Positions 1 to 64,000 of a DNA stretch of 64,000 nt are shown piece after piece (position 1 is the stretch's first letter; every line of letters starts with the position of its first letter). The notes beneath the pieces are model-generated. The model worked only from the letters and a program-made list of their open reading frames with translations. It searched no databases and was not told the DNA's origin. The stretch is from an uncultured Gemmatimonadales bacterium (GTDB lineage Bacteria > Gemmatimonadota > Gemmatimonadetes > JACCXV01 > JAHWKZ01). Location of the stretch: assembly GCA_947259315.1 (NCBI GenBank), contig CAMYLR010000008.1, forward strand, positions 31,013 through 95,012, in the 5' to 3' direction. The translations under genes were made by a program, and so were the position numbers.

Positions 1-732
1 CAGGTCTGCCAGGGCCTCGGCGAGACGCGGTTCCCTTTCCACCGTTGCCCCTCGTACGACAGGCGCGGCTTGATAGGGCGGGAAATAGCTCAGATCGTCA
101 TCGAGAACGACCAAATCCAGACCGGCGATCTGGCCGTCCGTGGAGTTGGCCACCGCGACGTCAATCTGGTCATCGGCCAATGCGCGATACATGAGACCCA
201 AGTCGAGTTGCCGTATTGAGCCAAACTCCAGCCCATACATCTCTCGAAGACCGGGATAGCCATCGGGCCGAGCCATGAACTCGGGGCCGAATCCAGCCAC
301 CAGATCGGCCCCCCGAGGAGCGAGGTCGGCGATCGATGCAAAGCCCTGCGCTTCAGCATCCGCTCGACGAACGACGAGCGCGAAGGTGTTCTCGAACCCT
401 AGTGGGTGTGTCCACTCGAGACCCCACCGTTCTCGATAAACACGGCGCACCGTCTGATACACTCGTTCGGGATCGGTGTCGACCGGGAGCTCAAGCACCG
501 CCGTAAGCGCGGTACCCGTGTATTCCACGTAGACGTCGATTTCACCATTCAACAGGGCGTGGTGGCAAACGAAGGTGCCACCCAGATGGAATCGACGCTC
601 GACCGAGACCCCACGCGCTTCCAACTCCTGAGCCACGATCTCGCCCAAAACGTTTTGCTCGGTGAAGTTCTTCGTGCCTACGACGACCGCATCGCTGGGA
701 GTGCAACCACCGAGCACCATCGTCGCGCACAT
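1..732 (-). CDS. Glycine betaine/choline (QAT-family) ABC transporter substrate-binding lipoprotein, partial; the 3' end runs off the window
   Basis: Manual translation of the minus strand from the ATG at 732 gives MCATMVLGGCTPSDAVVVGTKNFTEQNVLGEIVAQELEARGVSV... The LGGC lipobox and the KNFTEQ/ILGEI motifs are typical of OpuAC/OpuCC-type binding proteins. The frame stays open to position 1. The ORF track omits it because it has no in-window stop. The plus ORF 406..1149 is its shadow. Confidence 0.7.
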   Translation of the reverse strand, partial: MCATMVLGGCTPSDAVVVGTKNFTEQNVLGEIVAQELEARGVSVERRFHLGGTFVCHHALLNGEIDVYVEYTGTALTAVLELPVDTDPERVYQTVRRVYRERWGLEWTHPLGFENTFALVVRRADAEAQGFASIADLAPRGADLVAGFGPEFMARPDGYPGLREMYGLEFGSIRQLDLGLMYRALADDQIDVAVANSTDGQIAGLDLVVLDDDLSYFPPYQAAPVVRGATVEREPRLAEALADL

Positions 733-761
733 CGTGACGAGCGCGCGCCAAACGTGCTCGC

Positions 762-1433
762 TCAACGTTCGCGATCCCTAGTCGCGGCCGGCGTGGCCAG
801 CGTCAGCCTCTTCTCCATCGCGCCGAGCAAACCGTCCGCCAACAACGCCAAGAGCGCGGCTGGCAACGCGCCGGCCAGAATCACTGTGTCGTTGACCATC
901 GCCAGCCCCTGGAAGATGTACACACCAAGCCCACCAGCCCCGATAGCGGCTGCGATAGTAGCGATCCCCACCGACGTGACGGTGGCCACTCTGACACCGG
1001 CCAAGATTATTCCTGCTGAAAGTGGCAACTCGACGCGCATCAAGAGCTGCCGATCGGTCATTCCCATTCCCCGAGCCGCTTCGCGCAAGGCAGGGTCTGT
1101 TCCTCGAATTCCAGCGAACGTGTTGCGGACGATCGGAAGGATCGCGTAAAGGGTGAGCGCTACGATAGCGGTACTCGCACCCACCCCACCAAACAAGGGC
1201 AGTGGAATTAGAAAACCGAACATCGCCAGACTGGGAATCGTCTGGACGACATTGGCAAGCCCCATCACCGGTTTTTCCACGCGACCACTCCGTGTGGCCC
1301 AAACACCAAGCGGTACCCCGATCAAAATCGCCCCGCCGACGGAGATCGCTACGAGCAAAAGGTGTTCCGCCGTCAGATTAGCCATCTCTTGACGATGGTC
1401 GGTGGCGTAACGCCACAGATCAAACATCTCCAC
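762..1433 (-). CDS. Glycine betaine/choline ABC transporter permease (OpuBB/ProW-like)
   Basis: 223 aa multi-TM protein with the ABC permease EAA-like region (REAARGMGMTDRQLLMRVELPLS). It overlaps the upstream ATPase by 14 nt and abuts the SBP gene. Confidence 0.85.
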   Translation of the reverse strand: MEMFDLWRYATDHRQEMANLTAEHLLLVAISVGGAILIGVPLGVWATRSGRVEKPVMGLANVVQTIPSLAMFGFLIPLPLFGGVGASTAIVALTLYAILPIVRNTFAGIRGTDPALREAARGMGMTDRQLLMRVELPLSAGIILAGVRVATVTSVGIATIAAAIGAGGLGVYIFQGLAMVNDTVILAGALPAALLALLADGLLGAMEKRLTLATPAATRDRER

Positions 1434-2190
1434 CGCCTACCCGATCCCCGAAGATCTCGGCCAGCGCGTGGATCTCTGGGTGGTCTGTCTCGAGAAACGT
1501 GTCCGGTGTCTCTAGTGCGCCCAGCGTGCCAGCTGTCAGCAGGCCAATCCGATGTCCAACGCACAGCGCCTCACGCACATCGTGGGTAACGAACAGCGCG
1601 GCCTTGCCGAGCTGCCGCATGAGCGCCTTGAACTCTCGCTGAAGACTGGCTCGAGTGACTGGATCCAAGGCACCGAACGGCTCATCCAGTAACAGCAACG
1701 GCGGGTCAGCCGCCAGGGCTCGAGCGACGCCAACCCGCTGGCGCTCACCTCCGGAGAGCTGGTGGGGTCGGCGTGGTCCGTACGCGTCAGCGGGAAGACC
1801 CACCATGTCCAGCAGCGCTCGCGTGCGCTCCTGAATCCGGTCCGGATCCCATCCCAACAACTCCGGAACCAACCCCACGTTGCTGGCTACCGTCATGTGC
1901 GGAAAGAGGCCGATCTCTTGGATCACATAACCGGTGTTGCGGCGTAGCTCCACCGGATCCCAATCCGAGGTCAAACGACCGCCGACGCGCACGACACCCG
2001 CCGTCGGATCTAGCAGTCGGTTCACCAACTTCAGTACGGTCGTCTTCCCAGCCCCCGACCGACCGACGAGAACGATTGTCTCTCGCTCGTTGACCGTAAG
2101 CGAGAAACGATCGAGAATCGTGTGTCGACTATCGATCGAGTAGGTAACGGCCTCGAATTCGACCGGAATCGAGGTTGCGTGCGTATTCAC
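1420..2190 (-). CDS. ABC transporter ATP-binding protein (OpuCA/ProV-type, no CBS tail)
   Basis: Walker A GRSGAGKTT, signature LSGGERQRV, Walker B LLLLDEPFGALD, H-loop VTHD. GTG start. Confidence 0.85.
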   Translation of the reverse strand: MNTHATSIPVEFEAVTYSIDSRHTILDRFSLTVNERETIVLVGRSGAGKTTVLKLVNRLLDPTAGVVRVGGRLTSDWDPVELRRNTGYVIQEIGLFPHMTVASNVGLVPELLGWDPDRIQERTRALLDMVGLPADAYGPRRPHQLSGGERQRVGVARALAADPPLLLLDEPFGALDPVTRASLQREFKALMRQLGKAALFVTHDVREALCVGHRIGLLTAGTLGALETPDTFLETDHPEIHALAEIFGDRVGGGDV

Positions 2191-2200
2191 GTTTCGAAAC
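2191..2200. promoter_or_regulatory. Perfect 10-bp palindrome GTTTCGAAAC in the 24-bp divergent intergenic region; a candidate operator
   Basis: Read directly: gtttcgaaac is followed by the AT-rich taatata, then gggagcc, then the ATG of the egtD-egtB fusion. It is the only non-coding DNA between the divergent ABC operon and the egt gene. Confidence 0.3.
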
Positions 2201-2214
2201 TAATATAGGGAGCC

Positions 2215-4572
2215 ATGGCGACGGTCACCCAAGCGGTCGAGCTGCTTTTCGCCCGTCCCGGAGCGCCACCGTTCACCACACGACGGGGTGACGGGTGGGT
2301 CGTCCACGTCGACCAAACACCCACGTCCGAAGAAGCCTTCGCCTACAGCGTAGCTCGCGGTCTCTCCGACCATCCGCGATGGCTTCACTGTCGATACCTC
2401 TACGACGAGACCGGCAGTGAGTTGTTCACCAAGATCACCGAGCAACCCGAATACTACCTGACCCAGGCAGAAAACCAGATACTGAAGAAGCAGGCGGATG
2501 AAATCCGCGAGGCGGTGGGTCCGCTACCCCTCATGGAACTTGGTGCTGGTACCGCGGTCAAGACGCAGCAACTTCTCAAGGCGTGGCTCGAGACCGATGG
2601 GGTTGCTGAGTACTTGCCGCTCGATATCGACCCTTCCGTCCTGACCCAGGCGGCCGAGCGACTCACGACCGAGCTACCGGGACTATCCGTCACCGGGCTC
2701 GCAACATCCTACGAGCGCGGGCTCGATCTGTTGGGCAAGCACCAACCGCTCTGTCTGGTCTTTCTGGGTTCGTCGATCGGGAACTTCAATCTCGAACAAA
2801 CAGATATGTTCTTGGCGCGACTTCGAGCGTGCCTCTCGCCCGATGACACATTCCTGCTCGGCGTCGACTTGGTCAAGGATATCCCGCAGTTAGAAGCCGC
2901 TTACAACGACGCCGAGGGCGTGAGCGAGGCTTTTACCCGCAACCTGTTTCATCGGATGAATCGCGAGCTGGAGTCCAACGTCCCGGTCGATGCGATCGAC
3001 CACGTCGCTTTCTGGAACGATCGATTGCAGCGTATCGAGATATACGCCCAATTCCAGGAGGAAGTGCGGGTCGAGCTTCCGTCGATCGACCGAAGGTTTC
3101 GGGTGGCGGCCGGCGAGATGGTCCTCACCGAAATCAGCCGCAAATACCAACTGGCGAAAATCGAGTCCGACTTGGCGCGGTTCGGTTTCCAGTTGGAGAG
3201 AGCGTTCACCGACGATGAGCAACGTTTTGGCTTGCTGCTGTCCCGCCGCATCGCTCCCACCGGCGGACCACCGCCATGGACACCTTTTGCAGCCGGGCTC
3301 CGTGCAGCGCGCAGTCAGACGCTCAGGCTCCTGAGCAGTCTGAGCGACGACCAGCTCAAGCAACAGGTTCTCCCGATCTTGAGCCCGATAGCCTGGGACC
3401 TGGGTCACATAGCCGAGTTTGAGGAGTTGTGGTTGGTCAACGCGATCGATGGGCTAAGCGAGAACGCTGACGTGCACGACCGACTCTCCAAAGATTACGA
3501 TGCGATCGCCACCCCACGTGGAGTTCGTGGGCAGCTCGAGCTCCCGGCAAGCCCCGACATAATGGGTCAGCTAAGAAACGTGCGGCGCGAGGCCCTGAGG
3601 CGCGCCCGCGAGGTAGACCTCGACGTGGACCAACGACTGACGAAGGACGGCTTCGTATACCACATGGTTGTCCAACACGAGCAACAACATCAGGAGACGA
3701 TACTCCAGTCCATCGCGCGGATGGAAAACTTCGTGTACGAGCCAGCTTACGGAGAGAGGCCGCCAAAAACGACCTTGCCACCAGACACCGAGATGGTCGT
3801 TATCCCGTCAGGGTTATTTCCAATGGGCACAGATCGAGAGGCCGATACCTACGACAACGAACGCCCCCCCCACTGGGTGGACGTCGATGGGTTCTGGATC
3901 GATACCGCGCCGGTGACAGCCGGGCAGTTTCTCGAGTTTTTCGACCGCGGGGGTTACCAACGACGTGAATGGTGGTCCGAGGAGGGCTGGGCGTGGCGCA
4001 CAGAGCATGAGATCGAGCGCCCGCTCGGCTGGCGGCGCTCGGAAATCGGCTGGGAGGCGATCGAGTTTGGACGCATCGAGCCCCTCGTTCCCACACGACC
4101 CGTACAGCACATCTCGTGGTACGAGGCATGCGCCTACGCGCGCTCGGTGTCCAAGCGACTGCCAACCGAAGCCGAGTGGGAGAAGGCTGCTGCCTGGGAC
4201 CCCGAAGTGCGGCTTACGCGCCGCTTCCCGTGGGGTGACAGCCCACCTGAGTCACATCACGCCAACCTCGGTGCCGACATCTTTGGTCCCGCCCCCGTCG
4301 GCGCTTTTCCCGCCGGTCGTTCCTTCTTTGGCTGTCACCAAATGCTCGGTGACGTCTGGGAATGGACGGCCAGCGAGATGGAGGCGTACCCTGGCTTTGA
4401 GGCCTACCCGTACCCGGAATACTCCCAAGTGCACTTCGGCCAGGGCCACCGGGTTCTTCGCGGAGGGTCATGGGCCACCGGCCGATCGGTCGCCAGGAAT
4501 ACTTTCCGCAACTGGGATCTCCCCCAGCGGCGCCAAATCTTCGCTGGTTTTCGCTGCGCCCGGGACGCTTGA
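2215..4572 (+). CDS. egtD-egtB: Fused ergothioneine biosynthesis protein: N-terminal histidine N-alpha-methyltransferase (EgtD) plus C-terminal hercynine oxygenase / sulfoxide synthase (EgtB); fungal Egt1-like architecture
   Basis: N-terminal half: YLYDETGSELFTKITEQPEYYLTQAENQIL, LMELGAGTAVKT, LVFLGSSIGNF and LLGVDLVKD match EgtD. C-terminal half: the DinB_2-like IAWDLGHIAEFEELWLV, then the FGE-sulfatase domain with RVLRGGSWAT, FRNW and GFRCARDA, matches EgtB. Confidence 0.85.
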   Translation: MATVTQAVELLFARPGAPPFTTRRGDGWVVHVDQTPTSEEAFAYSVARGLSDHPRWLHCRYLYDETGSELFTKITEQPEYYLTQAENQILKKQADEIREAVGPLPLMELGAGTAVKTQQLLKAWLETDGVAEYLPLDIDPSVLTQAAERLTTELPGLSVTGLATSYERGLDLLGKHQPLCLVFLGSSIGNFNLEQTDMFLARLRACLSPDDTFLLGVDLVKDIPQLEAAYNDAEGVSEAFTRNLFHRMNRELESNVPVDAIDHVAFWNDRLQRIEIYAQFQEEVRVELPSIDRRFRVAAGEMVLTEISRKYQLAKIESDLARFGFQLERAFTDDEQRFGLLLSRRIAPTGGPPPWTPFAAGLRAARSQTLRLLSSLSDDQLKQQVLPILSPIAWDLGHIAEFEELWLVNAIDGLSENADVHDRLSKDYDAIATPRGVRGQLELPASPDIMGQLRNVRREALRRAREVDLDVDQRLTKDGFVYHMVVQHEQQHQETILQSIARMENFVYEPAYGERPPKTTLPPDTEMVVIPSGLFPMGTDREADTYDNERPPHWVDVDGFWIDTAPVTAGQFLEFFDRGGYQRREWWSEEGWAWRTEHEIERPLGWRRSEIGWEAIEFGRIEPLVPTRPVQHISWYEACAYARSVSKRLPTEAEWEKAAAWDPEVRLTRRFPWGDSPPESHHANLGADIFGPAPVGAFPAGRSFFGCHQMLGDVWEWTASEMEAYPGFEAYPYPEYSQVHFGQGHRVLRGGSWATGRSVARNTFRNWDLPQRRQIFAGFRCARDA

Positions 4573-5606
4573 TCGGGCCCGGAGAGCTCGCTAAACGACT
4601 GGCAGGGTTGGCGCTCAACATCGATGAGTGTCGGATCGAGGTCGGCTCGGTTCCGACCGTCGGTTATTACGATGGAGCGCCCCGACCCACCGGCACGATC
4701 TCGTTGATCGGCGGCCATGATGTCGGTCGCGGTGAGAACGTCGATTGGACTCCGGAAGATCAGGCAGCGTTCAGGGACGCCGTGCAAGACAAGGTTCCCA
4801 TCGGATCAACAACGGTCGGCGATCTGACCCAGCGACTGGAAGGCGACCTTGTCGCGCATCACCGAGCGGCGATCGAAGCGGCAGCTATCGACTTGGCGTT
4901 ACGTCAAGCCGGAAGCAACCCTTTTGTTGTGGCTGGTTTGCCGGCGAAACCGGTGACTTTTTGTTGGTCGATTGGTCACGATTTGGCAACCACCGCCGGC
5001 GGACTGTTACAGGCGGTGCGCGCAACTCTGGAAGCCGAACCAGGCGCGCGCTTCAAGCTCGACGTGCCGGCTGAAGGTTGGCCCGAGTCGATGTGGTCGG
5101 AGCTTGCCACGATTGGCCGGGTGCGGACCGTCGATTTCAAACGCCAAGGCTCACCCGGCTCTGTAGCGCTTGCGCATCAGTACTTGCCTGAGGCTTGGCT
5201 GGAAGACCCACCCTTGGAAGCGCTCGAGGACGACAGCGAACAGTCACACGCGTGGGCCGACCGGGTAGCCGTCGATGGTTACGTGACGCGAGTCGCCGAT
5301 TTGGCCGTATTACCCTTTCGACCGACGGCGATCAACGTGAAAGCGCCGCGCATGGGCGGCCCACTCGAGGCCCTTCGCTGTATAGATCTATGTTGTCAAA
5401 GCGGCTGGGCGTGTTACATCGGTGGGATGTTCGAGGTCGGTCCGGGTCGGCTTCAGGCTCGCGTTTTGGCTTCGCTCTTCAGCAGTAGCCAATGGAACGA
5501 CCTCGCGCCGATACGCGTCTGTGATTCGGATCCGTATCCGCCAAGTCCGTTACCGATGTCATCCGGTTTTCGTGGCTTCGGGGAAGCAACCGTTATGGCC
5601 GACTAG
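4569..5606 (+). CDS. Enolase-superfamily protein (mandelate racemase / muconate lactonizing enzyme subgroup, o-succinylbenzoate synthase-like)
   Basis: N-terminal capping-domain signature AAIEAAAIDLALRQAG. Barrel motifs VRTVDFKRQ, WLEDP, INVKAPRMGG and YIGGMFEVGPG. The start is uncertain. The longest ORF begins at ATG 4470 (103 nt overlap with egtDB). TTG 4569 overlaps the egtDB stop as TTGA. TTG 4608 is also possible. Confidence 0.6.
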   Translation: MIGPGELAKRLAGLALNIDECRIEVGSVPTVGYYDGAPRPTGTISLIGGHDVGRGENVDWTPEDQAAFRDAVQDKVPIGSTTVGDLTQRLEGDLVAHHRAAIEAAAIDLALRQAGSNPFVVAGLPAKPVTFCWSIGHDLATTAGGLLQAVRATLEAEPGARFKLDVPAEGWPESMWSELATIGRVRTVDFKRQGSPGSVALAHQYLPEAWLEDPPLEALEDDSEQSHAWADRVAVDGYVTRVADLAVLPFRPTAINVKAPRMGGPLEALRCIDLCCQSGWACYIGGMFEVGPGRLQARVLASLFSSSQWNDLAPIRVCDSDPYPPSPLPMSSGFRGFGEATVMAD

Positions 5607-7546
5607 CTAGTAGTCGCTCCAGGCTGAGGCGCCGCACCCTCGTCCGCTATTCGGCGCGCAAAGTGATCGATCTCCATCGACCCCAGCTCGCCTTCGGCGT
5701 GGGATCGAACGCTCACATGCCCAATTCCCAACTCGCGCTCGCCGACCACGACCATGTAAGGGGTCTTTTGTGTTTCGGCATCTCGGACCTTGTAGCCCAC
5801 GCCCTCTCTGCGGTCATCGACGTGCACCCGGATCGCGTGGCGCTTCAGGTGGGCGGCGACCGTCTCGGCATAATCGTTGAACTGATCGCTGACCGGAATG
5901 ATGCGCACCTGCTCTGGCGCCAACCAGGTTGGGAAGGCGCCCCCATAGTGCTCGATGAGCACGCCGAGGAAACGCTCGATCGATCCCAAGATCGTTCGAT
6001 GGATCACAACCGGTTGCTGCTCGGTTCCATCCGAAGCGGTGTAGTGCAGATCAAACCGCTCGGCCAAGTTGAAATCCAGCTGGACCGTCGCTAGCTGCCA
6101 TTGACGACCGAGCGCATCAGTTGCCTGGAAGTCGATCTTCGGGCCGTAGAACGCCCCTTCGCCAACGCCAATGGTGAAGTCGCGCTCGTTCTCGACCAAC
6201 GCCTGTTCGAGCACCGCCTCGGCGCGATCCCACATCGCCTCTGTACCGATGAACGTATCTGGGCGAGTCGACAGCTCGATCGCGATCTCGAAACCGAACA
6301 CGTCGCCGAGCACGAACTCTATGAGCCCGAGCAACGACGTTACCTCAGCTTGTATCTGATCAGGCGTACAGAAGATATGCGCATCGTCTTGAACGAAGGT
6401 ACGCACTCGCAGGAGACCGCTGATGACGCCCGATTTCTCGTATCGATGTAGTCGACCGAAGTCGGCATATCGGATCGGTAGGTCACGATACGATCGCTTT
6501 CGGCTCGCGTACACGAACGTCGATGCCGGACAGTTCATCGGCTTTACCGCCAGCTCGCGATCGTCCGCCGCCGTGAAGTACATGTGCTCACGGTAGTTGT
6601 CGTAGTGCCCCGAGCGGTGCCAGAGCTCGACGTCGTAGATCTGAGGCGTGACGATCTCCTCGTGCGGCCATTCGGTTTCGAACAGCTCGCGCATAAAGCT
6701 CTGCAAGCGATTGTAGATCCAGGCGCCCTTGGGGTGAAAGTATGGGCTGGCTGGCGCGTTGGAATGGAACGAGAAAAGGTCCAGCTCGCGCCCAAGCCGC
6801 CGATGATCGCGGGCTTTGGCCTCCTCGATCCGCTCCAGGTGTTGCTGCAACTCGGCTTTGTCGAAGAAAGCTGTCCCATAGATGCGGGTCAGCATCTTGT
6901 TTCGCTCGTCGCCACGCCAATAAGCTCCTGCAGTGGACAACAGCCGGAACGTCCCCAGCCTTCCAGTAGCCGGCACATGCGGGCCGCGACAGAGATCCAC
7001 CCACTCCCCCTGACGGTACAGCGTCAGCGTCTCACCCGCGGGCAGGTCCTCGATGATCTCGATCTTGTAGGGCTCATCCAGCTCGCGAAACAAGGCCAAT
7101 GCTTCATCCCGGGACACGACTTCGCGCTCAATACCCAGGTCCTCCTTGACGATCTTGGCCATCTCGGCCTCGATCGCCTCGAAGTCTTCAGGCGTGAACG
7201 GCGTGTCGCGGTCGAAATCGTAGTAGAACCCGTCAGCTATGACGGGACCGATCGTGACTTTGACTTCGGGCCACAGCCGCTGCACCGCCTGCGCCATGAG
7301 ATGCGCCGTGGAGTGTCGGAATATGTCCAGCGCTTCGGGATCACGGCGGGTCAAGATCCGGAGCTTAGAATCACCCTCCAGCGGTCTACCCAGGTCGTAC
7401 GGCTGCCCGTCCACCTCGGCGGCCAACGCCGCCCGAGCTAAACCGGCACCGATTCGACTAGCGACGTCGAGCGGAGTCGAACCGGCAGCTACCTCGAGCG
7501 TGGCCCCGTCCGGCAGAGCCACCGTTGTGGTCTTGTTATTGGTCAT
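5603..7546 (-). CDS. thrS: Threonine--tRNA ligase
   Basis: 647 aa. N-terminal TGS domain, HSTAHLMAQA, class II aaRS core and a C-terminal anticodon-binding domain. Confidence 0.95.
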   Translation of the reverse strand: MTNNKTTTVALPDGATLEVAAGSTPLDVASRIGAGLARAALAAEVDGQPYDLGRPLEGDSKLRILTRRDPEALDIFRHSTAHLMAQAVQRLWPEVKVTIGPVIADGFYYDFDRDTPFTPEDFEAIEAEMAKIVKEDLGIEREVVSRDEALALFRELDEPYKIEIIEDLPAGETLTLYRQGEWVDLCRGPHVPATGRLGTFRLLSTAGAYWRGDERNKMLTRIYGTAFFDKAELQQHLERIEEAKARDHRRLGRELDLFSFHSNAPASPYFHPKGAWIYNRLQSFMRELFETEWPHEEIVTPQIYDVELWHRSGHYDNYREHMYFTAADDRELAVKPMNCPASTFVYASRKRSYRDLPIRYADFGRLHRYEKSGVISGLLRVRTFVQDDAHIFCTPDQIQAEVTSLLGLIEFVLGDVFGFEIAIELSTRPDTFIGTEAMWDRAEAVLEQALVENERDFTIGVGEGAFYGPKIDFQATDALGRQWQLATVQLDFNLAERFDLHYTASDGTEQQPVVIHRTILGSIERFLGVLIEHYGGAFPTWLAPEQVRIIPVSDQFNDYAETVAAHLKRHAIRVHVDDRREGVGYKVRDAETQKTPYMVVVGERELGIGHVSVRSHAEGELGSMEIDHFARRIADEGAAPQPGATTS

Positions 7547-7628
7547 GACTTGGCGAAGCTACGCCGCGTTTCTGGGACCGGCAAAAACAGTGTTGCGGTT
7601 CAGTCGCGCGATCCTCGGCAACGACGGC

Positions 7629-8000
7629 CTAGGTCACGGTTGCGGGTCCAAGCCAGCCCCAGCGCTCGAGATCAACGCTGCCGTCGGCATCGAACTCGAC
7701 ACCTTCCCGCTCCAGCAGCGCGCGTTGAAGCTCCGGTGGGATTCCGACTTTGCCGATCGAGATCTCCCCGCGCACGTTGATCACCCGCTGCCACGGAACG
7801 TCGGCGTCCTCCGGAAGCGCGTGTAGCGCCCACCCCACCGTCCTTGCCGCTCTGGGCTTGCCGCACAACGCGGCTATGTGACCGTAGGTCGCCACTCTCC
7901 CCGGCGGAATCCGGCGAACCATCGCGTAAACATCATCGTAGAACGAGGACCCAGATCGCTTGGCTCCGCCGTGGTCACGTGCCGAAACTGCGCGTCCCAT
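7629..8000 (-). CDS. atl: Alkyltransferase-like protein (Atl; MGMT DNA-binding domain with Trp in place of the acceptor Cys)
   Basis: YGHIAALCG and VPWQRVINVRGEIS, compared with the MGMT motif PCHRV. The PWxRV form is the ATL hallmark. Start-stop overlap with the upstream dehydrogenase. Confidence 0.7.
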   Translation of the reverse strand: MGRAVSARDHGGAKRSGSSFYDDVYAMVRRIPPGRVATYGHIAALCGKPRAARTVGWALHALPEDADVPWQRVINVRGEISIGKVGIPPELQRALLEREGVEFDADGSVDLERWGWLGPATVT

Positions 8001-9127
8001 CAGCTCGACGCTTGGCCGGCAGCAGCCCCCACGAGCCGAGACACGACCATATCACCCATTTCAGAGGTCGCGATCCCACTTCGGGCATCGGCCGACGGGA
8101 CATCTCCGCTCTGCAGCAGGTCACCGACTGCACGTTCGATCCGCTGAGCGCCGCTCGCCTCACCCAGGAAGTCGAGCATCATAGAGGTCGCCGAGATCGC
8201 GCCCAACGGGCAGGCGACGTTCTGCCCCGTGTACTTGGGAGCCGACCCGTGGACAGGCTCGAACATCGATGTGCGCCCCGGATGGATATTGCCCGACGCA
8301 GCGATACCCATCCCGCCCTGCAGCATCGCTCCCAGGTCGGTGATGATGTCACCGAACAGGTTCGTCGTAACGATGACATCAAACCACTCCGGGTTCTTCA
8401 CCATCCACATACAGCACGCATCGACGTAGGCATGGTCGGTCTCGATCTCAGGGAAGTCGCGGGCGACGTACTCGTACGCTCGGGTCCACAGATCGTGGGG
8501 TCGAATCGCATTCGCCTTGTCGACCAGGGTGACACGCGCGGGGCGGTCGGGGTTCCCGGCTGCCTCGCGATCCCTCCCCCTCTTTCGCGCCAACTCGAAG
8601 GCGTACCGGCACGCCCGCTCGCACCCTTTCCACGTATAGAGGCCGTTGACGAGCGCGACCTCGTCGGGCGTGTCTTTCTTGAGATGACCGCCGATCTGCG
8701 CGTAGAGCCCTTCGGTATTCTCCCGCACGACGACGAACTCGATGTCGCTAGGCCCCTTGTCCTTGAGTGGACATAGATGTTCGGAGTACAGCTTGATCGG
8801 TCGCAGATTCACATACAGGTCGAGGCCGAAACGAAGACCGAGAATCACTGAGCGCTCGACCAGTCCCGGCTCGACGTCGGGGTGACCGATCGCACCGAGG
8901 AGCACCGCGTCCAGCCCGCGCCACTCCTCGATCACCGATTCGGGTACGAGCTCGCCTGTCTTCAGGTAGTGATCACTGCCGTACTCGTACTCGACGAGCT
9001 CGGTCTGGAACCCCTCGAGCTCGGCCGAAGCGGTGAGGACCTTTACGCCCTCCGCCGCCACTTCGGGGCCGATCCCATCACCGGGAATCACGCCGATTCT
9101 GTATGTGGTCATCGCAGCATCTCGCAC
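8000..9127 (-). CDS. 3-isopropylmalate / tartrate dehydrogenase family (beta-decarboxylating NAD dehydrogenase)
   Basis: TTYRIGVIPGDGIGPEV and NLFGDIITDLGAMLQGGMGIAASGNI. The GTG start is at 9127. An in-frame ATG at 9112 (MTTYRIG...) is the alternative. Confidence 0.8.
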   Translation of the reverse strand: MRDAAMTTYRIGVIPGDGIGPEVAAEGVKVLTASAELEGFQTELVEYEYGSDHYLKTGELVPESVIEEWRGLDAVLLGAIGHPDVEPGLVERSVILGLRFGLDLYVNLRPIKLYSEHLCPLKDKGPSDIEFVVVRENTEGLYAQIGGHLKKDTPDEVALVNGLYTWKGCERACRYAFELARKRGRDREAAGNPDRPARVTLVDKANAIRPHDLWTRAYEYVARDFPEIETDHAYVDACCMWMVKNPEWFDVIVTTNLFGDIITDLGAMLQGGMGIAASGNIHPGRTSMFEPVHGSAPKYTGQNVACPLGAISATSMMLDFLGEASGAQRIERAVGDLLQSGDVPSADARSGIATSEMGDMVVSRLVGAAAGQASS

Positions 9128-9191
9128 ACCCCCACGCTACGGAGTGCCCGTCGTTTCTGCCCATCTTATTGCGGGACGAAAGATTGAGAGT

Positions 9192-9267
9192 TGGTGGAGC
9201 TGATCGGAATCGAACCGACGACCTCCTGAGTGCGATTCAGGCGCTCTCCCAGCTGAGCTACAGCCCC
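9192..9267 (-). tRNA. tRNA-Ala (anticodon CGC)
   Basis: The reverse complement GGGGCTGTAGCTCAGCTGGGAGAGCGCCTGAATCGCACTCAGGAGGTCGTCGGTTCGATTCCGATCAGCTCCACCA folds as a cloverleaf. It has the G3:U70 Ala identity pair, the anticodon loop AUCGCAC, and an encoded CCA. Confidence 0.85.
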
Positions 9268-9321
9268 AACCTGGCTCGAATATACCCGTCGACTGTCAGC
9301 GCGTCGACGCAAAACGGCACA

Positions 9322-10359
9322 CTAGCCGGTCAGTAAACCCTCACCAACTTCGGTCCACTGCTTCAGGTAATACTCCATCGTCTCCCGAAGGGTGTCCCGC
9401 AGATTGTACTCCGGTTCCCAGCCTAGCGAGCGGATCTTCGTGATGTCGGGGACTAATCGATCCGAGTCCTCGTAGCCTTCGCCGTAGAACTCTTCGCCAT
9501 CCACATCAACGACGTCACTGCGCGACGTCTCACCTGTAAGCTCCTCGTACAACTCGATCATCAGGCTCGCTAGATCGCGAATCGTGATGTTGTTGTCTGG
9601 ATTGCCGACGTTGAAGATCTGGTTGCGGGTCGCGCTCGGGTTATCGAGAATCGTTTGGAACGCGCGGTTGGCATCCCAAACATGCAGGAACGATCGATGC
9701 GCGTCACCTCCGTCAACCAGCTGTATGCGCCCACCGGTCAGGAGAGCCGACATGAAATGGGCAAAGACCCTTGGCCCACCCTGGCTGTTGGCGGGCACCA
9801 GGTAGTCGATCCGACTCCCACAGAAGTTGAACGGCCGGATTATGGTGTATTCGATATTTCCGGCGGTCCCGTGCCCGTGGATGACCCTCTCAAGCAACAC
9901 TTTCGATGTGGCGTAAATCCACCGCTGTTTGTCCACTGGCCCAAAGACGCTGTCAGACTCGTCCTCGTAGTAGCGCTCCCCCTCTGTCAGCTTCCCGTAG
10001 ACCTCAGCTGAAGAGTATTGAACGAGCTTCACGCCTTCGTTCTCCAGGCACATCCGAAGGACTTTCATGTTCTGATAGAAATTGAGATCAAAAACCTCTA
10101 GGGGTGTCGTGTTGTACAGACTGGGGTTCGCGTAAGCGACCAGATCCACGACCAGATCTGCGTCACCGATAAGCCCTCGTACGGGCTCATCATCTTGGCG
10201 TACGTCCATTTCATGAAAAATGAAATTCTCGCCCTCGATTCCAGCCAACTTCTCGTGGGTGATGTCGACACCAACGACGTCGTGCTCCCCCATCGAAATC
10301 AGGTGCTCAACCATGTGGGAGCCGATGAACCCCCCGGCTCCTAGAATCAGTATTTTCAA
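9322..10359 (-). CDS. NAD-dependent epimerase/dehydratase; UDP-glucuronic acid decarboxylase (ArnA C-terminal domain / UXS-like)
   Basis: MKILILGAGGFIGSH, YxxxK (YATSKVLLER), and a strong resemblance to the ArnA decarboxylase domain. GC is visibly lower than in its neighbours. Confidence 0.8.
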   Translation of the reverse strand: MKILILGAGGFIGSHMVEHLISMGEHDVVGVDITHEKLAGIEGENFIFHEMDVRQDDEPVRGLIGDADLVVDLVAYANPSLYNTTPLEVFDLNFYQNMKVLRMCLENEGVKLVQYSSAEVYGKLTEGERYYEDESDSVFGPVDKQRWIYATSKVLLERVIHGHGTAGNIEYTIIRPFNFCGSRIDYLVPANSQGGPRVFAHFMSALLTGGRIQLVDGGDAHRSFLHVWDANRAFQTILDNPSATRNQIFNVGNPDNNITIRDLASLMIELYEELTGETSRSDVVDVDGEEFYGEGYEDSDRLVPDITKIRSLGWEPEYNLRDTLRETMEYYLKQWTEVGEGLLTG

Positions 10360-10459
10360 TTGATTGCTCCCTTCACAGCCTGCGTTGTATTCGAGATTGC
10401 CCAGCGGATACCCACAATCTGCACTCTCACCCCGTCTTCAGGTAGACCTCTAGTAGGTG

Positions 10460-10924
10460 TCAATGATGGTAGGGCTCACCGCGCACGATCGTCCAAGCGC
10501 GATAGAGCTGCTCAACCAGCACGACCTGTGCCAACTCGTGAGCGAGGGTCTGCGGTCCCAGCGCGATTCTGCGGTCGGCGGCCGCAGTCACCGCTGGCGA
10601 CAGCCCATCCGCCCCACCAACCACAAAAACCGCGCGCCCGATCCCATCCGCGCGCCACTCGTCGAGCAGATTCGCCCAACCCTCCGAGGCCAGCGACTCG
10701 GCCTGCGGTGTAAGCGCCACCAACCGGTCGCGCGGTCCGATCGCAGCGGTCTTGAGAAGGCGTTGGCCTTCCTCGTCCAGCGCCTCCGCACCGGCTTTCT
10801 TTGAAGGCTTGACGTGCTTCCACTGGACTCGACAGTAACGCTCGACTCGAGCCAAGTAATCGGCAACCCCGGATCGCGCCCAATCGCTCCTGAGCTTGTC
10901 GACGGCGATGATTTCGATTTCCAC
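10460..10924 (-). CDS. rlmH: 23S rRNA (pseudouridine1915-N3)-methyltransferase RlmH (SPOUT)
   Basis: IIAVDKLRSDWARSGVADYLARV ... VFVVGGADGLSP ... LVEQLYRAWTIVRGEPYHH aligns along its whole length to RlmH. Confidence 0.9.
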   Translation of the reverse strand: MEIEIIAVDKLRSDWARSGVADYLARVERYCRVQWKHVKPSKKAGAEALDEEGQRLLKTAAIGPRDRLVALTPQAESLASEGWANLLDEWRADGIGRAVFVVGGADGLSPAVTAAADRRIALGPQTLAHELAQVVLVEQLYRAWTIVRGEPYHH

Positions 10925-10930
10925 GTACTC

Positions 10931-12523
10931 TTAGCCGACCGGGGATTCGACCTCTCGAACCAGTACCGTATCGCGCTGCTGGGCGGGATCGGTCTCGGGG
11001 TAGGTGAGCGTATGATGGAGGCCACGACTCTCATGACGCCGGCGCGCCGATTCCACGATCAGCTGGGCAACCTGGAACAAGTTCACCGTCTCTCCCATTT
11101 CCGGGACCGCAGAAAAGCTCGGTACACGACGTCCTAGTTCCTCCAGCTGACCCGCGGCTCGTGCCAACCCGTCGTCATCCCTGACGATACCGGCCCCATC
11201 CCACAAGATCTTGCCGATCTCCGTCCGTAACTCAACCGCCGAGTTCTCGACCGGTGGCGTCGGTGCCATGATCGGTGGCTCTTCCGCACCCGGGCTACGC
11301 TCAGCCAGTAGATCCTGGGTTACCTCGGCCGCCCGCTCACCGAATACGACCGCCTCCAAGAGAGAATTCGATGCCAGCCGGTTGGCGCCGTGCACCCCTG
11401 TGCACGCCACCTCACCCACGGCGAGAAGAGCATGAATTGCGGTACGCCCCCAATGATCGGTCTGAATCCCCCCACACAAGTAATGCGCGGCTGGAACGAC
11501 CGGGAGCATATCCTCCGGCGGGTCGAACCCTCGCTCCCGACAGGTAGCGAGGATGTTCGGGAATCGTTCCTCGAACCGCTCGCGCGAGATCGGGCTGCAA
11601 TCCAGCCAAACATGGCTCGCCCCGGTGTTGCGCATCTCGGCGTCGATGGCTCGTGCCACCTCGTCTCTGGGCGCCAACTCGGCCGTGCCGTGATTTTGCA
11701 TGAACGGCTGCCGGTCGAGATTGCGTAGGATCGCCCCCTCGCCTCGAACCGTCTCGCTGATCAGAAACGGCCTTCCCTCAACGGGATACAGCCCTGTCGG
11801 GTGAAACTGGATGAACTCCATGTTGGCGATCGCCGCGCCAGCTCGATACGCCATTGCAATGCCGTCGCCGGTGGCGATCGATGGGTTGGTCGTAAAGCGA
11901 TACGCCTGACCGCACCCACCGGTGGCCACATAGGTCACACGGGCGTGGACAGCCACTAACTCCCCTCCGTGGCGATCGACGACCACCGCGCCCGCGCAGC
12001 GCGGGCCGCGGTCCGACTCCACCACCCACAGGTCGAGGGCGAAATAGTGCTCGTGAATCCGTACACCTGCACGGTCTGCGGCATCGAGAAGCCCGGCCTC
12101 AATCGCTCGCCCGGTGAGATCATCTGCGCGCACGATTCGTCGCGCTGAGTGGCCACCTTCCCGAGCTAGCGAAAGCTCTTTTGGATCGTCCGTCGAGTAG
12201 CTAAAGCGAACTCCGTAGTCTATGAGCTCGCGTACTCTCGCAGGGCCTTCCTCGACCAGAAGGCGCACCGCATCCACGTCGCACAAGCCGTCACCGGCCT
12301 GCAACGTATCAGCGATGTGCGCATCAAATGAGTCGGTCGGGTCCATGACCGCAGCGATGCCCCCCTGCGCGTAGTTCGTGTTCGCCTCGGAGTCTTCCTT
12401 CTTCGTGATTACCGTTACAGTCCCGTACGCCGCGGCTTTGATGGCATACGAAAGACCGGCGATGCCGCTACCGAGAACCAGAACGTCAGTCTCCACAACT
12501 CGGTCCGTCGCGCGAGTGCTCAT
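10931..12523 (-). CDS. nadB: L-aspartate oxidase
   Basis: FAD-binding DVLVLGSGIAGL, a fumarate reductase/succinate dehydrogenase flavoprotein fold, HPTGL and RGEGA. Confidence 0.9.
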   Translation of the reverse strand: MSTRATDRVVETDVLVLGSGIAGLSYAIKAAAYGTVTVITKKEDSEANTNYAQGGIAAVMDPTDSFDAHIADTLQAGDGLCDVDAVRLLVEEGPARVRELIDYGVRFSYSTDDPKELSLAREGGHSARRIVRADDLTGRAIEAGLLDAADRAGVRIHEHYFALDLWVVESDRGPRCAGAVVVDRHGGELVAVHARVTYVATGGCGQAYRFTTNPSIATGDGIAMAYRAGAAIANMEFIQFHPTGLYPVEGRPFLISETVRGEGAILRNLDRQPFMQNHGTAELAPRDEVARAIDAEMRNTGASHVWLDCSPISRERFEERFPNILATCRERGFDPPEDMLPVVPAAHYLCGGIQTDHWGRTAIHALLAVGEVACTGVHGANRLASNSLLEAVVFGERAAEVTQDLLAERSPGAEEPPIMAPTPPVENSAVELRTEIGKILWDGAGIVRDDDGLARAAGQLEELGRRVPSFSAVPEMGETVNLFQVAQLIVESARRRHESRGLHHTLTYPETDPAQQRDTVLVREVESPVG

Positions 12524-13668
12524 CGGGGGCTCGAAACCAACACGTCTGAAACGAGCTCGGTCAACAATCCGGCCTCTGAGGGTTGCAAGCGTCGCCGAAG
12601 AACGCCGACCGGCCGATCATTGAACCACTCGGCCTGACACTTGATAGCATCTTTCTCTGTGGCCACGAATGGCACGTTGGGGTGCTTAGCCACGAGTGCG
12701 GTTATTTCGCGCTGAGAGAAGCGGTAGTGATCAGGGAAAGCGATCACCTTTGTCGGGGACCAACCGGCTTCCTCGGCAAATCGAACGACCGAGGCCGGAT
12801 CCGCCACGCCCGCGATGACGGTGACCCTGCGATCGTCGACCTCAAACCGTACCGGGCTCCCGGTCAACCATCCGGCCAAATCAACGGTCCCTGCATCTCG
12901 CCACTGGGCCACCGTTCCGGGTATGTGCTCCCACCACGACGCGAGCGCTCGGCCGATCGACCCCGCCGGCCAAGTGCGTGATCGAGGATCGACACCGCTG
13001 ACCACCCAGGCCCCGCTGGGCGGCTGCCATGATGATCGTTGGCGGAGCGGCCCCGAGGGCAAACACTTGGCCGGTGCCATCAAATCTCGGGTAGTAAATG
13101 CGATCAGGTCCAGCTGGCGGGCGACCTTCCGATGTTGCAGCCCGTCATCGAGCAGAAACAGGTCAACGTCGGTCACAGCTAAAACCGCTCGAGCGGCAGC
13201 CGAGCGATCCGCGCCCACGCCAACCCACGCGCCGGCTCTCGCCAGCAACGCCGGTTCATCTCCGACCGCAGCGACGTCCACCGATGCCGCCGCGGGCGCT
13301 ATCACCGTTGTGTCGTTGGCGCTGCGTCCGTATCCGCGTGAAAGCACCGCCACCCGCGTTCCGCTCGGTACCCCTTCGGTGATCAACCAATGGACCAGCG
13401 ATGTCTTTCCGCCACCGCCAATAGTGACATTCCCGATGCTTATCGTAGGGGCACCCAGATGGATCGCGCTCGCGTCACGTCTCAGGCGACGATCGGCGAC
13501 GATAGCCCAACCGGAAGCGATCGGAGCCGCCAGCCCGCGAAACGCAGCACTCAACGCGCCACCGTTGCCGTAGACGGTCCGACGTGCCCAACCATACGCG
13601 GCCGCGCGCTCGACGACCGTTGACCCGCCGCTTGCGTGGGGGTCCGATCGCTCTGCTCTAGCGATCAT
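12520..13668 (-). CDS. lpxK: Tetraacyldisaccharide 4'-kinase
   Basis: ISIGNVTIGGGGKTS P-loop, LSRGYGR and LDDGLQH. Confidence 0.85.
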   Translation of the reverse strand: MIARAERSDPHASGGSTVVERAAAYGWARRTVYGNGGALSAAFRGLAAPIASGWAIVADRRLRRDASAIHLGAPTISIGNVTIGGGGKTSLVHWLITEGVPSGTRVAVLSRGYGRSANDTTVIAPAAASVDVAAVGDEPALLARAGAWVGVGADRSAAARAVLAVTDVDLFLLDDGLQHRKVARQLDLIAFTTRDLMAPAKCLPSGPLRQRSSWQPPSGAWVVSGVDPRSRTWPAGSIGRALASWWEHIPGTVAQWRDAGTVDLAGWLTGSPVRFEVDDRRVTVIAGVADPASVVRFAEEAGWSPTKVIAFPDHYRFSQREITALVAKHPNVPFVATEKDAIKCQAEWFNDRPVGVLRRRLQPSEAGLLTELVSDVLVSSPR

Positions 13669-14426
13669 CCCGAAAGGGTCGCTCGACGCCGCCGCTCCAC
13701 TCGGCGCGGCTGCTCGGTGAGCTCGCTCTCAAGCTGCCTATGGAGGATGCACAACCGTTTCCCCAGCTCCTGACTCGCGCTCGCGATCAGTCGCTCGTCG
13801 GCAGCCTTCGCAATCCACACCGCAGATCCGTAGCGGATCTTCACCCGAGCCCCGGGCCACGGTATCTCAAACCGATCCCACGACTCCACTCGCTTACAGG
13901 GCCGAGCGGCGGCGGCAACTGGCACCAGCGCGTGGCCGGTTCTGCGCGCGAGCGCAACGGCACCGGGCAACACGCTATGAATGTCCGTATGAGCGTCGGG
14001 GGTAATCGCCAAGTCCCCTCCGGCAGCTGCGTGACGCATCATAGCGCGAAACCCAGCCACCGGTGTCCGGCGCCGGGAGCCGCGAATCGGGACATATCCG
14101 AGCGGGTCAACGATTTTGGCTGCCATTACGCCATCTGGGTGACTGGATACCAGCACGCCGACCTCTTTGCCGGCGTGGAGAGCTGCCAGCTCCAGCATCC
14201 GCCCATGCCAGAAGCAAAAGATGACGCCGCAGTGCTCGTCTCGCACCGCTTGGAGGTGTTCGAGACCCGTCACGTCTGCGCGCCATGTGCTGGACAGCGC
14301 CTTCACGAACCGAGCTACGAGCCAACCACTATTACTGGCGAGAAACCGAAGACGAGGACGGCTCACTGGATCCTCCCGAGCATCCAAGTGGCGAGGATTA
14401 CCGCGGCAAGTACGACCACCATCCAC
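13665..14426 (-). CDS. DUF374 / lysophospholipid acyltransferase-like protein, commonly found beside kdtA/lpxK
   Basis: FCFWHGRMLELA motif. 4-nt overlap with lpxK. Confidence 0.5.
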   Translation of the reverse strand: MDGGRTCRGNPRHLDAREDPVSRPRLRFLASNSGWLVARFVKALSSTWRADVTGLEHLQAVRDEHCGVIFCFWHGRMLELAALHAGKEVGVLVSSHPDGVMAAKIVDPLGYVPIRGSRRRTPVAGFRAMMRHAAAGGDLAITPDAHTDIHSVLPGAVALARRTGHALVPVAAAARPCKRVESWDRFEIPWPGARVKIRYGSAVWIAKAADERLIASASQELGKRLCILHRQLESELTEQPRRVERRRRATLSG

Positions 14427-14498
14427 CGCGTTCTCACTCGCCTAGGTCTGTGTGGCGAGACGGCCTGGCGCTCCTTCCAGGCCTTGATGAGGACCATC

Positions 14499-15284
14499 CT
14501 AGACTGTTACTCCCCGCTCGCTCTCACTTATAAACGTGATAAAGCGGACAATCTCCGGGTACGGATGAAGCTCGTCCTTGGCTCGAGCAAGCGCCTGCGT
14601 GATGTTGAGCTTGGAGTTGAAGAAAAGCCGGTAGGCTCGCTTGAGCTCACTCTTGACGTTCTCTGGGAAACCCCTTCGGTCCAGGCCGACTGAGTTGAGC
14701 CCAAACAGTGCCGCTGGATCACCTGCCGCCTTGACGTATGGTGGAACATCCTTCTGGATGCGAGAGCAGCCGCCGATAAAAGCATGCGCGCCGATACGGA
14801 CGAATTGATGCACCGGTGTCATCCCACCGATGATGGCGTTTTCGTCGACGCTGACGTGTCCCGCCAGGTTCACCGCATTTGACAGGATGACGCCGTCGCC
14901 GACCAGGCAATCGTGCGCTACATGGACGTACGCCATGAGCAAACACGCGTCACCGATGCTCGTGTACCCCTGGGCAAGTGTACCGCGGTTCACCGTCGCG
15001 TACTCGCGAATCACTGTGCCGTCGCCGATCACGCACGTGGTCGGCTCGCCCTGGTACTTCAGATCTTGAGGATCGCTCCCCACGACGGCCCCGTAGTGGA
15101 TCTTGCACCGTTCCCCGATCGTAGTGTCACGCTCGATGACCGCGTGTGCCGCTATGCGTGTGCCAGCGCCGATCGTCACGCCAGGACCGATGATCGCATA
15201 CGGGCCGACGGAAACATCGGCACCGATCTGTGCCCCTTCGTCGACGATCGCAGTCGTGTGGATGCTCTCCGTGATCGACTTCAT
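14499..15284 (-). CDS. lpxA: Acyl-ACP--UDP-N-acetylglucosamine O-acyltransferase
   Basis: Left-handed beta-helix hexapeptide repeats; the N-terminus MKSITESIHTTAIVDEGAQIG is typical. The track ORF extends to 15362, overlapping fabZ. The ATG at 15284 gives an ATGA-type junction with lpxC-fabZ. Confidence 0.9.
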   Translation of the reverse strand: MKSITESIHTTAIVDEGAQIGADVSVGPYAIIGPGVTIGAGTRIAAHAVIERDTTIGERCKIHYGAVVGSDPQDLKYQGEPTTCVIGDGTVIREYATVNRGTLAQGYTSIGDACLLMAYVHVAHDCLVGDGVILSNAVNLAGHVSVDENAIIGGMTPVHQFVRIGAHAFIGGCSRIQKDVPPYVKAAGDPAALFGLNSVGLDRRGFPENVKSELKRAYRLFFNSKLNITQALARAKDELHPYPEIVRFITFISESERGVTV

Positions 15285-16633
15285 TTTTCGACCAATGTTG
15301 CCATCAGATCCGCTTCGGCTACAACGGTACCGTCGACGCGAGCCAAACCACGCATCTTGCAATGCGCGCCTCGCCGTCGCACCATCTCGAGTTCGCAGAC
15401 CAGCTGATCCCCAGGTCGAACCGGATGTCTGAACCTGACGTTGTCTAAGCCGGTGAAGTAGACGACCTTTTCCTCGCCTGCATCTACCGAACTCATCAAA
15501 AGCAAACCGCCAACTTGGCCCATGGCCTCGACGATCAGCACCCCCGGCATCACCGGATGACCCGGGAAATGACCCTGGAAGAACGGCTCGCTTATCGTCA
15601 CGTTCTTGATGCCGACGACGCGTTCTCCGTCTTCCATCTCGATGACTCGATCAACGAGCAGGAACGGATAGCGATGTGGGATCGTGTCCAGGATCTGTGA
15701 CACGTCGAGCACGGTCTTCGAAGGCTGATGCTCCGAGACCGCTACTTCTGACTGCCTACCGACATGCGGGCTCGCGTTGTTGCCGTTCTCGCCGGCCATT
15801 CGTCGCTTTAGGATCTGCACCAGCGCCAGGTGGGTCCGGTGGCCGGACCTATGAGCGATAATGTGAGCCTGAATGTCGACGTTTAGAACTTTCAAATCGC
15901 CGAGCAAATCCAGGATCTTGTGACGGACCAGCTCGGTTGGGAATCGGAGTCGTTCTTCACTCAGGATCTCGTCGTCACCGATCACGATCGCATTGCGGAG
16001 ATTGCCACCGCGAATTAGACCAGCTTCTCTCAGCTGTTCGATCTCGCCCAGGAACCCGAATGTCCGAGCGGGCGCGATTTCTTTTTCAAACGTGTCCGGC
16101 GTGATCTCAAACGACTCGAACTGATGTTGGACTAGCGGGTGATCAAAATCGATCGAGAATGAGACTTGTAACCGATCCGAGGGCAGCAGGGTAATCTCGA
16201 CACCACCGTCCTCATAGAAGATCGGTTCCTCGACACGATAACGCTTGCGCTCCGCGTCGAGCTCCGTGAGTCCCGCCTCTTGCAACGCCTTCCAAAACGG
16301 CAAGCTGGATCCGTCTCCTACAGGTGGCTCACTGGAATCGAGTTCAATCCGCAGATTGTCTATGCCTCGCACCGCAAGCGCAGCAAGGACGTGCTCGATC
16401 GTGTGGACTTTGCTACCGTCGATCCCAATCGACGTCCCTCGTTCCACGCCAATTACGTGGTCGGGCTCCACGACGATCTCCGGATGCCCTTCCAGATCGA
16501 TGCGAACAAACCGGATACCAGTGTTCGCCTCCGCGGGAAGAAACGTCATGTGACACTGATTCCCGGTGTGGAGTCCAACTCCGCTATAGGTCACAGGACG
16601 CGCAATGGTGAGTTGCCGCTCGTTACTCGTCAT
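15281..16633 (-). CDS. lpxC-fabZ: Bifunctional UDP-3-O-acyl-GlcNAc deacetylase / (3R)-hydroxyacyl-ACP dehydratase (LpxC-FabZ fusion)
   Basis: N-terminal LpxC (TLLPSDRLQ, HKILDLLGDL, HRSGH). C-terminal FabZ hotdog (RYPFLLVDRV, FFQGHFPGHPVMPGVLIVEAMGQ). Confidence 0.9.
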   Translation of the reverse strand: MTSNERQLTIARPVTYSGVGLHTGNQCHMTFLPAEANTGIRFVRIDLEGHPEIVVEPDHVIGVERGTSIGIDGSKVHTIEHVLAALAVRGIDNLRIELDSSEPPVGDGSSLPFWKALQEAGLTELDAERKRYRVEEPIFYEDGGVEITLLPSDRLQVSFSIDFDHPLVQHQFESFEITPDTFEKEIAPARTFGFLGEIEQLREAGLIRGGNLRNAIVIGDDEILSEERLRFPTELVRHKILDLLGDLKVLNVDIQAHIIAHRSGHRTHLALVQILKRRMAGENGNNASPHVGRQSEVAVSEHQPSKTVLDVSQILDTIPHRYPFLLVDRVIEMEDGERVVGIKNVTISEPFFQGHFPGHPVMPGVLIVEAMGQVGGLLLMSSVDAGEEKVVYFTGLDNVRFRHPVRPGDQLVCELEMVRRRGAHCKMRGLARVDGTVVAEADLMATLVEK

Positions 16634-16661
16634 ATCGTTTTCGTGAGTTACCGGAGGTCCT

Positions 16662-17684
16662 CTAAGATTTGGATCTCACCCTGCGCTCCAACGCCTTGAC
16701 ACGCTGGAACAGCTCGGGGAGTCGGGAGAAAAGCGCGTGTGCGCGCATTTGTTCTCGATGAGATCGCGCCGGATAGCCTGAGTACTCGGCGTCTGCTGGG
16801 ATGTCGCCAATCACCCCTCCCTGAGCGCCAACCCTGGCGCGGGCACCGATCTTCACGTGGCCTACGATCCCTACCTGACCCGCTAACATAGCGCTCTCGC
16901 CCACCTCTGTGCTGCCTGCGATACCGACTTGAGCAACTATGACAGCGTTTTTACCTATTTGAACATTATGAGCAATGTGGACCAGGTTGTCAATCTTGAC
17001 CCCAGACTCGATGATCGTCTCTCCGGCCGACCCACGATCGATCGTGACGTTGGCACCAATCTCGACGTCATCGCCGATCGACAAACCTCCCCGCTGGGGA
17101 ACCTTGTAGTGCTGTCCGAGCTTGTCGGTCGCATAGCCGAAACCGTCGGAGCCTAGCACAGCCCCGCTCTGAACGATGCAGCTTTTTCCGAGGTGGGTAC
17201 CCCGATGCACCGTCACACGCGAGAAGAGTTGACTATTGTCGCCGATCTCGGTGCCCTCTTCGATGACGCAGAGCGGACCGATCACAACGCCTGATCCCAC
17301 TACCACGCCTGGGCCGATGATGCAGCCAGCGCCAATCGAGACGTCGTCCGGCAGTGTCGTCGCTGAATCCACGATCGCCGATTCATGAACACCAAACTCG
17401 ACCGCAGGCGGGGGTAGCAACAGATCCACGGCGCGTGCGAATGACAGATAGGGGTTTTCGCTTCGCAGCACATTCTGGCCATTGGCCTGATAATCCTCGT
17501 CAACGACCAGCGCTCCGGCGGACGATGCCAGAGCTGCTTCCAAGTACTTGGGGTTTGCGAGGAAGGAGAGGTCTTCCGGGCCGGCCCCATCTAGCGGGGC
17601 GACACCGCTGACCTCGACCAGAGGGTCACCATCCAGTCGGGCGTCGATCGCCCTCGCCAGCTCACCTAGCGAGTACGATGGCAT
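16662..17684 (-). CDS. lpxD: UDP-3-O-acylglucosamine N-acyltransferase
   Basis: 340 aa with hexapeptide repeats and an LpxD N-terminal domain. Confidence 0.9.
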   Translation of the reverse strand: MPSYSLGELARAIDARLDGDPLVEVSGVAPLDGAGPEDLSFLANPKYLEAALASSAGALVVDEDYQANGQNVLRSENPYLSFARAVDLLLPPPAVEFGVHESAIVDSATTLPDDVSIGAGCIIGPGVVVGSGVVIGPLCVIEEGTEIGDNSQLFSRVTVHRGTHLGKSCIVQSGAVLGSDGFGYATDKLGQHYKVPQRGGLSIGDDVEIGANVTIDRGSAGETIIESGVKIDNLVHIAHNVQIGKNAVIVAQVGIAGSTEVGESAMLAGQVGIVGHVKIGARARVGAQGGVIGDIPADAEYSGYPARSHREQMRAHALFSRLPELFQRVKALERRVRSKS

Positions 17685-17714
17685 GCGACCTCCAGGTCAA
17701 CCGGTGGAGTTTCG

Positions 17715-18263
17715 TTAGTTCGAAGACGGTGCAACAGGCTCCGAAGCCCGGAGCTTCTGAATGACCTCCTCGGTGATGTTGAGCGCTGGGTCTCCGGCGA
17801 CTAGGGCGCCGTCGTTCAGATCGAATATCAACGAGTATTGCCCCTCTCGCCTGGTCTGATCGATTACTCGATTCACACGCTCAATAATCGGTTGCATGAG
17901 TTCGGCTTGACGTGTTCCAGCCTCCCCTTCAGGCCCGAACTTGCTCTGGAAATACTCCTGCATCTCACGCTCGAGTCTGAGCATCTCTTCTTGACGCTCG
18001 GTCTTTTTCTCGGGCGACAGAATCACCTCCTGCCGCTTGTATTCCTCGAACAGCTCTTGCAGCTCAGTCTGTCTCTGAGCCAGCGAATCGCGCCACTCAT
18101 TAGCGGTTCGATTGAACTCCTCATTGGCCTCCGTGTAGCCGGGCGCTTGCTTGATGACCGCATCCGAGTCCACGTAGGCGATTTTTAACTCGCCATCCTG
18201 CGCCAGCGCGACACCGGGTAGAACAGCCAGCAAGAGAGCCGCGACAACGATCCTTCCGGACAT
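17715..18263 (-). CDS. skp: Periplasmic chaperone Skp/OmpH
   Basis: Signal peptide MSGRIVVAALLLAVLPGVALAQ followed by a coiled-coil E/K/Q-rich OmpH domain. The track ORF starts 30 nt further upstream. Confidence 0.8.
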   Translation of the reverse strand: MSGRIVVAALLLAVLPGVALAQDGELKIAYVDSDAVIKQAPGYTEANEEFNRTANEWRDSLAQRQTELQELFEEYKRQEVILSPEKKTERQEEMLRLEREMQEYFQSKFGPEGEAGTRQAELMQPIIERVNRVIDQTRREGQYSLIFDLNDGALVAGDPALNITEEVIQKLRASEPVAPSSN

Positions 18264-18353
18264 GATGGATTCCCTCCTCATAGGTATTGTCACCAGCCAG
18301 ATAATTTAGCTCGTACGCCCCAAATCTGCTGCCTGACACGCGGGACCCAGGAC

Positions 18354-20699
18354 TCAGCGCTGCAGCATGCCAAACCGGAAATGCAACTCCCACCCCGGAT
18401 CCGGGTTACCCAAGACGTCCCGCCGATCAAACCCATACCCATAGTCGAGCCCCAACGGTCCAACCCCGGGTAGCTCGACGGACACCCCAATACCCGCGCC
18501 ACGCTTCAGGTCGGCAAACGTCATGTCACGAAACTCCCGGAACACGTCTCCAGCATCGTAGAAAACAGAGGCATATATCGTATCCGAGATCTTGAAGAAG
18601 TGCTCAGCCGTCAGGAGCAGGAAGGCGTTTCCACGATCACTGCCGCAGGAATCACCCTCCGGCGAGCCTGAATTCAATAACCCAACGCAGTTATCCTGAT
18701 AGCCACGAAGCCCTTCGGCGGGGAACTGCACCCCTCCCAAGACAAACTGCTCGGTGATCGGGACGAAGCCGGTGGCATTGATCCCCCCGGTCTTGAACTT
18801 CAGGTTTATCGTCGTCCGATCGTTGAACGTGGACGCAAACCAGGAGCTCTCGAACTCATACTTCTGGAACCCGACGTTCCCGCCCAGTGGTCCACCTGCC
18901 AAGTCGACATTTAGCGCGTGCCGGGCACCTTGAATAGGGTGGCGGCGAGGGAGCCGGGTGTCTCGAACCAACCCGAGCGTGAGGCTCGACTCGGTACGTG
19001 GGTACTCTTCTTCGAACGACTCGTTGGTGCCGGTTGTGTCTTCCAGGTCAACCCGCTGCCACTTGTAGCCGTAGAATACTCGTGACGCGTTGTCAAACGG
19101 CAGTGGCGTACCAAACCGGACGCTCGCACCAAGCGCGTCTTGACGAAAGGTCTGGTTTGTAAACCGGCGGTCGAAACTAAAGAACGAGGTCGAAAGAGAG
19201 GTTCGGGTACCCAGGAACACCGGTTCGGTGTACCCCAACTCGATATTCTGGTTACGGCTGCCGAACTCCCACCGGATGCGACCCACTTTTGCCTGCCCGA
19301 ACAGGTTTGGCTGCTCGTAGCCGATAAACCCGGACAAACCAGTCCCCCCTCCCACGGCAGCGCCCAACGAGAGCGATCCCGTGCGGCGCTCTGTCAGCTC
19401 AAAGGACAGGTCGATGTCGCCCGTCTCTTGATCTACGACGCGTGTGGTCGGAATGATCCCGGGCTCGAAGAACCCAAGCCCTTCTAACGCGAGCAGGCTA
19501 TTGCGAACGTCGGTCCGGCGAAAACGTCCTCCCGGCTGGACGAAGAGTTGCCTTCGAATGACTGATTCGTGGGTTACGGTGTTGCCCTTGATCGACACGC
19601 GTTGCACGTGGGCCGGCGTGCCCTCGCGGATCTGCCAAGTGAGATCGACCACGGCGGTATCGGGGCGCACCCTGCGAATCGGTTGCACCTGAGCGTAGAT
19701 GAACCCGTCGTCGGCGTACAGGTTCAACAGGTCGGCCTGGGTCTGCTGAACCGCCTCGGTATCAAACACGCGACCTGACTCGACCTTGACAAACCCCCGG
19801 AGGTCGGCTCGAGAGAAACGGGTGTTACCCTCGATCTCGATGTTGCCGGTTCGGTAGCGGGTACCTTCCTCGACGGTCGCAAAGAGTCGCATCTTGCCTT
19901 CGGTTTCGTCGACTTGCAGCGAGTCCGAGACTACCCGCATGTCCAGATACCCATGTCGCCCGTAGAATGATGGAAGCACTTGGCTCAGATCGGCCCGCCA
20001 TTTGGCCTCATCGAACTCGCCGTCCTTCCAAAACCAGAAGCCCTCTGGCTCTGTCTCGAGCTCTTTCCGCAGTTTCTTGTCGGAGAACGCTTCGTTTCCG
20101 TCAAACTCGATCGTCTTGATCGCTACTTTCCGGCCTTCGTTGACGGTGACGGAGACCGCCGTCGAATCCGCGGCTGGCGCTTTAGCTTCTATTCTCACGT
20201 CGGCGAGATAGAAACCTCTGACCTGATACAACTCCCTTACGTCTAACTCTGCCTGGTGAACGCGACTGTCAACCAAGCGATCACCGGGTCGCAGTTTGAG
20301 CGCCTCCTCGACATCACGCTCACTCACTTCGTCCACGCCATCGAACGCCAGGGCGGTGACAACGGGCGCCTCTTCCACCCTCAGCACGAGAGTGACGCCT
20401 CCATCGGCCGGGCGCGTATCGATCTGGATGTCGTTGAAGAGATACGTCTTCCAAAGGGTACGGATCGCTTGCTGCATCACGCGCGGCGTGAGCAGCGCGT
20501 CACGTCGCAGTCCGGAAAGAGCGCCGACCCGCTGGGGATCGATCGTCTGTGTTCCCTCGACGACGATTTCCGATATCCGCACGCCAACAGCTTGGGGATA
20601 CGACGGCTGTGCGGCGAGCAGTATTGCGGCAACTACCAGGCTGAGGGGCAGCGCGAAGCGCGCTAGCGCGCGGGCGGGGGCAGCCCGCGACGCCGTCAA
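18354..20699 (-). CDS. bamA: Outer membrane protein assembly factor BamA
   Basis: 781 aa. Signal peptide, POTRA repeats, and a C-terminal Omp85 barrel ending in an F-containing C-terminus. Confidence 0.9.
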
Positions 20700-23188
20700 C
20701 CGACCTCTTCCTGGATCGACCCGGCTCCCTCCGGCTTGCGGGGACTGTCGACAACGAAGACCAGCTTGTCGTTCTCGTCGTCCACGTTGACGACCACCTC
20801 ATCACCGGCAGCGAAGGTGCCCTGGAGCAACTCCTCCGAAAATGGATCTTCCAAGTAACGCTGCATCGCTCGTTTCAGGGGACGGGCTCCAAACTTCTCA
20901 TCGAACCCCTTCTCGGCGAGGAAATGCTTCGCTTCGTCGGACAGTACGAGAGTGAGCTCTCTCTCACCCAACCGCTCCAGGACGTCACGGAACAGGATAT
21001 CAACGATCTCCACGATGTGTTGCTCGGAGAGCGGATGGAAGACGATGATCTCATCCAGCCGGTTCAAGAACTCCGGATTGAAGGTGTTGTCGATCTCATC
21101 TTTGACCGCTTCCTCGATCTGCATTGCGCGCGACGACTCGGTTGGCTTGTGAAAACCAAGTGCCTTGCCACCCGTGATCCGTCGTGCACCGATGTTCGAG
21201 GTCATGATCACGACCGTGTTCTTGAAGTCGATCTTCCGTCCGTAGTTATCCGTGATGTGTCCCTCGTCCAAGATCTGAAGCAGGATGTTGAAGACATCCG
21301 GATGGGCCTTCTCGATCTCGTCCAACAGAACCACCGAGTACGGTTTCCGGCGGACTTCCTTGGTCAGATAGCCAGAGTCCTCGTAGCCGACATAACCCGG
21401 CGGCGCGCCGAGAAGACGGCTGACCGTGAACTTCTCCATGTACTCCGACATATCGATCCGAATGAGCGAGTTCGGGTCCGCGAACAGGAACCGGGCCAGC
21501 GCTCGAGCTAGCTCTGTCTTTCCAACACCCGTTGGACCGGAGAAAATGAACGATCCAATAGGTCGACGGGGGTCCTTGAGACCAGCCCGGGTTCTCCGAA
21601 TCGCCTTGGAGATCGCCTCGATGGCCGGGTTCTGACCGACGATGAACTTGTGCAGCTCATCCTCCATCTGCAGCAGGCGCTCCGTCTCCTCCTCCTTGAG
21701 ACGAACGACTGGGACTCCCGTCCAGCGACTCACGATGAACGCTACGTCCTCCGTGCTCAGGGCCGGGCGTTCAGCATTCGAACCGCGCTCCCACTCCAGC
21801 TTCTTGCGTTTGATCGTGGATTTCAGCTCACGCTCACTATCGCGGAGTTTGGCGGCGGTCTCGTAATCTTGAGCCTTGATCGCCTGATCCTTGCGGACGA
21901 CGATCTCCTGTACCTCTTCTTCCAGTGCCAATAGCTCTGGTGGTGGTACCTGAGTCGCCAGGTGCACACGCGCGCATGCTTCATCGATCACATCGATCGC
22001 CTTGTCTGGCAGGAAACGATCAGTGATGTAGCGCTCGGAGAGTCGAGCTGCCGTTTCGAGCGTGTCATCCGGGATATCGACGTTGTGGTGCTCTGAATAC
22101 CGCGGACGCAAGCCTTGGAGGATCTCGACCGTTTCATCGATCGTCGGCGGATCTACGACTACCGGCTGAAAACGGCGCTCCAGCGCTCCGTCCTTTTCGA
22201 TGTACTTGCGATACTCGTTCAACGTGGATGCGCCGACACACTGAAGTTCGCCACGGGCCAAAGCGGGCTTCAACATGTTGGATGCGTCGATCGCACCTTC
22301 CGCTGCCCCGGCCCCGACCAGTGTGTGCAGCTCATCGATAAACAGGATCACGTTCTGTGACTGCTTGATTTCGTTGATGACCGCTTTGAGTCGCTCTTCG
22401 AACTGACCGCGATACTTCGTGCCGGCAATCACGGCCGCCATATCGAGAGAAAGGACCCGATGATCCCGGAGGCTATGGACGATCTCGCCGTTCGTTATGC
22501 GCTGCGCGAGGCCCTCCACGATGGCGGTCTTGCCCACACCCGGTTCACCGATCAGTACGGGGTTGTTCTTCTTCCGGCGTGAGAGGACCTCGATAACACG
22601 CTCGATCTCCTTGTGCCGGCCGATCGTCGGATCGAGTTCTCCGTCGCGCGCCAGATCCGTCAGATCCCGACAGAAGTGGTCTAGCGCCGGTGTCTTGGAC
22701 TTTTTGTCGCTCGTCTTGGACGTCTGGCCTCCGCTCTCCATAGAGCTCAGCTCCCCTCCGAGCAGGCGAATCGTCTCGTTACGGGCTACGTCGATCGTGA
22801 CTCCAACATCATCCAAAACTTGGGCTGCCACGCCCTTTTCCTCTCGCAACAGGCCGAGCAAGAGATGCTCGGTGCCCACGTATGAGTGCTTGAGACTCCG
22901 TGCTTCCGCAACCGAAAACTCGAGCACCTTCTTGGCCCGGGTCGTGTACGGAACCTCGTCTGCCGTCATGTCACTCTTTCCGAGCTCGACCCGCTCCTCG
23001 ATCCGCTCTCGCAACTCATCGAGGTCAGCGTTCAGGTTCGTCAGGATCGCCGCCGCGACGCCCTCGCCTTCTCGGATGAGTCCCAGCAGAATATGCTCGG
23101 TGCCCACGTAGTCGTGATGCAGGCGGGTCGCCTCTTCGCGTGCCATCGAAAGGACTTTGCGCACTCGATCGGTGAAATTGCTATTCAT
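20696..23188 (-). CDS. clpC: ATP-dependent Clp protease ATP-binding subunit ClpC
   Basis: Two Clp_N repeats, two AAA+ modules ([18 protein letters not shown]) and a UVR motif. The N-terminus [20 protein letters not shown] is typical. The track ORF extends 54 nt further upstream. Confidence 0.9.
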
Positions 23189-24263
23189 CGGTATCCTGTC
23201 CTTCCTCCGCCAGCATTTCTCGCACCAAGGAAGCCCGCTCAATCTCGCGCTCCCGCTTGTCGAGCTTGCGACCAGCGCGCTTCTCCAGATGGGCTATCTG
23301 GGTCCACAATAATAGTTGATTGAGCGTGGATACCCCGATCCGAGGCAGCAGTTTCATGCTCACGCCTAGACGTACGGCGGACAGCAGATTCATCATCTCG
23401 TCGAACGAAAGCGAGCGGGCGCAAGTCATCAGACCGTACGCTCGCCACACCTTGTCCTCGATTTCGTCCAGTGCGTCCCGAACAAGAACCTGGCGCGCGT
23501 TCTCCTCGTACTCGATCACCTGACGGGTGATCTGACCCAGGTGATCAACCAACTCATCCTCACTCTTGCCAAGCGTGGTTTGGTTAGAGATCTGAAAGTA
23601 GTTCCCGATAACGTCAGACCCTTCGCCATAAAGTCCACGGAACGTTAGACCGATTTGAGCCAAACCCTGAAGCACCTTGGCGATCTCGCGTGTCAGAACG
23701 AGTGCCGGCAAATGAGCCAACACGGAGGCCCGCAGACCGGTGCCAGTGTTTGTCGGGCAGCTAGTCAGAAAGCCGAATCGATGATGATAGGCGAAGCGCA
23801 ACTGGCTGCGCAGCGTTTCATCAGTTCGGCTGGCGATTTGCCACGAGGTTTCGATCTGCAGACCTGGCGTCAGCGCCTGTATGCGCACATGGTCCTCTTC
23901 GTTGATCAAAAGGGCCAAACGGCCCCCGTCCCCCACCAAAAGACCGCTCGCCTCACGGAACTTCACCATCTCACGGCTGACCAGGTGTCGTTCGAGAAGC
24001 ACTGTCAGATCGGTCTCGGGCAAATCCGCCAACCGTACGAACTGGCGCATATCGTTACTCGTCGACTCGAAGGCCTCGACGATCTCCTCCATGACCAGCT
24101 CCTGCTGGCTCCCGCTTATCGTCTCCCGGAACGGATATCGCTCCAGGTTGCGCGCCAATCGGATGCGCGTCGACAGAATCACACCCGCATGCGGGCCGTC
24201 TCCAGTGATCCAAGCCAACCCACCTTCAACAGGTTGCAGGAGATCGTCACTGGGCAGGTTCAC
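23181..24263 (-). CDS. mcsB: Protein arginine kinase McsB (ATP:guanido phosphotransferase)
   Basis: [12 protein letters not shown] phosphagen-kinase motif; N-terminus [18 protein letters not shown]. Confidence 0.85.
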
Positions 24264-24817
24264 TCCTGTACCCCTCCTACGTCTTCCACTCCTGATTGTG
24301 CATCCGCTGAAACTGTGATCGCCTGGTCTGATTCCAACTCCACGATCGCGTCGCGCAACTCGGCGGCCCGCTCGTACTCCTCGTTATCGACCGCCTGTCG
24401 GAGCTCGCGGCGCAGGGATGCCAGTTTGGCTTCTGGGCCAGACGGTAGTTGTACGCCTTCATCCTCACAGATGCCAACATGCTCGTTGGAGCCATGGATT
24501 CTCCTCAGCAGCGCGCTCATTTCTTGCTCAAAGGTAGAGTAGCATCGAGAGCACCCGAGCCTGCCGGTCTTTCGGAATTGCCGAAAAGTACACCCGCACC
24601 GGGGGCAAGCCGCGTTCGTATTTGTCGCACTGGTGAAGATCGGCGCGCCCATCTCGGACAGGAAATCCGACAACGGCGCTTGGGATCCCGGCAGCGGAGT
24701 CTTGAGTCCGCGCTCCTCTGCGCACGACTGGCACAGATGCAGGGTCTCGGTCTCGTCGTTCACTATCTGGGTGAAGTGAACGCTGGCCGGGTTTTCGTGG
24801 CAATCTTCACACAGCAT
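24260..24817 (-). CDS. mcsA: McsA, activator of McsB (zinc-finger / UVR protein)
   Basis: MLCEDCHENPASVHFTQIVNDETETLHLCQSCAEE and CPRCGCTFRQFRKTGRLGCSRCYSTFEQ align with B. subtilis McsA (MICQECHERPATFHFTKVVNG...). UVR-like C-terminus EEYERAAELRDAIVELE. The track ORF starts at TTG 24835. Confidence 0.8.
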   Translation of the reverse strand: MLCEDCHENPASVHFTQIVNDETETLHLCQSCAEERGLKTPLPGSQAPLSDFLSEMGAPIFTSATNTNAACPRCGCTFRQFRKTGRLGCSRCYSTFEQEMSALLRRIHGSNEHVGICEDEGVQLPSGPEAKLASLRRELRQAVDNEEYERAAELRDAIVELESDQAITVSADAQSGVEDVGGVQE

Positions 24818-24909
24818 AACTGCAATCCTGGTCAAAGAGATTCACTACCAGCACCTAGAAGGTAATTGCACCGCCACATCGAGTAAAACGCGCCTCTGTG
24901 TGGCGATGT

Positions 24910-25659
24910 TCAAACCCCCGTTGGGTCCGACCACCCCTCGGGAGCCACACCAGCGGTGACCGGCGCCACGACTCCGTCGTCCAAACGCAAGAGACGGTCC
25001 GTCCTACCGGCGAGGCGCTCGTCATGGGTCGCTACCACAAACGCCACCCGCTTCTCTCGCGCCAAGCTGAACATCAGGTCGTGCAGGTGCTCGCTGTTGG
25101 CGCGATCCAGATTGCCTGATGGCTCATCAGCCAGGATCACCATTGGCTCGTGAACCAGTGCCCGCGCAAACGCGACTCGCTGCTGCTCGCCGCCGGACAG
25201 CGCGCTTGGCCGATGGGTCAAGCGTTCGCCCAAACCAACTTCTTCCAACACCGCACGAGCCTTACTCCGTGCGGTGTCGTCGTCGACCCCTTGGATACGA
25301 AGCGGCAGGGTTACGTTCTCCAGCGCCGAGAACTCCATCAGTAGATGATGAAACTGGAAGACAAACCCCAACAGCTTACTGCGGACTCTGGACAACTCGC
25401 TGTCAGACAACTGGCTGAGGTGCTGACCAGCCAGCACAACCCGCCCTCGAGTCGGTCGATCGAGGCCCCCCAAGAGGTGCAGGAGGGTGCTCTTGCCGGC
25501 TCCCGAAGCGCCAACAACGCCCACCGTCTCGCCGGGTTGCACCTCCAAATCTACACCCCGCAACACCACCAATGGGCCCCCACCGCTTGGGTACTCCTTG
25601 TGCAGACGGTGCCCTACCAGCACTGGACCGTCGGCTTCGTAGTCCCGTCGATCACTCAT
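24910..25659 (-). CDS. lolD: Lipoprotein-releasing system ATP-binding protein (LolD-type ABC ATPase)
   Basis: GASGAGKST, LSGGEQQRVAFARAL and ILADEPSGNLD; MacB/LolD family. Confidence 0.8.
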   Translation of the reverse strand: MSDRRDYEADGPVLVGHRLHKEYPSGGGPLVVLRGVDLEVQPGETVGVVGASGAGKSTLLHLLGGLDRPTRGRVVLAGQHLSQLSDSELSRVRSKLLGFVFQFHHLLMEFSALENVTLPLRIQGVDDDTARSKARAVLEEVGLGERLTHRPSALSGGEQQRVAFARALVHEPMVILADEPSGNLDRANSEHLHDLMFSLAREKRVAFVVATHDERLAGRTDRLLRLDDGVVAPVTAGVAPEGWSDPTGV

Positions 25660-26890
25660 ACCGAATGGCGTCGACCGGTGCCATGCGCGCAGCCTGCGAA
25701 GCCGGATACCACGTGGCCACGAGGCTGATTAACAAGCTGGCACCCACGATCAGCGCTACCCCAAGTGGTTCCACTTCCACCGGCAAGGTGTCGATGAAGT
25801 AAACGTCGCCGGGCAGTGAGATGAATCGATAGCGGGCCAGCAGGAAAGCGGCAACGAGTCCGACCACAGTGCCAAGACCCGTACCGACGACGCCGATCAG
25901 GGCACCTTGGTAGACGAAAACTCTTCGAACCGATCGGCCCTCTAGCCCCATCGAGCGCAAGATCCCGATCTCTTTCGTCTTGTCCATCACGATCATCGTC
26001 AGCGTGCTGATGATGTTGAACGCGGCCACCAGCACGATGAGAACCAGTATAATGAACATGGCTCTCTTCTCTAGTTTCAGCGCCGCGAACAAGGGCTGAT
26101 TTAGCTCGATCCAGGTTGTCACGTAAAACGGGCCCTCGAGCTGATCGACGACCCGCTCGCCGACGTCACTCGCCTGCCAAATATCAGCCACCCTGGCGGC
26201 CACGCCGTAAGCGATATCCCCCGATTGCAGATACTGTTGCATCGACTCGAGAGACGCATAAACGAACTTCGAATCGTACTCGAAGAGGCCGCTCTTGAAC
26301 GTCCCTGCGAGGATGAACTTCTGGAGCTTGGGTACCGTGCCGTAGAGGGGAGAGACGGCGGCCACTTCAGGTGTAGTCAGGGTCAACGTATCGCCAGGGA
26401 ATGCTCCCAACCGATCGGCCAACAGATAGCCGACAACGACCTTTGGGTAGGGCTCGTCCGGAGCCTGCCGCAGCTCATAGCGGCCCGACAAGATCTGGTT
26501 CTTGGTGTCGGCGACTTGAGACTCGAGATCCGGATCTACGCCCCGGATCACCGCTCCCTCGTTGCGGCCCCGACCGTGACCGATGATCCCTTCGGTGTAG
26601 ATGAATGGAGCCGCGCCCTCTACACCGGGTGTAGCGGCGATTTCCTCCAGCACATCCCGGTACTCTGTGAGCGGCTCGGAGTTGTACTTCTGCACGATGA
26701 GGTGTGGCGTGTTGGTGAGGATCTTGTCTCTCAGATCGCGCTGCAAACCACTCATAACGCTCATCACTATGACCAACGCCGCGACCCCGACGAACACGCC
26801 TCCGATCGCAATCAGACCGATCACCGAGATCACCCCCGATCGGCGCTTGGACGTCAAGTAACGCAGCGCGATTTGCCACTCCAGACTCAC
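25652..26890 (-). CDS. Lipoprotein-releasing system permease (LolC/LolE, FtsX-like with a MacB periplasmic domain)
   Basis: 412 aa. N-terminal TM, a large periplasmic domain, a C-terminal FtsX 3-TM bundle, and [10 protein letters not shown]. Confidence 0.8.
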
Positions 26891-28407
26891 GACTCACCCT
26901 CGTTTTCAACCCGACCCTCCTCGGGACGCAGTGCCGGGAATAGGATGACATCCCTGATGGCCGGTTGATCGGTCAAGAACATCACTAGGCGGTCAATGCC
27001 GATCCCCATACCGGCAGTTGGCGGCATGCCGTACTCAAGAGCTCTCAAGAAATCTTCGTCTACGACGTTCGGCGCCTCCAGGTCACCAGCCGCAGCGAGC
27101 TCGGCTTGATCCTCTAACCGGCGCCGCTGGTCGCGAGGATCATTAAGCTCACTAAAAGCGTTTGCCCATTCGCGCCCAAACAGGTAGGCCTCGAATCGTT
27201 CCACCAGCCGGGGATCGCGTGGGTGAGCCTTGGCCAAGGGCGACGTCAACCGCGGGTGATCAATCACGAACACCGGCCCTTCGAGAGTCGGCTCGACGAG
27301 ATGATCGAAGAGCGCCTCTAGGATCTTGCCCTCTCGCTCTTGTTCCGAGATCTCGATTTCGTGTTGCGCCGCCTCCGCGACCAGAGCTGTCCGTGACAGA
27401 TCGTCGACCGCTACACCGTGGTCGGCTAACGCATTCAAGAAACCGAGCCGTGGCCACGGTGGCGTGACGTCTACGCTCCGACCTTGGTACGTAATCTCGG
27501 CACCACCGGTCACTTCTCCTACCAGACCGACCAAAAGCTCTTCCGCCAGCACCATGAAATCCTCGTAATCGGCGTACGCCTGATAGAACTCGAGCATCGT
27601 GAACTCAGGACTGTGAAACCGATCAATGCCTTCATTGCGGAAGTCCTTGGCCACCTCGTAGACACGCTCGAGCCCCCCAACGATGCACCTTTTCAGATAC
27701 AACTCATCGGCGATACGCAAATACAACGGAACGCCCAGCGCTTGGTGATGGGTCACGAACGGGCGCGCGGTGGCGCCACCATACACCGGTTGCAGAACGG
27801 GCGTCTCGACCTCGAGAAAACCGCGGTTTTCGAGCTCGTCTCTCAGATATCGGATGATCTGTGACCGACGCTCAAAAACTCCCCTGGCCTCCGGCCGGAC
27901 GGCAAGGTCGGCGTAGCGCTGCCGATAACGAAATTCGCGATCGACCACGCGGTGGTACGCCCGATCTCCGTCCTCTGATTCCACGAGCTTCCCAAACGGC
28001 AGCGGCCGCAGAGCCTTCGCCAGCAGCACCGCCTCGCGTACCCGCACGGTGATCTCCCCCGTCCGCGTACGAAATAGATGGCCCGCAACTCCGACAAAGT
28101 CCCCTATATCCAGGTGATCAACCAGACGGTACGCGTCGCCAAGCTCGTCTTGCCGCAGATATGCCTGGACGCGACCTGACCGGTCAGCCACATGAAAGAA
28201 CGTCGTCTTCCCGTGCCGGCGAACGGTCACGACTCGACCCGCGATTCGGCATTCGATGTCCTCCCCTTCGTCCTCGAAGGCCTCGACCAGATCCGCAGCC
28301 GAATCGGTCACCTCCCAGGACGACGGATACGGATCGACACCGATTCGCTCGAGGTCGATCAGTTTCGACAGTCGAACCGATTGAGGATCAGTTTCTCGGT
28401 CAGGCAT
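26887..28407 (-). CDS. lysS: Lysine--tRNA ligase (class II)
   Basis: OB-fold N-domain and class II motifs (FRNEG, GIDRLVMF). Confidence 0.95.
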   Translation of the reverse strand: MPDRETDPQSVRLSKLIDLERIGVDPYPSSWEVTDSAADLVEAFEDEGEDIECRIAGRVVTVRRHGKTTFFHVADRSGRVQAYLRQDELGDAYRLVDHLDIGDFVGVAGHLFRTRTGEITVRVREAVLLAKALRPLPFGKLVESEDGDRAYHRVVDREFRYRQRYADLAVRPEARGVFERRSQIIRYLRDELENRGFLEVETPVLQPVYGGATARPFVTHHQALGVPLYLRIADELYLKRCIVGGLERVYEVAKDFRNEGIDRFHSPEFTMLEFYQAYADYEDFMVLAEELLVGLVGEVTGGAEITYQGRSVDVTPPWPRLGFLNALADHGVAVDDLSRTALVAEAAQHEIEISEQEREGKILEALFDHLVEPTLEGPVFVIDHPRLTSPLAKAHPRDPRLVERFEAYLFGREWANAFSELNDPRDQRRRLEDQAELAAAGDLEAPNVVDEDFLRALEYGMPPTAGMGIGIDRLVMFLTDQPAIRDVILFPALRPEEGRVENEGES

Positions 28408-29523
28408 CAGCTGCTGCTACCGGCTGTCTGCTTCAGATACGCCTCCATGAACTCGATCAGATGTTGCCCCTGGAGCACACCCTCGACATCCGACATCTCA
28501 TACCCCGTTCGGTGGTCCTTGACCATCGTGTATGGATGCAGCACGTACGACCTGATCTGGCTGCCGAACGCGATCTCCTTCTTCTCCGCCTCCAGCTCCT
28601 CGCGTGACTTCTCACGCTCGGCCTTGAGGTACTGGTGTAGCCTCGATCTCAACAGGCGCATGGCGGTCTCACGATTCCGATGTTGACTGCGCTCAGCTTG
28701 ACTCTGAACGACGATGCCTGTCGGGAGGTGAGTGATCCGCACCGCACTGTCCGTCTTGTTCACATGTTGTCCGCCTGCACCGCTGGCGCGATACGTGTCG
28801 ATCTTCAAGTCCTTGTCTACGACCTCTACGTTGATCTCGTCCGCCACATCCGGATAGACAAACACCGAGGCGAAGGAGGTGTGCCGCCGGGCGGCAGAAT
28901 CAAACGGGCTTATGCGCACTAGCCGATGCACGCCTTTCTCCGCTTTGAGGTAGCCGTAGGCGTGGTCACCCTTGACCTCGATCGTGACGCGGTCGATCCC
29001 CGCCTCTTCGCCTTCCTGAATATCGATGATCTGATAAGCGTAGCCGTTGCTCTCAAACCATCGCGTGTACATGCGCATGAGCATCGAGGCCCAATCCTGG
29101 CTCTCAGTGCCACCTGCACCAGGGTGAATGGTGAGGATTGCGTCGCGAGAATCGTCCGCATCGCTCAGCATGCCTCTCAGTTCGAGGCGAGCCAGCCGAT
29201 CGGCGATGCCTCCCTCGAGCGCACCAAACTCGTCCCAAAGAGCAGCCTCTTCCTCACCCTCGAGCAGAGACAGCATCTCACCGGCTTCGTCGACCTCGAC
29301 TCGGAGTGCATCGTACTCTCCGACCCACGACTGGTGTTGCTTGATCTCGGCTAGTATCGCCCGCGCGCGCTCATTATCAACCCAGAAATCCGGCGCCGCG
29401 GACTCCGTCTCGAGCGCGGCTATCCGCTCTCGCTTGGAAGGCAGGTCAAAGATAGCTCCCGAGGAGCTCGAGCCGCTCCTCTAGTTGCGACAATCGGCGG
29501 CGGTGGTCTCGTACGTCACTCAT
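28407..29523 (-). CDS. prfB: Peptide chain release factor 2, made from two frames by programmed +1 ribosomal frameshift (29523..29449 joined to 29447..28407)
   Basis: Frame 0 reads MSDVRDHRRRLSQLEERLELLGSYL then UGA. The sequence tat CTT TGA Cct is the canonical CUU UGA C shift site, with an SD-like GGGAG just upstream. The +1 frame continues DLPSKRERIAALETESAAPDFW... into the 289-aa ORF containing GGQ (SGAGGQHVN) and the SPF motif. Confidence 0.9.
29445..29451 (-). other. prfB programmed +1 frameshift heptamer CUUUGAC
   Basis: Read directly on the minus strand: ...ggg agc tat ctt tga cct gcc... The in-frame UGA sits at codon 26, as in E. coli prfB. Confidence 0.8.
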
Positions 29524-29544
29524 ACAATCTTGTAAGATAGCGTA

Positions 29545-30528
29545 TCATGTTTGCCCTTGCTCAGTTATCATGGGGCCGGCGACCGAGGTCTGATGCTCAC
29601 TCATGTCGCCCCGGCGATCGACTACGTACAGTGATCCCTTGAATGACTTGGCGTAGTGCTTCATCTCGGTTGCCAACTCGCTCACTTTCGCGGGGTGCGT
29701 GAACTGGCGCCGCACGTTGGTGACACAACCAATCGACAACGTCATCAACGGTATCTCGCGAACACGCCCCTGCCGGTCTTCGGCGATGTAGAAGCCACGC
29801 TGTCGATCCTGGTCGGGATACTGCAGTGGCATCAGCGTATCGAACGTCTCGATGACTGCGTTGGATACTCGAGCTAAGTCTTCGAACGGCACGGTGTAAA
29901 TAAAGTCGTCCCCACCAATGTGACCCACGAAGCCGCTTGACGATAGCCGCCGCACTATGTCCCGGAGGATCAGGGAGAGGATCCAAATCACCTTGTCACC
30001 GCGCGGATACGAGTAGACGTCGTTGAATTCCTTGAACGAGTCGATGTCAGCGTAGCACACCGCGAACCGCTCACCGCCGGCGATCCTGCGCTCGATCTCA
30101 TGCTGAATGATCTTTGTGCCGGGCAACATCGTGGATGGGTGGACCGCTACATCCCGGGCAACCCGTTTTAGCACCATCCTGAGCCGTAGCCGCTGCTCAC
30201 GGCCAGAGTGGGTGCCGCTCAAGAACTCATCTGCCCCGCTCTGGAAGCCGTTGGCGATCTGTTCGACTTGATGCTCGCGCGACATGAACACGATCGGGAC
30301 GACCGAGTTGAACGGATCCGCCTTGAGTCGCTCGCACAGCTCCGAGGCGATCGCGAAATTGTCATCGGCGTCAAGCACGACGAGATCCACGATCCCCCGA
30401 TCGAGCGCCTGTCGGACCTCAACGGCGGTCTCGAGCGGGACGATGTCGCCGCCTTCTTCCTCGACAAATCGCTCCAGCGACTCGGGCGTGCGCAACGCAT
30501 GCGACAGATAGAGCACCCTGAGGCTCAT
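29545..30528 (-). CDS. Response regulator receiver + GGDEF domain protein (diguanylate cyclase-like; GGDDF variant)
   Basis: N-terminal receiver-like fold (DLVVLDADDN) without the N-terminal acidic pair. C-terminal GGDEF domain with HIGGDDFIY and RYGGDEF-type flanking motifs (FAVCYADIDSFKEFND). Confidence 0.8.
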   Translation of the reverse strand: MSLRVLYLSHALRTPESLERFVEEEGGDIVPLETAVEVRQALDRGIVDLVVLDADDNFAIASELCERLKADPFNSVVPIVFMSREHQVEQIANGFQSGADEFLSGTHSGREQRLRLRMVLKRVARDVAVHPSTMLPGTKIIQHEIERRIAGGERFAVCYADIDSFKEFNDVYSYPRGDKVIWILSLILRDIVRRLSSSGFVGHIGGDDFIYTVPFEDLARVSNAVIETFDTLMPLQYPDQDRQRGFYIAEDRQGRVREIPLMTLSIGCVTNVRRQFTHPAKVSELATEMKHYAKSFKGSLYVVDRRGDMSEHQTSVAGPMITEQGQT

Positions 30529-30591
30529 GACTTCTCCAAGCTGTGGGGTTGTCAGGGATGGCGCAACCGTGTCCCATCCCGATGATCGGGA

Positions 30592-33081
30592 TCAGTTGCT
30601 GATCCGGATTCCTGCCAGCGCGGTACGAGGTAGGCCGGGCCGCGCGCCAGCCGGCCGGCGAGCGACCACGTACTCTGCGGCAGTGAGGTTCTGTACCCCT
30701 GCAAACAGCGTCGCCCGCGGCGACAGGGTGTACTCGCTACCCACGCTCCAAACGGTGTAATCATCCGTCCCTTGTCCAGGGGGAATCGCACCACGGCCGG
30801 CCTGTGTTCGAGCGACGCTAACGTGATCGGCCGTGAGCTCGATCATCCAAACCGGGTGGGCGATACCGATCGCTGCATGCAATTGATGGCGCGGGACGTA
30901 GGGTAGCTCGTCGCCTTTTTCGACCGCGCCCCACGGTGGGAACGAGCTTTCAAAGCTGGCCCCAAACTCGGTCGAGGTATAGGTGTAAGCCAACCGGACG
31001 GGCGCTGACCATCGCTGGCTGGAGCCAAGCGGCTGATCACTGTTTAGCGCCAACTCGATGCCGGACACGCGCGCGGCGCCACCGTTGAACAATTCCCCCT
31101 CGCCGGTGTCATCGCCCACCGCCAGCGTGGCTTGGCCGAGGATGTTCTCGTAGTCGTTGTAGAACACGGTGGCTTGTGCTTCTGTGTGTGACCCGGTCAG
31201 TCGCAACCCAAGCTCGTAATTGAGGCTTCTCTCGGCTTCCGTGTCGTCGTCGGCTCCCGGTCCCGGCGGACCAAATCCGCGGTGCACACCACCAAAGAGA
31301 TCGATTCCCGCGTCAACCTCGTACCCGACCCCGAGACCGGGGATCCACGCGTCGACGTGCGTCTCCCTCACCCTCTCCGGCGCAATCCGCGTCGGATCGT
31401 CTACCGCGTAATCGGTACGTGAAAAGTCTATCGATTCGTAACGGACGCCGGGGGTCAGGCTCCACCGGCCGATCTCGACGCGATCCTGAAAGAACACGGC
31501 TTGCGCGGTTGCTTCACTAACTCGATTGGATTGGCTACCTGGCGATCCAGCGCTTGTCCGCGCCATCTCGCCCGCCAACATCTGGAAGCCATCCTCGTGT
31601 TGGAATCGATCTTCTTCATCTCTGTGGTATCGGATGCCAACCTCTATCTCGTGCTCGCTGAAACCAGCCTCAGCCACCAACCCGATCACGGATTGCACCC
31701 CGGTCGATGCGTAGTCGCGGTTGTTGGCTCGCACAGCCAACGCGTCCACGTCGCTGTCGCTTCCGCGTAACACAGCCAACGCGCCCAAATGCTGGTCGGG
31801 ATCGCTCAGGACATCAGCGATCGCAACGCCATTGACTCTCTCCAGCTTGTACCAGTTCCTGCCAAAATCGTTGTGATACACAACCGTGTTCACATCCGGT
31901 CCGGCCGGAAACCGTATCGCGTGTCGTAGCTGGAACTGTCGGTGATCGGCACGCATTACGTCCTCACTCGAGGCCCGATACCGACGAAACGGTTGACTCC
32001 GGAAGTCGGCCTCCGTCAGCCCGAGGTACGTCTCGTTCGACGTCTCGTCATAGACTCCGAGCTTTAACTCCAGCTGCTGGTACAAATGGGCTTCACGGTC
32101 GGTGTTGATCCGCAGCTTCAACCGATAGTCGTGAACATCAAAGCCCGTGTCACCCCCCCCGTCGAGCTCTTTGAAACCGCCGGTCCGAATCTGGTACGTC
32201 TCCGCCAACCAACCGAAGTGATCGCGTGCATCGCCGATTCCGACCCACGCTTTCCCCGTCTCGTCAGCGCCAGCCTCGAAGTCGCCAAACCATTCCAGTT
32301 GATCGGGAATCGGGGTAGAGACAAAGTTGATCGCCCCCCCGATGGTGTGCGGTCCGTACTTGATCTGGCTCGAGCCCTTGCGGATCTCGATGGCGTTCAT
32401 CCGGCCTGCCACCGGGGCGTAGTAGGCGGCTGGCGCAGCGTACGGAGCCGGAGCGATCAACACGCCATCTTCCATGAGCGTGATCTTCGAGCTGCGCTCT
32501 GAGCCGGTGCCGCGGATCCCGATATTGGGTCGCAGCCCATAACCCTCTTCTTCTTGGATGTTGACCCCAGGGATCTCGCGCAGAAAGGCGTTCACATCGT
32601 CATAGAGCAGTTTGCGCCGATTGAGCTCCTCCGGCCCCAAGTAGTGTGCTGAGCCGTGAATGCGACCCAAACCGTCCTTGCCACCCACCACGCTGAAGCG
32701 GTTGAGAACAACCTCGATCGGCGGGGCACGCAGCGCACCGGGTCCAAGTGCAACCTCAGTTGTCCGCTGTTCGCCAGCCGCGAGCTCTACCGTCAAGCGC
32801 TGGGTTTGCCAGCCCAATGCCCTGACCTCGACCTGCACTCGTCCGGCCGGCAGTCGATCCAATACCGCCCAGCCCCCACTGTCCGACACCGCTATCCGAT
32901 CGACGGTCGGGACTTCGACCCGTGCGCCGGCGATCGGATCTCCAGCCTCAGACATGACCCGGGTCTTGAGCTGGCCAGTGCCCTGAGCAAAGGCGCCAGG
33001 TCCCACCAGCAGCAGGCTTGCACCCAGCACACAAAGCGCCGCGCCTATTCGTTGAGATCGATTCTCAATCATCGGCTTCAC
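30592..33081 (-). CDS. TonB-dependent outer membrane receptor with a CarboxypepD_reg-like N-terminal domain
   Basis: Signal peptide, then a carboxypeptidase-regulatory-like domain (GARVEVPT...). Plug domain (YGPHTIGGAINFVS), a 22-strand barrel, and a C-terminal aromatic residue. Confidence 0.85.
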   Translation of the reverse strand: MKPMIENRSQRIGAALCVLGASLLLVGPGAFAQGTGQLKTRVMSEAGDPIAGARVEVPTVDRIAVSDSGGWAVLDRLPAGRVQVEVRALGWQTQRLTVELAAGEQRTTEVALGPGALRAPPIEVVLNRFSVVGGKDGLGRIHGSAHYLGPEELNRRKLLYDDVNAFLREIPGVNIQEEEGYGLRPNIGIRGTGSERSSKITLMEDGVLIAPAPYAAPAAYYAPVAGRMNAIEIRKGSSQIKYGPHTIGGAINFVSTPIPDQLEWFGDFEAGADETGKAWVGIGDARDHFGWLAETYQIRTGGFKELDGGGDTGFDVHDYRLKLRINTDREAHLYQQLELKLGVYDETSNETYLGLTEADFRSQPFRRYRASSEDVMRADHRQFQLRHAIRFPAGPDVNTVVYHNDFGRNWYKLERVNGVAIADVLSDPDQHLGALAVLRGSDSDVDALAVRANNRDYASTGVQSVIGLVAEAGFSEHEIEVGIRYHRDEEDRFQHEDGFQMLAGEMARTSAGSPGSQSNRVSEATAQAVFFQDRVEIGRWSLTPGVRYESIDFSRTDYAVDDPTRIAPERVRETHVDAWIPGLGVGYEVDAGIDLFGGVHRGFGPPGPGADDDTEAERSLNYELGLRLTGSHTEAQATVFYNDYENILGQATLAVGDDTGEGELFNGGAARVSGIELALNSDQPLGSSQRWSAPVRLAYTYTSTEFGASFESSFPPWGAVEKGDELPYVPRHQLHAAIGIAHPVWMIELTADHVSVARTQAGRGAIPPGQGTDDYTVWSVGSEYTLSPRATLFAGVQNLTAAEYVVARRPAGARPGLPRTALAGIRISN

Positions 33082-33149
33082 GATACCGCCAAAAGCGGAC
33101 CTGTCAAGTCTGTTTTTTGGTAACGATTATCGAATGGGGATCGTTGGTG

Positions 33150-34000
33150 CTACGGCTCGATTAGCCTGAGGTGACTCTGCTGCTCGATCTCGATCGATCG
33201 GCGCGCAACCAAACCGTCTTCAACTATGACCCGCGTGATCTCAGCCTCGGCGTTGGTCTCCACTCGGATTGTCTGGCCCCGTTCGTGAGCGAAGTACATC
33301 CGCCCTCGCACCCGAATTCGCTCTTCGGCCGAGACGGCGCCGGAATCGTCGTCCTTCTCGGGGGCAGTAGGCAGATAGACGTCACCGTCGAAGGCGATGA
33401 TCGCGATCGGTTCACCGTCCTCCTCGGTTAGATCCTCGAGGACGTAGTTGGACGTCGTGACGACCGGTTCGGCCTCTGGCGAGAGCACCTTGACCTGCTG
33501 AGTCCAACTGTCACCGATCTTGAGCGCTCGTTGGGGGAAAACCGGTTGTGTCTGCTCCAAGTAGGTGCGGAAATCCATATCGTGGAACAGGGTCTTCGCG
33601 GTCTCGAGGTTGGTGACGTCGATGATCCTGCCCTGAGGGCTGATCTCGAGGTTGATCGTGAAGTCGCCGGGTTCTGACTCCTCTTCGTCTTCGACCCTGG
33701 CGGGTAGGTGATAGGTCCATGCCAGCAGATAGTTGCCGCTCGGGGTTAGATCGGTCGCGACTTCGTCAACGCGCAGGCGCCGCTCATACGTTCTCGTGGT
33801 CTTGTCTGCGGTGACCGTATCGGGATAAGTCGCGGTACCGTTGGCGGTGTACTCGTAGTAGAGGGTGTCTCCCACTTGGTAGTGGAGTCGCAGCGCTACC
33901 TGGGGCTCGTCGGGGGCCTCTCGACAGCCGGTCAGGCACAAAGCGGCCAGCAGCAGCGGAAGCAGCTGCCTCTTTCTATCCGGGTTTAGGGAGTTCATGG
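33150..34000 (-). CDS. Hypothetical lipoprotein
   Basis: The internal ATG gives MNSLNPDRKRQLLPLLLAALCLTGC (lipobox LTGC). The longer track ORF (to 34403) overlaps the anti-sigma gene and is probably an over-extension. Confidence 0.5.
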
Positions 34001-34480
34001 CGCTTCGGCGAGACTCGCCAGGATGACGCCCTTGGACAGTGGATCGACGCTGCCGACGGCAACCGTGGCTCGCTCGAAGAACTCGTAATCGTCCTCCCAT
34101 CCACTGTCGAAAGCGACCGCCGGAACCGGCGGTTCCGATTCCATGGGCTCGCTGCGGGCTCCCCACCACACGCCGATCAATAGCACGATCGAAGCCGCCA
34201 TACCGAGAGCCGGAGCCATCCAACGCGTCGCTCGTGGCGCGCTGCGAGCAACGAACGGCCACCGCGCCCAAAAGGAGTCCCAGTACCCGATCGGCGGCCG
34301 TGGCGGATCGGCACCATACCAGCGGAGCGAACTCAACAACGCGCCACACTCCTCGTGCTGCATCCGGCAGGCCTCGCACCTCCATAGATGCACCTCGGCA
34401 CACCGCGCGCGGGCGGGATCGAGCCGTCCGTCCAGCAGTTCGTACAGCGTCTCCCTATCGAGGTGCTGGGTTTGACTCAT
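33995..34480 (-). CDS. Anti-sigma factor (zinc-finger type, single TM)
   Basis: HxxxCxxC (EVHLWRCEACR), TM segment MAPALGMAASIVLLIGVWW, and an SD (GGAGG) upstream of the ATG at 34480. Confidence 0.6.
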   Translation of the reverse strand: MSQTQHLDRETLYELLDGRLDPARARCAEVHLWRCEACRMQHEECGALLSSLRWYGADPPRPPIGYWDSFWARWPFVARSAPRATRWMAPALGMAASIVLLIGVWWGARSEPMESEPPVPAVAFDSGWEDDYEFFERATVAVGSVDPLSKGVILASLAEAP

Positions 34481-34575
34481 GCGTCGCGATTCCTCCATTT
34501 CGGACTCCATTACCTAGACGCAAACCCCGAGCCGATGTTCAAGCGCATCATCGTGACCCGCCCCGGCGAACCACC

Positions 34576-35181
34576 TCAGCGGTGCTTGGAGAGAATGCGG
34601 CGCAGTTTCTCACGCCCGTAAAACAGGTTGGATCGAACCGTCGCCGTCGGGCAACCGCACTTCCGAGCCACCTCTTCAGTCGACAACCCCTCGATATCGT
34701 GAAGTACCACGATCTCCCGCTGCCGCGGCGGCAGCACAGCAATCGCCCGCTCGAGCTTCAACAGGAACTCCCGATGCTCGACCCGCTGGTCGGGCGATTC
34801 GGAGCGGTGATCGGCAAAGCCTTCCTCGAACCCCTCGGGTGATTGAGACTCGACCGCAGTCGACCGCTGGCGGCGACGTAGATGGTCCAAAGCGGTGTTG
34901 ACGATGATCCTCCGGGCCCACGGGAAGAACGCCTCCGGTCGTGATAGCCGGGCGAGGTTTTGATACACCTTCACGAACCCCTCTTGCAGCACGTCGTTGG
35001 CATCCTCATGCGATCCCGTGTACCTCCGGGCCAACGCGTAGAAAGCGTCTTGATATGCCGATATGAGATCGCGAAAGGCGCGTGCGTCATGACCCGCGGC
35101 TCGAGCGACCAAATCGGCCAAGCGCTCGTCCACGGCCGCCGTTGTTGAGGTTTGTCTGATTGAGGTCGTCGAGTCTGTCAT
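34576..35181 (-). CDS. ECF (group IV) RNA polymerase sigma factor
   Basis: Sigma-70 region 2 (VLQEGFVKVYQNL, FFPWARRIIVNTALD) and region 4 (LSTEEVARKCGCPTATVRSNLFYGREKLRR). Confidence 0.85.
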   Translation of the reverse strand: MTDSTTSIRQTSTTAAVDERLADLVARAAGHDARAFRDLISAYQDAFYALARRYTGSHEDANDVLQEGFVKVYQNLARLSRPEAFFPWARRIIVNTALDHLRRRQRSTAVESQSPEGFEEGFADHRSESPDQRVEHREFLLKLERAIAVLPPRQREIVVLHDIEGLSTEEVARKCGCPTATVRSNLFYGREKLRRILSKHR

Positions 35182-36899
35182 AGCGCCTTTCCGCGCGTGC
35201 CCTGCTCCTCAACACCTAAGATCCAAGCTGCGACCCGGCCGATCGGAAGGTCGTCTCCGGGCGTCCAATACGCACGATCCTCAAACACTTCGGACGAGGT
35301 ATCGGCTGGTTGGCCTTCGATCTCACTGATGATCAACCGAGCTCGCTCACGCCATCGCTCGAGGTTGGCCGGTTGCAGGTCAACCCAGCCCGCATCAGCC
35401 CAGCGCTCGATGCTCTCCGGCGTCAGCTCCTCGCGCGCCTCTTCGAAATACACCGGAATCTTCATCTCGGGACCCCTGATCAACCGGCCGCTCGGCAATC
35501 GGATCGGAAGCCCGATCGATAGAATGTGCGATCTCAGCTTCGTATCCTGGGTGACGATCTCAGCGCACGCGGCGCTCATTTCTTCTGGATCACTGTTTGC
35601 CACCGCCTCGAGACTGCCCCGCGCGCGCCTCAGCAGAGCGGCCTCGTAGAGGAGCTTCGACAAACGCGGTGGACCGAGCATTTCGAACGCCACCGACTCG
35701 AAACCGGTATCGGCTTCCAGCTCCCGCATCTGCTCAAGTGCTCGGTGGCGCATGACACCCGCTCGATACGTTGGTCCAAGCGTCGAACCGTCCAGCGCGG
35801 CGACCACCTCACGGCCCGTGGTGCCACCCTTGATCTCAGCGATTACGTCGGCGGCGATCTCTTCAGGCGTGACGAACTCCATCTGCCCAAGCGCGGTCAC
35901 CGTCTCGAACTCCTCGCAAGAGAAGACCCCGTTCTCCCCGGTATCGATAAAAACCGACTCCAGCAGCGCCTGCCCTCCCTCACTGCCCTGCACCGGCGCC
36001 CAACCGGTTGCATCGTCGGCTATCGCCGCACCCACCTCCACGGCGCGCTCAGTCTCGCAGTCGTAGAGCGGTATCGGGCGTCCACCCACGGTGACCGGAC
36101 CAGCCCCGATTTCTTTCCAGGCGATCGCCGCGCTCGGCTTGATCTCCTTCACGATCGGGGCGTCCGGCGTACGAGCCAACAGGTAGAGCAGCATCGAGTG
36201 AGCGCCCGCGATCGACGACTTGGTTAGCAGGACGCGGCTCGGTTTCTCCTCGGAGTGCGTGTACGGGATGTTCAACCCCATGCCCCCCGAACCAGTGGTG
36301 CCCACTTTCAGATAGAAAGACGCCCCGGCTGCTTTGAGCGACGCCCTGAGAACCTGGACGTGCCGGATCAATTGCGGGAGCGAGAGCGTCGTCAGGTGTT
36401 GTTCGATGACGTCAGACAACTCCTGAGCGCCAGCCGTGCCGGCGTCGACGCGGGCCACAACGTTCTGCACTCGGCGAACGCTGTAAAAAACATCCTGGTA
36501 TGCGAATGCCGTTGCGGTGTTAATGCAGTCGATGACCACGTGGGGGCGTGAGTCAGTTAACAACCGATACAAGTATGCCTCGGACAAGATCTCGCTGCTG
36601 AGCTCCTTCATTGTGTCGTCAATGATCTCGCGGCGCGTGGATCGGTCCACGAGCAGCACGGTGCGGTTCTCGTCCTTCAGCGAGTCACGTACGAACACAT
36701 TGCCCCAGGCGGGTTCGAACCCAACGCCTTCGGACGAGAATCTCTCCCTAAGTGCTGCTACAGCTTCCTCGGCCTCGTTTCGCCGAAGCGAATGGATCAC
36801 AACCGCCTCTGGCGCCTCCGGGATCAACGCCCTGGCGATCGCTCTCCCAACCAATCCCCATCCGCCGAGGATGAGCACCCTGCGATCCCTAAGATCCAT
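35178..36899 (-). CDS. Hypothetical protein, 573 aa: an N-terminal Rossmann-type NAD(P)-binding fold plus a large uncharacterised C-terminal region
   Basis: RRVLILGGWGLVGRAIARAL is a GxGxxG dinucleotide-binding motif; KVGTTGSGGMG is glycine-rich. No family assigned by inspection. ATGA overlap with the ECF sigma gene and an 11-nt overlap with rluB. Confidence 0.6.
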   Translation of the reverse strand: MDLRDRRVLILGGWGLVGRAIARALIPEAPEAVVIHSLRRNEAEEAVAALRERFSSEGVGFEPAWGNVFVRDSLKDENRTVLLVDRSTRREIIDDTMKELSSEILSEAYLYRLLTDSRPHVVIDCINTATAFAYQDVFYSVRRVQNVVARVDAGTAGAQELSDVIEQHLTTLSLPQLIRHVQVLRASLKAAGASFYLKVGTTGSGGMGLNIPYTHSEEKPSRVLLTKSSIAGAHSMLLYLLARTPDAPIVKEIKPSAAIAWKEIGAGPVTVGGRPIPLYDCETERAVEVGAAIADDATGWAPVQGSEGGQALLESVFIDTGENGVFSCEEFETVTALGQMEFVTPEEIAADVIAEIKGGTTGREVVAALDGSTLGPTYRAGVMRHRALEQMRELEADTGFESVAFEMLGPPRLSKLLYEAALLRRARGSLEAVANSDPEEMSAACAEIVTQDTKLRSHILSIGLPIRLPSGRLIRGPEMKIPVYFEEAREELTPESIERWADAGWVDLQPANLERWRERARLIISEIEGQPADTSSEVFEDRAYWTPGDDLPIGRVAAWILGVEEQGTRGKAL

Positions 36900-37686
36900 C
36901 CTGCCCCGTCCTTAGATTCTCCTCGCCGCGACCCAAACCAACCAACGCCATCAGTTCCTCCACCTCTCCTCGTTCCAACCAACGCCACTGGCCCGCTGAC
37001 AGATCCGTCGCCTCCAGGAACGCGTACCGAGTGCGCACGAGTCGCTCCACGTAACCTCCACAGGCAGCGATAATACGTCGCACCTCACGCTTCCGGCCCT
37101 CCGACAACTCCAGCTCTATCATCCAGTGATCGGTCGTCGTCGATCGACTGCGGTCGAGGCACCGAAACCGATAGGGCCCAGTCATGCCATCATCCAATTC
37201 GAGTCCTCGCTCCGATCCTGCAGCCAGCCGATCCATGTCGAATCGCCCCGTCACATCGACTCGATAGACACGTTTGACACCCCATCTTGGATGAGTCAAT
37301 CGGTGCGACAACTCACCGTCAGTCGTGAACAACAGAACACCTTCCGTGTCGCGATCCAATCGACCCACGTAGATCAGTCGACCTCGATCGGGCTCGGGGA
37401 TGAATCCGTACACCGTTTTGCCACCCCGAGGATCTCGGCGGGTGGTCAGCACCCCAGCCGGCTTGTTGAACAACAGACACTCCGGCATAGATCGCGTGCC
37501 GTTCCCAAACTCGGCCTCCACGATCTCGCCTCGATAGGTGACCCGGTCCGAGGGCCCAACGACAGTCCCCGGCTGCGTAACGACACAACCGTTCACAGCT
37601 ACCAGCCCGGCCGCGATCAAGTCCTCGCATTTGCGGCGGGACGCAATCCCGGCTTGAGCGAGATAACGCTGCAGTCGAACGGTCAC
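36889..37686 (-). CDS. rluB: Pseudouridine synthase, RsuA/RluB family (S4 domain + catalytic domain)
   Basis: S4 domain LQRYLAQAGIASRRKCEDLI; catalytic YVGRLDRDTEGVLLFTTDGEL. Confidence 0.85.
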   Translation of the reverse strand: MTVRLQRYLAQAGIASRRKCEDLIAAGLVAVNGCVVTQPGTVVGPSDRVTYRGEIVEAEFGNGTRSMPECLLFNKPAGVLTTRRDPRGGKTVYGFIPEPDRGRLIYVGRLDRDTEGVLLFTTDGELSHRLTHPRWGVKRVYRVDVTGRFDMDRLAAGSERGLELDDGMTGPYRFRCLDRSRSTTTDHWMIELELSEGRKREVRRIIAACGGYVERLVRTRYAFLEATDLSAGQWRWLERGEVEELMALVGLGRGEENLRTGQDGS

Positions 37687-38303
37687 TCACTTTCCTCGGC
37701 GACCGCGTCCCCGGAGTCGAACTCCAACTCCTCCTGGCGCTCACGATCGGCGAAGAGAACCTCCAGCTCTTCCGGCTTGGGAAGCGCGTCGAGGCCCGGC
37801 AAACCGAAGTACTCGAGAAAGTGGCCCGTAGTGCGGTACAGGAGCGGCCGACCGAGCCCCTCTCCCCGACCGGCGACCTGTACCAGACCGCGTTCCAGAA
37901 GCGTCCTCAGAACGGCGTCCACCGACACGCCACGGATCGACTCGAGCTCGACTCTGGCTACTGGCTGCTTGTAAGCGATGATCGCGAGCGTCTCTAGCGC
38001 GGGGCGAGACAGCCGCGGACGCGGTGCGGCCGCACGGAGCCGCTCGATCCAAGCCGCATAATCCGACCGGGTGACGATTTGAAACCCATCGGCGATGCGT
38101 TTGATTCCGAATGCTCTGCGCTGCAGAGCGTAGTCCGTCTGCAGGTCGCGGACGATGTCTTCGATCATCGCCGGCGTCGTCTCCCCGATCAAACCCGCCA
38201 GCTGCCCCGAGGTGAGTGGCTCGTCGGCAGCGAATAACAGCGCTTCGACGATGTGCTTGGTATCGAGAACCGCCCCGGTGGGAGCAGCGTTTGCATCAGT
38301 CAT
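37683..38303 (-). CDS. scpB: Segregation and condensation protein B
   Basis: IVEALLFAADEPLT and ETLAIIAYKQPVARVELESIRGV (winged helix). Starts at the internal ATG (MTDANAAPTG) with an ATGA junction to scpA. Confidence 0.85.
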   Translation of the reverse strand: MTDANAAPTGAVLDTKHIVEALLFAADEPLTSGQLAGLIGETTPAMIEDIVRDLQTDYALQRRAFGIKRIADGFQIVTRSDYAAWIERLRAAAPRPRLSRPALETLAIIAYKQPVARVELESIRGVSVDAVLRTLLERGLVQVAGRGEGLGRPLLYRTTGHFLEYFGLPGLDALPKPEELEVLFADRERQEELEFDSGDAVAEESE

Positions 38304-39052
38304 TTCTTGAATCCCTCGCCTACGAAGACGTTGATATCGCCGAACCGCTCGGCCTGCCGCAACCGAATCTCGCCCTCGCGAGCCATCTCCAGCAGAGCTA
38401 CAAAGGTCACGATCCAATGGGAGCGGGGTTCACCCACCACGAATAGCTCGCGGAAAGAACTCCGACCATCTCGCTTCAATCGACTGCGAATGAAATCGAC
38501 CTTCTCCTCGATCGTGACCGCGAGCGGCTCCAGATGGTGGACCCGATCCCGGGCTGCTTGCTCCATAACGTCGGCAAAAGCCCGCAATAGATCGCCGAGT
38601 GTGGCCCGATTGGCGGGTTCCTCCTCGGCTCTCGCTTCGTCCTCCGCCAGCCACTCCCGGTATCCTCTGCTGAACAACAGTCGACGCGACGATTCATGGT
38701 CCCGGAGGTGTTCGGCGATCTCCTTGAACTGCTGGTACTCGATGATCTTCAGCACCAGCTCTCGCCGCGGATCCTCCAGCTCCTCGTCGTCCAAATCCGG
38801 CTGCGGGAGCAGCATCTGAGCCTTTATCCGCATCAACGTCGCTGCCATCAACAAGAACTCGCCGGCACTCTCGAGTTTTTCACGCGTCATCGCCTCGACG
38901 TATTCGAGAAACTGCTCGGTGATCAGCGCTATCGGTATGTCATAGATGTCCACCTCGTTCTTCTTGACGAGGTAGACCAAGAGGTCGAGTGGGCCCTCGA
39001 AGTCGAGGGTCTCGAGCTTTACGCTGTGACCGGTCGATTCGACGTCTGCCAT
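38300..39052 (-). CDS. scpA: Segregation and condensation protein A (kleisin)
   Basis: LETLDFEGPLDLLVYLVKKNEVDIYDIPIALITEQFLEY. Confidence 0.85.
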   Translation of the reverse strand: MADVESTGHSVKLETLDFEGPLDLLVYLVKKNEVDIYDIPIALITEQFLEYVEAMTREKLESAGEFLLMAATLMRIKAQMLLPQPDLDDEELEDPRRELVLKIIEYQQFKEIAEHLRDHESSRRLLFSRGYREWLAEDEARAEEEPANRATLGDLLRAFADVMEQAARDRVHHLEPLAVTIEEKVDFIRSRLKRDGRSSFRELFVVGEPRSHWIVTFVALLEMAREGEIRLRQAERFGDINVFVGEGFKK

Positions 39053-40089
39053 AGGCCGATCGCCTCACGTACTTCGCGCATCGTTTCTCGGGCCACCTTC
39101 TGAGCTGCCTCACGTCCAGTGGCGAGTATTTCGGCCAGCTGATTCGGGTCGGATCGCAACTCAGCCGCTCGCTCCCGCATCGGTGCAAACGTCTCGCTCA
39201 ACACATCAGCCATTAGCATCTTGTCTTCGTAACAGCCGATCTCGGCGCTTCGGCACTGTTGTTCGACCCGATCGATCGTGGTCGAATCGGAAAAGTACCC
39301 GTGCCACGCGAACACGTTACACACCTCGGGCCGACCAGGGTCCTCGCGACGTTTGCGTTGTGGGTCGGTAAACGCAGTCGCCATCCGCTCCCGGATCTGC
39401 TCCGGCGATTCGAGTATCCCGATGTGGTTTCCCTTGGTCTTGGACATCTTGCTCTGGCCGTCGAGACCCAGCACCCGCGGGGTCTCGGTCAGCAGAACCT
39501 GAGGTTCCGGAAATGTCTCGCCGAATGCGTTGTTGAAACGCCGGGCCAACATGCGGGCCAGCTCGAGGTGCTGCGACTGGTCCTCCCCGACCGGAACACG
39601 ATCGGCCTTGTAGAGCAAAATGTCTGCCGACTGGAGCACGGGGTACATGAGGAGCCCGGCGTTGACCGCTTCTCCGCCGCCGGCAGTCTTGTCCTTGAAC
39701 TGGGTCATTCTTTGCAGCTGTCCAAGCGGTGCGAGCGATGTCAGGATCCAAGCCAACTCGGTGTGCTCGGGAACTTCAGACTGGATGAACATGTGACTCT
39801 TGTCAGGATCCAGACCGGCGGCGATCAGTGAAACCAACATGTCCTCGGTCAGCTTCCGGAGTTCCCGGGGATCGAACGGACTGGCGATAGCATGGTAGTC
39901 TACGATCGGGTAGAAGCACTCGTACTCGTCCTGCAACCGGACCCAGTTCCGAACCGCACCCAGGTAGTTCCCGATGTGCAGCTCGCCTGTCGGCTGGATG
40001 CCGCTGAGGACGCGGGGCTTTACCGCCGCGGGTTCACTCGACGTACTCACCCGATCCCCAGCGCGAGGCGCACCATCGTCCAGGTCCAT
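39019..40089 (-). CDS. trpS: Tryptophan--tRNA ligase
   Basis: Class I HIGH (GELHIGNYLG) and KMSKS (SKMSKT). The ATG (MDLDDG...) at 40089 overlaps the upstream M50 protease gene by 43 nt. The track ORF, extended to 40605, lies almost entirely inside that gene and is rejected. Confidence 0.85.
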   Translation of the reverse strand: MDLDDGAPRAGDRVSTSSEPAAVKPRVLSGIQPTGELHIGNYLGAVRNWVRLQDEYECFYPIVDYHAIASPFDPRELRKLTEDMLVSLIAAGLDPDKSHMFIQSEVPEHTELAWILTSLAPLGQLQRMTQFKDKTAGGGEAVNAGLLMYPVLQSADILLYKADRVPVGEDQSQHLELARMLARRFNNAFGETFPEPQVLLTETPRVLGLDGQSKMSKTKGNHIGILESPEQIRERMATAFTDPQRKRREDPGRPEVCNVFAWHGYFSDSTTIDRVEQQCRSAEIGCYEDKMLMADVLSETFAPMRERAAELRSDPNQLAEILATGREAAQKVARETMREVREAIGLWQTSNRPVTA

Positions 40090-40688
40090 ATGCGGGTCAC
40101 GCCAAACACGACGCCCCCAACCGGTGTGAACACAAGAAGCAGCAGGACGATGATCAAGCCGTAACGACCCGTTGACTGATACGAATAGGCCATCGGACGC
40201 GGCAGGAAGTTGGCTACCACGTGCGAGCCGTCCAGCGGGGGCACAGGCAGCATATTGAACACCGCCAGGATGAAATTGATGAAGATCCCGTACTCGCAAA
40301 GCAACTGAATCCCCGGCGATATAGCCCCGCCAGAGATAACCCGAGTGACAAACAGAGCGGCAGCAAACGCGAATGCCAGCAGGATGTTCGACGCCGGACC
40401 CGCCAACGATACGGTAATATCTCCCCACTTGCGGTCGCGGAAGTTCTCCAGCGTGACCGGTACCGGCTTGGCCCAACCAAACAGTATGCTCGAGCCACTC
40501 AATAACAGGAACAGCGGCACCAGAATCGAGCCAAAGAGGTCGATGTGTGGGACCGGGTTTAGGGTCAGCCGCCCGAGCATCCGTGCCGTGGGATCCCCCC
40601 ACCACTCAGCCACGTACCCGTGAGCGTACTCATGCACGATCACCGAAAAGAGCAGAACCGGCAGCAGGAAAACAAGCGATTCGTTCAT
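40047..40688 (-). CDS. Site-2 protease family (peptidase M50) membrane metalloprotease
   Basis: HEYAHG (HExxH), NMLPVPPLDG (LDG motif), and multiple TM segments. Confidence 0.8.
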   Translation of the reverse strand: MNESLVFLLPVLLFSVIVHEYAHGYVAEWWGDPTARMLGRLTLNPVPHIDLFGSILVPLFLLLSGSSILFGWAKPVPVTLENFRDRKWGDITVSLAGPASNILLAFAFAAALFVTRVISGGAISPGIQLLCEYGIFINFILAVFNMLPVPPLDGSHVVANFLPRPMAYSYQSTGRYGLIIVLLLLVFTPVGGVVFGVTRIWTWTMVRLALGIG

Positions 40689-40843
40689 GACATCGGAGAG
40701 TTAAGGTGTGATGGGCCCAGAGAGTCGCACGCGCGCGGCAACTGCGAGTACCTTAACCTATGCTTGCTTGGAGCGAGGTGTCAAAACGGCTGGCCAGGGT
40801 CCCGTTGCCGAACCGTCCACGGCGGTCTATCTTGCTGACCCAC

Positions 40844-40870
40844 TTTGGATTACGTTTTCAAATATTATTT
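40844..40870 (+). promoter_or_regulatory. Candidate promoter of rpsT: TTTG ... TATTATTT (a Bacteroidetes-style -33/-7 arrangement)
   Basis: cacTTTGgattacgttttcaaaTATTATTTctgcgaggaaccATG lies in an otherwise GC-rich genome. The spacing is approximate and no TSS data are available. Confidence 0.3.
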
Positions 40871-40882
40871 CTGCGAGGAACC

Positions 40883-41143
40883 ATGCCGAACGTGAAGTCT
40901 GCCGCCAAACGCGCCCGTACAAACGACCGGCGTCGCCTGCAAAACCGCGATGCCCGCTCGCGTCTTCGTACCGCCATCAAGAAGGTCCGTCAGGCCGGCT
41001 CGAGCGAAGACGCCAGGTCGGCTCTTCGAGATGCGGAGAGCCTGCTCGACCGCTTGACCGGTCGGGGAATCATCCACAAGAACGCCGCCGCCCGGCACAA
41101 ATCTCGTCTAAGCGCGCACGTAGCCAAGCTCGAAGCGCGCTAG
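40883..41143 (+). CDS. rpsT: 30S ribosomal protein S20
   Basis: MPNVKSAAKRARTNDRRRLQNRDARSRLRTAIKKV... The track ORF has a spurious 41-codon 5' extension. Confidence 0.9.
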   Translation: MPNVKSAAKRARTNDRRRLQNRDARSRLRTAIKKVRQAGSSEDARSALRDAESLLDRLTGRGIIHKNAAARHKSRLSAHVAKLEAR

Positions 41144-41937
41144 CGATCCCCTTCGCCGTTGAGCGTGTCGCGCACGATCTCGGCGATTCCACGTCGTACC
41201 TCAGCGCTCCCCGAGGCGAGCCCACCAGGGTAATCACGCTCGGCCAAAGGCTCGATATCGGTGACTGCACAACCCGGATTTTGAACCCCCGAGCCATATG
41301 CATCCAGCGTCATCAGCTGGTCGACCTCCTGGCGCGACAATCGATTGACGTTCCCGAGCAGGTGCGCGACCAATAGTGATCGCGCCGCCTGTTCGAGAGA
41401 CTCCATGACGTTGATCGAAACCGCCAACGAACTCCCGTAGGCAACCGCCCCGTGGTTGGCGAGCAGAAGCGCGTCGTGGGCTCTGACGTACGGTGCCAGC
41501 TGTTCCGCCAGCTCATCGGTGGACGGTGTCCCGTACGGGACGATCGGTACCCAACCCAGTGTGGCGATGATCTCCGGAATAACGCACTCGTTGAGGGATT
41601 GACCCGCAATGGCAAAACCGGTCGCGATGGGTGGATGGGCGTGGACGATCGCTGCAACGTCACTACGCAGTTCGTAGATCTTCAGATGCATCTTCAACTC
41701 ACTCGATGGTCGACCGGTCCCCGCTAACCGCTGGCCGGCCATGTCGGTAACCACCAGCGACTCGGGTGCGAGAAACCCCTTGCTGACCCCGGACGGGGTG
41801 GCTAGCACCCTCGCCTTGTCTAACCGGACTGATATGTTGCCCTCCGCACCGCCCACTAATCCGCGCCCATACAGCCGACGTCCAACCTCGACCATCTCGG
41901 CTCGCGTCCGTTCCAGGGTCTCGGCTGGATTCGCCAT
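41140..41937 (-). CDS. Class II aldolase/adducin family protein (fuculose-1-phosphate aldolase / MtnB-like)
   Basis: GNISVRLD, IVHAHPP and metal-binding His residues. Its start overlaps the rtcB stop. Confidence 0.75.
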   Translation of the reverse strand: MANPAETLERTRAEMVEVGRRLYGRGLVGGAEGNISVRLDKARVLATPSGVSKGFLAPESLVVTDMAGQRLAGTGRPSSELKMHLKIYELRSDVAAIVHAHPPIATGFAIAGQSLNECVIPEIIATLGWVPIVPYGTPSTDELAEQLAPYVRAHDALLLANHGAVAYGSSLAVSINVMESLEQAARSLLVAHLLGNVNRLSRQEVDQLMTLDAYGSGVQNPGCAVTDIEPLAERDYPGGLASGSAEVRRGIAEIVRDTLNGEGDR

Positions 41938-43385
41938 TATCCCTTTACAACCCCAATCGGCTTGAGCTCAGCCACGCGGCGGCTCACTCCAGCCGCCTCC
42001 ATCACCTCGACCACGTCCGCAACGTCCTTATACGCATGCGGCATCTCCTCAGCCACCGTTCGCATGCCCGTCGCCCTGACCACGACCCCCTTGGCCTCCA
42101 TTTCCCCGATCAAATCACGTCCACGAGAGCGTTTCTTGGACTGTGTACGACTCATCTTACGACCGGCGCCATGACACGTGGAGCCGAAGGTCTTCTCCAT
42201 CGCACCGGCCGCCCCCGCACAGACGTAGGAGTAGTTACCCATGCTACCCGGTACCAACACGGGTTGCCCAACGTCGCGGTACGCTGGCGGTACCTCTGCA
42301 TGTCCTGCTGGGAACGCTCGCGTTGCGCCTTTCCGGTGAACGCACACTGACATTCTCCGTCCATCGAGCTCGTGCTCCTCGATCTTGGCGATGTTGTGAC
42401 AGACATCGTAGACGAGCCGCATGCCCAGCCTAGCCGCGGGAAGGCGAAAGATCTCTTGAAAAGCTTCGCGGACCTTGTGCAACATGACCTGTCGGTTGCA
42501 CCAAGCGTAGTTGGCCGCACACCTCATGGCGCCCAAATAAGAGCGACCGTCGGGTGAGTCGAGCGGCGCTGCAGCGAGCTGAACATCGGGCAGCCGATAG
42601 CCGAAGTCCGCGAGCCGGGGCCGAATTCTCTTGAGTGAGTCATCACAAACCTGATAGCCCAACCCCCGCGACCCGGAGTGGATCATTACCACGATTTGAT
42701 CCGGAAACAGCCCATAGGCGTTAGCCAGGGTGGTGTCAAACAATCGAGCCACCCGCTGCACCTCGAGAAAGTGGTTGCCGGATCCCAGCGTGCCAACCTG
42801 CCCGAGCCCGCGCTTCTTGGCACGATCAGAGACGCAGTCGGGATCGGCGCCGCCCAGACGACCTCCGGCCTCTGTGTGTTCGAGATCGAGCGTGTCTCCA
42901 TAACCCTGCTCGATGGCCCACCGGGATCCGTTCACGAGCACGTTTTCCAGGTCGCCCCGAGATAGCTTGCGGATAGCACCCGATGCTCCAACGCCACTGG
43001 GCACGAGTTGATACAACCGATCGATGAGCGATCGACGCACCGTGTCATCGAGATCAGCGAACACCAGATCGCTGCGCGCCAAACGAACGCCGCAATTGAT
43101 GTCGTATCCCACACCACCGGGTGAAATGGCACCACTTCGCGCGTCGGTGGCGGCGACACCACCGATCGGAAATCCGTAGCCCCAGTGGATATCGGGCATC
43201 GCCAGCGACCACCCGACGACACCCGGCAGGCAGGCGACATTGCGGACCTGCTCGAGGCTATGATCGGTCCGAATCGCGGCCATGAGCTCTTCGGATGCGA
43301 ATATTCGTCCCGGTACATGCATCTCACCGGTCTTTGGGATCTCCCAGAGATAGGGTTCGATCTTTTTGACTTCGATTTCGTTCAT
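41937..43385 (-). CDS. rtcB: RNA-splicing ligase RtcB (3'-phosphate/5'-OH RNA ligase)
   Basis: GYDINCGVR, GSGNHF, HSGSRGLG, a nucleophilic His region (STCHGAGR), and a metal-binding Cys. Confidence 0.9.
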   Translation of the reverse strand: MNEIEVKKIEPYLWEIPKTGEMHVPGRIFASEELMAAIRTDHSLEQVRNVACLPGVVGWSLAMPDIHWGYGFPIGGVAATDARSGAISPGGVGYDINCGVRLARSDLVFADLDDTVRRSLIDRLYQLVPSGVGASGAIRKLSRGDLENVLVNGSRWAIEQGYGDTLDLEHTEAGGRLGGADPDCVSDRAKKRGLGQVGTLGSGNHFLEVQRVARLFDTTLANAYGLFPDQIVVMIHSGSRGLGYQVCDDSLKRIRPRLADFGYRLPDVQLAAAPLDSPDGRSYLGAMRCAANYAWCNRQVMLHKVREAFQEIFRLPAARLGMRLVYDVCHNIAKIEEHELDGRRMSVCVHRKGATRAFPAGHAEVPPAYRDVGQPVLVPGSMGNYSYVCAGAAGAMEKTFGSTCHGAGRKMSRTQSKKRSRGRDLIGEMEAKGVVVRATGMRTVAEEMPHAYKDVADVVEVMEAAGVSRRVAELKPIGVVKG

Positions 43386-43402
43386 GCGGTTAGAAATTGG
43401 CG

Positions 43403-43840
43403 CTACACGTCGAAAATGACCCGTGCCCTCCAGAGCACGTTCCCAGCAGTCTCCTTGTGGTCAAAGGCGAGTTGATGATACGTCACGGCTTTGAGTTCAC
43501 TCGCCTCGGCTAAACGCTCGGCCGACACCGAGACTCCCTTCACCAACCCGACGCACCCCTCGGGATCGACCGCGGAGACTTGGGACTCGAGCGCCACGAA
43601 GCTCTCTTCCTCGAGCAGTCGATAGAGTTCCTCACACCACGCTTTGAGCAAATCCGGGTAGCCGTCAGCGGTCACCACGACCGCGCGCTCTGCATCGGAT
43701 ACGAGATCTGAGGTGTCGGCCATCAGCAGGCAGGTCAGACCGCGCTGGGCAGCCTCCAGCACCTCGGCCGGAGACTCTCCCTCCAAGTCGAGGCCGACGT
43801 CAGCCGTGTGGTCGATCTCGACGAACTTGCCGGGTGTCAC
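43403..43840 (-). CDS. Archease (RtcB activator)
   Basis: 145 aa with the N-terminal conserved DHTADVG motif (EIDHTADVGL), as in archeases. Confidence 0.8.
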   Translation of the reverse strand: MTPGKFVEIDHTADVGLDLEGESPAEVLEAAQRGLTCLLMADTSDLVSDAERAVVVTADGYPDLLKAWCEELYRLLEEESFVALESQVSAVDPEGCVGLVKGVSVSAERLAEASELKAVTYHQLAFDHKETAGNVLWRARVIFDV

Positions 43841-43908
43841 ACTGGCATGTTAGGGGTGGAAACGGTCGGCAGCAACCGCGATGTGGTGTGGGGCACGTAG
43901 TCTAGCGA

Positions 43909-44952
43909 TTAGACGATTCGCAGCTTCTCGCCATGGCCAGGGGGATCTTCGTGATCACCCAGATGCAGCGATTCGAGATTGGCACCCAACGACCGGTAGC
44001 AACGCCGGGCTTCGCGCCACGCCTCGAGTGCTTCTTGGCTTCTGTCCTGCCCAATTAGAAGCTCTCCCAACTCCGCCCAAGCCTCGGCTTCACAGTTTGG
44101 CGCGCGACCATCGGCGCACATCTCGAGGGCCCGTTTCAGGCTTTTCTCGGCTTCGGCGAACTCTCCCATTCGACCAGCGATCGACCCTAGCACGAACACC
44201 GTCTCGGCCTCGAGCGAGTTGCTGCTAAACCACTCGCAAAAGGATTGCACTGTCTTAGCCAACGTGTGGGCGCGAATCAAATCCCCTTGATCGAGCGCCA
44301 ACCGGGCGCGATTCAGCATGACTTTCGCCCCCAGGTAGAGATCGAGGCGCCGTTTGCACTTGTCCACTGCGCGATCGAATAGCGCGTCCGCCTCATCGAT
44401 CCGCCCCAGACCCGCCAACACGGTCCCCATGTTGCTGAGCAATCGCGGTCCGCAATTGTCGTAGTCCAACTCCTCAAAACGGGATAGCGCCCAATCGAGC
44501 GACTCCGTTGCGCGCTGACGATCTCCAAGTGCCGTCCACAGCAGACCCTCGTTGGTTTCGATCTCGACCAGCAAACGCTCGTCACCAATCGTTCCCGCAT
44601 GCTCCCTGGCGACACCGTAGCGCCGGCTCGCTTCGTGCCAGTTGCCGCGCTCGTACTCGATCACCCCGAGCAGATTCTCGGCCTCGGCCAACAGCCGCTC
44701 ATCGCCGAGGTTCGCCGCCACGTCTCGACTCGCGAGAACGTCCTCGACAGCTCGATCCCACTGACCGAGTCGCATCCGAATCTCGGCCGCCTCACGCCAA
44801 GCATTGGAGCACGTTTGTTCGCAATCCGGCACTTTGGCTGCCATCTCGGCGGCGGCGGTAAACTCTGACAGCGCCTCGTTCAGCCGCCGACGACTGATCG
44901 CCGCGCGCGCCCTTTCCATCGCTTGAGTGGCTGCATCTCGTGTGGGTACCAT
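43909..44952 (-). CDS. Tetratricopeptide-repeat protein
   Basis: Multiple TPR-like helical repeats with A/L/E/W/Y periodicity. First gene downstream of the sigma-54 promoter. Confidence 0.7.
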   Translation of the reverse strand: MVPTRDAATQAMERARAAISRRRLNEALSEFTAAAEMAAKVPDCEQTCSNAWREAAEIRMRLGQWDRAVEDVLASRDVAANLGDERLLAEAENLLGVIEYERGNWHEASRRYGVAREHAGTIGDERLLVEIETNEGLLWTALGDRQRATESLDWALSRFEELDYDNCGPRLLSNMGTVLAGLGRIDEADALFDRAVDKCKRRLDLYLGAKVMLNRARLALDQGDLIRAHTLAKTVQSFCEWFSSNSLEAETVFVLGSIAGRMGEFAEAEKSLKRALEMCADGRAPNCEAEAWAELGELLIGQDRSQEALEAWREARRCYRSLGANLESLHLGDHEDPPGHGEKLRIV

Positions 44953-45004
44953 GTGAAGCCTTCATCCGTTGACCGGGGGTCAAAGGGGGTACCCGGGAAA
45001 CGTC

Positions 45005-45019
45005 GCAACCCTTGTGCCA
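45005..45019 (-). promoter_or_regulatory. Sigma-54 (-24/-12) promoter: TGGCAC-N5-TTGC
   Basis: The reverse complement of 45001..45020 is ctGGCACaagggTTGCgacg. It matches the TGGCACG-N4-TTGCW consensus with exact GG/GC spacing. It lies about 50 nt upstream of the TPR gene ATG (44952). Confidence 0.55.
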
Positions 45020-45048
45020 GCCTCTCTCGAAAACGCGCTAAGAGGCTG
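45018..45048. repeat. Perfect 8-bp inverted repeat, CAGCCTCT-N15-AGAGGCTG, abutting the -24 element
   Basis: Read directly: cagcctct ctcgaaaacgcgcta agaggctg. There is no U-tract, so it looks more like an operator/UAS than an intrinsic terminator. Confidence 0.5.
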
Positions 45049-45162
45049 ATCCGTAGCAGTATAACTGAAGCAGATCAAGCATCGATTGAGATGCCGGCAC
45101 GCAGGGTGTGCTGGATTGTGCCGGGACGAGACGTGCTGGCCCGGCTCACCGCGTCAGGGACG

Positions 45163-45750
45163 TCAGGAGCGGCGGAGATCGTACTTCTCGATCTTCCGCT
45201 TGAGACGTGGTCGGCTGATACCGAGTTCGCGCGCAGCGGCGGTGCGGTTCCAATCGTTTCTCTGGAGCGCGAAAGCGATAATGCGCTTCTCGTACTCATC
45301 AAATCGAAGACCACCGGGTGGAACGGCGACAGTGAAGCTATTGGTCTCACTCACTGATCTGGTCGCATTGGACCACCCGGTATGCAGATCGTCGATCGCG
45401 GCGGTCAGACGGCCACGATCATGCGGCAACGCGAAATAGTCCTTAGCCCCACCGGTGAGCGCTTGCACCGCCGAATCGGCGGTCGGTTGCCGGGTAACCG
45501 CGAGCACCGCTGGTTGTGGTGTTCTGCCAACGATATCTGCGAGTATCTGGCCCGAGTACTCACCGACAAAGTCGAGGTCTAGGACTACCAGATCAACCTC
45601 CGGGGGGAGCGAACCACTGCCTCCCGCCTTGTGAAACACGCATTGGAGATTTGGCGCTCGGGGCACCAGCTCAGCGTACTCGGTCGCTGCGCCGTAGACC
45701 GCAACGCGGTAGGGCGGTGGAACGCTGTTGCTCAGCTCACCCCGAGCCAC
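45163..45750 (-). CDS. Two-domain regulator: atypical receiver-like domain + Fis-type HTH (NtrC-family C-terminus), with no AAA+ sigma-54 activation domain
   Basis: C-terminal FALQRNDWNRTAAARELGISRPRLKRKIEKY (Fis/NtrC HTH). Receiver-like beta3-beta5 with DLVVLDLDF, AVT and AKDYFALP, but no N-terminal acidic pair. Confidence 0.7.
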   Translation of the reverse strand: MARGELSNSVPPPYRVAVYGAATEYAELVPRAPNLQCVFHKAGGSGSLPPEVDLVVLDLDFVGEYSGQILADIVGRTPQPAVLAVTRQPTADSAVQALTGGAKDYFALPHDRGRLTAAIDDLHTGWSNATRSVSETNSFTVAVPPGGLRFDEYEKRIIAFALQRNDWNRTAAARELGISRPRLKRKIEKYDLRRS

Positions 45751-45970
45751 AACTGGGCATGAGCCTGAACCTGACCGCCGATCGGCAGTGCCGGGTCCAG
45801 CACACGACGATCTACATCCGTCTCCAGCCTGACTGCGGCAGATTTCGGCAGATCGTGCGCCAGGTAAAAGGCTACGCGCCTAGCAACATCGCCGGCGGAT
45901 AGGTCGTGATCGACAACATCGGAGATTGCACGCTCGCCAAATCGAACCACGAGCGGCAACGGTGGACGGC

Positions 45971-46213
45971 TCACGCCGGCTTTTCGTCGACCAATGTCTC
46001 TGTTTCCGATTCGATGTCGGGTTCGGTTGCCGAGTACTGCTCGGTCCGCCGTTCATCGAGCTCAGATTCCAAGTTGTCGATCCGTTCCCCACCGAGCTCG
46101 AACAACTCACTGATCTTCTCGAGCACCAACTGGCGAGTTTCTCTGCCCGCCAGAGGGGCCACGAAGATCCCGACCCCGACCCCAACAACGAACGCTTTCA
46201 CTCTCGCAAACAT
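45971..46213 (-). CDS. YtxH-like small membrane protein (DUF948)
   Basis: N-terminal TM GVGVGIFVAPLAGRETRQLVLEKISEL, followed by an acidic tail. Confidence 0.45.
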   Translation of the reverse strand: MFARVKAFVVGVGVGIFVAPLAGRETRQLVLEKISELFELGGERIDNLESELDERRTEQYSATEPDIESETETLVDEKPA

Positions 46214-46244
46214 GACTGCTCCTTCAGTGCGCCGAGCTTCGGCG

Positions 46245-46667
46245 CTACGACCTGGTCTTCAATAAGTCGCGGATTTCACCCAGCAAGACCTCCTGCTTGG
46301 GCGGCTCCGCCGGTGCCTCTTCTTCCTTCTTCTTGGCCCGATTGACATTCCGGATCACGAGGAAGACCGAGAACGCGACGATGACAAACGTGATGATGTG
46401 GTTGACGAACATCCCCCAGTTGAGGGTTACCGCGCCCGCTTCGTGTGCCGCTTCGACGGTCGCGTAAGGCCCCGCCGGCGAGCCCTGGCTCAGGACTGCG
46501 AAGAAGTTGGCGAAATCGACCCCGCCAAGCGCCAATCCAATCGGCGGCATGAGCACGTCCGCGACCAAAGAGCCGATCACCGTCGCAAACGCCGCGCCGA
46601 TGATGATACCAACCGCCATATCGAGCATGCTGCCCTTCATGGCGAACTCCTTAAACTCGTTTAGCAC
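46245..46667 (-). CDS. mscL: Large-conductance mechanosensitive channel
   Basis: (V)LNEFKEFAMKGSMLDMAVGIIIGAAF...IMPPIGLALGGVDF...LLGEIRDLLK aligns along its full length with E. coli MscL. GTG start at 46667 with GGAGG 7 nt upstream. The track ORF is over-extended to 46736. Confidence 0.9.
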   Translation of the reverse strand: MLNEFKEFAMKGSMLDMAVGIIIGAAFATVIGSLVADVLMPPIGLALGGVDFANFFAVLSQGSPAGPYATVEAAHEAGAVTLNWGMFVNHIITFVIVAFSVFLVIRNVNRAKKKEEEAPAEPPKQEVLLGEIRDLLKTRS

Positions 46668-46706
46668 GGTGTCCTCCAGGCTGGTGAAGAGATTACGTGA
46701 ATCGAT

Positions 46707-46793
46707 TGGTGCCCAAGGGGAGATTCGAACTCCCACGGCCTTTCGGCCACTGCCCCCTCAAGACAGCGTGTCTACCAATTCCACCACTTGGGC
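46707..46793 (-). tRNA. tRNA-Leu (anticodon GAG), class II with a long variable arm
   Basis: The reverse complement GCCCAAGTGGTGGAATTGGTAGACACGCTGTCTTGAGGGGGCAGTGGCCGAAAGGCCGTGGGAGTTCGAATCTCCCCTTGGGCACCA folds as a cloverleaf. Anticodon stem CTGTC/GGCAG, loop TTGAGGG. CCA encoded. Confidence 0.85.
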
Positions 46794-46808
46794 CAGCTTG
46801 GTGTTTCT

Positions 46809-47240
46809 CTACTCGCCGGCGGGGGCCGCGCCCTCGTCTGCGGTGGGCGGAGGATTCGCCTCGCTCGGAGCCGCCGCACCCTCAGCGGCCGGAGCGGCGG
46901 CCTCGCCACCGAGAATACCTTGCAGATCGGTCGGGGTTTGAGGCTCCGTCACCGGGGCCTGACCCTCGCCTTGGAGCTCGCGCTCGATCAGGCTCGTCGG
47001 CCGGGTCCCACGCACCGTCAGCAGCGAGATCGCCAAACAGATGACCAGAAACGCCCCCCCAAGCCACTTCGTCGCATTGTGGAGAAACGTTGCCGTCTGA
47101 CGGCTGCCCATCATCTCCATGCCGGTACCGGCTCCACCAAACCCGGCTGCCAGCCCGCCCCCCTTCCCCGACTGCAGGAGCACGACCACGACCAACGCCA
47201 GGCAATCCAGCATCAATAGAATTATAAGTGCACTGTACAT
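46809..47240 (-). CDS. secG: Preprotein translocase subunit SecG (with an Ala/Pro/Glu-rich C-terminal tail)
   Basis: LLQSGKGGGLAAGFGGAGTG...FLVICLAISLL: the SecG two-TM core. Confidence 0.8.
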   Translation of the reverse strand: MYSALIILLMLDCLALVVVVLLQSGKGGGLAAGFGGAGTGMEMMGSRQTATFLHNATKWLGGAFLVICLAISLLTVRGTRPTSLIERELQGEGQAPVTEPQTPTDLQGILGGEAAAPAAEGAAAPSEANPPPTADEGAAPAGE

Positions 47241-47274
47241 AGAGGTTTACAATCTACCCCGACCTACGAACTCG

Positions 47275-48054
47275 TCAAGCAGCGACTTCGGCGGCGGCCG
47301 CGGCGATCACGGCGAAATCGTGCGCGTCTAGACTCGCTCCACCGACCAAGGCGCCATCGATGTCGGGTTGGCCCAGCAGCTCAGCCGCATTGTCAGGCTT
47401 CACGCTGCCGCCATACAAAATCGGCATCGCCGATGCGATCGATGGTGACGCGATCGAAGCAACGGCGTCGCGTATCGTCGCGTGCATCTGCTGCGCATCC
47501 GCGGGAGCAGCCGTGCGCCCCGTGCCGATCGCCCAAACCGGCTCGTATGCCAGCGCGAGACGGCTGTATTCATCGCGCGATAGTCCGTCGATCGCTCGCG
47601 AGAGCTGGCCAAGCACGACCGCTTGCTGCCGGCCGGCTTCCCTCTCTTCGAGAGTCTCACCGACACACAACATCGGATCGAGGCCGGCACTCAATACGGC
47701 AACGACCTTTTTCGCGCACTGTGCGTCCGTCTCGCCACAAAGCTGACGACGCTCCGAATGACCGACCAGGACCAACTCCGCGCCAGCTGCAGCTAGCATC
47801 CTGGGGGCAACCTCGCCGGTGTAAGCGCCCTCCGATTCCCAATGACAGTTCTGGCCCCCTACCTGAGCCCGCTTGGCGACCGCCTCTACCACCGCGGGGA
47901 TCAACACCGCAGCCGGAAAGAACACCAGCCGAACGCCGGTGCCCGCGTCCGGCAGCGCGTCATAGAAGGAGCTCATATACGTACCCACATCGGCGATCGT
48001 CTTGTACATCTTCCAGTTGGCGGCGACGATGGTGGGCCGGCTTGACGCGCTCAC
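47275..48054 (-). CDS. tpiA: Triosephosphate isomerase
   Basis: AANWKM, VGHSERR, AYEPVWAIGTG and GGSVKP. Confidence 0.9.
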   Translation of the reverse strand: MSASSRPTIVAANWKMYKTIADVGTYMSSFYDALPDAGTGVRLVFFPAAVLIPAVVEAVAKRAQVGGQNCHWESEGAYTGEVAPRMLAAAGAELVLVGHSERRQLCGETDAQCAKKVVAVLSAGLDPMLCVGETLEEREAGRQQAVVLGQLSRAIDGLSRDEYSRLALAYEPVWAIGTGRTAAPADAQQMHATIRDAVASIASPSIASAMPILYGGSVKPDNAAELLGQPDIDGALVGGASLDAHDFAVIAAAAAEVAA

Positions 48055-49283
48055 GCGGCGCTCCTTTCGGTCGCTGGGTCCAACACCTCGATCCCCGGTA
48101 AGGTGGCCCCAGAAACAAGCTTGAGCGCTGCTCCGCCACCCGTCGAGACGTGACTGACACTACCCGCTAGACCGCCGCGCTCGAGTGCCGCGATCGAGTC
48201 ACCACCACCAATGACCGTATAAGCCCCACGAGAGGTGACATCAGCCAGCCCCTTCGCCACCGCCAACGTCCCGGCATCAAATGGTGGTGTTTCGAAGACT
48301 CCCAGCGGACCGTTCCAGAAGACGGTACGCGCTCCCTTCAGCGCATTGACAATCGCCCCAACCGAGGCGGGGCCGATATCAAGAATCTTGCGATCCGGTG
48401 GCACCGCGTCTGAAGACACGGTTTCGCGTTTCGCATTCGCGTCCAAGTCGGCCGCCACGACCGCGTCGGCTGGCAACAGCAGCACGTCCGGGTATCGATC
48501 CAGGATCTGGCGTGCCGACTCGACACGGTCGGGCTCAACCAATGAGTCACCGACTTCTGCACCGGTAGCGAGCAGGAACGTGTTCGCCATTCCGCCGCCC
48601 AGGCAGACGCAGTCGCATCTGTCGGCGAGCTCGTCAACGATCTCCAGCTTGCCAGCGATCTTGGCCCCGCCGAGTACCGCCACGAATGGCCGTTCTGGCT
48701 CCAGCAGTCGATGAAATGCGTTCAGCTCGCGCTCAACGAGTTGACCCGCAACCCGCGGGCTCAGATGGTCGGTGACCCCAACCGTTGAGGCGTGCGCGCG
48801 GTGGCAAGTCCCAAAGGCGTCCTGGACGAAAAGCTGGCCAAAACGCGCCAGAAGGGCGGCAAAACCGGAATCATTGGCGGTCTCACCGGATTCGAAACGA
48901 AGGTTCTCGAGCAGGAACACGTCACCGGGTTGACCCATGCGGACCAGCTTCAGGGCGCGCTCGTCGAACGGCTCCGAGAGAAAAATGATGCGTCGTCCGA
49001 GCAACTCCTCGAGGCATCGCGCCACCGGAGCCAACGACAGCTCAGCTCGCCGTTCGCCACCCGGTCGTCCCAAATGACTGACCAGTACAACCGTCGCGCC
49101 GCGCTGGGTGAGTTCGGTCACCGTCGGCAGAGTAGCTCGAATTCGAGCGTCGCTAGCCACTCGCAGGTTGTCGCCCTGACCCTCCAGCGGAACGTTGAAG
49201 TCGACTCGTACCAGCGCTCGCCGACCGTTCACTTCCTCGGGCTTGAGGTCACCAACCGTGCGGCGTGTCAGGACGGTACCCAC
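48051..49283 (-). CDS. pgk: Phosphoglycerate kinase
   Basis: RVDFNVPL and a hinge/ATP-binding GGGA region. Confidence 0.95.
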   Translation of the reverse strand: MGTVLTRRTVGDLKPEEVNGRRALVRVDFNVPLEGQGDNLRVASDARIRATLPTVTELTQRGATVVLVSHLGRPGGERRAELSLAPVARCLEELLGRRIIFLSEPFDERALKLVRMGQPGDVFLLENLRFESGETANDSGFAALLARFGQLFVQDAFGTCHRAHASTVGVTDHLSPRVAGQLVERELNAFHRLLEPERPFVAVLGGAKIAGKLEIVDELADRCDCVCLGGGMANTFLLATGAEVGDSLVEPDRVESARQILDRYPDVLLLPADAVVAADLDANAKRETVSSDAVPPDRKILDIGPASVGAIVNALKGARTVFWNGPLGVFETPPFDAGTLAVAKGLADVTSRGAYTVIGGGDSIAALERGGLAGSVSHVSTGGGAALKLVSGATLPGIEVLDPATERSAA

Positions 49284-49291
49284 GTTCGATC

Positions 49292-50290
49292 CTAGAGAAA
49301 CTTGCCGAGGTACCGGGCCAAATCGACAAGCCGCGTGGCGTAACCCATCTCGTTGTCATACCAGGCCAACACTTTGAGCAGCGTCCCATCAATCACCGAC
49401 GTTGACAGCGCGTCCACGGTCGCCGACTCGGTCGTCGATACGTAGTCGACCGAAACCAGTGGCTCGTCACTGACCTTCAGCACGCCGGCCAACCGACCCT
49501 TTGCTGCTTCGCGGAAGGCGGCGTTGATCTGCTCCGCATCGGTCGCACGTTCGACCTCGACGGTCAAGTCGACCAGCGACACGTCCGGGGTCGGGACACG
49601 GATCGCCATACCGTCGATCTTCCCCGTCAACTCGGGAAGCACTATCGCCGCCGCCTTGGCTGCGCCGGTTGTCGTCGGGATCATCGAGAGCGCCCCGGCG
49701 CGCGCCCGTCGCAGATCTTTGCTGGGGGTATCGAGCATGTTCTGGCTGGCCGTGTAGGCGTGGGTCGTCGTCATCAATCCGTGTACCCAACCCGCCGTAT
49801 CCATGATCACCTTGGCAACCGGGCTCACACAGTTAGTGGTGCACGACGCGTTCGAGATCACGTCGTGGCTGGCTTCGAGACGATCCTCGTTGACGCCCAT
49901 CACAACCATGATGTCGCAATCCTTACCCGGCGCGGAGATGATCACCTTCCGGGCGCCGGCCGCTAGATGTTGGACAGCCTTGTCGCGATCGCGGAAGAGA
50001 CCGGTCGATTCGATCACCACGTCGACCCCCATATCACCCCACGGCAACTTGGCCGGGTCTGGCTCCGAAACGACCTCGATTACGTCGTCTCCGACATGAA
50101 GCTTCCCATTTTCGGCCCGAGCATCAACGCCAAGCCGACCGTGAACCGAATCGTATTTCAGCAAGTGAGCTAGCGTGGTGGCGTCAGTCAGATCGTTGAC
50201 CGCCACCAGATCGAGATCTCGCTCAGTTCGTCGCAGTGACCGATACGCGATGCGGCCAATACGGCCGAACCCGTTGATGGCGAGACGCAT
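49292..50290 (-). CDS. gap: Glyceraldehyde-3-phosphate dehydrogenase (type I)
   Basis: INGFGRIGR and the ASCTTNC active site. Confidence 0.95.
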   Translation of the reverse strand: MRLAINGFGRIGRIAYRSLRRTERDLDLVAVNDLTDATTLAHLLKYDSVHGRLGVDARAENGKLHVGDDVIEVVSEPDPAKLPWGDMGVDVVIESTGLFRDRDKAVQHLAAGARKVIISAPGKDCDIMVVMGVNEDRLEASHDVISNASCTTNCVSPVAKVIMDTAGWVHGLMTTTHAYTASQNMLDTPSKDLRRARAGALSMIPTTTGAAKAAAIVLPELTGKIDGMAIRVPTPDVSLVDLTVEVERATDAEQINAAFREAAKGRLAGVLKVSDEPLVSVDYVSTTESATVDALSTSVIDGTLLKVLAWYDNEMGYATRLVDLARYLGKFL

Positions 50291-50360
50291 CCTGGACCTC
50301 CGTGTGATTGGGGATCGATGACATCAGAACGAAATCTAGAAAGGTGTGACCGGCCGTAAG

Positions 50361-51083
50361 TTATCCGGCGTTTCGATCGGTGGCGAGGGCGAACGTCACG
50401 CCGACGACACGGCCAGTGCCGCCGACGATCAGCGCACTGGCAGCGGCGTGGAGCGTGGCTCCGCTCGTGGCGACGTCATCGATCAGACCAACCGTCGCAC
50501 TCGACTCGAACGACCTTCGGCGCGCGAACGCGCCGCTCACGTTGGCAACGCGATCGGCCCGGCCAAGCCCAACCTGTGGCGGCGTTGTTCGCGATCTCTC
50601 GAGCGCGTTGACGACCGGACGATCGATCCTCATCGCCAACCGGTCGGCGATCAGCCGAGCTTGGTTGAACCCGCGTTCACGGTACCTGAGGGGATGAAGC
50701 GGCACCGGCACGAGGAGGTCGGGTTGGTGACCTCGAAGTCGGATCGTGTCGGCCATCTTCTCGGCGCATATGTCCGCCAGGTGACGCCAGCCGCCATACT
50801 TGATCGCCCGCACGATCGCTTCCGCCACGCCCTGATAGCGAACGGCAGCGACCGCGGTGAGCTCCGCCGGCCAGTCGCTACACCGCCAGCAGACCATCGC
50901 TCGATGCGCCAGGACCAACCCGCAGCGGGCGCAACGTGGATCCCCGAGCGGTTCCAGCCGCGAAATGCACAGGCTGCACACGGCGGGACGGGCGAATGCG
51001 AGGCGATCGTCACAGTGAACGCACCGCGGGGGCAACAGCAAGTCCGTGGCGAACTCGACGACCCCCGCTAAGATGTTGTCCAA
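50361..51083 (-). CDS. ComF-family protein (double zinc ribbon + phosphoribosyltransferase domain)
   Basis: CVHCDDR...CSLC...CARCG...CWRCS zinc ribbons. PRTase motif LIDDVATSGATL. Confidence 0.75.
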   Translation of the reverse strand: MDNILAGVVEFATDLLLPPRCVHCDDRLAFARPAVCSLCISRLEPLGDPRCARCGLVLAHRAMVCWRCSDWPAELTAVAAVRYQGVAEAIVRAIKYGGWRHLADICAEKMADTIRLRGHQPDLLVPVPLHPLRYRERGFNQARLIADRLAMRIDRPVVNALERSRTTPPQVGLGRADRVANVSGAFARRRSFESSATVGLIDDVATSGATLHAAASALIVGGTGRVVGVTFALATDRNAG

Positions 51084-51128
51084 TAAGGGTATCCCCCGCC
51101 TCAGATGGGAGGGGTTTTTGACTGACGA

Positions 51129-51596
51129 CTAGCTGCCGGGGAGGGTCAGACGGGGGAATTGGCTGGAGAGCGTGGCCAGATAGCGACTGCGCTCATCGCC
51201 GCTCAGGATCGAAACCAGCCTTTCGAGCCAGTGCTCCGCAGCCTCCATCCGCTCGGTGAAGTAGTTGGCCGCTACCAACCCCAAGTACGCGAGACGGATC
51301 CCATCGTCCAACTCGATCGCCCGCTCGAACGCTCCGATCGCGTTTCCGTAGTCACCGAGGTGCAAGTACGAGCCACCGAGTAGCGCGTGCGCGTTGCCGT
51401 GTTGAGGCTTGAGCTCGACGACGCGACGAAAAAGCGGAACTGCGTCCTCGTACCGCCCTTCCACATACAGCTCGCCAGCCAACACGTACAACGAATCCGC
51501 TTCGTCGGTGAAGACGGTTTCGGCACCTGCCGCGGAGTGCGTGGCAAACAGCATGCCGATAACGATCAACCCTAAAGATGCAATCCGAACTGGCAA
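51129..51596 (-). CDS. Secreted TPR-repeat protein
   Basis: Signal peptide (LGLIVIGMLFATHSAAGAE) and TPR-like repeats (GRYEDAVPLFRRVVELKPQHGNAHALLG). Confidence 0.6.
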   Translation of the reverse strand: MPVRIASLGLIVIGMLFATHSAAGAETVFTDEADSLYVLAGELYVEGRYEDAVPLFRRVVELKPQHGNAHALLGGSYLHLGDYGNAIGAFERAIELDDGIRLAYLGLVAANYFTERMEAAEHWLERLVSILSGDERSRYLATLSSQFPRLTLPGS

Positions 51597-51680
51597 AGAA
51601 TCGGTCCTCGAGATTGTGAGTTTGGGGAGTTGGGGTACTGGATTTGTAACACTGAACCTTAACTAATTGTGCTCGATTCG

Positions 51681-52160
51681 TCAACCGTTCGACAACCGTC
51701 GAAGATGCTTCTCCACAAAGCTTTCGAGGCAAACCCGGATCTCTTCAAATGCAATCTCGTAAGCTCTGCGACCCCACCCAATGGGATCCCCGACACCATG
51801 ACCGATCTGACCGGTGGGATCGAATTCCGTTATCACTCGAGCATCTGCGGTGTCGTCGAGCGCCAGTACACGCGCCACATGGCCGTGCGACATGCCAAGG
51901 ACAATGTCAGCCCACTGGACGAGCTCGACGGTTAGCGGGCGTGCTTGGTGACCCGACAAGTCGAGTCCCGCTTCCGCGGCGATCGCTTGCGATTCCGGAT
52001 GTGCTGGCCAGCCAGCAGTGGCGTGGGTACCGGCTGAACCAACCTCGATATCGATCCCCGCTTCCTGGGTCAGACGACTCAGCAGGGCCTCGGCTATAGG
52101 CGTTCGGCAGGTATTGCCGGTGCACACAACCAGCACACGATAAGGACGCGACGCAGTCAT
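51681..52160 (-). CDS. Low-molecular-weight protein-tyrosine phosphatase / arsenate-reductase-fold protein
   Basis: VLVVCTGNTCRTPIAEAL (CX5R P-loop) and a DP motif. Confidence 0.8.
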   Translation of the reverse strand: MTASRPYRVLVVCTGNTCRTPIAEALLSRLTQEAGIDIEVGSAGTHATAGWPAHPESQAIAAEAGLDLSGHQARPLTVELVQWADIVLGMSHGHVARVLALDDTADARVITEFDPTGQIGHGVGDPIGWGRRAYEIAFEEIRVCLESFVEKHLRRLSNG

Positions 52161-52218
52161 CGAACTAAGGTCGCCCGCCTCCGGCCGCTCTGCAATACTC
52201 GCACCAGTTGTTCCTCAC

Positions 52219-52878
52219 CTACACTCGAATGTCCGGCCGGATGGCGCGGAGTTCGGTTACGCCGATCGCACCCTCGCGCACGAGACGTGGTAGCTCCTCG
52301 GTAACGTCCACGATCGAAGACGGATCAACCGTGACGGATTGAACAGTCTCCGGTCGTGTCGCTGTCAACGCGACCCCGATCGCACTGGCTCGGGGCGCCT
52401 TCGACAGTTGCTGTACCGCGACCTCAACGGACGTTGACGGCGGTACACCGCGACGATTGGCGCTAGTCGAGAACAGCGGTCCGCCCCAGGCGGTGACCAG
52501 CCGTCGTGACACCGGATCGACGGCCGGTCGCATCGCCAGTTTGTCGTCGACCGTGACCGCAGCGGGCGCACCCTCCGCGGCGACCACGATCAACGTCAGC
52601 GGACCAGGCCACAGGGCTGTGGCTAGCTCTTCTGCTGCGGCGTTCCACGCTGCCGCCGACGATCGGGCGGTTGCCGCGTCTTTCACCAGGCACACGAAGG
52701 GACGCGGTTTGCGGTAGCCTTTGATCCGGCGCGCCGCATCAACGGCTCCGGTATGGTGGGGATCGCCGCTGAGACTGGTGACTGTCTCCGTGGGATGGAT
52801 GACGAGCCGGCCCTCGCCCAGCACTCGAGTCGCCGCCGCGATCCCGTCGTCATCCGCCGGTTCTATCGCGATCGTCAA
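52219..52878 (-). CDS. tsaC: L-threonylcarbamoyladenylate synthase (YrdC/Sua5 domain)
   Basis: VIHPTETV, WPGPLTLI and STSANRRG. Confidence 0.8.
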   Translation of the reverse strand: MTIAIEPADDDGIAAATRVLGEGRLVIHPTETVTSLSGDPHHTGAVDAARRIKGYRKPRPFVCLVKDAATARSSAAAWNAAAEELATALWPGPLTLIVVAAEGAPAAVTVDDKLAMRPAVDPVSRRLVTAWGGPLFSTSANRRGVPPSTSVEVAVQQLSKAPRASAIGVALTATRPETVQSVTVDPSSIVDVTEELPRLVREGAIGVTELRAIRPDIRV

Positions 52879-52890
52879 TCGATGTGAGGG

Positions 52891-54348
52891 TCAAACACGG
52901 ACATCATCCGCCATCTCCAGCTCTCCCGGATACGACTCGAGTCGTGGCCGAACGACCTCCCGAACGAAGCGCCGCGTCTGCTCCGGCGCTCGTCCAACCA
53001 GGGCTGCAGGGTCGGAAGCAGCCTGCCACGCCGCAGACGGCAACTCGGCAAAACCCTGTTCGCTCGCCAATCGCGTCAAGAGATCGTTCGCACCTCCCAC
53101 CGCCACCTGATCGGCCGCCTCGCGCGCAAGAACCCGAATTCGTTCGTGAAGCGCCTGACGATCACCACCCGCAGCGACCGCCGCCATCAACAGATTCTCG
53201 CTCGCCATCGCCGGGATCTCATCAGCCAGATGACGGGCGATTACCGTTTCCGAGACCTCGAGGCCCGTAGCCACGCTGTAGTAAAGAACCAGCAACGCAT
53301 CGATCGCCAGGTATAACTCCGGTATCGCGATCCGCTTGTTGGCGGAATCGTCGAGCGAGCGCTCGAGCCATTGCGTTGCCGCCGTATGAGCGAGGTTGGC
53401 TCCGGTTTGGATGGCCAGTCTCGATAATCCGCTGATGCGCTCGGCTCGCATCGGGTTTCGCTTGTACGCCATCGCCGATGACCCAACCTGTCGCTCCCCG
53501 AACGGCTCGAGGACCTCGCCGAGATGCTGCAGGAGCCGCATGTCGTAACTGAACTTGCTCGCGGATTGAGCGACCCCGGTCAGCGTGGCGGCCCACGCCG
53601 AGTCGACTCGTCGAGAGTACGTCTGCCCAGTGATTGGAAACGCGCCTGCCGCGTCGAGCTTTTCCACGACCGCGTTTTCGAGCGCGTCAACTTTGTCCGC
53701 GTCGCCACCGGTCAGCGCCAGAAACGAGGCTTGAGTCCCGGTGGTCCCCTTGATGCCCCGGAGTCGAAAGCTGTCCAGCCGATACCCGATCTCGTCGAGA
53801 TCGAACATGAGGTCGGCGATCCACATGCACGCACGCTTTCCGACGGTCGTCGGCTGAGCGGGCTGGAAGTGAGTCCACGACAGCGTAGGTCGATCGGCGT
53901 GTGTCTCCGCGAATTCTGCCAGTGCTTTGACAACGCAGAGCGTTTTCCGCTCGACCACACGCAGCGCTTCGCGCATGATCAGCAAGTCACCATTGTCGAC
54001 CACGAAAGCGCTGGTCGCACCCAGGTGTATCACCCCTGCCGCTTGTGGGGCTGCCTCCCCATAGGTATGAACGTGAGCCATCACGTCGTGACGCAGCTCT
54101 CGCTCGAGATCGCCAGCGCGATCGAAATCGATGCGGTCGATCGCCTCTTTCAAGGCGACAACCTGCTCGGTGGTGACACCGCCGACACCGAGCTCGGCCT
54201 GAGACTCGGCAAGCGCGATCCAGATCTGCCGCCACGTCCGGACCCGGCGGCGAGCAGAGAAGAGAGCCGCCATCTCGTCGCTCGCATACCGTTCGAGAAG
54301 TGGGTGCTCGAACCGGCTCCCCTGATCCTGGGGCGTAGAACTGCTCAA
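52891..54348 (-). CDS. purB: Adenylosuccinate lyase
   Basis: Fumarase/ASL fold with the signature GSSAMAYKRNP. Confidence 0.9.
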   Translation of the reverse strand: MSSSTPQDQGSRFEHPLLERYASDEMAALFSARRRVRTWRQIWIALAESQAELGVGGVTTEQVVALKEAIDRIDFDRAGDLERELRHDVMAHVHTYGEAAPQAAGVIHLGATSAFVVDNGDLLIMREALRVVERKTLCVVKALAEFAETHADRPTLSWTHFQPAQPTTVGKRACMWIADLMFDLDEIGYRLDSFRLRGIKGTTGTQASFLALTGGDADKVDALENAVVEKLDAAGAFPITGQTYSRRVDSAWAATLTGVAQSASKFSYDMRLLQHLGEVLEPFGERQVGSSAMAYKRNPMRAERISGLSRLAIQTGANLAHTAATQWLERSLDDSANKRIAIPELYLAIDALLVLYYSVATGLEVSETVIARHLADEIPAMASENLLMAAVAAGGDRQALHERIRVLAREAADQVAVGGANDLLTRLASEQGFAELPSAAWQAASDPAALVGRAPEQTRRFVREVVRPRLESYPGELEMADDVRV

Positions 54349-54794
54349 GCGCCGGGTGGTTTGGAGGCCCGACCCAGAATTCTCAACGCGAGATGAGCGG
54401 CGTTGGCTCCGTTGTCGATCCCCACCGTAGCGACCGGCACGCCGGGCGGCATCATGGCGATCGCCAACAGTGCATCCGCTCCACGCAGTGGACCTGCGCC
54501 GACTGGTAGTCCGATGACCGGCAGTGTGGTGTGTGCAGCCACGACACCGGGTAACGCCGCCGCCAGGCCCGCAGCTGCGATAACGACCCGAAAACCATCC
54601 TCGGCGGCGCGACCGGCCAGGTCGGCGACACGGTCCGGATTGCGGTGAGCTGAGGCGATCTCGAAACGGTACCCCACGTTCGCTGCCTGCAGAACCTTTT
54701 CGGCCTTGGCAACGATATCGCGATCGGACTCCGACCCGGCCAGGATCAACACTTCAGGATTATCTGCGTTCGTTCCGCTGGCCATCGCCATCAA
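54345..54794 (-). CDS. purE: N5-carboxyaminoimidazole ribonucleotide mutase
   Basis: ILAGSESD, AAGLAAALPGVVAAHTTLPVIGLP. Confidence 0.85.
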   Translation of the reverse strand: MMAMASGTNADNPEVLILAGSESDRDIVAKAEKVLQAANVGYRFEIASAHRNPDRVADLAGRAAEDGFRVVIAAAGLAAALPGVVAAHTTLPVIGLPVGAGPLRGADALLAIAMMPPGVPVATVGIDNGANAAHLALRILGRASKPPGA

Positions 54795-55687
54795 TCAATC
54801 CACTCGTGAAAGTCGTCTCCGATGACGCCGCGTTGCTTGTAGCGCAACATGGCGTCCTGACAAGAGCAGGCAAAGGGAGTGTCCGGAATGGCGTCAAGCA
54901 GACTCCACGTGATTTCTGGAATCCGGTTGACGGCTTCATCCGACCGCTTCCGACGTTCCGTATCATCTACCTCGCCGCCCACCCCCTCGGCGAAAGCCGT
55001 CACGTAAGCGATCGGGTGGTAACAGATCTCTAGCTCGCGTGCCAGGAATGCTTCTGGCGCCAGCGTCATACCAACCAGCTCCGCTCCCAGTTGGCGCAGC
55101 ATCTTCACCTCCGCCGGTGTCTCCAGCCGCGGGCCTTCCATCACCGCGTACACGGCTCCACTCGCTACAGGCGTTCCATACTCTCCTAACACGCTTTCGG
55201 AGGCTTTCTCCAGCGTCGGGCAAAAGACGGGTTCTTGCCTTAGCAAACCGATGCCCTTGTTCTCAAAGAACGTGCGCGAACGATTCCGCGTCATGTCGAG
55301 CAAGTCGCCCGGAAGCACGAAATCTCCGATCTCCAGACTCGGAGTAAGCGACCCGGGACCCGTCCAAGCGATGATCCTCCGCACGCCCAACTCCTTCAGC
55401 GCCCACACGTTGGCGCGGTAGTTCACAAACGGCGCCGACACCCTGTACTGCCCCTCCCCATGCCGTGGCAGCACGTAGAACCGCCGGCCCTGATGCTCCA
55501 TGAACAGAATCGGCATCGAGCACCCGAACGGGGTTTCCTTGACCAACATGTCGGTAATAGTCCCCAACCGCTGCCGCGCGAGTCGGTACACCTTACCGCC
55601 AGCGATAAACGCGATCTCGCTGTGTTGCTCTTCGTATGCGCGGGAAAGCAGTTGCGGGAAAGCATCGGGCTTTGACTCGGGTGTCAC
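54791..55687 (-). CDS. mtnP: S-methyl-5'-thioadenosine phosphorylase family (PNP/MTAP), with a Cys-containing C-terminal extension
   Basis: SAPFVNYRANVWALKELGV, VGMTLAPEAFLARELEICY. Confidence 0.8.
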   Translation of the reverse strand: MTPESKPDAFPQLLSRAYEEQHSEIAFIAGGKVYRLARQRLGTITDMLVKETPFGCSMPILFMEHQGRRFYVLPRHGEGQYRVSAPFVNYRANVWALKELGVRRIIAWTGPGSLTPSLEIGDFVLPGDLLDMTRNRSRTFFENKGIGLLRQEPVFCPTLEKASESVLGEYGTPVASGAVYAVMEGPRLETPAEVKMLRQLGAELVGMTLAPEAFLARELEICYHPIAYVTAFAEGVGGEVDDTERRKRSDEAVNRIPEITWSLLDAIPDTPFACSCQDAMLRYKQRGVIGDDFHEWID

Positions 55688-56484
55688 ACGCCGTCAGTGC
55701 GCGATGTGTCGCGACCCAGCATGCTGGCCTCGACTCCAGCCAGCCGGTCGAGCGCGTCAAGCGCTGCCTCCTTTTCAGCTTCCTTTTTCGTACGACCCCA
55801 ACCGGATCCCAACGGCTCTCCTTCGAGCCAAACTTGACACCGGAAGTTTATATCCGCGCGATCGCTGCCTGGAGCGGCTTGAGCACGGTTTGTACGGTAG
55901 GTCAGTTGACCCCGACCGAGCTCGTGAATCATCTCCTGGAGCCGGTTCTTGGCGGTGTGGAATCCGCCTTCGAACTCGATGTCCCGCGACAGGATGCTCT
56001 GCTCGATGAAACGCTTGGCGACCCCGAAGCCGCCATCCAAGTATAGCGCGCCGATCACCGATTCCAGTGAATCTGCCGCGATCTTCCGACGCCCACCACC
56101 TTCGAGGAGGTTCTGGTCATCGCCGGTCTGTACGCAATCAGGCAACCCGATCGCCTCAGAAGCTCGCGCCAGAAACCGCCTCGAGATGATGTGCGCTCGC
56201 TGCTGCGACAGCATTCCTTCCTGGGCTTCAGGGTGACGTGCGAACAGCCAGTCGCTGACGACCAGGTTCAGGACCGAGTCACCGAGAAATTCCATCCGCT
56301 CGTACGACTCGCCACGACTATCCGAATTCAGCAAGAACGATGGGTGTGTTGTGGCTCGACCCAACAAATCTCGATTCTTGAACTCGTGGTCGAGCACGTG
56401 TTCAAGCAGTCTGAGCCGGTCCTCGCGCTCCTTCGACCGTGCGAAACCGCCCAAGAATCGACGGATCCGGCCGCGCAGCCTCAC
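55684..56484 (-). CDS. rnc: Ribonuclease III
   Basis: ERMEFLGDSVLNLVVSDWLF (RNase III signature) plus a C-terminal dsRBD. Confidence 0.9.
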   Translation of the reverse strand: MRLRGRIRRFLGGFARSKEREDRLRLLEHVLDHEFKNRDLLGRATTHPSFLLNSDSRGESYERMEFLGDSVLNLVVSDWLFARHPEAQEGMLSQQRAHIISRRFLARASEAIGLPDCVQTGDDQNLLEGGGRRKIAADSLESVIGALYLDGGFGVAKRFIEQSILSRDIEFEGGFHTAKNRLQEMIHELGRGQLTYRTNRAQAAPGSDRADINFRCQVWLEGEPLGSGWGRTKKEAEKEAALDALDRLAGVEASMLGRDTSRTDGV

Positions 56485-56487
56485 GAG

Positions 56488-57729
56488 CTATTCCTCGAAG
56501 CGCTTGACTGCGAGGGTTGCGTTGTGACCTCCAAAGCCAAAGGAGTTGGTCAACGCCCCTATCACACTGGCCTCGCGCATCTCGTTAGGGACGTAATCGA
56601 GATCACACTCGGGGTCCGGAAACTCATAGTTGATGGTCGGGGGAACTTTGCCGGTCGCCAACACCATCGTGGTGACCACGAACTCGAGTCCGCCGGCCCC
56701 TCCCAGAAGATGCCCTGTCATCGACTTCGTTGAACCGACCAGAATCTCCAAAGCGTGGTCGCCAAAGACCGTCTTGATGGCTTGTGTTTCGTACGCGTCG
56801 TTGAGCGGCGTAGATGTGCCATGAGCGTTGATATAGCCGATTTCGGTGGGATCCAGACCGGCTTCATCGATCGCGCGCTTCATCGCCCGAGCGGCGCCCT
56901 CACCTTGCGGCGCCGGAGCGGTTATGTGGTGTGCGTCAGCGGTCATCCCAACGCCGACAACCTCACCGTAGATACGAGCTCCGCGGTCGCGCGCGTGGTC
57001 CAGCTCTTCGAGAATCGCCATCCCTGCGCCTTCACCGAGCACGAATCCATCTCTTTCCGCATCAAATGGCCGGCATGCGCGCTCGGGCTCGTCGTTTCTG
57101 GTCGACATCGCCTTCATGGCCGCGAACCCACCGATCGACATCTCCGTCACCGCGGCCTCTGACCCACCCGCAATCATGATCTCGCCGTCGCCATGTTTGA
57201 TCAGACGGAACGCATCGCCGATCGCGTGCGCGCTGGATGCACATGCAGAGACGGTACAGTAGTTCGGTCCTTTGGCCCCATAACGCATAGAGACAACGCC
57301 GCTGGCCATGTCTGGAATCATCATCGGGATATAGAACGGGCTTATTCTCGAAGGCCCCCCCTCGAGATAGCGGCGGTTTTGAGTTTCATGCGTAGCGATC
57401 CCCCCGATTCCCGACCCGATGATCACGCCGACACGCGTCTGATCCTCGGTGTTCATGTCGATACCACTATCGGCCAGCGCCATATCCGAAGTCGCTACAG
57501 CGAGCTGAGTAAACAGGTCTTGCCGGCGGATCTCTTTTTTATGAATGAACGCCTCAGGATCGAAATCCTGGACCTCGGCTGCTATCTGGGTGGCAAAAAG
57601 ACCTGGATCGAACCGGGTAATACGGCGCACTCCACCCTGGCCCCGCAGGAGTGCGTCCCACGACGACTCCAGGTCATTGCCCAGCGCCGTGACAAGCCCC
57701 ATTCCGGTGACGACCACACGGCGTCCCAT
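56488..57729 (-). CDS. fabF: 3-oxoacyl-ACP synthase II
   Basis: Active-site Cys (TVSACASSAH) and a His/His pair (NAHGTST, GHLLGGAG). Confidence 0.95.
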   Translation of the reverse strand: MGRRVVVTGMGLVTALGNDLESSWDALLRGQGGVRRITRFDPGLFATQIAAEVQDFDPEAFIHKKEIRRQDLFTQLAVATSDMALADSGIDMNTEDQTRVGVIIGSGIGGIATHETQNRRYLEGGPSRISPFYIPMMIPDMASGVVSMRYGAKGPNYCTVSACASSAHAIGDAFRLIKHGDGEIMIAGGSEAAVTEMSIGGFAAMKAMSTRNDEPERACRPFDAERDGFVLGEGAGMAILEELDHARDRGARIYGEVVGVGMTADAHHITAPAPQGEGAARAMKRAIDEAGLDPTEIGYINAHGTSTPLNDAYETQAIKTVFGDHALEILVGSTKSMTGHLLGGAGGLEFVVTTMVLATGKVPPTINYEFPDPECDLDYVPNEMREASVIGALTNSFGFGGHNATLAVKRFEE

Positions 57730-57763
57730 CAGGATACGGTGTCTCGATCTAAGGTGAGGTTTG

Positions 57764-58000
57764 CTACTCTTCGGTCTTGTTCTTTAAGTACGAAGTCGCT
57801 TCCCCAACAGTGGTGAGCTTCTCAGCGTCTTCATCTGGAATCTCGATGTCGAACTCCTCCTCGAATGCCATAACCAGCTCGACGGTGTCAAGCGAGTCAG
57901 CGCCCAGATCTTCGACAAAGGACGCATCAGCACTCACTTTCTCGCCGTCTACACCGAGGTTCTCGACGATGATCTCTTTCACCCGTGCCTCGACGGTCAT
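57764..58000 (-). CDS. acpP: Acyl carrier protein
   Basis: [19 protein letters not shown] phosphopantetheine site. Confidence 0.95.
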
Positions 58001-58057
58001 CCAATCTCCTCCCTATACAGGTTGATCAGCTGCTTCGAAAGAATGAAGAGAGCGGTC

Positions 58058-58798
58058 TCAGCGTGTTAGACCTCCATCCACGCAGATAACCTGGCCCGTA
58101 ATATAGTCGCTCATCGGTGAGGCGAGGAACAACGCCAGATTGGCCACGTCGTCGGGGAGTCCCAACCGACCCAGCGGGATTCGACCGAGAAACTCCTCTC
58201 GTGCTCCATCGCCGAGCGCCGCGGTCATTTCGGTCTCGACAAAACCCGGCGCAATGACGTTAACGGTCACGTTTCGGGACGCTAGCTCCTCGGCCAGTGA
58301 CTTCGAGAACCCGATTAGCCCAGCCTTGGAGGCGGCGTAATTGGATTGGCCGGCGTTTCCGGTGACACCAACGATTGAAGCGATGTTAATGATACGGCCC
58401 TCTTTCTGACGTATCATCCGCTTGGCCGCCAATCTGCACCAGTGATAAGCGCCATAAAGATTGGTCTCGAGCACACTGCGCCACTCCTCGGGTTTCATCC
58501 TGAGCAGCAGGTTATCACGAGTTATGCCGGCATTGTTGACCAGCACATCGAGCTGGCCAAACTCGTCTTGGTAGGTGCCCCAGGCGTGCTCGACCTGTTC
58601 CTGGTCAGCCACATCACCGGTGAGCTCGAGGCTGGCCACGCCTTTCTGCCGCAGTGCGTTCGCCGTTTCGGCCACTGTGTCCGCGTTGCGCGCAAAAACC
58701 GCCACGTCGGCGCCAGCCGCGGCCAGACCCTCGGCGATAGCACGACCGATTCCTCGATTGCCGCCGGTGACCAGGGCTTTTCTGCCGCTGAGATCTAT
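58058..58798 (-). CDS. fabG: 3-oxoacyl-ACP reductase (SDR); start codon unresolved
   Basis: The track ORF starts at GTG 58705, downstream of the essential Rossmann motif. The same frame is open upstream and encodes ...SIDLSGRKALVTGGNRGIGRAIAEGL. No ATG/GTG/TTG lies in frame between the fabD stop (58795) and the motif. The only candidates are ATA 58798 and ATC. Confidence 0.8.
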   Translation of the reverse strand: MDLSGRKALVTGGNRGIGRAIAEGLAAAGADVAVFARNADTVAETANALRQKGVASLELTGDVADQEQVEHAWGTYQDEFGQLDVLVNNAGITRDNLLLRMKPEEWRSVLETNLYGAYHWCRLAAKRMIRQKEGRIINIASIVGVTGNAGQSNYAASKAGLIGFSKSLAEELASRNVTVNVIAPGFVETEMTAALGDGAREEFLGRIPLGRLGLPDDVANLALFLASPMSDYITGQVICVDGGLTR

Positions 58799-59772
58799 GC
58801 TGGTCGTGATACCGATCGCGATGCCTCCTCGATGATCTGTTCCTCGGTGTCGATCGGGCGCCCCGCAAGTGACCGGTCGATCCGTCTCAAGAGCCCAGTT
58901 AGCACTTTGCCGGGACCGACCTCGAGAAACACGGTAGCTCCGAGATCGCGGAGCCGGTTCACGCAGTCGACCCAGCGCACCGGCGCTGTCAATTGCCCGA
59001 GTAGCCGCGCGCGAATCGCGTCCGGTTCGGTCACGGGTTCCGCGTCTACGTTCGCCACCACCGGACAGATCGCTGTGCGGACATCGACGGCATCGAGAAC
59101 GGCTCCAAGCTCACGCGCCGCTGGCGCCATGAGCGCTGAATGAAAAGCGCCCGAGACATTTAGCTCGACCGCTTTACGCGCACCCCATTCTGGGGCCACC
59201 TCGATCGCTCGCCTAACGGCGCTCACTGATCCCGACACGACGATCTGTCCAGGAGCGTTGAAGTTGGCCGGTGTCAGCACTTCATCAGATCCCCGAACCG
59301 CGTCGCAAAGTGCCACCACGTCGGCGCTATCCATGCCGATCAGTGCGGCCATCGTGCCCGGTCGGTCGCGCCCAGTCGCGGCCATCGCCTCCCCACGTGC
59401 CCGAACCAGCCGGAGCCCATCCGAGAACGAGAGGCTACCAGCTACGACATGAGCCGAGAACTCGCCGAGGCTATGGCCTGCGGCCGACTCCGGTTCTATG
59501 CCTTCGGCTGCGAGCACCCGCGCCACCGCTACCGAATGCGTGAGGAGCGCCGGCTGGGCGTTCTCCGTCGCGCGCAGCTCTTCCTCTGGGCCATCCCAAC
59601 ACAACCTCGACAACGCCACGCCGAGTAAGTCGTCGGCCTGCTCAAACGTCTGCTTGGCCTCAGCCCGCGCGGCTGCCAAATCAGCACCCATTCCAACGAA
59701 CTGGCTTCCCTGTCCGGGGAACTGGAACGCGATCGACGACAACGCTAGAGGCGAAGCACGGCCGAGCCCCAC
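58795..59772 (-). CDS. fabD: Malonyl-CoA--ACP transacylase
   Basis: FPGQGSQFVGM and GHSLGEFSA. Confidence 0.9.
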   Translation of the reverse strand: MGLGRASPLALSSIAFQFPGQGSQFVGMGADLAAARAEAKQTFEQADDLLGVALSRLCWDGPEEELRATENAQPALLTHSVAVARVLAAEGIEPESAAGHSLGEFSAHVVAGSLSFSDGLRLVRARGEAMAATGRDRPGTMAALIGMDSADVVALCDAVRGSDEVLTPANFNAPGQIVVSGSVSAVRRAIEVAPEWGARKAVELNVSGAFHSALMAPAARELGAVLDAVDVRTAICPVVANVDAEPVTEPDAIRARLLGQLTAPVRWVDCVNRLRDLGATVFLEVGPGKVLTGLLRRIDRSLAGRPIDTEEQIIEEASRSVSRPA

Positions 59773-60782
59773 GCGAGCCCGCCACCAAAGGCGGTCATCA
59801 GGACGGTACCGCCGGGCGGCACCATCTCGTTGCGTCGGACTTCGTCGAGCGCAATCGGTATCGATGCCGAGCTCGTGTTTCCATACCGATCGATGTTGAT
59901 GTACAAACGCTCGCGATCGACACCGAGCCGCTTGGCGAGCGACTCGATGATCCGGATGTTGGCCTGGTGCGGAATGACCAGGTCGATGTCGTCTATCGTC
60001 ATCCCCGCTTTCCCAAGAACGATCCGACTCGATTCTTCCATCGCCAGCACAGCGCGCTTGAAAACGTCACGCCCTTCTTGTTTCACGAACTCGAGTCGTT
60101 CACTCTGCGTCTCGGAAGTTGAAGGCATGGCCGCTCCGCCAGCTGGTCGCCACAGCATCTGGGCGCAACGCCCATCGGTCTGCATGTGGGTCGCCAAAAG
60201 ACCGGTGCCGCCATTGGCCACGTCACCACCGGACCCGAGCAGCGCCGCACCTGCCCCATCACCAAACAAGACGCACGTCGATCGATCGGTGTAGTCGATG
60301 ATAGCGGACATCTTCTCCGCTCCGATAACGAGCGCGTTCTCGAACAGCTCGGCTTTCAACAGACCGTCGGCGATTGCCACGCCGTAGAGCCAGCCCGCGC
60401 ACGCCGCGCTCACGTCAAACGCGGCAGCGCGGTGAGCCCCGAGTCGGGCCTGGGTCTCACACGCGGTAGACGGGAGCAAGTGGTCCGGGGTAGCGGTGGA
60501 CAGAACGATGAGGTCGACGTCTATCGGCTCGACTCCGGCGTCCGACAGTGCCTTTGAGCCAGCCCTGGCAGCGAGATCAGCCGTGTCTTCTCCATCGGCA
60601 CAGATGCGCCTTTCCCGGATCCCGGATCGAGTTCTGATCCACTCGTCCGATGTATCGACCATCTTCTCGAGCTCGGCGTTGGTGAGCACGCGATCTGGAA
60701 CCGCCAATCCGGTACCCCGAATGAAACCCTGCCGTTGAGCCTGCTTCTGGTCGCTGATAATGCCCGCTGCCTGGCTTCTCAT
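59745..60782 (-). CDS. fabH: 3-oxoacyl-ACP synthase III
   Basis: LEKMVDTSDEWIRTRSGIRERRI, active-site Cys (ACAGW), and a His/Asn. Confidence 0.9.
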   Translation of the reverse strand: MRSQAAGIISDQKQAQRQGFIRGTGLAVPDRVLTNAELEKMVDTSDEWIRTRSGIRERRICADGEDTADLAARAGSKALSDAGVEPIDVDLIVLSTATPDHLLPSTACETQARLGAHRAAAFDVSAACAGWLYGVAIADGLLKAELFENALVIGAEKMSAIIDYTDRSTCVLFGDGAGAALLGSGGDVANGGTGLLATHMQTDGRCAQMLWRPAGGAAMPSTSETQSERLEFVKQEGRDVFKRAVLAMEESSRIVLGKAGMTIDDIDLVIPHQANIRIIESLAKRLGVDRERLYINIDRYGNTSSASIPIALDEVRRNEMVPPGGTVLMTAFGGGLAWGSAVLRL

Positions 60783-61816
60783 GCGCCCTCCTTCAGCTTT
60801 TCGTCAGTGGCTGTCGCGGCCACGAACTCGCTGACCGCCTCTTCGATGTGGCGGTTTAGTTTTCGCGCTGCGGCTGTTTTCGCCACGTCGATGGCGTTCC
60901 GAAACGCTTTTACGCTGGAACCACCGTGGCCGATGACCACGATGCCGTTCACTCCCAGCAGTGGGGCACCACCGTACTCCGCGTAATCGATCTTCCTTCG
61001 CACCGAATCGAAAGCGGGCCGCATGAGCAAGGCCCCCAACCCGGCCAGGCGGCTCTTGCTCACTTCGTCCCGAACCGAGTCGGCGAGAAAATCGATAAAT
61101 GACTCGCCGAACTTCAGTAGCACATTGCCTACAAAACCGTCACACACGACCACATCCGCCGCCCCCCTTAGCACATCGCGTCCCTCGACATTACCGATGA
61201 AGTTCAAATCGCTGACCCTCAATAGCTGGTGTGTGGCCACGGTGAGGTCGTTTCCCTTGCTTGGCTCCTCGCCGATCGACAATAGCCCCACCCGGGGTCG
61301 GTCGCGGCCCAAGACATCGATCGCATAGATGTGACCCATGATAGCAAACTGAACGAGGTGCTCAGGCCGACACTCGGCGTTGGCTCCGACGTCGAGCACC
61401 AGGCAGGGTAAACCCTGAGTTGGGAAGATCGTCACAATCGCAGGTCTCGAGATGCCCACGATGCGCCCCAACGTCAACAGCGCCCCGGCCATGACCGCCC
61501 CAGTGTTCCCAGCCGAAATAAACGCGTCGGCGCGACCAGACTTCTGTAATTCGAGTCCCACCGCGATCGAGGAATCCCTTTTGCGACGCAAAGCTGCAGA
61601 CGGGGCGTCGTGCATCTCGATCACTTGGGGGGCGTGTCGAATCCGCAGCCGGTCGCCCGCGTAGGGCTGACCTTCTAAACACTGCGAGATCCTTCGCTCG
61701 TCGCCCGTCAGCACGATCTCGAGCGGCTCCTCGCATTCCTCGATAGCCGCCAGCGCAGCCGTCACCGGATACTCTGGAGCGTGATCTCCTCCCATGGCGT
61801 CGAGCACGATTCGCAT
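60779..61816 (-). CDS. plsX: Phosphate acyltransferase PlsX
   Basis: MRIVLDAMGGDHAP. The ATG at 61816 has a GAGGTG SD upstream. The track ORF is extended by 8 codons. Confidence 0.9.
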   Translation of the reverse strand: MRIVLDAMGGDHAPEYPVTAALAAIEECEEPLEIVLTGDERRISQCLEGQPYAGDRLRIRHAPQVIEMHDAPSAALRRKRDSSIAVGLELQKSGRADAFISAGNTGAVMAGALLTLGRIVGISRPAIVTIFPTQGLPCLVLDVGANAECRPEHLVQFAIMGHIYAIDVLGRDRPRVGLLSIGEEPSKGNDLTVATHQLLRVSDLNFIGNVEGRDVLRGAADVVVCDGFVGNVLLKFGESFIDFLADSVRDEVSKSRLAGLGALLMRPAFDSVRRKIDYAEYGGAPLLGVNGIVVIGHGGSSVKAFRNAIDVAKTAAARKLNRHIEEAVSEFVAATATDEKLKEGA

Positions 61817-61856
61817 CGCTCGTGTTTCACCTCTGGCCAACAGGCCTTGGAGGTGT

Positions 61857-62039
61857 CTAGAACTCCTCCACGTCGACGATGTGGCGTCCCGCGTAGTGGC
61901 CGCAGTGCGGACAGACCCGATGCGGGAGCTTGGGCTGCAAACATTTGTCGCACTTGATCACGGTCGGCGCGGCCACTTTCTTGTGGGTCCGACGATTGCG
62001 TCGCCGCGTTTTGCTGATCCTTCGTTTTGGTACTGCCAT
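61857..62039 (-). CDS. rpmF: 50S ribosomal protein L32
   Basis: MAVPKRRISKTRRRNRRTHKK...C..C...CPHCG. Confidence 0.9.
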   Translation of the reverse strand: MAVPKRRISKTRRRNRRTHKKVAAPTVIKCDKCLQPKLPHRVCPHCGHYAGRHIVDVEEF

Positions 62040-62069
62040 CGGTATTGGTCTCCGAGATACAGGTTGTCT

Positions 62070-62582
62070 TCAATCATCGAATCGGAGCGCGCTCAAAGCG
62101 CCCCAGCGTTCGTCAGTTTCGTCCCTTTCGCAGTCGCACTCTTTTTGGTTCAAGTTCTGACCACATTGCGGGCACATTCCAGCACATCGCTTATCACACA
62201 ACGGAAATCGATTGCGTTCCAAAAACAGCCACTCGCGCACCGGCTCATCGATCTCGATCTCCGTCGCCTTGGGGTCGATCGGAATAACGTCCGCGTCCCC
62301 AATCTCATCGTCCGCACTCTTGGATTGCTGGTAAACAACCCAAAAACGATCGTCGATCGTGACTTTCACGGGCTCCAGGCATCTTCGGCACGAACCCACG
62401 GACGAGCCGAGGACGTTAACCGTTACGACGTACATCCCTCCGGTCGCGTTGGTTACCTCGACATCCAGCTGGATCGGCTCGGTGATCTGACTTCCGTAGC
62501 CATCCAGCATGGGATCGTCTGGCGCGATCGTGAAGCCGGTCTTTAGCCGGCCCCCTGAAAGACGCGAGAGATCAACGATCAT
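62070..62582 (-). CDS. YceD/DUF177 family protein (large-subunit rRNA accumulation protein), conserved upstream of rpmF-plsX
   Basis: C-terminal CxxC...CxxC (CDKRCAGMCPQCG...CDC) and acidic stretches. Conserved yceD-rpmF-plsX-fabHDG-acpP-fabF synteny. Confidence 0.8.
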   Translation of the reverse strand: MIVDLSRLSGGRLKTGFTIAPDDPMLDGYGSQITEPIQLDVEVTNATGGMYVVTVNVLGSSVGSCRRCLEPVKVTIDDRFWVVYQQSKSADDEIGDADVIPIDPKATEIEIDEPVREWLFLERNRFPLCDKRCAGMCPQCGQNLNQKECDCERDETDERWGALSALRFDD

Positions 62583-62638
62583 AACCGTATAAGTATATTC
62601 TCGATAGCTACTTGGAACAACGTGGTAAGGTCACGCGC

Positions 62639-63046
62639 CTACTCCCCGAAGAAGAACCCTATCTCAACGGTTGCGTTCTCCGGGGAGTCCGACGCGTGGA
62701 TGGCGTTGCGCTCAACCGACTCGGCGTACAGGCGCCGAACCGTGCCTTCGTCGGCCTCGCTCGGATCGGTCGCTCCGATCGATCGCCTGAGTCCAGCGAC
62801 GGCGTCCTCGCGCTCCAACACCATCGGCACACACGGGCCGCTGGTCATGAAATCCACCAGACTCTCGAAGAATGGCCGCTCCGCGTGTATCGCGTAGAAG
62901 TCGCGCGCACGCTCGCCAGTCAAGGTTTGCATGCGCATCTCACGGATTACGAAACCGTCCGCCTCGAGGTGGGCCAGAACGGCGCCGATCAGGTTCTTCC
63001 CGACCGCGTCTGGCTTGATGATCGCAAGGGTCCGCTCGGTTGGCAT
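62639..63046 (-). CDS. ndk: Nucleoside diphosphate kinase
   Basis: [20 protein letters not shown] (active His). Confidence 0.95.
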
Positions 63047-63945
63047 CAGAACTGTAGCAACTTTCGAATAAGGGAACGACGACTAATCAATCCGACCCAC
63101 TTCCCGTCCTTTGTCAACGGCAACGGGTCAGCGTTCTTGTTGACTATGATCGAAGCTGCCTCGCTGATGCTGGCCTCGACCGGCAAGCAGAGGACCGCTT
63201 TCGACATGACATCCCGAACCGAAGGATCGGCTTCCTCCCGAGTCGCCAAATCTGACGGGCTTTCGAACACCCGTAGGTAACCCGGAAGGAAATCCCGGAT
63301 CAGATCCTTCTCCGAGATCATACCGACGATCTCATCTCTCTTGTTTACTACTGGCAGTCCAGTGTACTCCCCACGCGTCATTAACCGAGCCGCCTCGCGC
63401 AGAGGCATCTCCGGATAGATCCGCTGCGATGCGGGCTGCATGACATCGATGACCGAGAACTTCTGAACTCGCGGCGCGTTGCGAACTGCCGGGAGATCGA
63501 CGATCGATTGAGCGTCGGGGGCAGAGAGCACCGCGTCGAGCACGCCTTCTTCGCGCAGCAGCGCCGCCAGAGTAGCAACCGTCTCTAGATAGGCGCCTGA
63601 CTCTCCGGGCGGCGCAGCGACGAGCACCAACAGCCGGCCCCGGGTCTCGCCACCCGTCTCGGCGGGTACCCTCAGCGGCCGCTCGACGATGCCGACCGAA
63701 ACCACGATCCGGTCGATGGCGTCCGACCAAAGGTGCGAGATAAACGCGCCGGCACCAACGCCCATGGTGTCCTCGGCACCCAGTGTACTGACTTCTCGCA
63801 AGAACCGTTCGCCGTCGACGACGCCGGGTTGGCTGGCAGCAAAAGCCGCCAGCTCATCCAACGCCTCGGCATAGGAGGTGGCAGCGAGCCGCGGCGCTAC
63901 CTGACCGACCGAGAGGATCGGTTTCGTTCGAGTCGCCTCAGCCAA
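63046..63945 (-). CDS. PTS EIIA(Ntr)/PtsN-like domain fused to a C-terminal CBS-domain pair
   Basis: N-terminal PTS_EIIA_2-like region ([13 protein letters not shown] with a His, [24 protein letters not shown]). Two C-terminal CBS motifs (VIDVMQP..., VRDVMSK...). TTG start. Confidence 0.6.
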
Positions 63946-64000
63946 GAGCGTCCTCGATCAGTCCGACGATATCCGCTGGACGCTCGGCCACGGCGATCCC
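63938..64000 (-). CDS. 3' end of an unidentified CDS that continues beyond the window
   Basis: Open minus-strand frame ...[20 protein letters not shown] then stop. It overlaps the downstream EIIA-CBS gene start by 8 nt. Confidence 0.3.
   Translation of the reverse strand, partial: GIAVAERPADIVGLIEDALG

What the first reader, a model, noticed from the sequence alone, without database searches (positions are those of the whole stretch)
35178..36899. 573-aa Rossmann-fold protein of unknown function between rluB and the ECF sigma
The N-terminal RRVLILGGWGLVGRAIARAL is a classic dinucleotide-binding turn. A glycine-rich KVGTTGSGGMG element follows. Past about residue 300 there is a large C-terminal region with no motif I can assign.

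The gene is overlapped at both ends (rluB 11 nt, ECF sigma 4 nt), so it is expressed as part of that operon. It is not an obvious member of a common SDR or saccharopine-dehydrogenase family by inspection.
Basis: seen in the sequence. Interest (0 to 1): 0.5.

Follow-up and report, generated by a model that had tools for sequence, protein, structure and literature searches.

The report
Uncharacterised Ind2-family reductase in trpS operon
A real, highly conserved 573-residue enzyme-like protein whose front half has a standard NAD(P)-binding dehydrogenase fold and whose back half resembles no solved structure; it belongs to a large, almost unstudied family whose distant members sit beside tryptophan-tRNA synthetase genes.

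Summary
The ORF is real: minus strand, 35178-36899, 573 aa. It overlaps rluB by 11 nt and an ECF sigma gene by 4 nt. Local Pfam and NCBIfam give no hit. The identical database protein and all listed homologues carry a newer tag, PF27054 "Beta_methylindole_red_C". From memory, I take that name to come from Ind2, the NADH-dependent 3-methylindolepyruvate reductase of indolmycin biosynthesis.

In Gemmatimonadota and Calditrichota the gene sits in a trpS-scpA-scpB-rluB-X string. In a 27-33%-identical subfamily (Clostridia, Patescibacteria), TrpRS is directly adjacent in 13 of 31 groups and tRNA-Trp in 4.

Best reading: an NAD(P)H-dependent 2-oxoacid/2-hydroxyacid oxidoreductase, possibly acting on an indole or aryl substrate. 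The substrate and physiological role are unproven. Interest is moderate.

The parts
35178..36899 (-). Gene X: 573-aa protein of the PF27054 (Beta_methylindole_red_C) family
   Evidence: ORF and translation. The identical protein P0001 and all 120 listed homologues carry PF27054; the family name appears.
36144..36899 (-). N-terminal SDR-fold NAD(P)-binding domain (residues 1-252)
36846..36866 (-). GGWGLVG dinucleotide-binding turn (residues 12-18, GxxGxxG)
   Evidence: G12, G15 and G18 are invariant in 33 sequences down to 27% identity.
36246..36308 (-). Family signature loop K198-V-G-T-T-G-S-G-G-M-G-L-N-I-P-Y-T-H-S-E-E218, between strand beta5 and the helix that carries the catalytic Tyr/Lys in SDRs
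   Evidence: Y196, G203, G205 and G208 are invariant. K198, T201, G206, M207, T214 and H215 are at least 90% conserved across both subfamilies. This is the lowest-confidence stretch of the model (pLDDT<50 for 202-225), as expected for a ligand-ordered loop (inference).
36219..36221 (-). K227, candidate equivalent of the SDR catalytic lysine. The residue four positions before it is Val/Leu/Met, not Tyr.
   Evidence: K227 is at least 90% conserved and lies at the N-terminus of helix 220-242. The assignment to the SDR Lys is inferred from the order of secondary-structure elements.
35181..36143 (-). C-terminal domain (residues 253-573), mixed beta then mostly helical, with no solved structural relative
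36889..37686 (-). rluB-type pseudouridine synthase, whose stop overlaps the X start by 11 nt
   Evidence: Directly upstream of X in about 16 of 82 loci.
37683..38417 (-). scpB
   Evidence: PF04079 with E 4.5e-51. Present in the string in 14 loci.
38300..39052 (-). scpA
   Evidence: PF02616 with E 2.3e-35. Present in the string in 14 loci.
39019..40050 (-). trpS (tryptophan-tRNA ligase), first gene of the conserved string. The real start is probably the GTG at 40050, not the start of the 528-aa ORF.
   Evidence: TIGR00233 at 325.9 bits against a cut-off of 176.75. The domain starts at residue 196 of the listed ORF, and the M50 peptidase ORF overlaps the upstream part. trpS is in the string in 10 loci.
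34576..35181 (-). ECF sigma factor, whose start overlaps the X stop (ATGA)
   Evidence: The coupling is seen only in close Gemmatimonadales relatives (L007, L008 and the window).

Best explanation
Gene X encodes a soluble two-domain NAD(P)(H)-dependent oxidoreductase of the PF27054 family. The only characterised member I know of is Ind2, the NADH-dependent reductase that converts 3-methylindolepyruvate to indolmycenic acid.

Shown:
- The N-terminal about 250 residues adopt an SDR fold with a GxxGxxG dinucleotide-binding turn.
- The family keeps a conserved Lys (K227) at the start of the helix that carries the catalytic Tyr/Lys in SDRs, but it has no YxxxK tyrosine.
- In that region it has an invariant Gly-rich loop (K-x-G/S-T-T/S-G-x-G-G-M-G) followed by a conserved Thr214-His215.
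- The C-terminal about 320 residues are a family-specific domain with no solved relative.

Inferred:
- The nicotinamide cofactor binds the Rossmann domain.
- The Gly-rich loop and the Thr-His pair close over the substrate. His215 (or Thr201/Tyr196) acts as the acid/base and K227 positions the nicotinamide ribose.
- The acidic C-terminal domain forms the substrate cap and/or an oligomer interface.
- By analogy with Ind2, the reaction is reversible hydride transfer between NAD(P)H and the C2 carbonyl of a 2-oxo acid, giving the 2-hydroxy acid. The substrate is possibly an arylpyruvate or indolepyruvate type.

In this genome the gene is translationally coupled into a housekeeping string (M50 peptidase)-trpS-scpA-scpB-rluB-X-ECF sigma. 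It is therefore expressed constitutively with core genes, not as part of an antibiotic cluster.
For: Family membership:
- The identical protein and all 120 listed homologues carry PF27054, named Beta_methylindole_red_C.
- Ind2 is described as the NADH-dependent ketone reductase of 3-methylindolepyruvate (PMC8246080; PMC5925218).

Fold and motifs:
- The motifs are conserved down to 27% identity.
- The C-terminal half is acidic, which fits a small-molecule enzyme rather than an RNA binder.

Link to tryptophan at family level:
- In the 27-33%-identical subfamily, TrpRS is the dominant neighbour. It is found in 13 of 31 dereplicated groups, and the next commonest neighbour is found in 4.
- TIGR00233 scores above its cut-off for the three adjacent genes tested.
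- tRNA-Trp lies in 4 groups.
- A Trp repressor, chorismate-mutase-domain methyltransferases and B12 radical-SAM enzymes occur nearby.
- The indolmycin cluster itself is reported to carry a TrpRS resistance gene (PMC5069768).

Window context:
- trpS heads the same-strand string containing X in the window and in 9 other loci from Gemmatimonadota, Calditrichota and a 'Caldisericaceae' MAG.
- In the abundant gut-Clostridia member an auxin-efflux-carrier-family transporter follows X, consistent with an organic-acid substrate.
Against: - I could not obtain the Ind2 sequence. The link to Ind2 rests on the Pfam family name plus my own knowledge that 'beta-methylindole-3-pyruvate reductase' (EC 1.1.1.397) is Ind2. 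No named Ind2 appeared among the top 120 hits of the profile search.
- The '_C' in the Pfam name suggests the model may cover only the C-terminal domain.
- The window subfamily is only 27-33% identical to the TrpRS-linked subfamily, and substrate specificity can change over that distance.
- Within the window's own subfamily the only Trp link is trpS three genes upstream in an ancient housekeeping string. I could not test how often that string occurs without X.
- In Ignavibacteria, which make up most of the 82 loci, X instead lies divergent from EIIA-hisS-SpoU.
- Intermediate members have unrelated neighbours.
- No aminotransferase or aromatic-pathway gene is consistently adjacent.
- The catalytic-residue assignments are inferred from conservation and secondary-structure order, and the key loop is modelled with pLDDT<50.
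Confidence: 0.4

Rival explanations
1. It is an NAD(P)-dependent oxidoreductase of this fold, but it acts on a housekeeping substrate unrelated to tryptophan or aryl-2-oxo acids, such as a lipid, cofactor or cell-envelope precursor. On this reading, the resemblance to Ind2 reflects only shared ancestry, and the trpS in the string is inherited synteny.
For: - Neighbourhoods of the window-type subfamily are dominated by generic housekeeping genes and differ between phyla (rluB/scpAB/cmk; EIIA/hisS/SpoU; isochorismatase/PHP; EF-G/MiaB; ispG/leuS).
- About 50% identity is maintained between phyla, with many invariant residues, as for core enzymes.
- No Trp-pathway gene other than trpS recurs.
Against: - The only functional anchor for the family (its Pfam name) and the only strongly recurrent neighbour anywhere in the family (TrpRS, with tRNA-Trp) both point to tryptophan.
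- trpS appears again in the window-type string.
Confidence: 0.3
2. It works directly with TrpRS and tRNA-Trp. Possibilities are a tRNA-dependent reductase acting on Trp-tRNA(Trp), analogous in logic to glutamyl-tRNA reductase or NRPS reductase domains, or a Trp-specific quality-control or supply step coupled to charging.
For: - TrpRS is immediately adjacent in 13 of 31 distant groups, in several different gene orders, and 5 groups carry two TrpRS copies.
- tRNA-Trp genes lie in 4 groups. In L110 the order is tRNA-Trp, 30 nt, X, 15 nt, TrpRS.
- The family occurs in Patescibacteria, which have little secondary metabolism (the statement about their metabolism is my own knowledge).
- Translation-related neighbours are frequent in the window-type subfamily (rluB, hisS, SpoU methylase, EF-G, MiaB, leuS).
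- The extended-SDR-like N-terminal motif resembles thioester/ester reductase domains (inference).
Against: - The C-terminal domain is acidic in nearly all members, and no RNA-binding fold was detected.
- The one biochemical precedent, Ind2, is described as reducing a free keto acid with NADH.
- A TrpRS copy in a cluster is also what self-resistance to a TrpRS inhibitor would give.
Confidence: 0.12
3. It is a nucleotide-sugar-modifying extended SDR (CapD/PglF/Pen-type 4,6-dehydratase or epimerase) for envelope polysaccharide synthesis.
For: - The best sequence-profile hits in the PDB are UDP-GlcNAc 4,6-dehydratases (3pvz E 1.5e-4, 6bwc E 2.6e-3).
- One homologue carries a precomputed PF02719 hit (P0095).
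- The GxxGxxG spacing is of the extended-SDR type.
Against: - The sequence matches cover only residues 4-57.
- The position after strand beta5, where from memory CapD/PglF enzymes have S-T-D-K, reads G-T-T/S-G.
- No PF02719 hit for X in the local scan.
- No glycosyltransferase or sugar-pathway neighbours recur.
- The C-terminal domain is unrelated to the extended-SDR substrate domain.
Confidence: 0.08
4. It is a non-catalytic NAD(P)H-sensing regulator (NmrA-like) that modulates the downstream ECF sigma factor.
For: - The X stop overlaps the sigma start (ATGA), and this is conserved in the closest Gemmatimonadales loci.
- The YxxxK tyrosine is missing, as in some regulatory SDR-fold proteins.
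Against: - The sigma coupling is absent outside close relatives; cmk or unrelated genes follow X elsewhere.
- The extreme conservation of loop residues across phyla fits catalysis better than a lineage-specific regulatory role.
Confidence: 0.05

Closest known systems
Ind2 of Streptomyces griseus indolmycin biosynthesis (beta-methylindole-3-pyruvate reductase; namesake of Pfam PF27054)
   Same: Same Pfam family by precomputed annotation. An NAD(H)-dependent carbonyl reductase is what an SDR-fold N-terminal domain would be expected to be. Both lie in a genomic context that includes a TrpRS gene.
   Different: Ind2 sits in an antibiotic gene cluster with a C-methyltransferase and a resistance TrpRS. 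X sits in a housekeeping string (trpS-scpAB-rluB) with no methyltransferase or other biosynthetic genes. Direct sequence comparison with Ind2 could not be made. X's substrate is unknown.
TrpRS-linked PF27054 subfamily (Clostridia, Patescibacteria, Wukongibacter; uncharacterised)
   Same: Full-length homology: P0238 has E 3.5e-55 and aligns 2-568 of X to 4-553. It has the same two-domain architecture and the same invariant residues.
   Different: Only 27-33% identity. The turn is GAGQIG instead of GGWGLVG. There is a 3-residue insertion after the YTH motif, and the motif reads HGD instead of HSEE. TrpRS is directly adjacent and tRNA-Trp is often present, whereas in the window trpS is three genes away.
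Classical and extended short-chain dehydrogenases/reductases (e.g. MalC 6nkh, FabG-type reductases, PglF 5bju, Pen 6bwc)
   Different: 10-18% identity. No SDR Pfam or NCBIfam model reaches threshold. No YxxxK tyrosine and no S-T-D-K. A roughly 40-residue helical insertion after strand beta3 (residues 79-117) and a 20-residue Gly-rich loop. An extra 320-residue C-terminal domain without a PDB relative.

Membership tests
Pfam PF27054 Beta_methylindole_red_C (Ind2-type reductases) | Significant match to the family HMM | tested here: met
   The precomputed annotation of the 100%-identical protein P0001 and of all 120 listed homologues is PF27054.1; the name is given. The local Pfam copy lacks this model: X, P0238 and P0338 all give no hit. 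I therefore could not see the score or the region covered.
Pfam PF27054 Beta_methylindole_red_C (Ind2-type reductases) | Direct sequence homology to the characterised enzyme Ind2 | not testable with these tools
The primary paper (PMC4352800) is not held. No named Ind2 appears among the top 120 profile hits.
Pfam PF27054 Beta_methylindole_red_C (Ind2-type reductases) | NADH-dependent reduction of 3-methylindolepyruvate to indolmycenic acid | not testable with these tools
   This is a biochemical property, described for Ind2 in PMC8246080.
Pfam PF27054 Beta_methylindole_red_C (Ind2-type reductases) | Location in an indolmycin-type cluster (C-methyltransferase, resistance TrpRS, further tailoring genes) | tested here: not met
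   The window neighbours are an M50 peptidase, trpS, scpA, scpB, rluB, an ECF sigma and a TonB receptor. There is no methyltransferase or other biosynthetic gene. The trpS is the single one in a housekeeping string.
Short-chain dehydrogenase/reductase superfamily (SDR) | Rossmann-type SDR fold with an N-terminal Gly-rich dinucleotide-binding turn | tested here: met
Short-chain dehydrogenase/reductase superfamily (SDR) | Catalytic Ser...Tyr-x-x-x-Lys motif | tested here: not met
   K227 is conserved, but the residue four positions before it is Val/Leu/Met. No YxxxK occurs in the helix at 220-242. T201 occupies the Ser-like position after strand beta5; that equivalence is inferred.
Short-chain dehydrogenase/reductase superfamily (SDR) | Match to an SDR family HMM (adh_short, Epimerase, KR, Polysacc_synt_2) above threshold | tested here: not met
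   Zero Pfam families at E<=0.01. The only NCBIfam hit is FabG at 16.3 bits against a cut-off of 222.
CapD/PglF-type UDP-sugar 4,6-dehydratases | Homology across the catalytic domain, including the S-T-D-K and MxxxK active-site motifs (recalled from memory) | tested here: not met
   The profile-to-PDB match is limited to residues 4-57. The corresponding position reads G-T-T/S-G.

The most novel reading that the evidence does not exclude
The PF27054 family is not primarily an antibiotic-pathway reductase. It is a widespread partner of tryptophanyl-tRNA synthetase. On this reading, a conserved tRNA-Trp / TrpRS / X module in Patescibacteria and Clostridia, and a trpS-linked housekeeping copy in Gemmatimonadota and Calditrichota, carry out a previously unrecognised Trp-specific step tied to tRNA charging. 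That step could be a tRNA-dependent reduction, repair or removal of a Trp-like mis-substrate, or salvage of Trp from indolelactate or indolepyruvate. It would use a new protein fold in the C-terminal domain.
Probability: 0.12. Interest if true: 0.8.

Novelty: new variant of a known kind. Interest (0 to 1): 0.5.

Why it matters
Databases label it only 'short-chain dehydrogenase' or 'hypothetical'. It has no solved structure, and about 320 residues resemble no known fold.

The single experimentally studied relative makes a precursor of a TrpRS-inhibiting antibiotic. The recurrent pairing with TrpRS and tRNA-Trp genes in very different bacteria suggests either a broad reservoir of indolmycin-like pathways with built-in resistance genes, or an unknown housekeeping link between a redox enzyme and tryptophan charging.

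Either outcome would be useful for antibiotic discovery, for annotating many uncultivated lineages, and for enzymology of atypical SDRs. The hypotheses are directly testable with cultured carriers such as Melioribacter, Ignavibacterium and Caldithrix (my knowledge that these are cultured; Melioribacter and Caldithrix appear among the locus titles).

Tried and rejected
- Local Pfam-A and NCBIfam scans of X gave nothing usable. The local Pfam copy lacks PF27054.
- PDB by sequence, with a single sequence and with a profile, matched only the first about 55 residues.
- Foldseek against the AlphaFold database was unavailable.
- The literature has no paper mentioning PF27054. The primary Ind2 paper is not held. 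The searches for EC 1.1.1.397/indolmycenate and for TrpRS self-resistance genome mining turned up no paper describing this family.
- tblastn against plasmids found no match.
- The Rfam scan for leader RNAs (for example T-box) upstream of X found none, neither in 11 distant loci nor in the window.
- Longer family members are uninformative as domain fusions. The 3HCDH and PPIase parts look like gene-call chimeras.
- Intermediate-identity members (Syntrophorhabdaceae, Deltaproteobacteria and unclassified MAGs) show no trpS link.
- The conserved antisense ORFs inside X (clusters 1, 2 and 6) were rejected as artefacts of coding conservation.
- The saccharopine-dehydrogenase and CapD-dehydratase assignments were rejected on motif and domain grounds (see the membership test).
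Full report
**Observation**

The window has an ATG-started ORF of 573 codons at 35178-36899 on the minus strand. Its product begins MDLRDRRVLILGGWGLVGRAIARAL and contains YLKVGTTGSGGMGLNIPYTHSEE at residues 196-218.

The upstream ORF (36889-37686, -) is an RluB-type pseudouridine synthase. The downstream ORF (34576-35181, -) is an ECF sigma factor. The rluB TAG stop lies 11 nt inside X, and the X stop and sigma start share ATGA.

Further upstream on the same strand lie scpB, scpA and trpS. The listed 528-aa trpS ORF is over-extended. The TrpRS domain starts at residue 196, and an M50-peptidase ORF (40047-40688, -) overlaps the rest. The probable trpS start is the GTG at 40050. All junctions from trpS to the sigma gene overlap, and the consensus scan finds fewer terminator-like sites than expected by chance. 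Co-transcription is a reasonable inference.

**Is it a known family?**

Local Pfam-A and NCBIfam give no significant hit for X. Sequence searches of the PDB match only residues 4-57, and the best matches are CapD-type UDP-GlcNAc 4,6-dehydratases.

The large protein database, however, returns 7992 hits among the 8000 candidates scored. One is a 100%-identical protein, and full-length relatives at 93-48% identity come from Gemmatimonadota, Calditrichota, Ignavibacteria-type 'Bacteroidetes', Kryptoniota, Fidelibacterota and Acidobacteriota. All 120 listed hits carry the precomputed tag PF27054. That tag is named Beta_methylindole_red_C. Source names are only 'short-chain dehydrogenase', 'NAD(P)-dependent dehydrogenase' or 'hypothetical protein'.

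An exhaustive HMMER scan of 1.84 billion cluster representatives finds 848 clusters at E<=1e-3 and 243 at E<=1e-30. Full-length members go down to about 28% identity.

The local Pfam copy lacks PF27054: X, P0238 and P0338 all give no hit. From my own knowledge, 'beta-methylindole-3-pyruvate reductase' (EC 1.1.1.397) is Ind2 of indolmycin biosynthesis. The papers I could read describe Ind2 as the NADH-dependent ketone reductase that converts 3-methylindolepyruvate to indolmycenic acid (PMC8246080; PMC5925218). I could not obtain Ind2's sequence or the primary paper. The link to Ind2 therefore rests on the Pfam name.

**Anatomy**

An AlphaFold model built on 27 diverse homologues has mean pLDDT 82 and pTM 0.74.

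Across 33 sequences down to 27% identity, the following residues are invariant or at least 90% conserved:
- G12, G15 and G18 of the GxxGxxG turn
- G66
- P119, D124 and N127 after strand beta4
- Y196-x-K198 in strand beta5
- T201-x-G203-x-G205-G206-M207-G208
- T214 and H215
- K227

K227 sits at the N-terminus of the helix (220-242) that carries YxxxK in SDRs. The residue four positions before it is Val/Leu/Met, so the catalytic tyrosine is absent. The 20-residue Gly-rich loop that holds the Thr-His pair is the least confident part of the model (pLDDT<50 for 202-225). I interpret it as a ligand-ordered active-site loop; this is an inference.

**Genomic context of the window-type subfamily**

I took 82 loci (80 from species genomes, one Kryptonia locus and the window), called ORFs de novo, clustered them and annotated the recurrent clusters. 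Two arrangements dominate.

1. In Gemmatimonadota, Calditrichota, KSB1 and a 'Caldisericaceae' MAG, the order is trpS-scpA-scpB-rluB-X. rluB abuts or overlaps X in about 16 loci, scpB and scpA are present in 14 each, and trpS is present in 10. cmk follows X in 10 loci. The ECF sigma follows X only in the window and its closest relatives.
2. In Ignavibacteria and Melioribacter, X stands alone, divergent from a PTS-EIIA-like gene (25 loci), hisS (24) and a SpoU rRNA methylase (21).

Other lineages show different housekeeping neighbours. These are isochorismatase/PHP in Kryptonia, queA/tgt and EF-G/MiaB in an Acidobacteriota MAG, and ispG/leuS or nikR in intermediate members. No metabolic partner is conserved throughout.

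**Genomic context of the distant subfamily**

Members 27-33% identical to X behave differently.
- In Wukongibacter, a TrpRS gene lies 102 nt upstream of the homologue, inside a cluster with B12 radical-SAM enzymes, a carrier protein, a thioesterase and an NRPS.
- In an unclassified MAG, a TrpRS gene overlaps the homologue's start. A second TrpRS lies divergently upstream, and a Trp repressor and a chorismate-mutase-domain methyltransferase are nearby.
- In a third lineage, the homologue is flanked by two class-Ib synthetase genes, which cluster with the TrpRS genes, plus a B12 radical-SAM gene.

The three adjacent synthetase genes in the Wukongibacter and MAG loci exceed the curated TrpRS cut-off (TIGR00233).

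A metagenome scan with a profile of this subfamily gave 48 loci. Together with the loci fetched earlier, these fall into 31 groups at 90% identity. A TrpRS-like ORF is by far the commonest neighbour, found in 13 of 31 groups against at most 4 for any other gene.
- In 8 groups it lies immediately upstream on the same strand; in the other five it lies downstream.
- In 5 groups there are two copies.
- The X proteins of the 13 linked groups share a median of 41% identity, so this is not one recent lineage.
- Four groups also carry a tRNA-Trp(CCA) gene, which is 4 of the 9 tRNAs found. In L110 the order is tRNA-Trp, 30 nt, X, 15 nt, TrpRS.
- Simple binomial estimates put both patterns far beyond chance: below 1e-23 for TrpRS and about 1e-4 to 3e-5 for tRNA-Trp. 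The groups are not fully independent.

This subfamily is found in Clostridia, including a gut lineage seen on hundreds of contigs, and in Patescibacteria. In the gut lineage no trpS is nearby, and X is followed by an auxin-efflux-carrier-family transporter. Another lineage places it after proA-proB-proC, between two ProRS genes. No T-box or other Rfam leader was found.

**Interpretation**

What is shown:
- X is a genuine, strongly conserved member of a large two-domain family.
- The N-terminal half is an atypical SDR fold that keeps the dinucleotide turn and a candidate catalytic Lys, but replaces the Tyr motif with a family-specific Gly-rich Thr-His loop.
- The C-terminal half is structurally unprecedented among solved structures.
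- At family level the one recurrent genomic partner is TrpRS, sometimes with tRNA-Trp.

What is inferred:
- The protein is an NAD(P)(H)-dependent oxidoreductase.
- By analogy with Ind2, it reduces the C2 carbonyl of a 2-oxo acid, plausibly an aryl- or indolyl-pyruvate, or oxidises the corresponding hydroxy acid.

I give about 0.85 to 'NAD(P)-dependent oxidoreductase of this family' and about 0.4 to the full statement including substrate class.

The main rival (0.3) is that the window-type subfamily has a housekeeping substrate unrelated to tryptophan, with trpS in its string being inherited synteny. I could not measure how often trpS-scpA-scpB-rluB occurs without X. A more novel rival (0.12) is direct functional coupling to TrpRS and tRNA-Trp. 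The tRNA-Trp/TrpRS/X modules and the presence in Patescibacteria favour it. The acidic C-terminal domain and the Ind2 precedent count against it. A TrpRS copy in a cluster can also be explained as self-resistance to a TrpRS inhibitor, as reported for indolmycin clusters (PMC5069768). CapD-type sugar chemistry (0.08) and a regulatory role towards the ECF sigma (0.05) are unlikely, for the motif and distribution reasons given above.

**Comparison with the known, and novelty**

X works most like an SDR-type carbonyl reductase and is filed in the Pfam family named after Ind2. It fails the SDR sequence criteria: no HMM hit and no YxxxK. It fails the CapD active-site criterion. It is not in an indolmycin-type cluster. 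Its membership of PF27054 is by precomputed annotation only.

I rate it a new variant of a known kind. It is a housekeeping, trpS-string-embedded branch of a barely characterised reductase family, with an atypical active-site loop and a C-terminal domain of unknown fold.

Interest is moderate (0.5). Nothing here overturns current understanding. But the family is very large, unannotated and structurally unsolved, and its TrpRS/tRNA-Trp linkage gives a concrete, testable lead.

Noticed in passing
window 39019-40688 (-): The listed 528-aa trpS ORF is over-extended. The TrpRS domain starts at residue 196, and a 213-aa M50-peptidase ORF (40047-40688) overlaps the upstream part. The likely trpS start is the GTG at 40050, which overlaps the peptidase stop by 4 nt, so the operon may begin with the peptidase.
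   Followed up: partly
window 30592-35181 (-): Downstream of X lie an ECF sigma (34576-35181), a 417-aa ORF with a weak DUF6263 match (33150-34403, possibly an anti-sigma or partner protein), and a TonB-dependent receptor with a CarboxypepD_reg domain (30592-33081). This looks like a sigma/TonB signalling module. A promoter-like site lies at 33107-33080, just before the receptor gene.
   Followed up: no
window 37683-39052 (-): The scpA and scpB ORFs as listed overlap by 118 nt. The ScpB Pfam match starts at residue 56, so the true scpB start is probably later than the TTG at 38417.
   Followed up: no
window 41140-43385 (-): An RtcB RNA ligase (41937-43385) and a class II aldolase (41140-41937) abut each other upstream of the operon.
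   Followed up: no
window 46707-46793 and 50490-50583 (-): ARAGORN calls a tRNA-Leu(gag) and an unusually long (94-nt) tRNA-Gly(gcc). The Rfam gathering-threshold scan did not report either; it found only the tRNA at 9195-9267.
   Followed up: no
L110 355-3190; also L088 4727-4800, L105 1020-1093, L127 2958-3033: In the distant X subfamily, tRNA-Trp(CCA) genes sit inside or beside the TrpRS-X module. In L110 the order is tRNA-Trp, X, TrpRS, with 30-nt and 15-nt gaps. This is an unexplained three-part module.
   Followed up: partly
L088/L089/L106, L105, L107: These loci carry two TrpRS paralogues, a Trp repressor and a methyltransferase fused to a chorismate-mutase (CM_2) domain, all around the X homologue. 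They could be an indolmycenic-acid-like pathway or a Trp-responsive regulon.
   Followed up: partly
L087 1-19671; L092 1-16176: These are biosynthetic-cluster-like contexts for X homologues. Shared by both loci: a B12 radical-SAM enzyme and a PPDK_N/PEP-utilizer protein. L087 only: a carrier protein, a carbamoyltransferase, a thioesterase and an NRPS. L092 only: an acetyltransferase. They may make uncharacterised TrpRS-targeting natural products.
   Followed up: no
L090/L091 1569-17623: One X homologue follows proA-proB-proC and lies between a bacterial-type and an archaeal-type ProRS, with ArgRS nearby. This is an amino-acid/aaRS context that does not involve tryptophan.
   Followed up: no
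L142-L144 (X at 7001-8629 in L142): The gut Clostridia (CAG:557-type) homologue is listed in 1102 blocks of the assembly collection. It is followed by an auxin-efflux-carrier-family (Mem_trans) transporter and preceded by a long non-coding gap with no Rfam match.
   Followed up: partly
L113, L117/L118, L120, L132; L148 1-2282: Three-subunit molybdenum hydroxylase genes (FAD, 2Fe-2S and MoCo subunits) recur upstream of X homologues in 3-4 distant groups, depending on the subunit, and lie near an intermediate member. This could fit metabolism of an N-heteroaromatic substrate, but it was not examined.
   Followed up: no

What the first reader, a model, noticed from the sequence alone, without database searches (positions are those of the whole stretch)
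41140..45051. rtcB-archease operon (TPR gene first, class II aldolase last) behind a canonical sigma-54 promoter
ctGGCACaagggTTGCg, on the minus strand at 45005..45019, matches TGGCACG-N4-TTGCW with exact spacing. It sits about 50 nt upstream of the TPR gene. The TPR gene heads TPR-archease-rtcB-aldolase; the rtcB stop and the aldolase start overlap.

Sigma-54 control of rtcB is conserved (E. coli RtcR). Here, though, no RtcR (CARF-AAA+-HTH) or rtcA is present, and the operon content (TPR, archease, aldolase) differs. This suggests a rewired RNA-repair/stress module.
Basis: partly seen in the sequence, partly recalled or inferred. Interest (0 to 1): 0.6.

Follow-up and report, generated by a model that had tools for sequence, protein, structure and literature searches.

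The report
Sigma-54 rtcB operon, activator lost its motor
A Gemmatimonadota RNA-ligase operon (TPR, archease, rtcB, aldolase) sits behind a sigma-54 promoter conserved across its relatives, but the activator gene next to it has lost the ATPase domain that sigma-54 promoters need.

Summary
TGGCACAAGGGTTGC lies at 45005-45019 on the minus strand. It is the only exact match in the window (0.09 expected). It sits 53 nt upstream of TPR-archease-rtcB-aldolase, and rtcB and the aldolase gene overlap by one base (TAATG).

Comparison with about 20 related Gemmatimonadota loci makes the promoter convincing. A GG-N10-GC element sits at the equivalent intergenic position in every lineage where that sequence is available. 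In 11 of 11 loci with a riboswitch it starts 46-66 nt upstream of the aptamer.

In many relatives the gene directly upstream is a dedicated sigma-54 activator: an atypical receiver domain, an AAA+ domain with a GAFTDA motif, and HTH_8. There the operon is larger. It adds a c-di-GMP-I riboswitch, a lipoprotein, a TPR-HD-GYP protein and DegV.

The window gene at 45163-45750 is the positional ortholog of that activator. It keeps the receiver-like and HTH_8 domains, but the whole AAA+ module is gone. It is under purifying selection (dN/dS 0.13), and the promoter and an upstream enhancer-like block are still conserved.

So the ATPase must come from a gene elsewhere, which I could not find, or the promoter now serves another role. 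This is a new variant of sigma-54 control of rtcB, not an RtcR system.

The parts
45004..45019 (-). Sigma-54 type -24/-12 promoter element TGGCACAAGGGTTGCG. The transcription start is predicted near 44993, giving a 5' UTR of about 41 nt.
   Evidence: Sequence. It is the only exact match in the window (0.09 expected). 13 of 15 positions are invariant across five lineages whose flanking sequence has diverged. An equivalent element is present in all related loci where that sequence is available.
45108..45133 (-). Conserved upstream block (CG..TC.T.C..GCACAA..C...AC), centred about 100 nt upstream of the -24 GG. It is a candidate enhancer (UAS) for the HTH_8 domain.
   Evidence: These are the invariant columns of alignment A2 across the window, L081, L084, L103 and L095. 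Relatives carry GTAACG/CGTTAC-type inverted repeats at the same place. Binding is inferred, not shown.
45163..45750 (-). 195-aa regulator: an atypical receiver domain plus a Fis-type HTH_8. It is a sigma-54 activator ortholog that lacks the entire AAA+ module.
   Evidence: Pfam gives HTH_8 at 1.7e-12 and Response_reg at 26.5 bits, below the cutoff. The AF2 model has pLDDT 84 and shows a receiver fold plus a 3-helix HTH. The best PDB match is the REC-HTH_8 protein 3rqi. Both ends align with 453-476-aa activators P0039-P0056. Synteny is identical. dN/dS is 0.13.
43909..44952 (-). TPR repeat protein (347 aa), first gene of the operon. Its role is unknown; it may be a scaffold or regulator.
   Evidence: Pfam TPR_12, TPR_2 and others. 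It belongs to a small family of 12 clusters, always next to archease-rtcB. dN/dS is about 0.10.
43403..43840 (-). Archease, the RtcB cofactor.
   Evidence: Pfam Archease 3.5e-22, full length. Its role as an RtcB activator comes from PMC3973293 and PMC4604427.
41937..43385 (-). RtcB 3'-phosphate/5'-hydroxyl RNA ligase.
   Evidence: Pfam RtcB 2.5e-168, positions 1-426 of 426. The conserved metal-binding and guanylylation motifs GYDINCG, GSGNHF, HSGSRG, CHNIA and TCHGAGR are visible in the translation.
41140..41937 (-). Class II aldolase/adducin-family enzyme (265 aa), probably translationally coupled to rtcB through the TAATG overlap. Substrate unknown.
   Evidence: Pfam Aldolase_II 2.1e-47. It falls below every NCBIfam subfamily cutoff; the best match is 3-oxo-tetronate-4-phosphate decarboxylase at 141 bits against a cutoff of 250. 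It is linked to rtcB in L083, L084, L086-L088, L105 and L106, but not in L103.
45732..46213 (-). Context: two small genes, a YtxH-like gene (45971-46213) and an 80-aa ORF with no Pfam match (45732-45974). They form an overlapping string with the regulator gene.
   Evidence: The same pair precedes the regulator or the operon in L081, L084, L087, L095, L103, L105 and L106.

Best explanation
The promoter at 45004-19 (minus strand) is a working sigma-54 (-24/-12) promoter. It transcribes TPR-archease-rtcB-aldolase as one unit in a Gemmatimonadota genome. RtcB with archease is an RNA-repair or RNA-splicing ligase. This part is inferred from strong comparative evidence.

The operon family has its own NtrC-family enhancer-binding protein, encoded immediately upstream. 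It consists of an atypical receiver domain, an AAA+ domain with a GAFTDA motif, and HTH_8. It would bind an enhancer about 100 nt upstream of the promoter.

In the window's lineage this gene has lost the whole AAA+ ATPase (about 270 residues). It survives as a selected 195-aa receiver-HTH_8 protein. This is shown by sequence, synteny and a structure model.

Sigma-54 open-complex formation needs an AAA+ ATPase. So I infer that activation is supplied by an activator encoded elsewhere, outside the 64 kb. The AAA+-less protein would still occupy the conserved enhancer block and modulate access, as a competitor (anti-activator) or as a tether or architectural factor. This last step is speculative.
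For: 1. The motif is exact, unique in the window and intergenic. No sigma-70-like promoter is found in 40600-46400.

2. It is conserved. The AAA+-less lineages carry TGGCATAAGGGTTGCG (L081), TGGCATGAGGGTTGCT (L084), TGGCACGAGGGTTGCT (L095) and TGGCACGAGGGTTGCC (L103). Meanwhile dS between the window and L084 is about 0.8, and most of the remaining intergenic sequence is not conserved across the five lineages.

3. In the wider clade a GG-N10-GC element scoring at least 8 of 11 starts 46-66 nt upstream of the c-di-GMP-I aptamer in 11 of 11 riboswitch-bearing loci. The background rate is 0.585 per kb per strand, or about 0.012 per locus for that 21-nt interval.

4. Most of the 13 sites scoring 10 or more in 480 kb scanned are this promoter.

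5. Directly upstream in L089, L093, L105 and L106, and partly in L088 and L091, lies a Sigma54_activat + AAA_lid_14 + HTH_8 protein. Inverted repeats lie between that gene and the promoter.

6. GAFTDA is listed among the motif variants judged compatible with activation (PMC4641369).

7. The window's 195-aa protein aligns with both ends of these activators. Its closest non-self relatives among 1.84 billion representatives are full-length activators (2e-47), not generic REC-HTH_8 regulators (about 1e-9).

8. The chromosomal neighbourhood is identical, and dN/dS is 0.13.
Against: - No AAA+ activator and no rpoN lie in the 64 kb. I could not examine the rest of the genome, so the trans activator is hypothetical.
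- Losing the cis activator is also what one would expect if sigma-54 control had been abandoned.
- A relative (L088) has an activator whose GAFTGA loop is deleted. This shows that the regulator decays repeatedly in this family.
- There is no transcript or TSS data.
- The window's enhancer block has no clear dyad symmetry.
- No terminator separates the upstream gene string from the operon, so read-through is possible.
Confidence: 0.6

Rival explanations
1. Sigma-54 control has been given up in this lineage. The receiver-HTH_8 protein now works like a RegA/PrrA/ActR-type regulator on a sigma-70-type promoter, or the operon is read through from the YtxH-p80-regulator string. The -24/-12 element is a relic, or a poised or roadblock site for sigma-54 holoenzyme.
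For: The AAA+ module is gone. The architecture and the best PDB hit match REC-HTH_8 regulators (3rqi). There is no terminator between the regulator gene and the promoter. L088 shows independent decay of the activator.
Against: A relic should decay, yet the element keeps 13 of 15 positions in five AAA+-less lineages whose regulators are only 41-93% identical and whose flanks have diverged. These are the best consensus matches in the whole family. No sigma-70-like -35/-10 was found. The conserved upstream block sits about 100 nt from the promoter, which is enhancer distance rather than class I/II activator distance.
Confidence: 0.28
2. The motif is a chance match in a 61% GC genome, and the operon has an ordinary housekeeping promoter.
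For: With one mismatch allowed, the window has 3 matches against 3.6 expected. A single exact match occurs in 9 of 100 shuffles.
Against: The motif keeps its position across about 20 related loci, and sigma-54 activator genes sit next to it. The two 1-mismatch sites are intragenic.
Confidence: 0.03
3. This is a divergent RtcR-type system: RNA-repair control by sensing of damaged tRNA through a CARF domain.
For: rtcB lies behind a sigma-54 promoter next to an HTH_8 regulator, as in E. coli and Salmonella (PMC9650030, PMC7790460). The regulator's HTH has a weak PADLOC hit to an RtcR_PspF2 model (E 5e-4).
Against: The N-terminal domain has a receiver fold, not CARF. The full-length relatives score 309 bits against the NCBIfam RtcR cutoff of 650, and only over AAA+ and HTH. 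No rtcA was found. The regulator is co-directional with the operon.
Confidence: 0.02

Closest known systems
RtcR-rtcBA RNA-repair operon of E. coli and Salmonella (sigma-54 dependent; CARF-AAA+-HTH activator)
   Same: rtcB is transcribed from a -24/-12 promoter, and a dedicated NtrC-family regulator gene with a Fis-type HTH lies next to it.
   Different: There is no CARF domain and no rtcA. Archease, a TPR protein and a class II aldolase accompany rtcB instead. The regulator is co-directional with the operon. In the window the regulator has no AAA+ domain at all. Relatives add a c-di-GMP-I riboswitch.
Archease-RtcB 'tRNA splicing operon' (PMC3973293, PMC4604427)
   Same: The archease and rtcB genes are adjacent, here 17 nt apart. 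56 of the 80 GTDB rtcB loci examined also have an archease hit, in all but one of them upstream of rtcB and usually adjacent.
   Different: Those 80 loci show no consistent sigma-54 motif, TPR gene or aldolase gene. The regulatory layer is specific to this Gemmatimonadota clade.
RegA/PrrA/ActR-type response regulators (REC + HTH_8, about 185 aa; e.g. PDB 3rqi)
   Same: The two-domain architecture and size are the same. 3rqi is the best match by both PDB sequence and fold.
   Different: By descent the window protein belongs to a sigma-54 activator lineage: 2e-47 to full-length activators against about 1e-9 to generic REC-HTH_8 proteins. Its receiver lacks the acidic pair and the conserved Lys. 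It still sits in front of a conserved sigma-54 promoter.
NtrC/AtoC-family bacterial enhancer-binding proteins
   Same: The receiver-like N-terminus and the HTH_8 C-terminus are homologous to them, and the gene sits upstream of its target sigma-54 promoter.
   Different: The defining AAA+ sigma-54 interaction domain is absent in the window protein.
c-di-GMP-I (GEMM-I) riboswitch, Rfam RF01051 / RF03167
   Same: It is present in the orthologous leader of 11 related loci, downstream of the same promoter.
   Different: It is absent from the window. The window's 5' UTR is only about 41 nt, and the riboswitch-controlled lipoprotein gene is also missing.

Membership tests
Sigma-54 dependent promoter | GG at -24 and GC at -12 separated by exactly 10 nt, with flanks matching TGGCAC-N5-TTGC | tested here: met
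   TGGCACAAGGGTTGC at 45005-45019 (-).
Sigma-54 dependent promoter | Intergenic, correctly oriented, a short distance upstream of the first gene | tested here: met
   It ends 53 nt before the TPR ATG, inside a 210-nt gap.
Sigma-54 dependent promoter | Conserved at orthologous positions in related genomes | tested here: met
   All related loci with upstream sequence carry it. 11 of 11 riboswitch loci have it 46-66 nt upstream of the aptamer.
Sigma-54 dependent promoter | A cognate AAA+ enhancer-binding protein is available | tested here: inconclusive
   It is present next to the operon in relatives. In the window the adjacent ortholog lacks AAA+, and none is found in the 64 kb. The rest of the genome could not be reached.
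Sigma-54 dependent promoter | rpoN in the genome; transcription start 12 nt downstream of the GC | not testable with these tools
   rpoN is not in the window. Sigma-54 activators annotated as Gemmatimonadota do exist. There is no transcript data.
RtcR-type RNA repair regulation | Activator with an N-terminal CARF domain | tested here: not met
   The N-terminus has a receiver fold.
RtcR-type RNA repair regulation | rtcA cyclase in the operon | tested here: not met
   The operon genes are TPR, archease, rtcB and aldolase. No RTC-family hit appears among the large window ORFs.
Bacterial enhancer-binding protein (NtrC family) | Central AAA+ Sigma54_activat domain with a GAFTGA-type loop | tested here: not met
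   The window protein has 195 aa and no AAA+ hit. Relatives P0039-P0056 have the domain, with GAFTDA.
Bacterial enhancer-binding protein (NtrC family) | C-terminal Fis-type HTH_8, and homology to family members outside the AAA+ domain | tested here: met
   HTH_8 scores 1.7e-12. The last ~60 residues are 52-64% identical to the L093 activator in tblastn, and up to 77% to other activators of the family. The receiver part is about 50% identical to P0042 and P0159.
RegA/PrrA/ActR-type REC-HTH_8 response regulator | Receiver fold followed by HTH_8, about 180-200 aa | tested here: met
   AF2 model with pLDDT 84; Foldseek and phmmer both give 3rqi as the best hit.
RegA/PrrA/ActR-type REC-HTH_8 response regulator | Canonical phospho-acceptor pocket (acidic pair after beta-1, Asp after beta-3, Thr/Ser after beta-4, Lys after beta-5) | tested here: not met
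   Asp (VLDLD) and Thr (AVTR) are kept. The acidic pair is replaced (VYGAAT), and the Lys is replaced (FALP rather than KP). This reading comes from alignments A3/A4 and the model. The Pfam Response_reg score is below the cutoff.
RtcB RNA ligase | Full-length RtcB domain with the conserved Cys/His metal and guanylylation motifs | tested here: met
   561 bits, positions 1-426 of 426; the motifs were read in the translation.
Class II aldolase / adducin family | Aldolase_II domain, and assignment to a subfamily of known substrate | tested here: inconclusive
   The domain is met at 2.1e-47. Every NCBIfam equivalog is below its cutoff, so the substrate is unknown.
c-di-GMP-I riboswitch | Rfam RF01051 or RF03167 match above gathering score in the operon leader | tested here: not met
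   There is none in the window. It is met in 11 related loci.

The most novel reading that the evidence does not exclude
Sigma-54 activation here is split between two proteins. A selected, AAA+-less enhancer-binding remnant (atypical receiver plus HTH_8) stays on the enhancer. It either recruits or gates a separately encoded AAA+ activator that may lack its own DNA-binding specificity, or it acts as a dedicated anti-activator of an RNA-repair operon. As far as I know from memory, and in the few text searches I ran, this arrangement has not been described for sigma-54 promoters. It may have arisen more than once in Gemmatimonadota.
Probability: 0.25. Interest if true: 0.8.

Novelty: new variant of a known kind. 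Interest (0 to 1): 0.62.

Why it matters
Sigma-54 control of rtcB is known only through RtcR, mostly in Proteobacteria. This locus shows a second, unrelated activator lineage coupled to archease-rtcB in a poorly studied phylum. In relatives it is layered with a c-di-GMP riboswitch and an HD-GYP protein, which points to a link between second-messenger signalling and RNA ligation. My text search on these terms found no paper making that link.

The window's lineage is also a natural experiment. The promoter and enhancer are conserved, but the cis activator has lost the one domain that sigma-54 absolutely requires. Working out how this promoter fires would show whether enhancer binding and ATPase function can be divided between proteins. 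If it does not fire, the question becomes why the promoter is kept.

Tried and rejected
1. 80 GTDB loci found with RtcB (52-61% identity). Archease-rtcB is common there, but there is no TPR gene, aldolase gene, receiver-HTH gene or consistent sigma-54 motif. They are too distant to test this promoter.

2. Exact-sequence look-ups of the window's TPR and RtcB proteins to recover the source contig. Neither is on record. The species is also absent from the GTDB representatives. The rest of the genome could therefore not be searched for rpoN or activators.

3. Sigma-70 and terminator scan of 40600-46400. It found no promoter-like site, and the terminator-like hits are at chance level and intragenic.

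4. RNA fold of the 57-nt leader. The z-score is -1.6, so there is no evidence of structure.

5. Rfam on the whole window. It found only a tRNA.

6. Inverted-repeat search in the window's upstream block. There is no clear dyad. A 9-nt hairpin (45117-45148) is not conserved in L081.

7. PADLOC. The operon is not a known defence system.

8. Single versus repeated loss of the AAA+ domain. A first NJ tree grouped the AAA+-less proteins. With more sequences and a bootstrap, that grouping has only 8-16% support, so the question is unresolved.

9. An RtcR reading was rejected.

10. The 1-mismatch sigma-54-like sites at 10519 and 15151 are intragenic, so I treat them as chance.
Full report
**Observation**

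On the minus strand the sequence is ggcTGGCACaagggTTGCgacg. TGGCAC lies at 45019-45014 and TTGC at 45008-45005, so the invariant GG and GC are separated by exactly 10 nt. The exact pattern TGGCAC-N5-TTGC occurs once in the 64-kb window on both strands, against 0.09 expected from shuffles. With one mismatch there are three sites against 3.6 expected. The other two, at 10519 and 15151, lie inside ORFs: an RlmH-like ORF and the ORF at 14499-15362.

The site sits in a 210-nt intergenic gap and ends 53 nt before the ATG at 44952. Pfam confirms the four genes downstream on the same strand:
- TPR, 43909-44952
- archease, 43403-43840
- RtcB, 41937-43385 (561 bits, full length)
- class II aldolase, 41140-41937

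The rtcB stop and the aldolase start share one base, TAATG. No sigma-70-like promoter is found between 40600 and 46400.

**Organism and neighbourhood**

The window is 61% GC and carries housekeeping genes: Lpx genes, BamA, ClpC, aminoacyl-tRNA synthetases, Fab genes, GAPDH-PGK-TIM-SecG and ScpAB. Close homologs of the regulator, and of the related activators, are labelled Gemmatimonadota in NCBI records.

Neither rpoN, RtcR, RtcA nor any AAA+ sigma-54 activator is in the window.

**Is the promoter real?**

80 GTDB loci recovered with RtcB (52-61% identity) were too distant to help. 56 of them have an archease hit, in all but one of them upstream of rtcB and usually adjacent. None has the TPR, aldolase or regulator gene beside rtcB (one locus has a weak TPR hit 6 kb away on the other strand), and there is no consistent -24/-12 motif.

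The TPR protein defines a small family of 12 clusters. Its contigs, together with a metagenome scan, gave the orthologous loci.

Close relatives (TPR 85-93% identical; L081-L085, L090) have identical gene order. They keep TGGCATAAGGGTTGCG or TGGCATGAGGGTTGCT, although synonymous divergence from the window reaches dS of about 0.8.

Two much more distant lineages, with regulators only 41-44% identical, carry TGGCACGAGGGTTGCT (L095) and TGGCACGAGGGTTGCC (L103) at the same place. In a five-way alignment of the intergenic regions, only two blocks are invariant:
- the -24/-12 element, with 13 of 15 positions invariant
- a block about 100 nt upstream, at window 45108-45133

In the remaining relatives (TPR 31-56% identical) the operon starts with an extra lipoprotein gene, which I call p181. 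A GG-N10-GC element lies about 200 nt upstream of it.

Rfam shows why the leader is so long. A c-di-GMP-I riboswitch (RF01051 or its GGC variant RF03167) sits in it in L087, L089, L091, L093-L097, L099 and L101 and in L105 and L106. I measured spacing in 11 of these loci, taking L093 and not its near-duplicate L094. In 11 of 11 the sigma-54-like element starts 46-66 nt upstream of the aptamer. Such elements occur at 0.585 per kb per strand in these sequences, which is about 0.012 per locus for that interval. Most of the 13 sites scoring 10 or more out of 11 in the 480 kb scanned are this promoter. Chance is excluded.

**The activator**

In L088, L089, L091 and L093 the gene ending just upstream of the promoter is a Sigma54_activat + AAA_lid_14 + HTH_8 protein. 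Those contigs cut its N-terminus off.

Full-length orthologs (P0039-P0056, 453-476 aa, 73-96% identical to the L093 fragment) have an N-terminal domain of about 130 residues with no precomputed Pfam receiver hit, then an AAA+ domain with a GAFTDA loop, then HTH_8. GAFTDA is listed among the variants judged compatible with activation in the Desulfovibrio sigma-54 regulome study (PMC4641369).

Two long contigs (L105, L106) show the complete arrangement:
- GAPDH-PGK-TIM-SecG
- YtxH and the p80 ORF
- hydantoinase A and B
- the activator
- inverted repeats, then the -24/-12 element, then the c-di-GMP-I riboswitch
- the p181 lipoprotein
- TPR, and in L106 a TPR-HD-GYP protein
- archease, RtcB, aldolase, DegV
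- S20 (reverse strand), M50 peptidase, TrpRS, ScpAB

This is the window's neighbourhood gene for gene.

In the window, the position of the activator is occupied by a 195-aa gene at 45163-45750. Its C-terminal 60 or so residues are 52-64% identical to the L093 activator's linker and HTH in tblastn, and up to 77% identical to other activators of the family. Its N-terminal 130 or so residues are about 50% identical to the activators' N-terminal domain. The roughly 270 residues of AAA+ and lid in between are simply absent.

Among 1.84 billion representative proteins, its best non-self matches are full-length activators (P0042 at 2e-47, P0159 at 7e-43, each matched in two stretches). Generic REC-HTH_8 regulators score only about 1e-9. 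It is therefore a derived sigma-54 activator, not a member of the RegA/PrrA lineage by descent. Its architecture and its best PDB match (3rqi) are nevertheless of that type.

An AlphaFold model (pLDDT 84) shows a receiver fold, a long helix and a three-helix HTH. The receiver is atypical in both the short and the long proteins. The Asp after strand 3 and the Thr after strand 4 are kept. The acidic pair and the conserved Lys are missing. Phosphorylation is therefore doubtful.

The short gene is not a pseudogene. It occurs in at least five well-supported groups of 160-209 aa, and dN/dS is 0.13. Whether the AAA+ module was lost once or several times is unresolved, because bootstrap support for a single clade is only 8-16%. 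In L088 the activator has instead lost only the GAFTGA loop, so decay of this activator recurs in the family.

**Mechanism**

Shown:
- a conserved -24/-12 element and an upstream block
- a dedicated activator next to the operon in relatives
- an AAA+-less ortholog under selection in the window

Established knowledge: sigma-54 holoenzyme forms a closed complex and cannot initiate without ATP hydrolysis by an AAA+ activator (PMC3162934, PMC4987338).

Inference: because the element is maintained in all AAA+-less lineages, and is closer to consensus there than in lineages with the full activator, it is still used. The ATPase must then be supplied by a gene elsewhere. The 195-aa protein most likely still binds the conserved block. 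It could act as a competitor or anti-activator, or as a tether or architectural factor. I cannot tell these apart.

The main rival is that sigma-54 control was abandoned. The protein would then act like a RegA/PrrA-type regulator, or the operon would be read through from the upstream gene string, since no terminator was found. The maintained motif argues against this, but does not exclude a poised or roadblock role.

**What the operon does**

RtcB with archease is a 3'-phosphate/5'-hydroxyl RNA ligase pair (PMC3973293, PMC4604427). All the conserved RtcB motifs are present.

The TPR protein is universal in this operon family. It is paralogous to the TPR part of the TPR-HD-GYP protein of relatives. 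Its role is unknown, and a regulatory or scaffold role is a guess.

The aldolase-family protein has an intact domain but reaches no subfamily cutoff. It is linked to rtcB in most lineages but not all: L103 has TatD instead.

None of the proteins matches a known defence system.

**Comparison and novelty**

The locus works like the RtcR-rtcBA system in using sigma-54 and a neighbouring HTH_8 regulator. It fails the defining RtcR features: CARF, rtcA and, in the window, AAA+.

I searched the paper library for rtcB or archease together with sigma-54, c-di-GMP or riboswitches. No hit described this arrangement. The search was on word matches and is not exhaustive.

I rate it a new variant of a known kind. 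The AAA+-less activator in front of a conserved sigma-54 promoter is the surprising element. The c-di-GMP riboswitch link in relatives is a second lead.

Noticed in passing
L087 1197-1286; L089 1035-1126; L091 638-726; L093 2167-2254; L094 304-391; L095 2142-2230; L096 1234-1322; L097 149-235; L099 309-397; L101 1762-1851; L105 11611-11698; L106 11652-11742: In related loci a c-di-GMP-I riboswitch (in L087 and L096 the best match is the GGC variant RF03167) lies between the sigma-54 promoter and a 177-183-aa lipoprotein gene that has no Pfam family. This gene heads the rtcB operon. I found no paper linking c-di-GMP riboswitches to rtcB.
   Followed up: partly
L086 1640-3232; L087 2954-4534; L106 13566-15176; also L089, L099: Many relatives carry a 526-536-aa TPR + HD_5 (HD-GYP type) protein between the TPR gene and archease. 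It suggests c-di-GMP turnover encoded inside the same operon. It is absent from the window.
   Followed up: partly
L088 3-758: The activator next to the operon in this relative has lost the GAFTGA loop: ELFG is followed by SDGAGGGAG. It scores only 70 bits on Sigma54_activat, yet a CGGCACGCAGGTTGCC element is still present downstream. This is a second route of activator decay in the family.
   Followed up: partly
window 45732-45974 (-) and 45971-46213 (-): An 80-aa ORF with no family match overlaps both the YtxH-like gene and the regulator gene. It is conserved at this position in all lineages, whether the regulator is long, short or absent (L087). Its function is unknown.
   Followed up: no
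L093 1180-1195 and 1191-1859: This relative has two tandem copies of the lipoprotein gene. The first is preceded by its own sigma-54-like element (CGGCACGGCCTATGCT) but has no riboswitch. Only the second copy has the riboswitch.
   Followed up: no
window 41140-41143: The aldolase gene (-) and the ribosomal protein S20 gene (+) converge, and their ends overlap by 4 nt. No terminator-like structure was detected on either strand.
   Followed up: no
window 29545-30528 (-): A 327-aa protein with a weak, partial GGDEF domain (E 1e-9) lies 11 kb from the operon. It is the only c-di-GMP-related gene seen in the window.
   Followed up: no
window 28407-29276 (-): This release-factor ORF (PCRF + RF-1 domains) is only 289 aa, and its PCRF match starts at profile position 77. 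That fits the usual programmed +1 frameshift of prfB, with the N-terminal part in another frame.
   Followed up: no
window 2215-4572 (+): A single 785-aa ORF combines an EgtD-like histidine methyltransferase domain with DinB_2 and FGE-sulfatase (EgtB-like) domains. It looks like a fused ergothioneine-pathway enzyme.
   Followed up: no
L045 7024-7911 (+), rtcB at 8001: In one of the distant GTDB loci (a Desulfotignum MAG), a sigma-54 activator homolog ends about 90 nt upstream of rtcB on the same strand. Activator-rtcB adjacency therefore also occurs outside the Gemmatimonadota clade. I did not check whether it is RtcR-like.
   Followed up: no
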